In this document: in pieces, positions 1 to 32,000 of the stretch
Layout of the letters: each line of letters begins with the position of its first letter
How positions within the stretch are numbered: the first letter of the stretch is position 1
Source of the DNA: Bdellovibrionales bacterium
GTDB taxonomy: Bacteria; Bdellovibrionota; Bdellovibrionia; Bdellovibrionales; UBA1609
Direction: 5' to 3'
Assembly: GCA_963692945.1 (NCBI GenBank)
Contig: OY843585.1
Location: forward strand, 510,001 to 542,000
Length of the DNA: 32,000 bases
The notes under the pieces: model-generated
Told to the model about the DNA's origin: nothing
What the model saw: only the letters and a program-made list of their open reading frames with translations
The model's database searches: none
Position numbers and translations under genes: made by a program

Positions 1-177
1 AGAGCTTTTGTGTATTTTTTGAGATTCTAAAAAGGGACGAATAAAATCACTGTCTGTTGGTTCTCCAGTTTGTATGGGTTTCCAATAGCTAGCTTTAAAA
101 AAAAGACAGAGACCTAAAGAGACTAGAGTTTTCCCCACCCCCGTATCTGTTCCTGTAACAAAAAAACCTTTAGACAT
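1..177 (-). CDS. bioD: dethiobiotin synthase, N-terminal part (gene runs off the left edge)
   Basis: Not in the ORF track because it is truncated. Minus-strand ATG at 177-175 reads MSKGFFVTGTDTGVGKTLVSLGLCLFFKASYWKPIQTGEPTDSDF..., which carries the GTDTxVGKT P-loop of BioD. The start overlaps the bioF stop by 8 nt and the gene follows bioB-bioF. Confidence 0.8.
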   Translation of the reverse strand, partial: MSKGFFVTGTDTGVGKTLVSLGLCLFFKASYWKPIQTGEPTDSDFIRPFLESQKIHKSS

Positions 178-1255
178 TTTGTAAATGATTTTTTAAGTTT
201 TCTAAATCTTTTTCATTGTGCTTGTATTGTAAAATGACTCTTAAACCGGCTTGTTCTTTAGGCACTGTAGGATAACGAATGGCTCGGATGTTAAACCCTT
301 TTTCTCTAAGTTTTTTTGCTTTTTCAAGAGCTGATGTAGGGGTTTTTAACCAGATGGGAAGAATAGGACTTTCACTTTCTTTAAGTGAGAGAGATTTTCT
401 AAATTGTAAAGATTTTTTTCTCACTTCTAAAGGTCTATACACTTCCGATTTTAAAACTTCTACGGCCGCTTTCCACTGAACCATTAAAAGAGGAGGTGGA
501 GCTGTTGTATAAATAAAAGAGCGACAATAATTTACAAGATAGTCTTTGATGAGTTTGGAGCAGGCAACAAAAGCTCCTGAACTCCCTAGAGCCTTTCCAC
601 AAGTATGAAGAGATACAATATGTTCTTTGTCTTTTAGATCATAGACCAACCCTGAAAATTGACGACCAAACAGACCTGTAGAGTGAGCTTCATCCACAAC
701 AAGAAGGGCTTTGTGTTTTAGAGCCAAATCAGACAATTGTTTTAAATGTGAAAAATCTCCTTCTATACTAAAGAGGCTTTCTGTTACCAGAAGTTTTTCT
801 CGTTTTTCTTTTTTCAATAAATCTTCTAAAACATTTAGATCATTGTGAGGAAAAATATGATAAGGGGAGTGGCTTAAACGAATGCCGTCAATAAGGCTTG
901 CATGGTTTAATTCATCTGAGAAAATGACTTTATTTTTTGCTAGAGCAGGAATCAGTCCAACATTTGCTAGATAACCTGATGAAAAACTTACAATGGATGG
1001 TCTTCCTGTAAAGTCTTGTAGAATGGTTTCTGTTTCTTCATGCCATGTTGTTGTTCCCGACAGCAGCCTAGAAGATTTTGCGGAAAGCTCTATGTTGTTT
1101 TCAAGAGCTGCTATCATTTCTTCACGAATTGTAGGATGAGTGCTAAGATTTAAGTAATCGTTAGAAGTAAAATCTAAGCCGTTGAGTTTATTGGTTTTGC
1201 GATAAATATTTTTCTTTTTTCTGTCTTCTAAATTTTTTTCAAAAAGATCAAACAT
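170..1255 (-). CDS. bioF: 8-amino-7-oxononanoate synthase (PLP-dependent alpha-oxoamine synthase)
   Basis: 361 aa. Motifs SGYLANVGLIPAL, VDEAHSTGLFG and the PLP-lysine context HTCGKALGSSGAF. Sandwiched between bioB and bioD with overlapping stop/start codons. Confidence 0.88.
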   Translation of the reverse strand: MFDLFEKNLEDRKKKNIYRKTNKLNGLDFTSNDYLNLSTHPTIREEMIAALENNIELSAKSSRLLSGTTTWHEETETILQDFTGRPSIVSFSSGYLANVGLIPALAKNKVIFSDELNHASLIDGIRLSHSPYHIFPHNDLNVLEDLLKKEKREKLLVTESLFSIEGDFSHLKQLSDLALKHKALLVVDEAHSTGLFGRQFSGLVYDLKDKEHIVSLHTCGKALGSSGAFVACSKLIKDYLVNYCRSFIYTTAPPPLLMVQWKAAVEVLKSEVYRPLEVRKKSLQFRKSLSLKESESPILPIWLKTPTSALEKAKKLREKGFNIRAIRYPTVPKEQAGLRVILQYKHNEKDLENLKNHLQNV

Positions 1256-2198
1256 GAATATTCTCTAGAGGTTTTGTGAGCTGAAGTCCCGCTTCTTTTA
1301 GTAGGAGTTTATCCGATTTTAAAGAAGGATTTTCTGCTGTCAGAAGTTTATCTCCTAAGAAAATAGAATTGGCTCCACTGTAAAAACAAAGGAGTTGTTC
1401 GGCTTCATTCATAGTGCTTCGTCCTGCACTGAGACGAATAAAAGATTTTTTCATGAGTATTCGTGATACAGCAATGACTCGTAAAACTTCCAGAGCAGAA
1501 ATAGGTTTTTGATGTTCCAGAGGAGTTCCTTTTATAGGGACAAGGGTATTTATAGTTAGGCTTTCTGGAGGAGGAGATAGTTTGTTTAATTGATGAATAA
1601 AAGAGATGCGATCTTCTTTTGTTTCCCCCATTCCTAAAATGCCACCAGTGCAAACCGTTAAACCCGCTTCTCTTACATTTTGTAAAGTTTTTAATCGGTC
1701 TTCATATTTTCTAGTGGTTATAATTTGGGAGTAAAATTCAGGTGAGGTATCAATGTTATGATTGTAAGCATAGAGACCAGCTTGTTTTAATTTTTTAGCT
1801 TGATTAAGATTCAGCATTCCTAAAGTGCAACAAACTTCAAGCCCGAGTTCCTTCACGGCTGTAACCATTTTTAAAACTTTTTCAAAATCAGATCCTTCTT
1901 TAATTTCTCTCCAAGCAGCACCCATACAAAAACGAGAAGCTCCTTCTTTTTTTGCTTCCTTTGCTTTTTTCAAAACCGTTTCTAAATCTAAAAGTTTTTC
2001 TTTTTGGAGTTTCGTTTGATAGTGGGAGGATTGAGAGCAGTAACTGCAATTTTCAGGACACCCTCCTGTTTTGATAGAAAGAAGACGACTGGCTTGAATT
2101 TTTTTTGTTGCAAAGTTTTTCTTATGGATGTCGTGAGACTTTTCTATAAGATCAACGAGTGGCTTAGAATAAAGAGATTTTATATAGGATTTGTCCAT
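1248..2198 (-). CDS. bioB: biotin synthase (radical SAM)
   Basis: 316 aa. CxxxCxxC appears as GGCPENCSYCSQS, and the rest of the protein is typical BioB (CMGAAWR, YNHNIDTS). 8-nt overlap with bioF. Confidence 0.95.
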   Translation of the reverse strand: MDKSYIKSLYSKPLVDLIEKSHDIHKKNFATKKIQASRLLSIKTGGCPENCSYCSQSSHYQTKLQKEKLLDLETVLKKAKEAKKEGASRFCMGAAWREIKEGSDFEKVLKMVTAVKELGLEVCCTLGMLNLNQAKKLKQAGLYAYNHNIDTSPEFYSQIITTRKYEDRLKTLQNVREAGLTVCTGGILGMGETKEDRISFIHQLNKLSPPPESLTINTLVPIKGTPLEHQKPISALEVLRVIAVSRILMKKSFIRLSAGRSTMNEAEQLLCFYSGANSIFLGDKLLTAENPSLKSDKLLLKEAGLQLTKPLENIHV

Positions 2199-2299
2199 TT
2201 TTTTCTAAGTATTTTGTATCAAATTTCAATTCTAAAATCCAATAGGAAAAGGTATGGTCAGGATGAAACTTATAGACTATACTGGGCTCACTCAATTTT

Positions 2300-2938
2300 A
2301 TGTCGTTTTTAGCGTTTGAAGGAATAGATGGTTCGGGTAAAAGCACTCTTATAAAGGCTTTATGTGAGAATCTTCAAAAAAAAGGTTTTCAACCTGTTGT
2401 CACCCGGGAACCCGGGGGAACCTTTGTAGGTGAAAGAATACGATCTATTTTGCTTGAAAAAACAGATCATCCCCCAGATCCCTACACAGAAATACTTCTT
2501 TATTACGCAGATAGACATCAACATATTTCTGAAATCATTCGGCCTCAATTGAAAAAAGGAGCCTTTCTTATTTCGGATCGCTACTGGGCGAGTACTTTTG
2601 CGTACCAGTGTGGTGGTCGTCAAATAGATGAAGCCTTTGTTTCCCATATTCATCAAAAAATTTGTGAACCCTCTTGTGATCCTGATCTTTGGATTTTACT
2701 GGATTTACCTGTGGAAAAATCTTTAGAACGATTGTCAAAAAATTCTGAAAAGAAGCGGGATCGTTTTGAATTGGAAGAAAAAGATTTTCACCAAAGAATC
2801 AGAGATTATTATTTGAAGTTGAGTCAAAAAAAATCTGAGTCTTGGTTGGTCTTGGATGCCACTCAAGAATCTCAAAAACTTTTAGAAGAAATTTTATCCA
2901 GCTTAAAGGAGAGAAACCTTTTGGAGAGTGAGAGATGA
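2300..2938 (+). CDS. tmk: thymidylate kinase
   Basis: 212 aa. P-loop FLAFEGIDGSGKST, plus TREPGGT and SDRYWAS (DRY-type) motifs. Confidence 0.95.
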   Translation: MSFLAFEGIDGSGKSTLIKALCENLQKKGFQPVVTREPGGTFVGERIRSILLEKTDHPPDPYTEILLYYADRHQHISEIIRPQLKKGAFLISDRYWASTFAYQCGGRQIDEAFVSHIHQKICEPSCDPDLWILLDLPVEKSLERLSKNSEKKRDRFELEEKDFHQRIRDYYLKLSQKKSESWLVLDATQESQKLLEEILSSLKERNLLESER

Positions 2939-3897
2939 ATCAAGGTCTTTTTGCAAAAATTAAAGGACATGACCTTGTTAAAAAAAAGTTATTTCAATCT
3001 TTGGAAAAACAAAGGTTGGCTCATGCTCTCCTTTTTTCAGGAGTTTCAGGGATTGGTAAAAAAGCAATGGCTTTTGCTTTTGCCCAAAAGTTATTGTGCG
3101 ATACAAGTTCTTCTTGTGGGGAATGTTATTCTTGTTTAAATGTAGAAAAAAATACAAGTGAAAATGTTTTATTTATTTCTACAGAGAGTTTGAATTTAAA
3201 ATTAGAAGATGTTCAAGATATTCATTCTTTTGTGGCTTTAGGGACAGATAAATTTAAAATTGTTATTATCGATTCGGCTGAAAAATTAACCTCTAAAGCG
3301 GCTAATTCTTTGTTAAAAGTTATAGAAGAACCTCCTGGAAAAAGTTTTTTCTTTTTTATTTCCTCAGAAGCTTCTAAGCTACCTATAACTATACGGTCTC
3401 GGTTACAAACCATTCGGTTTAATCCTCTTCCTCTAGATCTCATAAAAAGTTTTGTATCTGCTGAGGATTGGATGATTGCAGCTTCTCAAGGTCGTTTAGA
3501 TCGCCTATATGATCTGCAAGATCAAAAAGAGTTGAGGCAAATAGCCATTGATTTATGGAAGGTGATTTTCAAAAAAGGGGTTAAGGCTCAAATAGTGGAA
3601 TTTCCTGTAGTCCTTAAAAAACGCAAAGAAGCTTTAATCCTTTGTGAGTATTGGATTCAGTTATTAAGAGATGCTCGTTTGATGATAGTGGGAGAAATGG
3701 GACGATTTATACATGGGGATCAAAAATCTATAATAGAAAAAATAGCAAAACTTTCTGTTCAAGAGCTAGATTGTTTAATTAAGAAATCTTTGGAATTGGA
3801 AAAGAATTTGAGATCAAACATAGATTGTATTTTATGTTTTGAGAATTTTGTGATATCTCTTCAAAAAACAATTCAAAGTTGGGAAAAATGTGGATAG
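2935..3897 (+). CDS. holB: DNA polymerase III delta-prime subunit
   Basis: 320 aa. HALLFSGVSGIGKKAMA, Zn module CGECYSC, ANSLLKVIEEPP, SRLQ sensor. ATGA overlap with the tmk stop. tmk-holB-tatD is a classical gene order. Confidence 0.85.
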   Translation: MNQGLFAKIKGHDLVKKKLFQSLEKQRLAHALLFSGVSGIGKKAMAFAFAQKLLCDTSSSCGECYSCLNVEKNTSENVLFISTESLNLKLEDVQDIHSFVALGTDKFKIVIIDSAEKLTSKAANSLLKVIEEPPGKSFFFFISSEASKLPITIRSRLQTIRFNPLPLDLIKSFVSAEDWMIAASQGRLDRLYDLQDQKELRQIAIDLWKVIFKKGVKAQIVEFPVVLKKRKEALILCEYWIQLLRDARLMIVGEMGRFIHGDQKSIIEKIAKLSVQELDCLIKKSLELEKNLRSNIDCILCFENFVISLQKTIQSWEKCG

Positions 3898-4676
3898 ACA
3901 CTCATGCTCATTTAGATAAAATAACTCTTCCTCCAAAACAAGTTTTGGATCAGGCAAAAACCTCTTTGGTTGATCATATTATTACCATTGGGACGGAGCT
4001 CAAAGATTGGAAGAAAGTCATTGATTTTTGTGAAACTTATAAACCTCAAGTTTATGGAACTTTAGGTTTACACCCTCATTCTGCAAAAGATTGGAATAAA
4101 GAATGTGAAGATTTTTTAAGAAAGAATTTAACTCATGAAAGGATTGTTGCTGTTGGAGAGATTGGTTTAGATTATTATTATGAAAATTCAAAAAGAGATG
4201 TGCAAAAAAAGGTTTTTGAAAAACAACTTAGTATTGCTAAGGAGTTTAATCTTCCTGTTGAAATTCATACTAGAGAGGCTGAAGAAGACACTTTATTTTT
4301 TTTAAAAAAAATGCAAGGAAGTGTGAGAGGTCTTCTTCATTGTTTTACAAGCTCTTATGAAATGGCTCGTGCTGCTTTAGATCTAGGTTTTAATATTTCT
4401 TTTAGTGGTATTATAACTTTTAAAAACTCTGAATCTATTAGACAGATATGTCAAAAAATGCCTCTTGATCGTATCCATATTGAAACGGATTCCCCGTTTT
4501 TATCTCCTGTCCCTTACCGTGGAAAAGAAAATCAACCCGCTCGGGTTAGCACTGTTGCAGAAACAGTGGCCTCTCTTCACAATGTAGATTTAGAGACTTT
4601 GTCTAACCAGTTAAGAAGAAACACTTTGGATTTATTTTCAAAAATAAACAAAGAGGATTTACAATGTCTAAATTAA
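3888..4676 (+). CDS. TatD-family metal-dependent hydrolase/DNase
   Basis: IDTHAHLD at the N terminus, plus EIGLDYYY, VEIHTRE, LHCF and ETDSPFL. I prefer ATG 3888 (MWIDTHAH) to the TTG at 3879 used in the track. The start overlaps the holB stop. Confidence 0.85.
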   Translation: MWIDTHAHLDKITLPPKQVLDQAKTSLVDHIITIGTELKDWKKVIDFCETYKPQVYGTLGLHPHSAKDWNKECEDFLRKNLTHERIVAVGEIGLDYYYENSKRDVQKKVFEKQLSIAKEFNLPVEIHTREAEEDTLFFLKKMQGSVRGLLHCFTSSYEMARAALDLGFNISFSGIITFKNSESIRQICQKMPLDRIHIETDSPFLSPVPYRGKENQPARVSTVAETVASLHNVDLETLSNQLRRNTLDLFSKINKEDLQCLN

Positions 4677-5665
4677 AAGTAGGAATCAATGGTTTAGGTC
4701 GTATTGGTCGTCTTGTGTTTCGTTACGGTTTTGATTCTTTAGATATTGTGGCCGTGAATGGAAGAAGTTCTGAAGAGATGGTGGCTCATCTTCTTAAATA
4801 CGACAGTGTTCATGGGGTTTGGAATAAAAAAGTAGAAGCAAAATCCAACAGTATTTTGGTGAATGATAAACCTGTTGCTTATTTACAGGAGTCGAAACCT
4901 TCTAATATAAATTGGGATAAATATGATGTAGATGTTGTTATTGAATGTACAGGAAAGTTTAAAACTAAAGAAGATCTTAAAGAGCATCTGTCCAACAAAG
5001 TGAAACATGTTATTGTTTCTGCACCGGCCAAAGGAGTTGATTTCACTTTAGTTTATGGGGTGAATCAACATCTTTTTCAAAGAGATAAACACTCTATTGT
5101 GAGTAACACTTCCTGCACGACAAATTGTTTAGCTCCTCTTATTAAAATTTTTAATGAACAATGGGGTGTGCAAAGAGGTTTTATGACAACGGTTCATTCT
5201 TATACAAACGATCAAAAGATTTTAGATTCAGCTCATCCAAAAGATTTTAGGAGAGCAAGGACGGCGGCTCTTAATATGATACCAACAAGCACAGGAGCAG
5301 GAACATCTTTAGATAGTATTTTTCCTGAACTCAAAGGCCGAATCAAAGGAATATCGGTAAGGGTGCCTGTTGCTAATGTGAGTCTTGTAGATTTAACGGT
5401 TGAAACTAAAAAATCTATAAACCAACGAGATATCAACGAGATATTTAAAAAATATTCTAAAGGAGAATTAAAAAATATTCTTGGATTTGAAGAGAAAGCT
5501 CTTGTGAGTTCAGATTTTATAGGAAGGAAAGAGAGTTCTATTGTGGATGCTCTTTCTACAGAAGTTTTAGATAAAAATTTAGTTAAAGTTCTTTCTTGGT
5601 ATGATAATGAGGCAGGTTTTTCTCAACGAATCATTGATTTTATTCATGATATGGAAAATCAATAA
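4664..5665 (+). CDS. gap: glyceraldehyde-3-phosphate dehydrogenase
   Basis: 333 aa. NGLGRIGR dinucleotide fold, catalytic SNTSCTTNCLAP, SWYDNE near the C terminus. Confidence 0.95.
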   Translation: MSKLKVGINGLGRIGRLVFRYGFDSLDIVAVNGRSSEEMVAHLLKYDSVHGVWNKKVEAKSNSILVNDKPVAYLQESKPSNINWDKYDVDVVIECTGKFKTKEDLKEHLSNKVKHVIVSAPAKGVDFTLVYGVNQHLFQRDKHSIVSNTSCTTNCLAPLIKIFNEQWGVQRGFMTTVHSYTNDQKILDSAHPKDFRRARTAALNMIPTSTGAGTSLDSIFPELKGRIKGISVRVPVANVSLVDLTVETKKSINQRDINEIFKKYSKGELKNILGFEEKALVSSDFIGRKESSIVDALSTEVLDKNLVKVLSWYDNEAGFSQRIIDFIHDMENQ

Positions 5666-5674
5666 GAGATAGAC

Positions 5675-6862
5675 ATGCCTAAAACTCAACTAAAATCTCT
5701 AAAAGACTTTGATTTAAAAGATAAAAAATTATTTATGCGAGTGGATTTTAATGTTCCTATCAAAAATGGAAAAGTTTTAGATTCTTATCGTATTGATAAG
5801 GCGATGCCAAGCATTCAATATGTTTTAGATCAAGGAGCTAAATTGGTTTTGGCTTCTCATTTAGGTAGGCCAAAAGGGCGAGTTATACCGGGGTTGAGTT
5901 TGCAATCCATTGCTACATTTTTAACAGAAAAATACAATCTAGAAATTATTTTTTTAGAAGAACCAGACAGTGATGTTCCTCATACTTTATTGCAAGGGCT
6001 AAGAAAAAATCAAATTATTTTATTGAATAATTTAAGATTTCATAAAGGAGAGCAGGAATTGGATAAAAATTTTGCTAGGCAAATGTCTTCTTATATAGAT
6101 ATTTATGTGAATGAAGGTTTTAGCATTTCTCATAGAAAGGATACAAGTATCTTTCTTCTCCCTGAAATGATTTCTAATTGTTGTGTGGGTTTTCAATTTC
6201 AGAAAGAAATGGAAGAATTAGATAAAATTCGGTTGAAAAAAACAAAGAAACCTTTTTTTGTTTGTCTAGGTGGAAGTAAGGTTCAAGACAAAACACTTGT
6301 CTTAGAGAGTTTAATAGATCAGACAGATGAATTTTTTATAGGAGGAATGATGGCTTATTCCTTTCTAAAAGCACAAGACCGATCTGTTGGGGATTCTTAT
6401 GTCAACAAAGAGTATCTATCAAAACTTGAAGTGTTTATGGAAAGATTGGAAAAAAGAGAAAAAAAATTGTGGTTGCCCATAGATCATATTGTTATTAAGG
6501 GAGGTGAGATGCAAGTTACACAAGATGCTTATATCCCTGAAGGTTATAAAGGTGTTGATATAGGTCCTCAAACTCAAAAACTTTTTTGTAAAGAACTGCA
6601 AAGAGCGAACTCTATTTTTTGGAATGGACCTATGGGTTGGTTTGAAAGGGAAGAGTTTAGTGTTGGGACTAAGGAGATTGCTAAATCTCTTGTAAAAAAT
6701 AAAAACGCTTATCGTATTATAGGGGGAGGTCATTCTGCTTTGGCAGTTAGAGAGTATGAAGAGGAACTCAACCATATTTCAACAGGTGGAGGAGCTAGTC
6801 TTTCCTACTTAAAAGGGGATGTCCTTCCAGGGATTCAAAGTGTTTTGACGAGAGTTCAATGA
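5675..6862 (+). CDS. pgk: phosphoglycerate kinase
   Basis: 395 aa. MRVDFNVP, ASHLGRPKG, FWNGPMGWFE, STGGGASL. Confidence 0.95.
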   Translation: MPKTQLKSLKDFDLKDKKLFMRVDFNVPIKNGKVLDSYRIDKAMPSIQYVLDQGAKLVLASHLGRPKGRVIPGLSLQSIATFLTEKYNLEIIFLEEPDSDVPHTLLQGLRKNQIILLNNLRFHKGEQELDKNFARQMSSYIDIYVNEGFSISHRKDTSIFLLPEMISNCCVGFQFQKEMEELDKIRLKKTKKPFFVCLGGSKVQDKTLVLESLIDQTDEFFIGGMMAYSFLKAQDRSVGDSYVNKEYLSKLEVFMERLEKREKKLWLPIDHIVIKGGEMQVTQDAYIPEGYKGVDIGPQTQKLFCKELQRANSIFWNGPMGWFEREEFSVGTKEIAKSLVKNKNAYRIIGGGHSALAVREYEEELNHISTGGGASLSYLKGDVLPGIQSVLTRVQ

Positions 6863-6863
6863 T

Positions 6864-7613
6864 ATGATGTATATTGCAAATTGGAAAATGAATATAGGTT
6901 ATAAAGAAGCTCAAAACTTTCTTTTTAAATTTAAAAATTTTTTAAAAGAAGGAGAGAAAGAAAAGTTTATTTTTTTACCTCCAGCCTTTTTATCTGGATT
7001 ATTCCATCAAGAAAAATTTTATTGGGGAGCTCAAAATGTTTCTTCTGTAAACAAAGGAGCTTTTACAGGGGAAAACTCTGTAGATGTCATTCAAGAAATG
7101 GGAGCTCAATTTTGTTTGTTAGGTCATAGTGAACGTCGTTACACTTTTGGAGAAACAGATGCAGATGTAGAAAAAAAGTTTGATTTAATTCAAAAGATGA
7201 ATCTTATCCCTATATTATGTGTAGGAGAATTAAGTCATGAAAGAAGAGATAAACAATCTGTTTTTAGAAGACAGTTATCTTGGATTAAAACTTATGATAA
7301 ATATCAAAAATTACCTTGGAAACCAGAAAATAGACCTGAGTCTTTTAGAGAGATTCCACTTATTGTAGCCTATGAACCTGTATGGGCTATTGGTACGGGT
7401 GAAACTCCTTCTCCAGAAGAAGTTAATGAATCACATCACTTTATAAAAGAATATTTACAATTTGAAAATATTCCTGTTTTTTACGGTGGAAGTGTGACAA
7501 AAGAAAATGTATTTTCATTGTCTCAAAATAAATACATGGATGGATTTTTAATTGGAGGAGCTTCTTTAAAAGCAGAAGAATTTTATTCTATCTATGAAAG
7601 AAGTAAGAATTAA
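6864..7613 (+). CDS. tpiA: triosephosphate isomerase
   Basis: 249 aa. ANWKMN, LLGHSERR, AYEPVWAIGTG, GGASL. Confidence 0.95.
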   Translation: MMYIANWKMNIGYKEAQNFLFKFKNFLKEGEKEKFIFLPPAFLSGLFHQEKFYWGAQNVSSVNKGAFTGENSVDVIQEMGAQFCLLGHSERRYTFGETDADVEKKFDLIQKMNLIPILCVGELSHERRDKQSVFRRQLSWIKTYDKYQKLPWKPENRPESFREIPLIVAYEPVWAIGTGETPSPEEVNESHHFIKEYLQFENIPVFYGGSVTKENVFSLSQNKYMDGFLIGGASLKAEEFYSIYERSKN

Positions 7614-7616
7614 AAT

Positions 7617-8621
7617 ATGATTAATATTTCTTTATCGGATATTCAAACGGCTCGGAAACGAATCCAGCCTTTTATCAAAAAAACATCGTTAAGAAAATCA
7701 GATTTTTTTAGTAAAAAAATAGGAAAAGATGTTTTTTTAAAATGGGAAACGGAACAAGAGATAAAAAGTTTTAAAATGAGGGGGGCTTTGAACAAAGTTT
7801 TTTCTTTAAAAGCGGAAGAAAAGCAAAGAGGGCTTATAGCGGCTTCAGCAGGCAATCATGCTCAAGGAGTTTCTTTGGCGGCTCACTATTCTAAAGTGAA
7901 TGCTCGTGTTGTTATGATGGAAACAGCTTCTAAAGTAAAAATAGAGGCAGCTAAACACTATGGAGCAGAAATCACTCTTAAAGGTAAAACTTTTGATGAC
8001 AGTTATGCTTATGCTCGGTCTATCCAAAAGGATTCTATTTTTATCCACCCTTTTGCTGATTCCTTAATTGTAGCAGGGCAGGGAACTTTAGCTTTAGAAA
8101 TATTGGAAGAAGAACCAGATATCACTTCTTGTGTTTTTGCTATCGGAGGTGGAGGTTTGATTTCTGGAAATTCATTTGTAATAAAACATTTCAAACCAGA
8201 GTGTAAAGTTTATGGAGTGGTTTGGGAGGGGACACCTGGTTTTTGTAAAAGTTATCATGATGTTCACAAATCTTGTGTTTGTGGAAATGTAGGCAGTGTG
8301 AATAAACCCTTTAAAAGTGGGTTAACAGATGGTATTGCTGTTAAACAATTGAAATTGGAAATGCTTGATTTTTGTAAACCTTATGTTGATGATATTGTTT
8401 GCGTTACAGAAGAAGAGATTTCTAAAACAATATTTGATACCTTAGAGCATGAAAAGCAAGTTGTAGAGGGTTCGGGTGTAGCGTCTTTAGCAGCTATTCT
8501 TAAGAACAAAGACAAATGGGATTTAGGAAAGAAGCCTTGTGCTATCATTTCTGGTGGAAATATTGATAAATCTGTTTTAGTAGATACTTTAAAGAAATAC
8601 TCAGGAGAGCTTAGAAAATGA
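7617..8621 (+). CDS. threonine/serine dehydratase (PLP fold type II), short form without an ACT regulatory domain
   Basis: 334 aa. PLP-lysine motif EIKSFKMRGA, ASAGNHAQGVSLAA, Gly loop GGGGLISG. The length leaves no room for C-terminal regulatory domains. Confidence 0.75.
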   Translation: MINISLSDIQTARKRIQPFIKKTSLRKSDFFSKKIGKDVFLKWETEQEIKSFKMRGALNKVFSLKAEEKQRGLIAASAGNHAQGVSLAAHYSKVNARVVMMETASKVKIEAAKHYGAEITLKGKTFDDSYAYARSIQKDSIFIHPFADSLIVAGQGTLALEILEEEPDITSCVFAIGGGGLISGNSFVIKHFKPECKVYGVVWEGTPGFCKSYHDVHKSCVCGNVGSVNKPFKSGLTDGIAVKQLKLEMLDFCKPYVDDIVCVTEEEISKTIFDTLEHEKQVVEGSGVASLAAILKNKDKWDLGKKPCAIISGGNIDKSVLVDTLKKYSGELRK

Positions 8622-9271
8622 AAAAAATCATTACTATTGATGGCTTAGCTTCTTCTGGAAAAAGTACATTAAGTCGTTTATTAGCTAAAAAATTGCATTG
8701 GAATTGGTTATCTTCAGGTGTTTTATACAGAGGATTTGCCTATGTTGGTCATAAAGAAAATTTAAAAACAGATGAAGATTATTTAGCCTTTATAAAATCC
8801 TCTCAATGGAGAGTGGATTTGACCCCTGAAAAAAGTTTATTTTTTTATAAAAATCAAGATGTTACTGATAAAATTTATCAAGAATGGGTGGATGATCTAT
8901 CTAGCACTTTAAGTGTTCGCATACGACTAAGAGAAAAATTGATACCCATTCAACGTGATTTTTACAATTCTGAAAAAGGACTTATTATAGAAGGGCGAGA
9001 TTCAGGAACGGTGATCTTTCCAGAGGCTTTGTTAAAAATATTCTTAATTGCTCCAGAACAGACGAGAGCTCAAAGAAGAGCAAAAGATCGCAAAGAAGAT
9101 GAAAAATTTATACTTAAATCTCAAAAAGAACGGGATAGGAGAGACCAAAATAGACCTTTTGCACCTGTAAAACAACCTGAAAGTAGTTTGGTTTTAAGCT
9201 CTGAAAAATACAGTCCTGAGGAAATGATGAATCAGGTGTATAAAGAGTATCAAAAAGTTTTTAGTTCCTAA
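8618..9271 (+). CDS. cmk: cytidylate kinase
   Basis: 217 aa. ITIDGLASSGKST P-loop. ATGA overlap with the upstream gene. Conserved cmk-rpsA adjacency. Confidence 0.9.
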   Translation: MKKIITIDGLASSGKSTLSRLLAKKLHWNWLSSGVLYRGFAYVGHKENLKTDEDYLAFIKSSQWRVDLTPEKSLFFYKNQDVTDKIYQEWVDDLSSTLSVRIRLREKLIPIQRDFYNSEKGLIIEGRDSGTVIFPEALLKIFLIAPEQTRAQRRAKDRKEDEKFILKSQKERDRRDQNRPFAPVKQPESSLVLSSEKYSPEEMMNQVYKEYQKVFSS

Positions 9272-9433
9272 CTTTTTCAAAATATCTAAAAAATCTTATT
9301 TAAGGCTTGCCCTGATGTTCCTTTAAAGGTTAAATTTTTGACTTTCGTTTAGGAAGAAGTTTGACTTTTCACTTAAAGAGAATTAAGTCTCTTTAAAGGG
9401 GTTAAAAAGAAAAACTTTTTTAAGGTTATTAAA

Positions 9434-11236
9434 ATGTTGGATATGGAAGCAAAGAAAAAAGTAAAATCTGATGTTCTAGCAAGTTTAGATGCTGGAGATA
9501 AAGAAATACCTGCGAACCCAGGTTGGTCATCATTAGATGAGTCTCATGGAAATACAGAGTTTGAAAAACTATTTAATGACAATATAGTTAATAAGGAATT
9601 TAAAGTTGGTGATATTGTAAAAGGTAAAATTGTTCAAGTTCGGGACGATTTTGTTGTTGTTGATATCAATTATAAAAGTGAAAGTATTATCCCTAAGTCA
9701 GAATTCCGATCTTTGAAAGATCAAAAAGAAGTTCAGGTTGGTCAAGAAGTAGAAGTTTGTATTGATCAAATTGAGAACGAAAATGGAATCATTGTATTAT
9801 CTAAAGATAAGGCTGATATTAAAAAGGCTTGGCAAGATATTATTAAGGCGACTGAAAACAATGAGACGGTACAAGGTTTAGTTATTGCTCAAGTTAAAGG
9901 TGGTTTAAGTGTTGATATTGGTGTTCGTGCCTTTTTACCAGGTAGTCAATTGGATGTTCGTCCTGTTAGAAATATAAAAGCTTATATTGGTCAGACTTAT
10001 GATTTTAAAGTGATTAAAGTGAATCAAAAAAGAGGGAATATTGTCCTTTCTAGAAAAGTTATTTTAGAAAAAGAGAAAGAAAATCTTCCTAAGGTTAAAG
10101 AATTGCAGGAAGGTTCTATTGTAAAAGGGATTGTAAAAAATATCACAGATTATGGAGCTTTTGTTGATTTAGGGGAGATAGATGGACTTCTTCATATTAC
10201 GGATATGAGTTGGTCTCGTGTGGAACATCCTTCTTCCATATTGAAAGTTGGAGAAGAACTGAATTTAAAAATATTAAAAGTAGATACAGAGAAAAATCGT
10301 ATCAGTTTAGGTTTGAAACAATTGGATGAATCCAAATGGACAGATGCTATTAGTAAATATGAAGTAGGTTCTGTTTTACAAGGTAAGGTTTCTAGTCTTG
10401 TAGATTACGGGGCTTTTGTTACTCTTGAAGATGGTTTAGAAGGTTTAGTTCATATCAATGAACTATCTTGGACTAAAAAGATCAAAAATGCTTCACAGGC
10501 TTTAAAATTAGGAGAAGAAATTACAGTTAAAATTATAGATATACAAAAAGATAACCACAAATTAAGTTTGAGTATTAAACAAGCTATGGATAATCCATGG
10601 AATAAAATTTTAGAAAAGTATAAAGTGGGTCAAGAAATGGAAATTCCAATAGTATCCATAAATGATTTTGGGCTTTTTGTGAAAATTGATGAAGATATTG
10701 ATGGTTTAATTCATGTCTCTGATCTTTCTTGGACAGAAATTATAAACCCGTTTGAAAAGTATAAGATAGGAAATGTTGTTAAAGTTAAAGTTTTAGATAT
10801 TAACCCTAATGAAGAGAAGTTTAGTTTAGGTATTAAGCAATTAGAGAAAAACCCTTGGAGTGTTGTTGAAGAACAATATCCTGTGGGTTCTCGTCATGAG
10901 GTAGAGGTGACTCGCATTGTAGATTTTGGTGTTTTTGTAAAACTCCAACAAGATATAGAAGGGTTGATACATATTAGTGAGTTGAGCAAAAAAAGAGTTA
11001 ATAAACCTCAGGATGTTGTTAAAGTCGGAGACAAAGTAACTGCTGAGATATTAAATATTGACCAAGATTCTAAAAAAATTGGATTAAGCCTTCGTGTTGT
11101 CAAATCAGAGGATGATCTCAAAGACACTTCTAAGAAGAAAAGTAGCAGTGGTTTTATGGAAAATATTTTTGCTAAAGCTTTAAGAAAGTCTATAAATTCT
11201 GATGAGGACAAATCTTTAGAAGATAAGAAAGAATAA
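9434..11236 (+). CDS. rpsA: 30S ribosomal protein S1
   Basis: 600 aa with six recurrent S1-domain units (G.IV.G.V....YGAFV.L...DGLLHI.D.SW type). Acidic/basic C-terminal tail. Start could be ATG 9434 or 9443. Confidence 0.95.
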   Translation: MLDMEAKKKVKSDVLASLDAGDKEIPANPGWSSLDESHGNTEFEKLFNDNIVNKEFKVGDIVKGKIVQVRDDFVVVDINYKSESIIPKSEFRSLKDQKEVQVGQEVEVCIDQIENENGIIVLSKDKADIKKAWQDIIKATENNETVQGLVIAQVKGGLSVDIGVRAFLPGSQLDVRPVRNIKAYIGQTYDFKVIKVNQKRGNIVLSRKVILEKEKENLPKVKELQEGSIVKGIVKNITDYGAFVDLGEIDGLLHITDMSWSRVEHPSSILKVGEELNLKILKVDTEKNRISLGLKQLDESKWTDAISKYEVGSVLQGKVSSLVDYGAFVTLEDGLEGLVHINELSWTKKIKNASQALKLGEEITVKIIDIQKDNHKLSLSIKQAMDNPWNKILEKYKVGQEMEIPIVSINDFGLFVKIDEDIDGLIHVSDLSWTEIINPFEKYKIGNVVKVKVLDINPNEEKFSLGIKQLEKNPWSVVEEQYPVGSRHEVEVTRIVDFGVFVKLQQDIEGLIHISELSKKRVNKPQDVVKVGDKVTAEILNIDQDSKKIGLSLRVVKSEDDLKDTSKKKSSSGFMENIFAKALRKSINSDEDKSLEDKKE

Positions 11237-11280
11237 ATTTCAAGTGATAATTTTTTTCAAAGAATTACAAAAGGTGTAAA

Positions 11281-12186
11281 GTGTATTTATTTAAATTTTC
11301 TTTCCTAAGTTTAGTTATTTTCTTTTTAACGGCTTGCTTTAATTTGTATGGGACTAAAAAGAAAGTTAAAACCAATTCTATTTTATTTTTAGAGATCAAA
11401 GGAATTATTACAAGTGCCACTTCTGAAAAATTTATGGAGTATGTAAGAGAGTATGTGAGTAAAGAATCTATCAAAGGTGTTTTGATTCGTGTGAATTCTC
11501 CAGGTGGAACTGTAGGTGCTAGTCAGGAAATCAACACCACTATAAAAGAAATCAAAGATTATTATAAGAAACCTGTGATTGTTAGTGGAGGGGATGTTGT
11601 AGCAAGTGGAGGAGTTTATTCCATTATGTCAGCCGATCAAATTTTAATCAGTCCAGGAACATTATTTGGATCTATTGGTGTTTTGATGCAATTTCAAAAT
11701 TTAAGTGAATTGGCTCGTTGGGCGAAAATAGAAGTTTATGCTTTAAAATCGGGAGAATTTAAAGATGGTGGTAATCCCTTTAGAGAAATGACTTTAAGGG
11801 AAAGAGAGTTATTTGAGAACACTTTAGATACGGTTTTGGACCAGTTTAAAGATGCTATTATAAAAGGTCGTAATTTAGATGAAAAGATGGTAGATCGTGT
11901 GGCTGATGGTCGTGTTATGACAGGAGAAGAGGCTTTAGAATTAGGTTTAGTTGATAAAATTGGGTCTTTTAATGAGGCTGTAAAAGTGATCGGAAAATTA
12001 TCTGGCTTAGGGTCTGAACCTGTTTTATTTTCTCCTTCTACTGAAAGTCCTTTTTCAAAATACTTTGGAAGTTCTTCTTCTAATACACAGTCTTTTTTAC
12101 AAAAAGCCATTAGTAAATTTTTTACTTTAAGTAGTATTTCTGGTCAGCCTCTTTATATTTTACCTTCCTATCTTGCTCCTCAATAA
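11281..12186 (+). CDS. sppA: signal peptide peptidase SppA (36K type), probable lipoprotein
   Basis: 301 aa with a GTG start. Lipobox-like FFLTAC. Motifs NSPGGTV, VASGGVYSIMSAD, GSIGV. Confidence 0.85.
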   Translation: MYLFKFSFLSLVIFFLTACFNLYGTKKKVKTNSILFLEIKGIITSATSEKFMEYVREYVSKESIKGVLIRVNSPGGTVGASQEINTTIKEIKDYYKKPVIVSGGDVVASGGVYSIMSADQILISPGTLFGSIGVLMQFQNLSELARWAKIEVYALKSGEFKDGGNPFREMTLRERELFENTLDTVLDQFKDAIIKGRNLDEKMVDRVADGRVMTGEEALELGLVDKIGSFNEAVKVIGKLSGLGSEPVLFSPSTESPFSKYFGSSSSNTQSFLQKAISKFFTLSSISGQPLYILPSYLAPQ

Positions 12187-12205
12187 AACCTAAATAATAA
12201 AAGGT

Positions 12206-12949
12206 ATGCGATACTACACCACTTCTTTTACCAATTATGAAATGACTTCTTGTGTGAAACGTCTTATCACTATAAATATCGCTGTTTGGTTTTTCCTCGT
12301 TGTTGTTTTTCAAAAACATTTTATAGATAGCCCTCTTGTTTTTAAATACTTGGGGTTAAATATAAATTTTATTTTATCGGATTATTATTTTTGGCAGTTT
12401 TTAACTTATAGTTTTGTTCATTCCAATGGAATTTTTCATATTCTCTTTAATATGTTTATTTTGTGGATGTTTGGTTCTGAGTTAGAAAAACTTTGGGGTT
12501 CTAAGTTTTTTCTTCTCTATTATATCTCTTGTGGTCTTGGAGCTGCTTTTATTTATTTAATTTGTACTTTGATTTATGTTTTAGGTTTTGATGGAGATAT
12601 AACTGTTTTAAGCAAACCTGTTATTGGAGCTTCTGGTGCTATTTTTGGTCTTTTATATGCTTATGGTTTTATCTACAGCGAAAGAATCATTTACTTGATG
12701 ATGGTTTTTCCTATCAAGGCTCGACATTTTGTTCTTTTAATTGCTGCTATAGAGCTTGTGAGTCTTTTAAACAGTGGTTTTGGTAGTCCTATAGCCAATT
12801 TGGCACATTTAGGTGGTATTGTTTCAGGTGTCGTTTTCCTAAATTTCTGGAAAATTATACAAAAGATAACGATTCGGAGATGGAGAAAATTAAAAGGAAC
12901 AGTCCATTTGAAAATTTTAAAAAATGATGGTAAAGATAGTTTTCATTAA
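12206..12949 (+). CDS. rhomboid-family intramembrane serine protease
   Basis: 247 aa, polytopic. HILFN (HxxxN), catalytic GASGAIFGLL (Ser) and AHLGGIVSG (His). Confidence 0.85.
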   Translation: MRYYTTSFTNYEMTSCVKRLITINIAVWFFLVVVFQKHFIDSPLVFKYLGLNINFILSDYYFWQFLTYSFVHSNGIFHILFNMFILWMFGSELEKLWGSKFFLLYYISCGLGAAFIYLICTLIYVLGFDGDITVLSKPVIGASGAIFGLLYAYGFIYSERIIYLMMVFPIKARHFVLLIAAIELVSLLNSGFGSPIANLAHLGGIVSGVVFLNFWKIIQKITIRRWRKLKGTVHLKILKNDGKDSFH

Positions 12950-12960
12950 GGAGGTGATTT

Positions 12961-13149
12961 ATGTCTGATTTATCTTTAAAAAAATTAAAATTTGATAAGC
13001 GTATGGTTAAATGGAATATGAGACAAAAACTTTTAACAGAGGATGAATATAAAAACCATTTGGGAAACTTAGAAGATGTTTCTGATTTGAAAAATACAGA
13101 AGAAATTAAATTCAGTTCTGAGGAATCCAAAGAAGAGCAAGAAAGCTAG
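12961..13149 (+). CDS. small acidic hypothetical protein (62 aa)
   Basis: Near-perfect Shine-Dalgarno AAGGAGGTGA at 12948-12957, with 6 nt between GGAGG and the ATG. Directly follows the rhomboid stop. No recognisable domain. Confidence 0.6.
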   Translation: MSDLSLKKLKFDKRMVKWNMRQKLLTEDEYKNHLGNLEDVSDLKNTEEIKFSSEESKEEQES

Positions 13150-13151
13150 AT

Positions 13152-13928
13152 TTATCTTCTTCTAGATCTTCTTTTCTCTTTTCTTCTCTTTCTTTTATTA
13201 CCGAGTTTTTTTCTGGCTATATAAGCTATAGCACCAAGAACGATAAGAATTAGAAATCCAAATTGAAATCCACTTAATCCAAAGAAAGAACCTTCTCTAT
13301 TACCATCACCTTCAAAGTTTTCGTCATCTAGAAGATCTTCCATGTAAGAGCTGACAGAACCTAAACTTTCTCCTGTCCCCAATGCTTTCATTTTTGAGAT
13401 GGCTTTTTTAACATTTAATACTCTTAAACTATTGATGGATTTCAAAAAATCACTGGCATATTTCGTGTAATGATTTGTATGAGCACTGTAAGTGACTAAA
13501 ATGGCTAATTTTGAAGGGTCATTTTTACAACAAGTTGTTACGACATACCTTGTGTAATAAGATGGGATTTCACTTTCTTTGTGAAAACTATCAACCCAGG
13601 GTTGGTTGTTGATAAAAACTTTTTTGGTATGAATAACTTTAGATTTAAAGGGTTGTTTTGCTCTTGTATAGCCCTCTCTAGGTTGCCTTAGAAAGTTTTC
13701 ATAAGCTTGAAAATTATCTAAACTGCCAGCTATTTTAGCAGTCAATATAATCATAGATTCTTTTTCTTGTTTACTGAGTGTGCTATGACAGACCCAATCT
13801 GTTCCAAAAGATTTACATTTCCAGTTTTCTGGGATTTCAAAGCTGACATAGGATGTATTAAAAATTTTCCCATAGGATGCGTGACCCATGGTCATCAATA
13901 AAATTATAACGGCTAATTGTCTTATCAT
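13152..13928 (-). CDS. secreted hypothetical protein with a C-terminal TM helix and polybasic tail
   Basis: 258 aa. Signal peptide MIRQLAVIILLMTMGHASYG. Gly/Ser-rich linker, then FGFLILIVLGAIAYIA, then a tail RKKLGNKRKRRKEKRRSRRR in which 15 of the last 20 residues are K/R. Confidence 0.7.
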   Translation of the reverse strand: MIRQLAVIILLMTMGHASYGKIFNTSYVSFEIPENWKCKSFGTDWVCHSTLSKQEKESMIILTAKIAGSLDNFQAYENFLRQPREGYTRAKQPFKSKVIHTKKVFINNQPWVDSFHKESEIPSYYTRYVVTTCCKNDPSKLAILVTYSAHTNHYTKYASDFLKSINSLRVLNVKKAISKMKALGTGESLGSVSSYMEDLLDDENFEGDGNREGSFFGLSGFQFGFLILIVLGAIAYIARKKLGNKRKRRKEKRRSRRR

Positions 13929-14046
13929 AAGATTTTTCCTTATTGTTAAATTATAATCTTAAAAAAATGTAAAATAAAGAATTTTTATAGAAAAATTTTA
14001 CTATTTTTAAATTTTATGGTTATATAGGCCTTGTATTCTAATTTTC

Positions 14047-14976
14047 ATGGAGGGATGGATAGCTTTGGACAGTCAGAATCTTAAAACTTTTTGTACAGTT
14101 GTTTCAGAAGGAAGTATGACAGCAGCGGCTTCTAAGCTAGAAATCACACAACCTGCTGTTAGTCAGCAAATCAGACAATTGGAAAAAAATTTTGGGACTA
14201 AACTTCTTGTTAGAAATGCCCGCAAAGTAAGGCCTACTATACAAGGTCAAATACTCTATGAAAATTCAAATAAAGTATTGAATATAATTCAGCAAACTAA
14301 ACACTCTATTCAATCTATTTCCTTAGATGTGAAGGAGGAAAAATTAGTCGTATCTACTTTAAACTCTCTAGGTCTTTATTTAATATCCCCTGTTATCAGC
14401 CATTTTCTTAAACCCAATAAAGCTTTGCAATTAACACTTTTTTATAGAAAAGGAGAAGATGTTATTAAGAAAATGCAACGGAATGAAGTGGATGTTGTTA
14501 TTGTGCCTGATCTTAAAAAAGAATATGGGAAAGATTTTCCTCAATATAGAAAAGTGCATTTATTTAAAGATACTATGCATTTTGTTGGTTCAGGAAAGGA
14601 TATGTCTCTACCTAAGTCCTTAATGTTCAAAGACCTTAAAAACTTTAGATTAGTGAAAGTGAAAGATCATTTTCCAGCATTCAACAATTTATTTATACAA
14701 AAACTGCGTAGCAATCATATCAATTTAGAACCTATTTTTGAGTGTGACAATGTAGGAACTGTTAAACGAGTGATTGAATCTTCATTAGGTTGTGGTTTTT
14801 TACCTGCTCATAGTGTTCGCAAACAATTACGACTAGGACGTCTTGTAAGCATTGCTATTGAAGATTTTGATTATTCTGTAGATATTAACTTGTATTACAG
14901 AGCCGATAGAACAAATGAAAAACTGGTTCAAATATTAACTTCGCTTATTAACCAACAAGCTAGAAATACTTTTTAA
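14047..14976 (+). CDS. LysR-family transcriptional regulator
   Basis: 309 aa. N-terminal wHTH LKTFCTVVSEGSMTAAASKLEITQPAVSQQIRQLEKNFGTKLLVRN. Divergent from 13152-13928. The stop overlaps the ppsR stop in a shared TTAA. Confidence 0.9.
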   Translation: MEGWIALDSQNLKTFCTVVSEGSMTAAASKLEITQPAVSQQIRQLEKNFGTKLLVRNARKVRPTIQGQILYENSNKVLNIIQQTKHSIQSISLDVKEEKLVVSTLNSLGLYLISPVISHFLKPNKALQLTLFYRKGEDVIKKMQRNEVDVVIVPDLKKEYGKDFPQYRKVHLFKDTMHFVGSGKDMSLPKSLMFKDLKNFRLVKVKDHFPAFNNLFIQKLRSNHINLEPIFECDNVGTVKRVIESSLGCGFLPAHSVRKQLRLGRLVSIAIEDFDYSVDINLYYRADRTNEKLVQILTSLINQQARNTF

Positions 14977-15827
14977 AGTATTTTAAAAGGTAATTTCATA
15001 CGAGCAGAAACAATACGAACAATTTCTCCAGCTGTTTCTTCTAAAGCTCTTTCTGTCACATTGATAATAGGCCATCTTTGTTTTTGAAAGAGAGTTTGTA
15101 TTTCTGTGACTTCCCAATAAACCTTATCTTTATCTGCATAGTTGCCTCCAGGATCATAACCAAATCTTTCAAGACGATTCTTTCTAATTTTAAGTAGATA
15201 ATCAGGGTTAATTGTAAGTGCTACTATTTTTTTTTGGTTCACTTTAAAAAGATTTTCTGGAGGAGGGATATTATAGAACAAAGGAATATTTGCAACTTTC
15301 CAACCTTTATTACTTAGAAAAAGAGAGAGAGGAGTTTTACTTGTTCGGCTAACACCTACAAGAATAATATCAGCATCTTCTAAATTATTTGTTAATTGAC
15401 CATCATCATGTTTTAGGAAAAAATCCATTGCTTCAATTCGTTTGAAGTAATCTTCATTGACTTCTCTTAAAATACCGGCTTGCTTTTCTTTACTCTGTAA
15501 AGTTTTATCTAAAATCTCTATGAGTTCTTCAAGAAGATCAACTCCTCTTACTTTATGTTTTTTACATAAACTTTTAATCACTTTTCGGGCTTCAGGCATA
15601 ATCAAAGTATAGACAATCAAAGTGGTTTTATTTTTCTCTTTAGTCAGTTTTTCAAAGATGCTTTCCATTTGTTCTTTAGTTTTTATATTTCTGTATTTTG
15701 AAATATGGACATGATTTTCATATTCATATTGGATGAGGACAGATTTTAATACAGCAAGAGCTGTTTCTCCTGTTCCATCAGAAAGTAACTCTATATTAAG
15801 GTTTATTTTTGAATTTTCTTCAGACAT
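14973..15827 (-). CDS. ppsR: PEP synthetase / pyruvate phosphate dikinase regulatory kinase-phosphorylase (DUF299 family)
   Basis: 284 aa. ILVGVSRTSKTPLSLFLSNKGWKVANIPL matches the family P-loop region. Confidence 0.8.
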   Translation of the reverse strand: MSEENSKINLNIELLSDGTGETALAVLKSVLIQYEYENHVHISKYRNIKTKEQMESIFEKLTKEKNKTTLIVYTLIMPEARKVIKSLCKKHKVRGVDLLEELIEILDKTLQSKEKQAGILREVNEDYFKRIEAMDFFLKHDDGQLTNNLEDADIILVGVSRTSKTPLSLFLSNKGWKVANIPLFYNIPPPENLFKVNQKKIVALTINPDYLLKIRKNRLERFGYDPGGNYADKDKVYWEVTEIQTLFQKQRWPIINVTERALEETAGEIVRIVSARMKLPFKIL

Positions 15828-15835
15828 TTTGCTCT

Positions 15836-16216
15836 CTATAAGTTATATTGTTTTAAATAGCTTAGATTGTAAATTAAATCCTTTTTCGGCCAATCTTTTT
15901 CTATGTCATCTTGAGTTTCATTTTTTCTTAAAAAGATTCTCATAGAAGGTTTTTTTAAATTGATCCAATGTTTGTGAATTTCTTGAATCCAAGATATTTT
16001 TTGAATGGGAATACACAAGACGGCTTTGTTTGGAAAAAACTTTTCCGTGGTTATCATTAAAGGGTTAGAAATTTTTATAGGAGAATGAATGGTTTGTAGA
16101 AGGAATTGAGTTTGCCAGTTTATTTTTTTAAACCAAAAGCTTGTAGGTTCAAAAGGCAAAACCCAAAGGTCAGAACCTGCAACAAAGGCTTGATGATAAG
16201 TTAATTGTTTAAACAT
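15836..16216 (-). CDS. hypothetical protein (126 aa)
   Basis: Fills the gap between nusB and ppsR on the same strand (9-nt and 8-nt spacers). No domain recognised. Confidence 0.55.
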   Translation of the reverse strand: MFKQLTYHQAFVAGSDLWVLPFEPTSFWFKKINWQTQFLLQTIHSPIKISNPLMITTEKFFPNKAVLCIPIQKISWIQEIHKHWINLKKPSMRIFLRKNETQDDIEKDWPKKDLIYNLSYLKQYNL

Positions 16217-16225
16217 GATTTTAAA

Positions 16226-16687
16226 TTAGATTTTTTTTTCAGTTTTGTCTAGATTTTGATGGCTTAGACTATGTTTTTCTAACACTTTATTAAGTATTCC
16301 ATTGATAAAAGAGGTCGAATCTTCTGATCCAAAAATTTTGGATAGTTCTAAAGCTTCGTTGATAGAAACTTTATTTGGAATCTCAGGATAATGGAGTATT
16401 TCTAAAATAGCGATTCTCATTATGTTGAGATCAATCAGTGAGATTCTTTCTATTTTCCAGTTTGTGCTATAAGTTGTGATGAGATTATCAATGGTCTCTT
16501 TATTTTTATAAAGGTCTCTTAAAATTTTTACGCTGTAACTCAGTTCTTCTTTAGAAACATCTTCTTGTTTATCAAAAAAATTACTGACTAAAGCGTTGAT
16601 TTGATCTTCTGAAGGGATTTGATGAAATTCATTTTGATATAAAATTTGTAAAGTGAGTTTTCTAGATTTTGTTCTTTGAATAGCCAT
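16226..16687 (-). CDS. nusB: transcription antitermination factor NusB
   Basis: 153 aa. SRKLTLQILYQ N terminus. ALELSKIFGSEDSTSFINGILNKV matches the conserved NusB C-terminal helix region. Confidence 0.9.
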   Translation of the reverse strand: MAIQRTKSRKLTLQILYQNEFHQIPSEDQINALVSNFFDKQEDVSKEELSYSVKILRDLYKNKETIDNLITTYSTNWKIERISLIDLNIMRIAILEILHYPEIPNKVSINEALELSKIFGSEDSTSFINGILNKVLEKHSLSHQNLDKTEKKI

Positions 16688-16728
16688 AAATGTTATTTAA
16701 TGTGATTCACCTGAAAAGTAAATTACAT

Positions 16729-17346
16729 TTAGAAACTAAATACAAATCCTACGCTTCCAAAGATTTCTAGGTACATTTTTAAATCATTAAATGGAACTTG
16801 CATCTTTAAGGTCAATTCTCCTGTTAAACCTAAATTGTAATAAAGGTCTAAAAATCGTAGGCCTGTAAAAATTTGTGCATTGAAAGCAAGAGCTGGTAAG
16901 CTTTTAATGATATGTCTTGGAAAAACACCAAGACCAGCACCTACACCAACATAAAATGGAAAGCCACTACGGATATCAGGAAGGGTGAATCTTGGACTGA
17001 TTTCAATCACAGTTCCTCTGTGGGTTTCTAATTTTATGGATTGAACTCCTATTTGTAAGTTAAAATCTCCAACGGTAGGAATTTCTTTTATTCTTTGATT
17101 GAATCCAAGAATAAAAGAAGAAATAGGGAAAAGGACTTTCTCTTTGGTTTCTCTATAAAGTGAAGGCCCTATATACAAAGTAAGGTTACGAGGAGATCCT
17201 TTATGAGAGAAAAAATTAGGCTGTCGTTTAGAGAAATAATTTTTAAGAATGTATTTATATCCTGATTCTGTATGAGATGAAGTTGTTCCGTAGGTATTTG
17301 GTGAGAAGATTAAAAAAATAAGAAAAATAAAACTAAGAGATTTCAT
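16729..17346 (-). CDS. small outer-membrane beta-barrel protein (hypothetical)
   Basis: 205 aa. Signal peptide MKSLSFIFLIFLIFSPNTYG. Alternating amphipathic strands. C-terminal aromatic signature ...GSVGFVFSF. Confidence 0.6.
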   Translation of the reverse strand: MKSLSFIFLIFLIFSPNTYGTTSSHTESGYKYILKNYFSKRQPNFFSHKGSPRNLTLYIGPSLYRETKEKVLFPISSFILGFNQRIKEIPTVGDFNLQIGVQSIKLETHRGTVIEISPRFTLPDIRSGFPFYVGVGAGLGVFPRHIIKSLPALAFNAQIFTGLRFLDLYYNLGLTGELTLKMQVPFNDLKMYLEIFGSVGFVFSF

Positions 17347-17377
17347 ATCTTCATTATCAAAATTTTTAAAAATAACT

Positions 17378-18730
17378 TCAAGTAGAAATATCTGTGAACT
17401 CTATGCCTTGCCCTAAAAAGTCTTTAGATAAAACTTCATCTTCCCTAACTATAGGTTGACCGTAAAGAATTGTGACCATAGGCCAGCCTACAACAGACCA
17501 TCCTTCAAAAGGAGACCATGCACATTTACTGGCTAACCATTTGGATTCAATTTTTCTTTTGGCTTTTAAATCCACAATAGTGAAGTGAGCTTTGTAGCCA
17601 ACTTTAATTTGTCCCTGGTTTTTTATTTTAAATCTTTTAGCAGGATTATAAGCTAAAAGTTTTACAAGGGTTTTTAAATCTAATCTTTTTTGGTTTAGAT
17701 GATTGAGCATGAGAGGTAAAAGAGTTTGAGTGCCTGGCATACCAGCAGGGGATTGTGGATACGGTTTTTCTTTTTCTTCTTTTGTATGAGGGGCATGGTC
17801 TGACCCAATTGTATCCACTAAACCAGAAGTTACCGCTTTCCATAAAGCTTTTTGATGACTTTCATCTCTAATGGGAGGATTCATTTGAACATAGGATGCG
17901 TAACGATCATAGCAATCTGGAGCAGCAAGTGTTAAATGTTGAGGTGTAACTTCTATAGAAACTAAATCTTTATGATCTTTTAAAAATTCCATTTCTTCTT
18001 TTGTACTGATATGAAGGATATGGAGAGGGGTGTTGTATTTACGAGCCAATCCCACAATTCTTTTTGTAGAAATTAAGGCTGATTCAGGGTCTCTCCAAAC
18101 AGGATGATTGTGAGCTCTTAATGGTTTTTGTTCAGAGAGATGTTTTCTAGAGACCAATCGCTGTTCATCTTCGGAATGAATGGCTGTCATTCTATTTCTA
18201 TTTTTTAAGATAATATTTAAAGTTTCTTCATTATCAACAGCAAGGTTTCCTGTAGAGTTTCCGAGAAATAATTTAACTCCACAACAAAAGGGTCTGTTTT
18301 CTATTTCATTCAATTGAGAGGCATTGCCTTTACCAGCCCCTAGATAAAAAGCAAAATCACAGTGGCTTTTCTTTTGGGCAATTTGTATTTTATGATCTAA
18401 AGCTTCTCGGGTCATTGTTGCAGGGTTTGTATTTGGCATTTCAAAAACAGCTGTAATTCCTCCTTTGATAGCACTTAAAGTGCCATGTTGAATGTCTTCC
18501 TTGTATTCTAGTCCTGGCTCTCTAAAATGAACTTGGCTATCTATTAAACCTGGTAATACATGAAGGTTTGAACAATCTAGACTTTCAGCAGTTGAAGATT
18601 TAGAAAGAGAACCAATCTCTTTGATGTATCCGTCTTTAATACCTATATCTATTTGTTCTTCTATAATTTCTTTTGGATTTTGAGGGTGGTTTAGAAGACA
18701 AACTCCATTTTTTAAAACAAGATCAAACAT
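17378..18730 (-). CDS. pyrC: dihydroorotase (long, amidohydrolase type)
   Basis: 450 aa. LIDSQVHFREPG metal-binding HxH, SDHAPH, and a general cyclic-amidohydrolase layout. Allantoinase or dihydropyrimidinase cannot be fully excluded. Confidence 0.85.
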   Translation of the reverse strand: MFDLVLKNGVCLLNHPQNPKEIIEEQIDIGIKDGYIKEIGSLSKSSTAESLDCSNLHVLPGLIDSQVHFREPGLEYKEDIQHGTLSAIKGGITAVFEMPNTNPATMTREALDHKIQIAQKKSHCDFAFYLGAGKGNASQLNEIENRPFCCGVKLFLGNSTGNLAVDNEETLNIILKNRNRMTAIHSEDEQRLVSRKHLSEQKPLRAHNHPVWRDPESALISTKRIVGLARKYNTPLHILHISTKEEMEFLKDHKDLVSIEVTPQHLTLAAPDCYDRYASYVQMNPPIRDESHQKALWKAVTSGLVDTIGSDHAPHTKEEKEKPYPQSPAGMPGTQTLLPLMLNHLNQKRLDLKTLVKLLAYNPAKRFKIKNQGQIKVGYKAHFTIVDLKAKRKIESKWLASKCAWSPFEGWSVVGWPMVTILYGQPIVREDEVLSKDFLGQGIEFTDIST

Positions 18731-18782
18731 TACATCATTTTAATATCTATAGTTTAAGGGTCAAGAAAAGAAGTTTTTAGAT

Positions 18783-18812
18783 AAAAAAAAACCTGTGAGT
18801 TTCCCCACAGGT
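18783..18812 (-). terminator. rho-independent terminator of the porin gene
   Basis: 7-bp stem ACCTGTG (18791-18797) / CACAGGT (18806-18812) with an 8-nt loop. On the minus strand it is followed by a run of 8-9 T (plus-strand A run 18783-18791). Lies 27 nt after the porin stop. Confidence 0.75.
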
Positions 18813-18838
18813 TTTCTTGTAATTATATTGTTTTTTAA

Positions 18839-19840
18839 TTAAAAGTTAAAAGTCAGTTCAGCAATTAGACTGTTAGGGTCTGAAACACCATCTTCAAGTC
18901 TATAGGTATATTTAACAGCAAGATCTGAGTTTTCCCAAAGGTTAACAGCAGCTTTTACAGCAACACCTTCTGCGTTTTCAGCACTTGATTCAATGTAATC
19001 TGTATCTACTAACCTCATATTCCAAGTTGCTGCGTTGAGGTTGAAGTAATGTACTCCAACAGCAAGATTAAACATATCGTCGCCTTCGTTTACATAGATA
19101 CCAGCGTTGTAAGAATGTGCATCAGTATTAAAATCAGAATCTGTTCCGTAAATTCCAACAACACTAACTGGAACCATCATACTACGAACATCTACTTTTA
19201 CCCCAGCGTTCAATAGATTTTTACGAGAATCCTCATCGTCATTAGAGAGCATATCCGTTTTTACACCTACATGACCGGAAGCCTGAACGTCTCCCATATC
19301 ATGTTTTGCACCTACTTTGACTCCAACAACATTACCTGCGGCACTAAAAGGACCTTTAAAATCTTCATCTAGGTAAACAAGAGCTGCTTTTACATAAAAC
19401 ATTTCATTATGGTATTTTGCAGATGCACCACTAAAGTAGAGGTCATCATCATAAAGAACACCTGTTCTAGAGAAATTAGAACCCCATCCAAACTTACCTG
19501 CACGAACTTTAAGACCATCTAATGGCATATAAGTTACATAAGCTTGCTCTAGGTGGATACTATTTAATCCAAGGCTATCTTTGAATGATGTTTCTATGTC
19601 TGAACTTAGACCCACTCTCCACATAACCATGCTATTAACTTCACCAGCCCAGCCTGCGCGAGCTCTATAAGTAAAATCACCAAGTTTAATATCACCTTCA
19701 TCCCCTAAGTTTGCATTGTACTTAAGTTCAAAAGCCCCACTAAAACCACTGGCTTCTTCACCAGACATATCAGCATATGTTTCAGCAATCATACTGAGAC
19801 CAAAAAAAGCTGATAAAATAAGAATATACTTCCTAAACAT
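18839..19840 (-). CDS. outer-membrane porin-like beta-barrel protein
   Basis: 333 aa. Signal peptide MFRKYILILSAFFGLSMIAETYA. Gly/Asp/Asn-rich alternating strands. Terminal ...AELTFNF. Perfect SD AAGGAGG 6 nt before the ATG. Visibly less AT-rich than its neighbours, with a biased codon choice. Confidence 0.7.
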   Translation of the reverse strand: MFRKYILILSAFFGLSMIAETYADMSGEEASGFSGAFELKYNANLGDEGDIKLGDFTYRARAGWAGEVNSMVMWRVGLSSDIETSFKDSLGLNSIHLEQAYVTYMPLDGLKVRAGKFGWGSNFSRTGVLYDDDLYFSGASAKYHNEMFYVKAALVYLDEDFKGPFSAAGNVVGVKVGAKHDMGDVQASGHVGVKTDMLSNDDEDSRKNLLNAGVKVDVRSMMVPVSVVGIYGTDSDFNTDAHSYNAGIYVNEGDDMFNLAVGVHYFNLNAATWNMRLVDTDYIESSAENAEGVAVKAAVNLWENSDLAVKYTYRLEDGVSDPNSLIAELTFNF

Positions 19841-19872
19841 AGTAAACCTCCTTAGTTGACATTCTTTCGCTT

Positions 19873-19901
19873 AGTTAATACGGATAATTGATTCTTGTCA
19901 A
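19873..19901 (-). promoter_or_regulatory. candidate sigma-70-type promoter for the porin gene
   Basis: Minus strand has TTGACA (19901-19896), then 15-17 nt to TATTAA/TTAACT (19880-19873), about 35 nt upstream of the ATG. The -10 element is weak. Confidence 0.3.
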
Positions 19902-20442
19902 TTGTAAGGAAGACCTTAACTTAGACATAGGTTTAGAAAAGTGCTTTATAGAGAGGAGAACAGCCTGAAAGCGTTGATAATAAAGCGTTTGAGAGGTTGT
20001 GGGTTTTTAATATGTTTTATATTATGCAATAATTTTTTGTATCTGATGTGAGACAGATGATTTCTTTTTAAGTGATAAGCCTTTAAAACTCTTATTTTTA
20101 AGTCTATATATGCGTTTTCTACTAAAATTATTAATTCTTTTGAATGCACTTGAAATAGGTAAAAATAGCCTAAGGTTTAGTGTTTTCTAGGTTTTTGTCT
20201 TGTTTATATAAGGAAGTTATTAGGTATATAGGTCTTAATTTTTTCTGCATTTACTATAAATTTTTAGGGGGAATGTAGAGTTGTGGTTGATTTAAAAAGG
20301 AGTGTAGAAGAGATTCTTTTTTTTACCTAGTTTTTTTATTTTTTTTGAGTTCTTAGTAAATATTTTTTTGGATTTATGGATAATGCCTATTTTCATTGAG
20401 TTTTTATATATAAATATTTTTAATAAATTATTAAAAAGGGAG

Positions 20443-20485
20443 TCTCAAAATGGGTCACTTTAGGATATTTTTGGGAATTTTGAGA
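20443..20485 (-). terminator. possible weak terminator hairpin after the GT2 gene
   Basis: Perfect 9-bp inverted repeat TCTCAAAAT (20443-20451) / ATTTTGAGA (20477-20485), 14 nt past the GT2 stop. The loop is large (25 nt) and the T run starts 5 nt after the stem, so this is weak. Confidence 0.25.
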
Positions 20486-20498
20486 TCCAATTCTGGAA

Positions 20499-21218
20499 CT
20501 ATTTAAAAAAAGTTTTAAAAAGAGTGAACAAAAATACAAAGCCATCTTTAAAAGGTATGAGTTTTGATTGTCCAAGTCTTTCTTTATAGTTAATATCTAC
20601 AAAATGAAAATTTATTTTATGACGAATGCAATACACTGTTAGAGCCAGCGAGAAACTTAAATCATTAGGAAAACTGTGAATATCTTTAAAAGTTTCTTTA
20701 TGAAAAAGACGAAACCCACTACAAGGGTCAGGGATTAAAGTAAAGGAAAGAAGAAAAATACAATACTTATAAAATTGATTTCCTAGTTTTCTCATTAAAA
20801 ATATAGAACTGTTTTTATGCAATCGGTTGCCCCAAGCTGTCCTAACAGATTTTTGTTGAACACCTTCTACCAATTTTTTTAAATCCATAGGTTCACAAGT
20901 GTTGTCTAGGTCGCAGAAAGCAATCCATGCTTTTTTGGAATGTTTGAGTCCTTCTTTGATGGAATAACCATAACCCTTGCGAATGGCTAAATTTATGATT
21001 TTAATATTTTCTTTGTATTTTTCTAAAAGTTTCTTAGAGGAGTCTGTAGAGCCATCATTGACCACAATGATTTCTAAGTCTTCAACGAGAGTTTCATCTA
21101 AAATTTTTTTTTTAGATTCTAAAATTTTAGGTAAATAAAGAGGGATGGATTGTTCTTCATTATGACAGGGATAAATGAGAGAAATACTTTTGACTTGAAT
21201 ATTTTTTGATGAGTTCAT
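20499..21218 (-). CDS. family-2 glycosyltransferase (polyprenol-phosphate sugar transferase-like)
   Basis: 239 aa. SLIYPCHNEE, VVNDGSTDSS, CDLD (DxD-type), PCSGFRLF. Confidence 0.85.
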   Translation of the reverse strand: MNSSKNIQVKSISLIYPCHNEEQSIPLYLPKILESKKKILDETLVEDLEIIVVNDGSTDSSKKLLEKYKENIKIINLAIRKGYGYSIKEGLKHSKKAWIAFCDLDNTCEPMDLKKLVEGVQQKSVRTAWGNRLHKNSSIFLMRKLGNQFYKYCIFLLSFTLIPDPCSGFRLFHKETFKDIHSFPNDLSFSLALTVYCIRHKINFHFVDINYKERLGQSKLIPFKDGFVFLFTLFKTFFK

Positions 21219-21358
21219 AGTTCATTTTGTTTAAACCATAATTCCAATGGAATCAATTCAACTTAGGGTTTAAAAAAGGGCTGAATGTTTGGTTTCACAA
21301 ATGAAGTGTCTTGTCAGGGAAATTCAAATTTGATCCGTTCTTTCCACGAAGAATGAAG

Positions 21359-22744
21359 TTAAGCATCTTGTTCAGGAGGTTTAAGTCCTTTTTTCTTGAT
21401 TTTTTCTACAAGGGTTGTGCGATTGAGATTCAAAAGAATAGCTGCTTGTCTCCTGTTCCAATTTGTTTTTGATAATGCCTTTAGTATGAGAGAGTTTTCA
21501 TAAGAATCAACAGCACTATTAAAATCCATTCCTTCTTTTGGTATTTCTATGGTTTCTAAAGAAGAACTTTTGTGGGTTAAATATTTTTCAGGAAGGTCTT
21601 TTACTTCTATGTTCCCACCTTCTTTTAAAACAGAGAGTCTTTCTATAAGATTTTCCAGTTCTCTGATATTTCCAGGCCAATGGTAAGCACAAAGAGATTG
21701 TAGGGCTTCCTCTGAAATTCCTTCAATAGGGGTTTCGTTGGTTTTGTTAAAAATCTTTAAGAAATGATGAATCAAAAAAGGAATGTCACTTGTTCGTTGT
21801 CTAAGAGGTGCAATACGGAGAGGTATAATATTTAATCTATAAAAAAGGTCTTCTCTAAATTTTCCCTCTTGAATCGCTTTTTCTAAATCTATATTTGTAG
21901 CGGCAATAATGTGAGCCTTTGAGGGGATGATTTCTGTAGAACCTACAGGGCTAAATTCTCTTTCTTGTAAAACCCTTAAAAGTTTAACTTGTAGATTCAA
22001 ATCCATAGTACCAATCTCATCTAGAAAGAGTGTTCCATTTTCTGCCATTTCAAAACAGCCTTTATGATTGTTAATGGCACCTGTGAAGGAGCCTTTTTTA
22101 TGACCAAAAAATTCACTCTCTAAAAGTTCTTTAGGAATGGCTCCACAGTTAACACTTATGAAAGGTTGGGAGCTGTTACGAGCACAGTGGATAGAGCGAG
22201 CAACAAGTTCCTTGCCCGTCCCACTTTCTCCAATGATGAGCAAGTTCGATGAACTTTTAGAAACTTTGTGCATCAGTTCTGTCAACTTAAAAACAGCATC
22301 ACTTTGCCCAATGATTTTGTTAAAATGGAATTGCTTCTTAATGTTTTTTTTAAGATTTGTATTTTGTTTTAAAAGTTCACTTTGGATTAAAGCTTTATCT
22401 ATTACTTTTAAAAGGACATCCATATCAAAGGGTTTTGTTAAAAAATAAAAAAAGCCTTGATTGATGGCTTCAGCCACAGCGGTATTTATAGACTGCTCTC
22501 CTGTTATAAGGATAGATTGCATATAAGGGTGTTTGGCTTTGAGTTTTTTGATAAGGTTTGTTCCTTTACCATCTGTTAAATTCAAATCAACAATAGATAG
22601 GTCAAAGGATAAATTAGGGCTAAGGTTCAAAGTCTCTTCTATACTAGAGGTGCATAATGTTTTGTGATTTTGTGCTTCACAAATTTGTTTGAGAGAAAGT
22701 CTTAAGCTGGGTTCGTCATCTACTATTAAAATTCTTTTGTCCAT
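21359..22744 (-). CDS. sigma-54-dependent response regulator (NtrC-family enhancer-binding protein)
   Basis: 461 aa. Receiver with DDEP and phospho-acceptor context LSIVDLNL (D53). AAA+ domain with GESGTGKE, ESEFFGHKKGSFTGA (GAFTGA variant) and RLNI. C-terminal HTH WNRRQAAILLNLNRTTLVEKIKK. Confidence 0.9.
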   Translation of the reverse strand: MDKRILIVDDEPSLRLSLKQICEAQNHKTLCTSSIEETLNLSPNLSFDLSIVDLNLTDGKGTNLIKKLKAKHPYMQSILITGEQSINTAVAEAINQGFFYFLTKPFDMDVLLKVIDKALIQSELLKQNTNLKKNIKKQFHFNKIIGQSDAVFKLTELMHKVSKSSSNLLIIGESGTGKELVARSIHCARNSSQPFISVNCGAIPKELLESEFFGHKKGSFTGAINNHKGCFEMAENGTLFLDEIGTMDLNLQVKLLRVLQEREFSPVGSTEIIPSKAHIIAATNIDLEKAIQEGKFREDLFYRLNIIPLRIAPLRQRTSDIPFLIHHFLKIFNKTNETPIEGISEEALQSLCAYHWPGNIRELENLIERLSVLKEGGNIEVKDLPEKYLTHKSSSLETIEIPKEGMDFNSAVDSYENSLILKALSKTNWNRRQAAILLNLNRTTLVEKIKKKGLKPPEQDA

Positions 22745-22810
22745 TTTTATTAGGATACATTAGTTTTTTTAAAAATAGAGAGGGGTTTTTTAAAAACTGG
22801 ACGAAATTTT

Positions 22811-23815
22811 TTAAGGATTTGAAGGGGTTGGTTTTTCTAGATCTTTGTGAGGGACAGACAAGAGATTAGTTATAATAAGTTCACATCTTTGAAGGGCTAC
22901 ATCCATATCTTCAAAAATTTCTTTTATGTGAGATTCTTTATGATCTAGGTTTTGGTTAATGATATAAAGTAAAGCTTTGATACCAGCGATAGGGTTGTTG
23001 AGCTCATGAGCAATACTTCCTTTTATCATGCCGAGGTCTTTATTTTTTGCTTTTTGAGCTATCATTTCTTCCATTTTAAATTCCTTAGTTATGTCTTTAA
23101 CAAGTATAAGTTTAAATGGGATTTTTTCATTTTTAAGAAAGATGGTTTTGATAGAGAATTTAAAACTGAGATTTTTTTGAGGGCTGTGGGAGACCCATGA
23201 GGATTCTTTCAAATGTTTGGAAGGTTCTTTAATAGGAAAAGGAAAAAATTGAAAAACATTGAATCCTATACATTCTTTTTTAGAGATTTTGAGAAGCTGA
23301 CAAAAGGATTTGTTGGTTCTAAGGATTTGAAAGTTTTGATCTGTAATACAAAGAGATTGATAAAAAGAATCAAAAGTCATTTCCCATTCGTGCTTTGTAC
23401 TTTCTAGTTTCTTTTTATTTTTTATAAAATACAAAGAGGAGGCTACAAAGTAGGTGATTTTTTTAAGGAAATTTTTTTTAGTTTGAGAGATTTTATGGGA
23501 AGAGATGAAAGTAAGGTAACCATAATGTAGGTTTTGATATTTTAGAGAACATTTAAACCAGTAGGGAGATAAGGTTGTGTGTTTTGTGTTGTTTTTTTTG
23601 AAGAGAATAGTATTTTTAAAGAGTTTTTCTTCTAAATCCCAACCAATGTGGGCCATCTCACAGAGATTTAAAAAACTTTGTTCTTTGAGCAAAAATAAAT
23701 CTTCCAGTCGGTGGAATTTGTAGATGGATAATAAGGCTTCATAAAGTCTTGCGTTTTTACTGGAGCTTGTTTTGCAAGATTGAGATTTTTGACTCCTGCT
23801 TTTTTTTAGTCCCAT
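22811..23815 (-). CDS. sensor protein with a PAS-like domain and HisKA (DHp) H-box but no HATPase_c domain
   Basis: 334 aa. H-box GSIAHELNNPIAGIK (His270) is followed by only 64 residues. No N, G1, F or G2 boxes. A PAS-like segment precedes it (WEMTFDSFYQSLCITDQNFQILRTNKSF...LILVKDITKE). The next gene starts 66 nt downstream. Confidence 0.7.
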   Translation of the reverse strand: MGLKKSRSQKSQSCKTSSSKNARLYEALLSIYKFHRLEDLFLLKEQSFLNLCEMAHIGWDLEEKLFKNTILFKKNNTKHTTLSPYWFKCSLKYQNLHYGYLTFISSHKISQTKKNFLKKITYFVASSLYFIKNKKKLESTKHEWEMTFDSFYQSLCITDQNFQILRTNKSFCQLLKISKKECIGFNVFQFFPFPIKEPSKHLKESSWVSHSPQKNLSFKFSIKTIFLKNEKIPFKLILVKDITKEFKMEEMIAQKAKNKDLGMIKGSIAHELNNPIAGIKALLYIINQNLDHKESHIKEIFEDMDVALQRCELIITNLLSVPHKDLEKPTPSNP

Positions 23816-23960
23816 AGAATTAAAGATAATATAGGTTGATAGGTTTCGTCCTATTAAGTTTATTCTTCTTGACTAAGGAATAGGGTGAAAAAGCGTTTTT
23901 AGGAGTTTTATAAAAATAATCTTTCTTGACCTCAAGAAATCCATAAGGCAAAAGAGAAAC

Positions 23961-25328
23961 ATGGCAATAGAGCTCAATGTGATTGTTTTGGCGGCAGGCT
24001 ATGGTCGAAGAATGGCTTCAAACCTTCCAAAAGTTTTACATCCTGTTGCGGGGCAACCTATGCTTGCTCGTATTTTACAATCTCTTAAAGATACTTATTC
24101 TAAAGAAATTAGGGTTGTGGTGGGTCAGGCTCCTCATCTTGTGACTCCCATTGCTGGTAAATTTAATGCTCTTTGTTTTGAACAAAACAAAGAGGCTTGG
24201 GGGACAGCCAAGGCTGTTTCAGCCGCTTGCCCTCAAGAGTTAAAAGGTCATGTATTGATTATCAATGGAGATCATCCTCTTATTACAGGAAAGGATATCA
24301 CTCATTTTGTTCGCTCCTTTTATGATTTATCTTTAGATTGTGCTGTGGCTTCTTTTAAAAATCCTCACCCTAATGAGATGGGTCGTTTGGTTTTTGAGGG
24401 AGATCAACTGGTAGAGATTGTAGAGGCTTATGATTTAGAAAAAAGAAAAATAAAAAGTGATTATATCAATGCAGGTTTGTATTTAATTAAAGGGGAGATA
24501 CTGTCAAAATATTTATCTCAAATTGAAAAAAATCATAAGGAAGAATACAATATCACAGATATTGTTAAACTTTTAAATAGAGATAAATTGAAAGTGAGAG
24601 GGATAGAGGTTCCTTGGTATGTGGCTTTTGGAGTCAACAATCAACAGGAATTGGCTATTGCTTCATCTGTTGTCTTTGAAAATAAATGTTATGATCTCAT
24701 GTCTAAAGGAGTTATTATTGTCGATTTTAAAAAGACTTATATTGAATCCGATGTCACTGTTGGAAGTGGTACTATGATTTATCCAGGGGTTTATTTAAAA
24801 GGGCAAACAAAGATTGGGTCCTTTTGTGCTATTGAATCCAATGCTTTTATTTTTGATTCAGTGATTGATAATTATGTGAACATTAAAGCTGGCTCTTATG
24901 TGGAATCTTCTTCTGTGAAAGAGCGATCTGTTATTGGTCCTTATGCTCATTTAAGACCAGATACTGTGATTGGAAAAGAATGTCGCATAGGTAATTTTGT
25001 AGAAACTAAAAATATAAAAATGGGTGATAAATCTAAAGCTTCACATTTAACTTATTTAGGGGATGCAGAAATAGGTAAGGAAGTGAATGTAGGTTGTGGG
25101 ACAGTGACTTGTAATTATGGTGTGGATAAAAAGAAAAGACAAACAAAGATTGGTGATAAAGTTTTTATCGGTAGCGGATCTCAACTTGTAGCTCCTGTTC
25201 ATATTAAAGATAAATCTGTTGTAGGTGCTGGATCTGTTATTACTAAGGATGTTCCAGAAGGATATCTTGCTTTAGAAAGATCAGAACAAAAAAATATAAA
25301 AGATTATAAAACTAAAAAAGAGAATTAA
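23961..25328 (+). CDS. glmU: bifunctional UDP-GlcNAc pyrophosphorylase / GlcN-1-P acetyltransferase
   Basis: 455 aa. VIVLAAGYGRRMASNLPKVLHPVAG N terminus. C-terminal left-handed beta-helix hexapeptide repeats. Confidence 0.95.
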   Translation: MAIELNVIVLAAGYGRRMASNLPKVLHPVAGQPMLARILQSLKDTYSKEIRVVVGQAPHLVTPIAGKFNALCFEQNKEAWGTAKAVSAACPQELKGHVLIINGDHPLITGKDITHFVRSFYDLSLDCAVASFKNPHPNEMGRLVFEGDQLVEIVEAYDLEKRKIKSDYINAGLYLIKGEILSKYLSQIEKNHKEEYNITDIVKLLNRDKLKVRGIEVPWYVAFGVNNQQELAIASSVVFENKCYDLMSKGVIIVDFKKTYIESDVTVGSGTMIYPGVYLKGQTKIGSFCAIESNAFIFDSVIDNYVNIKAGSYVESSSVKERSVIGPYAHLRPDTVIGKECRIGNFVETKNIKMGDKSKASHLTYLGDAEIGKEVNVGCGTVTCNYGVDKKKRQTKIGDKVFIGSGSQLVAPVHIKDKSVVGAGSVITKDVPEGYLALERSEQKNIKDYKTKKEN

Positions 25329-25333
25329 AATTC

Positions 25334-27271
25334 ATGTGTGGTATTTTTGCTTACTCAGGTTCTCGTTCTGTTCCTGATATTTTGATTGAAGGATTAAAGA
25401 AACTTGAATACAGAGGTTATGACAGTTCAGGTCTTGCTTTCTTTCATCAAAACCATATAAAGCATTTTCGTGTTTGTGGTGGGGTTTCTAAATTAGAAAA
25501 TCTTTTAGATCAAAACTCTTACAAAGGGCATTTAGGAATAGGACATACTCGTTGGGCGACCCATGGTTCTCCTTCTAAAGAAAATGCTCATCCTCATAAA
25601 GCCTCTTCTATTTATGTTGTTCATAATGGAGTGATAGAAAATGAAAGTGAATTAAGAAGAAAAGTGGATTCTAGTCTTTTAACTTCAGAAACAGATACAG
25701 AGTTGATTGCTCATTTGATCTCTAATTTTTATGAAAAAGAACGGCCTGATTTATTGAAAAGTGTTTTAAAAGTGACGGAACTTTTAAAAGGTTCTTATGC
25801 GGTGGTTGCTCTCTGTGAAGAAAAGCCAGAGGAGTTGATTGCTTTTAAAAAAGGACCACCTCTTATGTTGTGTAAGGGAAAGGGAGATTATTTTATTTCT
25901 AGTGATCCCTATGTTTCAGGGGAATATTCTAACCAAGTTCTTTTCTTAGATGATGAAGAAGTTCTTTATCTTAAAAAAGATCAATTTGAAGTTTTTAATT
26001 TTCAAGGAAAAAAAATTAAAAAGGAATTTGAGACTGTAGATTACAATCAAAGTTTGTCAGAGAAAAAAGGCTATCCTCACTTTATGTTGAAAGAAATTTT
26101 TGAACAACCACATTGTATAAGTCGTGCTTTATCTTCTTATCTTGATAAAGATAAACAAACTTTAAATTTAAAAGTATCTAAAGGTTCTCAAAAAGATTTT
26201 GATGCTCTTTTTGAAAAAAACTCACAGATTCTGATTGTGGCTTGTGGGAGTAGTTATTATGCAGGTCTTTTTGCAAAATATATTATAGAAAGTATTGTGC
26301 CTATTCGGGTGGATGTTGAGATGGCTAGTGAATTTATTTATAGAAAATCTTTTATTCCAAAAGGGACTCCTGTTTTGTCTATTTCTCAAAGTGGTGAAAC
26401 GGCAGATATTCTAACAGCTCTCAAACAAGTGGAAGAAAGAGGTTTAGAATCTATTAGTCTTTGTAATGTTAAGGGTTCTACTTTGGATCGTAAAACAAAA
26501 TACAGTTTATATATGGAGGCTGGTAAAGAGGTTGGAGTCGCAAGTACAAAAACTTTTTCTTCTTCTTTGGTTGTTTTAAGTTTGTTGGGAATGCATATTT
26601 CTAAAATCAAAAAACATTTACCAGTGGATAAGGAGAAGGAGTGGATTAAGGATTTATTATCTTTGCCAGCCTATATGAAAGAAGTTTTAAATTGCGATAA
26701 ATTTTTTATGGAAACAGTAGAAACTTTTAAGAAATTTTCTGGGTTTTTTTATGTTGGTAGAGGTTTGTATTATCCCATAGCTCTTGAAGGAGCTTTAAAA
26801 TTAAAAGAGATTGCTTATTTACATGCTGAAGCTTATCCATCAGGGGAGATGAAGCATGGACCTCTAGCGATGATAGATGAGAATATTGTAGCTGTTGTTT
26901 TGCTTCCTTCAGGAGGGAAACTCTATGAAAAAACTCTCACTAATTTGAAAGAGATTAAAGCTCGTGGAGCTTATATTATAGGTTTAGGAGGGGCTTCTAA
27001 AGAAGAAGAGTTAGAGAAACTTGCCTCGTCTCAATTCGCGGAAAAAAATGGTTCAAATCAAATCACGGAAAAAAATGGTTCAAACAACAATACAATGGGT
27101 GAGTTAGAGAAACTTTGCGATCACCAGATGGTGCTTCCAAAAATAAACCATTTATTTCATCCTATTTTGAGTTTAATACCTCTTCAAATGATGGCTTATT
27201 CTATTTCCAGAAGTTATGGTTATGATGCAGATAGACCGAGGAATTTAGCAAAATCGGTCACGGTTGAGTAG
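25334..27271 (+). CDS. glmS: glutamine--fructose-6-phosphate aminotransferase
   Basis: 645 aa. N-terminal nucleophile MCGIFAY, two SIS domains (SQSGETADIL), terminal PRNLAKSVTVE. Carries an extra low-complexity insert near the C terminus. Confidence 0.95.
   Translation: MCGIFAYSGSRSVPDILIEGLKKLEYRGYDSSGLAFFHQNHIKHFRVCGGVSKLENLLDQNSYKGHLGIGHTRWATHGSPSKENAHPHKASSIYVVHNGVIENESELRRKVDSSLLTSETDTELIAHLISNFYEKERPDLLKSVLKVTELLKGSYAVVALCEEKPEELIAFKKGPPLMLCKGKGDYFISSDPYVSGEYSNQVLFLDDEEVLYLKKDQFEVFNFQGKKIKKEFETVDYNQSLSEKKGYPHFMLKEIFEQPHCISRALSSYLDKDKQTLNLKVSKGSQKDFDALFEKNSQILIVACGSSYYAGLFAKYIIESIVPIRVDVEMASEFIYRKSFIPKGTPVLSISQSGETADILTALKQVEERGLESISLCNVKGSTLDRKTKYSLYMEAGKEVGVASTKTFSSSLVVLSLLGMHISKIKKHLPVDKEKEWIKDLLSLPAYMKEVLNCDKFFMETVETFKKFSGFFYVGRGLYYPIALEGALKLKEIAYLHAEAYPSGEMKHGPLAMIDENIVAVVLLPSGGKLYEKTLTNLKEIKARGAYIIGLGGASKEEELEKLASSQFAEKNGSNQITEKNGSNNNTMGELEKLCDHQMVLPKINHLFHPILSLIPLQMMAYSISRSYGYDADRPRNLAKSVTVE
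27008..27115 (+). repeat. nested in-frame direct repeats inside glmS
   Basis: The 15-mer GAGTTAGAGAAACTT occurs at 27008-27022 and 27101-27115, 93 nt (31 codons) apart. Inside that interval the 19-mer CGGAAAAAAATGGTTCAAA occurs at 27039-27057 and 27066-27084, 27 nt (9 codons) apart. These encode ELEKL...AEKNGSNQI/TEKNGSNNN...ELEKL. Confidence 0.9.
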
Positions 27272-27293
27272 GGGATGTATAAAAGACTTTAAA

Positions 27294-27311
27294 AAAATAC
27301 TAGAGTATTTT
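27294..27311 (+). terminator. possible weak hairpin after glmS
   Basis: AAAATAC (27294-27300) / GTATTTT (27305-27311) with a 4-nt loop, 23 nt after the glmS stop. The stem is almost all A/T and the trailing U tract is part of the stem, so support is low. Confidence 0.2.
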
Positions 27312-27371
27312 ATAACTATAATGTTAAAATTATGGAGTGTTTAGTTTGATAATAATTTGAGAGGAGATGTT

Positions 27372-28037
27372 ATGGATATTAAGCGTAGGCTTTTTTTAGA
27401 GAAATTAGGATTATCTAGCTTAGCCTTATTTCTGCCTAGATTTAGTTTGAGTTCAACTTCAATTTCTCAGAAAGATTTGAAATACTCTTCTATTTTGAAT
27501 AGGATTCCTAATAAATCTAGTAGGGATAAAATAGATAAAAAGATCAATTATTTAGAAAATTGGGATTTAGAGGCAGAGATTTCTTATAGGAAAGATCTTA
27601 AAGTATTTATAGAAACAATCCTTAAAGATATTAAAATACCAAGTCATGGGAAAATTCTGGAAATAGGTTCTTACAAAGGGCAAAACTTAGATAATTTGAA
27701 TGCTCTTTATGGTAAAAGTCGTGTTCTGGGTATAGATGCTTATAAATATAATAATCATCCTCAAATTTTAGAAGCGGATATTCGTAATATACAAAATGAT
27801 ACATCTATCAAGTCTTTGGCTCTAGGTTGGAATAGTGCTTCTGATTGGGACACTTCCCCTAAGTCTCGTTTATCTGCTTTCTCGTTTATTCATAAACGCT
27901 TGGTAAAAGGTGGAATTTATGTGGATGAGGAATTTTTATTAGATGATCTAATGATTAAGTTTCTTTTAAAAGAATTTGGTTTGAAAAAAATTGCTAGTTT
28001 TAAAAATGAATCCTATGTTTTTAGAAAAATCACTTAA
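27372..28037 (+). CDS. class I SAM-methyltransferase-like protein with a twin-arginine (Tat)-type N-terminal signal
   Basis: I prefer ATG 27372 to the TTG at 27357, because GAGGAG lies 5 nt upstream. N terminus MDIKRRLFLEKLGLSSLALFLPRFSLSS. Rossmann motifs ILEIGSYKGQN (motif I), VLGIDAY (II), LEADIRNI (III), LVKGGIYV. Confidence 0.6.
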   Translation: MDIKRRLFLEKLGLSSLALFLPRFSLSSTSISQKDLKYSSILNRIPNKSSRDKIDKKINYLENWDLEAEISYRKDLKVFIETILKDIKIPSHGKILEIGSYKGQNLDNLNALYGKSRVLGIDAYKYNNHPQILEADIRNIQNDTSIKSLALGWNSASDWDTSPKSRLSAFSFIHKRLVKGGIYVDEEFLLDDLMIKFLLKEFGLKKIASFKNESYVFRKIT

Positions 28038-28064
28038 ATAATTAAGATAAATCTTGAAATATAA

Positions 28065-28691
28065 TTATGAAATATTAGAAGAAATTGCTTTTGACCAACC
28101 TTTTAATGCAAATTTATTTTGATTGTAAGAATGAGAAACTACCCATTGATAACATGCAGGATCATTTTTGTTAGGACATACCAAAAGTTTTTTATCATGT
28201 GCATGCCATTTTACATTAAAGTAATTAGAAAATTCTAATTCAATTCTTTTCATAATTTTTTTAGAGTTGCCTTGTTTTGATATGAATATATGATCAGCTC
28301 CAAATGATTTTGCATAGTTGAATTGATGTTCAATAATTGTAAGGGTTTTTTTAGAAGATATGTAAAAATAATTTGTTCTAAAATCTGTACTTATGTAAGT
28401 TCTATTGTATACTCTAAATATCTTATTTCCATAAAACTTCCTATTAAACACAGTAGAAAAAGACTTGATTAAATTATTTTGTTGTATAATAGAGATGAGG
28501 TTTTGTTCTTGGAGGTTGAAATTTTTACTAGAGTAATTTTCTTTTAATTTGTCATCTGATGATCTCAAAGAGAATAACAAGAATTTTTGTAATTTTTTAA
28601 TAAGAAATGTATTTTTTTTGTGAGGTGAAAAAGAGATGATATGGCAGTTTTCAGTGTAATCTTCTTTAAAATAGTAAGGTGTATCTATCAA
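28065..28691 (-). CDS. hypothetical protein (208 aa), start uncertain
   Basis: Long ORF in an AT-rich region. The only start candidate near the 5' end is TTG at 28691-28689, 2 nt after the ankyrin stop, with no SD and no in-frame ATG for about 150 codons. No domain recognised. Confidence 0.55.
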   Translation of the reverse strand: MIDTPYYFKEDYTENCHIISFSPHKKNTFLIKKLQKFLLFSLRSSDDKLKENYSSKNFNLQEQNLISIIQQNNLIKSFSTVFNRKFYGNKIFRVYNRTYISTDFRTNYFYISSKKTLTIIEHQFNYAKSFGADHIFISKQGNSKKIMKRIELEFSNYFNVKWHAHDKKLLVCPNKNDPACYQWVVSHSYNQNKFALKGWSKAISSNIS

Positions 28692-28693
28692 TT

Positions 28694-29203
28694 TTATTTA
28701 TTTTTCAGTTTTTGAAAAAGAGGTGTTTGTTTAAATTGCTGGTTTTCCTCCATCCAATTCAAAGCTGTTCTCCCATATATATCTTTAAATGTAGTATCAG
28801 CTTTGTGTTCAAGTAAGAGCTGAATAGTTTCTGGATTAATAAACTTATTTTTACGATCTGTCGTTGGCATAGCAGCTGCAAGAAGAGAGTGAGCTTTATA
28901 TTGATTGTCGCGTAAATTAACATTTGCTCCGTATTTTAACAGGAGATCAATCACTTTAGAATCAGCTCTATAAGAAGCAGCCCACATTAAAGGAGTGGCA
29001 CCATAGTTATCTTTGATGTCTATAATTATATTTCTGCTGTTTAATAGCTCTTTTGTAAAATCATAAGCTTTATTTTTTCTTATAACTGCGTAATGTAAGG
29101 GGGTAGTTCCTTTTTTAGTTTTTGCGTTGATATTCACACCAGAAGAAATCAAGAGGTTAACTATTTGTGAATCATTGTTTTTTTTAACAGCAAAGTGGAG
29201 CAT
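28694..29203 (-). CDS. ankyrin-repeat protein (or the C-terminal part of one)
   Basis: 169 aa with about 4 ANK units: GTTPLHYAV...LLNS, GATPLMWAA...LLLKYGANVNLRD, SLLAAA...LLLEHKAD, GRTALNWM. The frame stays open and ANK-like for 15 codons upstream of the ATG. Confidence 0.85.
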   Translation of the reverse strand: MLHFAVKKNNDSQIVNLLISSGVNINAKTKKGTTPLHYAVIRKNKAYDFTKELLNSRNIIIDIKDNYGATPLMWAASYRADSKVIDLLLKYGANVNLRDNQYKAHSLLAAAMPTTDRKNKFINPETIQLLLEHKADTTFKDIYGRTALNWMEENQQFKQTPLFQKLKNK

Positions 29204-29238
29204 ATTTTTATTTTTTTCATTTAATATATTAATATTTT

Positions 29239-29493
29239 TTATATTTTTTTAACGTCTGATAGTGTTGCTCTTTCCCAAAAAAGATTTGTTAGATAATTGG
29301 TTTTTATAGTTTGTTCACCAGAGAATTTTACAATTGGTTCACTCTCATATGAATGTGTATTTTTTGGTTCGTATTTGTAAATAAAATAGCCCCCACCATA
29401 TAGGAAAAGACACAAAATTGAATAAACCACAATGTTTTTCTTCATAATCAATTTATATATTTGATTTATTGTTGTTTCAACCAATTTCTTCAA
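29239..29493 (-). CDS. membrane-anchor ORF (84 aa), probably the N-terminal part of the ankyrin gene
   Basis: MKKNIVVYSILCLFLYGGGYFIY signal-anchor/TM segment. The C-terminal ...WERATLSDVKKI looks like the start of an ANK capping repeat. Ends right after an A7 run. An alternative start is the second Met, at 29445. Confidence 0.55.
   Translation of the reverse strand: MKKLVETTINQIYKLIMKKNIVVYSILCLFLYGGGYFIYKYEPKNTHSYESEPIVKFSGEQTIKTNYLTNLFWERATLSDVKKI
29244..29250 (-). repeat. A7 homopolymer (T7 on the plus strand) at the junction of the two ankyrin-locus ORFs
   Basis: Read directly: GTT AAA AAA ATA TAA on the minus strand. One extra A gives V K K N I K N I N I L N E K N K N M L H F A V, which fuses 29493->28694 into a single frame. 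Confidence 0.9.
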
Positions 29494-29562
29494 TTTTTTG
29501 TTTGATTTTTATTGGAATTTGATTATTTTTTTAATAGTGTTACTTTTTGAGGTTATAGCCAT

Positions 29563-30204
29563 ATGTCAAGTTCATTAATTCATGTTAATTCTATATATCG
29601 ATTTGGAGATTGTTACGCATTAAATCAGGAACTTGGTAAAGATTTCTTAGATGAATTAGAAAAATATAAAGACAAATGGGTACAGTATAATCCAAGAAAA
29701 ACTATTAATAGAACAGGTCTTTCTGTGTTTAATTATACTGGTAAATTTGATACTAATCCTGCTTTAGATAGCCTTAGTGAGTATAATCATGCCCATGGAA
29801 CTAATATTACAGAGGAAAATTGTAATAAACCAACAAAACTTTATAAAGAAAGTAAAATCCTAAAGGAGTTTTTTAAAGATATGCTTCCTTGGTGCGTAAG
29901 AACGCATTTTATAAAACTTGGGCCAGGTGGTTTTTTTCCTCCTCATCGTGATCATAGGATGGGGGTACAGACAATTTTTAGGATGATTGTTCCTGTTAAA
30001 AATTGCAATCCTCCTCATGTGAGATTTTTTATAGAGGATAGAACTCTTTATTGGGAATATGGAACGCTTTATGTTGTAAACACTATAAAGCAACATTCCT
30101 TGTTTAATGCAAGTTCAGCTCAAGACAGTATCTGGCTTATAATCAATGCCAGAGTTTGTGAAGAGTCCATTAACTTTGTATCAAGTCATTTTAAGGAGAA
30201 TTAA
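29563..30204 (+). CDS. cupin-fold, Fe(II)/2OG-oxygenase-like protein (Asp/Asn beta-hydroxylase-like layout)
   Basis: 213 aa. LGPGGFFPPHRDH (H128-x-D130) and distal KQHSLFN (H178). Strand pattern FRMIVPV...VRFFIED...LYWEYGTLYVVNT...WLIINA. Confidence 0.5.
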   Translation: MSSSLIHVNSIYRFGDCYALNQELGKDFLDELEKYKDKWVQYNPRKTINRTGLSVFNYTGKFDTNPALDSLSEYNHAHGTNITEENCNKPTKLYKESKILKEFFKDMLPWCVRTHFIKLGPGGFFPPHRDHRMGVQTIFRMIVPVKNCNPPHVRFFIEDRTLYWEYGTLYVVNTIKQHSLFNASSAQDSIWLIINARVCEESINFVSSHFKEN

Positions 30205-30269
30205 ATTTTATTTGTTAAGAATCGATAGATATCCTGATCAATAAGAGAGAGAGTTATAAAGAAGTAATT

Positions 30270-30968
30270 ATGAATCAAGATTCAATTATTTATTACATGA
30301 AAGGACTAGGAAAAGTTTTAAGATCGGAATATTTTAAAACTGAGCATTCAAGAGTTCTTCAAGATTTACAAGATGCTACTTCTTTTGGTCAAGTCCGATC
30401 TAAAGAATGGATACTGCAAATTCTAAAAGAAAAAAATATAAAAGATTTAGGTCAAATTTTTTTATGTGCTGGTTGGTATGGATTCTTGGCTTTTCTTTTA
30501 TTGCAAGATACTTTCTTTTCTATTAAAAATATTTTTCTTTTTGAGAAAGACGAGTTAAGTGTAAAAGTTTCAGAACATATAAATTATTATTTTGTTCAAC
30601 AAGAATGGAAATTTAAATCCACTTTTAAAGATATTTTAGATATTAACTATTCAGGTGATACTTTTAAAACTTTAAAGCCTAATGGAGAATTTGAAAAGAT
30701 ATTTTCAGATCCAGATACAATCATCAATACTTCTTGCGAGCATATTAAGCAATTTGATGATTGGTGGGGTAAAATTCCAACTAAGAAATTAGTTATTTTA
30801 CAAAGTAATAATTACAAAGAACTTGAAGAGCATGTAAATTGTGTTTCTTCTTTGAAAGAATTTAAAGAAAAAGCACCTATGAATCATTTGATATATGCAG
30901 GATCTTTAAATTTAGAAAAATATACAAAACTAAAATATATACGTTTCATGTTAATAGGTTATAAGTAA
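30270..30968 (+). CDS. hypothetical protein, possible Rossmann-fold SAM-methyltransferase
   Basis: 232 aa. IFLCAGWYG (motif I-like), IFLFEKDE (acidic end of beta-2), DILDINY, DTIINTSCEH (motif IV-like). The assignment is weak. Confidence 0.4.
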   Translation: MNQDSIIYYMKGLGKVLRSEYFKTEHSRVLQDLQDATSFGQVRSKEWILQILKEKNIKDLGQIFLCAGWYGFLAFLLLQDTFFSIKNIFLFEKDELSVKVSEHINYYFVQQEWKFKSTFKDILDINYSGDTFKTLKPNGEFEKIFSDPDTIINTSCEHIKQFDDWWGKIPTKKLVILQSNNYKELEEHVNCVSSLKEFKEKAPMNHLIYAGSLNLEKYTKLKYIRFMLIGYK

Positions 30969-31000
30969 GGTTAAATAAAAAACAACAAAAAGTATTATAT

Positions 31001-31029
31001 TTTACATTTGACCTTAATTTAGTTATATT
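31001..31029 (+). promoter_or_regulatory. candidate sigma-70-type promoter upstream of the radical SAM gene
   Basis: TTTACA (31001-31006), a 17-nt spacer, then TATATT (31024-31029), 15 nt before ATG 31044. AT-rich background makes chance matches likely. Confidence 0.3.
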
Positions 31030-31043
31030 ATAGGGCTAAGTCT

Positions 31044-32000
31044 ATGAATCAGAAACCTAAAGTGGATGATTATGCATTTAATATGTCTCAAAATGAGGGT
31101 GCACCATCTTCTTGGTGTGTTTTGCCTTGGTCTCATATCAGTATTAAGAGGGACGGACAATTTAGAGTCTGTTGTTCGAGTAATGTTAGTAAGAATAAAG
31201 GTCTTTTAAGAAATAAAGAAGGGATGCCTTTTCATATAAGTAAGGATAAATGGGATGCTATTTTAAATAGTGAGATGATGAAGAGAATACGTAAAAATAT
31301 GCTTCAAGGAAAATGGAGTGAAGAGTGTAGGGGATGTAAAATTGAATATGAAAGTGATATGAGATCTAGTAATATTTCAAAACGTCATTATTTGGCCCAT
31401 AGACTGAAGAGTTCAGAGTATCCAAATTATATAAAAGCTAAAAAGTTAACAAAAGAAGATGGTTCAATATCACTTAAAGATTTTTCTATATCTTATTTAG
31501 ATATACGTTTTGGAAATCATTGCAATTTAAAATGTATGATGTGTGGTCCATCAGCTAGTAATAAATGGTATCAAGAGTATAAGGATATTTGGAAAGATGA
31601 TTTTTTTTGGGACGGAGATCAAAAAATAGATTTTATAAAAGGCTTTAATGGGAAACTAAAGGTAAATAAGCATATTTACGATTGGAGTGATGATTCTCAT
31701 TTATGGTTAGAAATTGAAAAATATTTAAATCAAATTAAAAAAATTTATCTAGCTGGAGGAGAGCCTTTACTTATTAAAGCTCATTATGATTTTCTAAAAA
31801 AATGTATAACTAAAAAGATCGCTTCTGAGATAGAGATAAACTACAACAGTAATATTACTCATATTCCAGATAAAGTTTTAGTTTTATGGAAGCATTTTAA
31901 ATCTATTTGTGTGGGTATGAGTATAGATGGTGTTGGTGAAATTAATGAATTGATTAGATATCCAAGTGATTGGAAAGAAATAGAGAATAATATTTTACGG
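31044..32000 (+). CDS. radical SAM enzyme with an N-terminal Cys-rich (twitch/SPASM-like) domain; 3' end beyond the window
   Basis: Not in the ORF track because no stop falls inside the window. I translated 319 codons from ATG 31044 without a stop: MNQKPKVDDYAFNMSQNEGAPSSWCVLPWSHISIKRDGQFRVCCSS...WSEECRGCKIEYE...YLDIRFGNHCNLKCMMCGPS...IYLAGGEPLL. CxxxCxxC falls at C160/C164/C167, and GGEPLL is the SAM-binding motif. Confidence 0.85.
   Translation, partial: MNQKPKVDDYAFNMSQNEGAPSSWCVLPWSHISIKRDGQFRVCCSSNVSKNKGLLRNKEGMPFHISKDKWDAILNSEMMKRIRKNMLQGKWSEECRGCKIEYESDMRSSNISKRHYLAHRLKSSEYPNYIKAKKLTKEDGSISLKDFSISYLDIRFGNHCNLKCMMCGPSASNKWYQEYKDIWKDDFFWDGDQKIDFIKGFNGKLKVNKHIYDWSDDSHLWLEIEKYLNQIKKIYLAGGEPLLIKAHYDFLKKCITKKIASEIEINYNSNITHIPDKVLVLWKHFKSICVGMSIDGVGEINELIRYPSDWKEIENNILR

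Follow-up and report, generated by a model that had tools for sequence, protein, structure and literature searches.

A strain-variable island downstream of glmS carries members of a recurrent, uncharacterised gene pool with a possible role in surface tailoring

The window, the whole 32,000-nucleotide stretch of Bdellovibrionales DNA analysed here, ends in a block that starts directly downstream of glmS, at position 27272, and contains seven open reading frames. Their coordinates, intergenic gaps and motifs agreed, in the ORF list and translations, with those given in an earlier note on the same DNA. The features are as follows.

25334..27271, plus strand: glmS, conserved left flank, whose stop codon is the left boundary of the variable island
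27372..28037, plus strand: P1, 221 aa, Tat signal and class I methyltransferase-like core
28065..28691, minus strand: P2, 208-aa orphan with a TTG start, 2 nt past the P3 stop
28694..29203, minus strand: P3, 169-aa soluble ankyrin-repeat protein
29239..29493, minus strand: P4, small single-pass membrane protein, 84 aa
29494..29562, no strand: divergent spacer separating P4 from the cupin gene, 69 bp, 20% GC
29563..30204, plus strand: P5, 213-aa cupin, Asp/Asn beta-hydroxylase family
30270..30968, plus strand: P6, 232 aa, predicted class I SAM-methyltransferase fold
31044..32000, plus strand: P7, N-terminal-twitch radical SAM enzyme, first 319 aa of an ORF that runs past the window end

The gaps are 35 nt between P4 and P3, 2 nt between P3 and P2, 65 nt between P5 and P6, and 75 nt between P6 and P7. 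The block has 28.0% GC against 32.6% upstream when measured systematically, and earlier spot counts of 16 G+C in 28081–28140 and 27 in 24001–24060 were exact on recount. The GC of P2, P6 and P4 lies 2.5–3.2 SD under the core-gene mean, with GC3 mostly unremarkable; the compositional signal of the block is real and modest. The claim that every gene up to glmS has a core function was overstated, as 3 of the 10 upstream ORFs tested had no NCBIfam match. The divergent spacer is AT-rich, as had been described, and TTTGATT does occur at 29501 and 29518, but the window has 27 copies versus 27.4 expected, no more than chance would give, and the suggested co-regulation of the two flanking units via this repeat is therefore not supported. 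The visible 4.7 kb (27272–32000) contains no glycosyltransferase, sugar-nucleotide gene, flippase or transporter, and, as noted earlier, no precursor peptide.

We compared the region with that of strain L009, which by blastn is 98.6% identical to the window at the nucleotide level over 22061–27270 and does not match beyond. The common stretch covers a response regulator and a kinase (both 100% identical as proteins), GlmU (99.3%) and GlmS (95%), and the junction alignment places the break in similarity directly after the glmS stop codon. From the first base after that stop, L009 carries other genes, encoding a GNAT protein, an FA_desaturase-like protein, a PP-loop ATPase, a nucleoside-hydrolase-like protein, an IMPDH-like protein, a 139-aa Tat-signal protein and a diverged cupin with 64% amino-acid identity to P5, which is adjoined by neither P6 nor a radical SAM gene. 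The DNA from 27272 onward is thus a strain-variable (flexible) genomic island starting at the glmS stop codon, and the earlier view of this flank as variable, non-core DNA holds. The position directly 3' of glmS is the classical Tn7 landing site (attTn7). As at attTn7 and in the surface-glycan replacement flexible islands of marine bacteria, gene content varies among near-identical strains and the break falls exactly at a conserved housekeeping gene, here glmS. In contrast to the attTn7 hot spot, this island shows neither Tn7 transposition genes nor end repeats, an integrase or a tRNA, and in contrast to the surface-glycan islands, its visible part has no classical O-antigen or capsule genes (glycosyltransferases, Wzx/Wzy, sugar-nucleotide synthesis).

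P7 matches NCBIfam NF033640 (N_Twi_rSAM, twitch domain-containing radical SAM protein) with 264 bits, the cut-off being 170, and over the 319 residues compared it shares with that family an N-terminal Cys-rich twitch domain followed by a CX3CX2C core. Pfam assigns SPASM to residues 25–99 and Radical_SAM to residues 155–317; the twitch/SPASM domain (nt 31116–31340) contains C25, C43, C44, C95 and C98, and the CX3CX2C motif lies at aa 160–167 (nt 31521–31544), so that the reading of P7 as a radical SAM enzyme with an N-terminal Cys domain was correct. NF033640 is a curated name with no assigned reaction. Searched against the PDB, the P7 family profile is nearest to the RiPP maturases TvgB (8VPO, E 1.8e-15) and SkfB (E 2.4e-13), followed by viperin, BlsE, MoaA and BtrN, and therefore does not indicate a substrate class.

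P5 matches PF05118 (Asp_Arg_Hydrox) only marginally above threshold (24.1 bits, cut-off 22.6). Its predicted metal triad, H128-x-D130 (nt 29944–29952) and H178 (nt 30094–30096), is invariant in 41 homologues, in keeping with the HxD...H cupin first proposed, and we assign P5 as a predicted cupin of the Fe(II)/2-oxoglutarate type in the Asp/Asn beta-hydroxylase family. More than 564 metagenome and 542 IMG/VR matches were found. The cupin core with its HxD...H triad resembles that of the PF05118 beta-hydroxylases AspH, LpxO/OlsC and Cpz10, whereas P5 differs in being short (213 aa) and soluble and in its distinctive conserved N-terminal half (YNPR, GLS, LDSL.EYN). LpxO and OlsC are membrane-anchored, while P5 has no membrane anchor. 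Its HRD...H lines up with that motif in the Cpz10 beta-hydroxylase (PDB 7V4O/7V4F, E 2e-4), the closest solved cupin relative, which acts on a nucleoside-antibiotic intermediate (PMC9814697).

P6 has no Pfam, NCBIfam or PDB sequence match. Its AF2 model (pLDDT 94) matches many SAM methyltransferases in Foldseek searches of the PDB (probability 1.0, TM ~0.5), which upholds the label methyltransferase-like and predicts a class I SAM-methyltransferase fold in an undescribed family. Its invariant residues include G40, Q41, S44, K45, W47, A67, G68, W69 and D94, as well as N153, C156, E157, H158, Q178, N180, H188, C191 and R225. P6 has 1295 homologues, and many homologues carry N-terminal tandem repeats of ~20 aa. 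In related genomes, P6 homologues without any radical SAM gene lie between msrAB and ferredoxin reductase, and core P6 paralogues adjoin an epimerase/dehydratase. The other methyltransferase-like protein, P1, had been described as carrying a Tat signal; the twin-arginine signal IKRRLFLEK is kept in 11/11 full-length homologues read (77 representative homologues were found), and the core motifs ILEIGSYKG ... GID ... DIR ... LGWN are class I methyltransferase-like, with weak Pfam matches to Methyltransf_23 (E 0.008) and FtsJ.

The minus-strand unit is of a different kind. P2 matched only itself among 5.8 billion proteins, had no match in Pfam, NCBIfam and other family searches, and gave an unusable single-sequence AF2 model (pLDDT 51). 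P3 matches the ankyrin families PF00023 (Ank, 87 bits) and PF12796 (85 bits). P4, for which ATG at 29445 (MKKNIVVYSILCLFLYGGGYFIY...) is the likelier start, has no Pfam or NCBIfam match. The "membrane ankyrin" of the earlier note is thus right as to both ankyrin repeats and transmembrane segment and wrong as to a single protein, as an 84-aa transmembrane protein and a soluble ankyrin protein are encoded by separate ORFs. No homologue of the P2–P4 unit was found by tblastn in ~245 related loci, and the unit is not part of the system; the operon is best read as an unrelated, lineage-specific passenger of the island.

The remaining genes recur together elsewhere. Of 60 dereplicated loci anchored on the cupin, 35 had an N-twitch radical SAM gene and 16 had P6, for the most part on one and the same strand. 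Among 64 dereplicated viral loci anchored on P6, N-twitch radical SAM genes were present in 55 and rSAM-SPASM genes in 56, and P6 and the N-twitch gene were adjacent or nearly so on the same strand in 55/64 independent loci; the cupin, found in 2/64, is linked less tightly than this pair. The cupin-anchored and P1-anchored searches each independently find other members of the set. Of the P1-anchored loci, L253 encodes a P6 homologue (E 2e-42), two N-twitch radical SAM proteins (P7 E 2.5e-55) and a PP-loop protein 39.5% identical to that of L009, and L255 encodes a cupin homologue (E 1e-22) together with PP-loop and FA_desaturase homologues of L009 island genes. P1 thus belongs to the recurrent set as well, its linkage resting on these two long loci, and it was seen in no viral locus. 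The radical SAM, cupin and methyltransferase-like genes are therefore neighbours in other genomes, and because they co-localise in many loci, these four may justifiably be regarded as one linked tailoring set of uncharacterised genes. Of the seven-ORF tailoring system proposed earlier, P1, P5, P6 and P7 are retained by recurrent linkage and P2–P4 drop out. The four genes are drawn from one recurrent, widespread, uncharacterised gene pool.

Uncultured marine viral contigs and the one cultured phage examined have hypervariable blocks filled from the same pool, which is also found in other bacterial loci. Among the pool members are UDP-glucose/GDP-mannose dehydrogenases, class III and DegT-type aminotransferases, carbamoyltransferases, a B12-radical SAM protein and an APH-like kinase; QueC-like PP-loop ATPases are frequent neighbours. 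Bacterial homologues adjoin GT2 and GT1 glycosyltransferases, alginate lyase and FA hydroxylase, and some phage copies adjoin tail-fibre or Mtd-like genes. In the viral loci, the sole small ORF that is conserved in the vicinity of P6 encodes 74 aa, occurs in 36/85 loci and is conserved over its full length. Pelagimyophages have a hypervariable "host recognition cluster" with LPS-type genes and radical SAM cassettes (PMC7029224). The cluster, which belongs to T4-like marine phages (pelagimyophages and cyanomyophages; PMC7029224), draws on the same pool as the window block; an example is that of Pelagibacter phage Mosig EXVC030M (MT647606). In Mosig EXVC030M it contains Asp/Asn beta-hydroxylase-like cupins, a P6-like "putative methyltransferase", MoaA-like/SPASM radical SAM genes, an FA desaturase, TauD, a carbamoyltransferase and aminotransferases, although the Mosig and window proteins are only 26–35% identical. 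Both blocks are non-syntenic and rapidly exchanged. The phage cluster adjoins tail fibres, whereas the window block lies beside glmS in a small low-GC bacterial chromosome and includes the Tat-exported P1.

We tentatively propose, with a probability of roughly 0.45, that the module tailors a sugar-type envelope or surface component. P5, P6 and P7 lack signal peptides and are therefore probably cytoplasmic, where they would share a single small precursor. The likeliest candidate is an (amino)sugar or nucleotide-sugar bound for an envelope or surface glycoconjugate, a less likely one a membrane lipid. The chemistry would run from radical C–H activation by the radical SAM enzyme with its auxiliary Fe–S cluster, through hydroxylation by the cupin, to methyl transfer by P6, with the Tat-exported P1 then acting on the product beyond the cytoplasm. 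If so, swapping gene sets between strains would diversify the surface structure recognised by phages, and phages carrying the set would be able to remodel the surface of the cells that they infect. The neighbourhood leans towards such a target in its sugar enzymes, glycosyltransferases, conserved P1 Tat signal and tail-fibre neighbours. Against it stand the lack of glycosyltransferase, sugar-nucleotide, flippase and transporter genes in the visible 4.7 kb, and a periplasmic SAM-dependent methyltransferase is biochemically awkward. The RiPP-maturase relatives of the radical SAM profile, the nucleoside-type substrate of Cpz10, the scarcity of the cupin in P6-anchored viral loci and the P6 homologues without radical SAM genes also count against it. 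The literature searched contained no experiments on any of these families.

It is rather unlikely that the radical SAM, cupin and methyltransferase-like proteins instead modify a RiPP-like peptide, or a surface or tail-fibre protein, encoded elsewhere or past 32000. SPASM/twitch radical SAM enzymes are typically peptide maturases, as the TvgB and SkfB matches recall, the name of PF05118 refers to protein Asp/Asn hydroxylases, and the tail-fibre neighbours and P6 tandem repeats would fit such a substrate; the polytheonamide (proteusin) RiPP pathway likewise combines radical SAM enzymes, an Fe/2OG hydroxylase and SAM methyltransferases. However, the window has no precursor-like small ORF, the 65–75 bp gaps round P5-P6-P7 included, no RRE/PqqD-type or other leader-recognition domain, protease or exporter was found, and the even conservation of the 74-aa viral ORF is unlike a leader with a variable core. 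Moreover, related loci neighbour sugar-type enzymes, unlike the polytheonamide pathway, the pool being rich in UDPG dehydrogenases, aminotransferases, carbamoyltransferases and glycosyltransferases. It seems improbable that the module makes or modifies a small molecule of nucleotide type, antibiotic-like or antiviral, or hypermodifies nucleic-acid bases. Cpz10 from caprazamycin biosynthesis, the viperin, BlsE and MoaA matches (nucleotide or nucleoside substrates), the QueC-like neighbours and the nucleoside-hydrolase-like and IMPDH/GMP-reductase-like genes of the L009 island all point that way, but all of these similarities are superfamily-level (E 1e-4 to 1e-9). PADLOC gave no significant defence match (best pVip, 26 bits, generic radical SAM similarity), the window has no kinase, nucleotidyltransferase, DNA-binding or restriction partner, and the Tat-exported P1 and nearby glycosyltransferases better fit an envelope target.

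It is very improbable that the block is no system at all, only seven unrelated accessory genes gathered in a recombination hot spot 3' of glmS. This would suit the unlinked P2, P3 and P4, the isolated L009 cupin, the P6 homologues in other contexts and the three transcription directions in 4.7 kb; it is already weakened by the same-strand pairing of P6 with N-twitch radical SAM genes in most of the independent viral loci and by the independent recovery of other members from both the cupin and P1 anchors.

Downstream of glmS, the window carries an uncharacterised set of tailoring genes that is real and recurs in other loci; it lies at the glmS flank in an island that varies between strains. The seven open reading frames (ORFs; P1 to P7) that an earlier note had described there were found in the ORF listing at the same coordinates, with gaps of 35 and 2 nt within the minus-strand unit, gaps of 65 and 75 nt between P5, P6 and P7, and a 69-bp spacer with a GC content of 20%.

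Genes at the glmS 3′ flank, from the ORF listing
25334-27271, glmS, left flank of the seven-ORF block
27372-28037, plus strand, P1, predicted Tat-exported protein
28065-28691, minus strand, P2, orphan
28694-29203, minus strand, P3, ankyrin-repeat protein
29239-29493, minus strand, P4, small membrane protein
29563-30204, plus strand, P5, predicted cupin hydroxylase
30270-30968, plus strand, P6, methyltransferase-like protein
31044 onward, open at the window end (32000), plus strand, P7, predicted radical SAM (rSAM) enzyme

The strain variability was seen by comparison with L009, a 20.8-kb metagenome contig (ENA ERZ22155170) found via its cupin gene. Positions 22061-27270 of the window share 98.6% nucleotide identity with L009, and the identities of the encoded proteins are 100% for the response regulator and the kinase, 99.3% for GlmU and 95% for GlmS. 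The similarity breaks off at the glmS stop codon, beyond which the two sequences are unrelated except for the cupin, whose identity to P5 is 64% in protein and 72.7% in nucleotide sequence. In L009, glmS is followed by genes for a GNAT protein, an FA_desaturase-like protein, a PP-loop ATPase, a nucleoside-hydrolase-like membrane protein, an IMPDH-like protein and a Tat-signal 139-aa protein, then by the cupin gene and by DciA and Mla genes. The block, seen as far as 32000 and compared with L009 at its left flank, is therefore a flexible genomic island, the gene content of which differs between near-identical strains at one conserved flank; the different genes of L009 contradict the refuting case in which this locus would have the same gene content in close relatives. 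The L009 139-aa protein (9554-9973) has a clear twin-arginine signal (MERRGFLKKF…) and is encoded immediately upstream of the cupin gene. GlmS itself (645 aa) contains a low-complexity insert of ~40 aa (…SSQFAEKNGSNQITEKNGSNNNTMGELEKL…) in its C-terminal region (window about 26960-27100), and indels in this insert between the window and L009 (about 4900-5050) fall where the two GlmS proteins diverge most visibly.

Composition agrees with an island only weakly: the GC content of the block is 28.0%, 4.6 points lower than the 32.6% upstream, and the earlier spot counts of 16 and 27 G+C were reproduced, but GC3 is near normal, so that composition by itself is too weak to settle the question. The position fits attTn7, because the break sits at the glmS stop; however, neither a transposase (Pfam, NCBIfam) nor meaningful terminal repeats of a Tn7-like element were found in the block, the alternative block of L009 likewise had no Tns transposition genes or terminal repeats, and no integrase, tRNA or meaningful boundary repeat was visible. 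An exact 12-nt repeat, GTAGGGGATGTA, occurs at 27268-27279, over the glmS stop, and at 31327-31338 in the rSAM gene; it is at chance level for 5 kb, and we rejected it as an att-like site because the second copy falls within CxxC codons. Searches of genome contigs with P6 or GlmS returned no close relative, and the only relatives with names were MAG proteins labelled 'Oligoflexia' or 'Bdellovibrionales', with identities of about 50%.

Upstream of the island the genes are mostly core, as the earlier note had stated for every gene up to glmS (ribosomal protein S1, SppA, a LysR regulator, a PpsR-like protein, dihydroorotase, a GT2, a sigma-54 regulator, GlmU and GlmS), but three of the ten upstream ORFs tested had no NCBIfam match. 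A GT2-type gene (20499-21218, minus strand), polyprenyl-phosphate glycosyltransferase-like with AglJ/ArnC-like matches, lies ~3 kb upstream of glmU beyond the two-component regulator genes, putting the conserved flank of the island in an envelope-glycan setting. No tRNA, Rfam match or terminator-like site was found, and promoter-like sites were rarer than in shuffles.

P7, judged from its visible N-terminal part, is assigned to the radical SAM enzymes of NF033640 (N_Twi_rSAM, 'twitch domain-containing radical SAM protein'; hereafter N-twitch rSAM), which it matches with a score of 264.2 bits (cut-off 170), its residues 22-317 aligning to profile positions 2-262 of 398. The CX3CX2C motif reads CNLKCMMC (aa 160-167), and upstream of it are C25, C43, C44, C95 and C98, with Pfam SPASM matching residues 25-99, N-terminal to the motif; in the alignment of the family, each of the corresponding Cys columns is either invariant or conserved in at least 90% of sequences.

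P5 matches PF05118 (Asp_Arg_Hydrox) marginally, at 24.1 bits against a gathering threshold of 22.6, and about half of the cupin homologues listed have a precomputed match to this family. The triad H128, D130 and H178 (HxD...H) is invariant in 41 sequences, and the HRD...H of P5 aligns with the same motif in Cpz10 (PDB 7V4O), its closest solved relative by sequence, which is a beta-hydroxylase of caprazamycin biosynthesis (PMC9814697). P5 is thus a cupin of the Fe/2OG beta-hydroxylase family with a predicted hydroxylase activity.

P6 has 1295 homologues, yet neither Pfam nor NCBIfam gave a methyltransferase match at E<=1, and its family profile had no match among PDB sequences at E<=10. The AF2 model (pLDDT 94, pTM 0.91) returned 417 Foldseek matches in the PDB at E<=0.001, and the best 50 of these, at probability 1.0, TM 0.4-0.56 and identity 7-14%, came with few exceptions from SAM methyltransferases or structurally close proteins. 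The model thus has a class I SAM-methyltransferase fold (Rossmann-like, seven-strand). At the candidate SAM-binding loop after strand 1, P6 has an unusual C-A-G-W-Y-G, with A67, G68 and W69 invariant, and not GxGxG. Strand 2 ends in an invariant D94, and N153, C156, E157, H158, H188 and C191 are also invariant.

P1 begins with a twin-arginine stretch, IKRRLFLEK, followed by the hydrophobic LGLSSLALFLP, and the RR pair is at the same position in all 11 full-length homologues read; we therefore regard P1 as a predicted Tat-exported protein. Its motif layout (VELGxxxG, GxD, DVR, LGWND) is methyltransferase-like, but the profile match is weak: Methyltransf_23 scores 16.3 bits, below the cut-off of 27, and among 41 homologues this profile matches five and FtsJ four, with a best E of 3.3e-7. 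The N-terminus of P1 (27372-27470) and the homologues P0257-P0290 define a methyltransferase-fold-like family of ~210 aa with a conserved twin-arginine signal. Export of a SAM-type fold to the periplasm is odd, since SAM is, to our knowledge, not known there.

The rSAM, cupin and methyltransferase-like genes, which the earlier note had proposed to act together, do co-occur in other loci. We used three anchors (cupin, P6 and P1), and the linkage counts below are conditional on anchoring by family members and not genome-wide; the 'viral' status of contigs, many of them uncultured, is as given by IMG/VR. With the cupin family profile, matches came from more than 564 metagenome loci and at least 542 in IMG/VR, of which 160 were fetched and 60 were usable after dereplication. 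An N-twitch rSAM lay within 6 kb of the cupin in 35 of these 60 and P6 in 16, while two other rSAM families were present in 37/60 and 26/60; neighbours were almost always on the same strand, in the recurrent order UDPG-dehydrogenase, c8, c6, rSAMb (three neighbour families), P6, cupin, rSAM-SPASM, N-twitch rSAM. With P6 as the anchor (more than 588 IMG/VR matches), the 64 dereplicated loci contained an N-twitch rSAM in 55, rSAM-SPASM in 56 and c6 in 63, and the cupin in only two; TARA contigs carry c6, P6, rSAM-SPASM and then three N-twitch rSAMs. The P1 anchor gave two long loci. In one (L253), a P6 homologue (E 2e-42) is accompanied by two N-twitch rSAMs (E 2.5e-55 with P7), by rSAMb and by a PP-loop protein that shares 39.5% identity with the one of L009, along with an FA hydroxylase, an alginate lyase and a GT2; the other (L255) holds a cupin homologue (E 1e-22), rSAM-SPASM, GNAT, a GT1, and PP-loop and FA_desaturase homologues of the L009 island genes. 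Because the loci found with the three anchors share members, P1, P5, P6 and P7 come from one recurrent gene pool, the link of P1 being drawn from two loci, and the alternative island of L009 uses the same pool.

Two further families were noticed in these loci, both missing from the window. The c6 family (~230 aa; L004 7277-8011, L133 7674-8354) is encoded directly upstream of P6 in 63/64 viral loci, and its members share a D-x-D (VVDADA) without exception as well as a strand at the N-terminus that reads 'DIVFISY.E'; the DxD motif looks like that of GT-A glycosyltransferases, which is only a guess because c6 had no significant Pfam or PDB match. A conserved ORF of 73-78 aa, which was assigned to no family, overlaps the P6 stop in 36 of 85 P6-anchored loci (L191 8566-8784, L198 8566-8787), with the pattern …LRELQ.ESARALSTMQATNNNI.QFNK.AHHNSQNWYKAVI.WY…YGDLPSK.GPGKD.KL….

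Among cultured phages, matches were found only in Pelagibacter phage Mosig, Ralstonia phage RsoM2USA and Vibrio phages K566/K567, where they are annotated as hypothetical, 'putative methyltransferase' or 'radical SAM domain-containing protein'. Mosig alone has the cupin, in a tailoring block of roughly 17 kb that adjoins tail-fibre genes and includes a second AspH-like gene, an FA desaturase, TauD, methyltransferases (one of them P6-like), aminotransferases, nitroreductases, MoaA-like rSAMs and a carbamoyltransferase. Other members of the pool are UDP-glucose/GDP-mannose dehydrogenases, a class III aminotransferase, a B12-rSAM, APH-like and SnoaL-like proteins, QueC-like PP-loop ATPases and Mtd-type tail-fibre proteins. 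In pelagimyophages, LPS-type genes and radical SAM cassettes are found in a hypervariable 'host recognition cluster', and the core genes of these phages include an Asp/Asn hydroxylase (PMC7029224); a T4-like genome with 12 rSAM genes has been described (PMC5332604), cyanophages P-HM1 and P-HM2 carry Asp/Asn hydroxylases and TauD (PMC3037559), and similar genes have been termed 'antibiotic synthesis genes' of unclear role (PMC12801897). In marine viral contigs, cassettes of rSAM, hydroxylase and methyltransferase genes rank with the commonest genes that lack an explanation; the literature searched contained no functional study of them and names them only 'radical SAM cassettes' or 'Asp/Asn hydroxylases', without a function.

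The minus-strand unit does not belong to this pool as far as can be judged from the related loci. No homologue of P2, P3 or P4 was found by tblastn in roughly 245 of them, and we therefore treat the unit as an unrelated passenger operon and not, as had been proposed, as a component of the system. A database search with P2 returned only the self-match, and its single-sequence structure model (pLDDT 51) was too poor for a structure search. Searches of the block against PADLOC and PHROGs returned nothing beyond generic similarity to ankyrin and rSAM proteins. The TTTGATT repeat, read earlier as a sign of co-regulation, is at its reported positions, but the motif occurs at chance frequency (27 copies observed, 27.4 expected) and was dropped. 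What stands of the tailoring system originally suggested is the recurrent linked set in a variable island, without the ankyrin unit and the repeat.

P5, P6 and P7 have no signal peptides and would probably share one cytoplasmic precursor, on which the rSAM enzyme with its auxiliary cluster would perform radical C-H activation, the cupin Fe/2OG hydroxylation and P6 methyl transfer, while the Tat-exported P1 would modify the exported product. We favour a sugar-type envelope or surface component as the substrate, with a probability of about 0.45, because sugar-nucleotide, aminotransferase, carbamoyltransferase and glycosyltransferase genes are among the neighbours, because P1 and the L009 139-aa protein bear export signals, and because the locus is a flexible island and the phage copies adjoin tail-fibre genes. 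Region 27272-32000 itself has no glycosyltransferase, sugar-nucleotide synthesis, Wzx/Wzy or ABC export gene by Pfam and NCBIfam, whereas UDPG dehydrogenases and GT2/GT1 genes do occur in related loci. Within this reading the target might instead be a membrane lipid, given that FA hydroxylase and desaturase genes are neighbours and that PF05118 includes LpxO and OlsC. Tailoring of a peptide or protein seems unlikely: in the PDB the rSAM profile matches two RiPP maturases, TvgB and SkfB, best, but the gaps of P5, P6 and P7 leave no room for a RiPP precursor, Pfam gave no RRE/PqqD match in the block to 32000, and the conserved 74-aa ORF of the viral loci is not precursor-like. We consider nucleoside or nucleotide chemistry improbable, and it would be quite surprising if the genes had come together by chance.

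Both the superfamilies of these enzymes and islands of this type have been described before; the module of P6, N-twitch rSAM, cupin and P1 has no described function. Beyond the envelope-type substrate favoured here, a rather speculative extension is that the P6 family and the N-twitch rSAM would form the core of an undescribed pathway, with cupins, PP-loop ATPases and the bacterial Tat-exported P1 as accessories, exchanged between marine bacteria and large phages; its product might be a surface modification of a new kind or a metabolite, either of which would govern phage-host recognition, and the glmS-flank islands of this lineage might be its alternative alleles. The minimal set (cupin, P6, rSAM and the predicted exported P1), in a bacterial chromosome and at a locus that differs between strains, is a tractable case: the two near-identical strains with alternative islands are a natural experiment for envelope chemistry and phage sensitivity, and three soluble enzymes make a short list for seeking the substrate. 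Once the reaction is known, thousands of genes in metagenomes could be annotated, and it would bear on the idea that surface-tailoring modules are traded between phages and hosts.

P6, which matches the homologue P0001 at 100%, has a second paralogue (P0002, 68% identity) on the same chromosome. In Bdellovibrionota-like genomes a P6 homologue (L002 10001-10726, L003 10001-10765) is also found in a conserved core context of msrAB, the P6-like gene, a ferredoxin-reductase-like gene, an NAD epimerase/dehydratase and Sua5, with no rSAM nearby. Many P6 homologues (P0037, P0005, P0073, P0112) carry two to five tandem helical units of ~20 aa at the N-terminus (e.g. NSQHQFNKIVESIYKISLTLQNT), which appear to be duplicates of the first helix of the domain; these repeats are absent from the P6 of the window.
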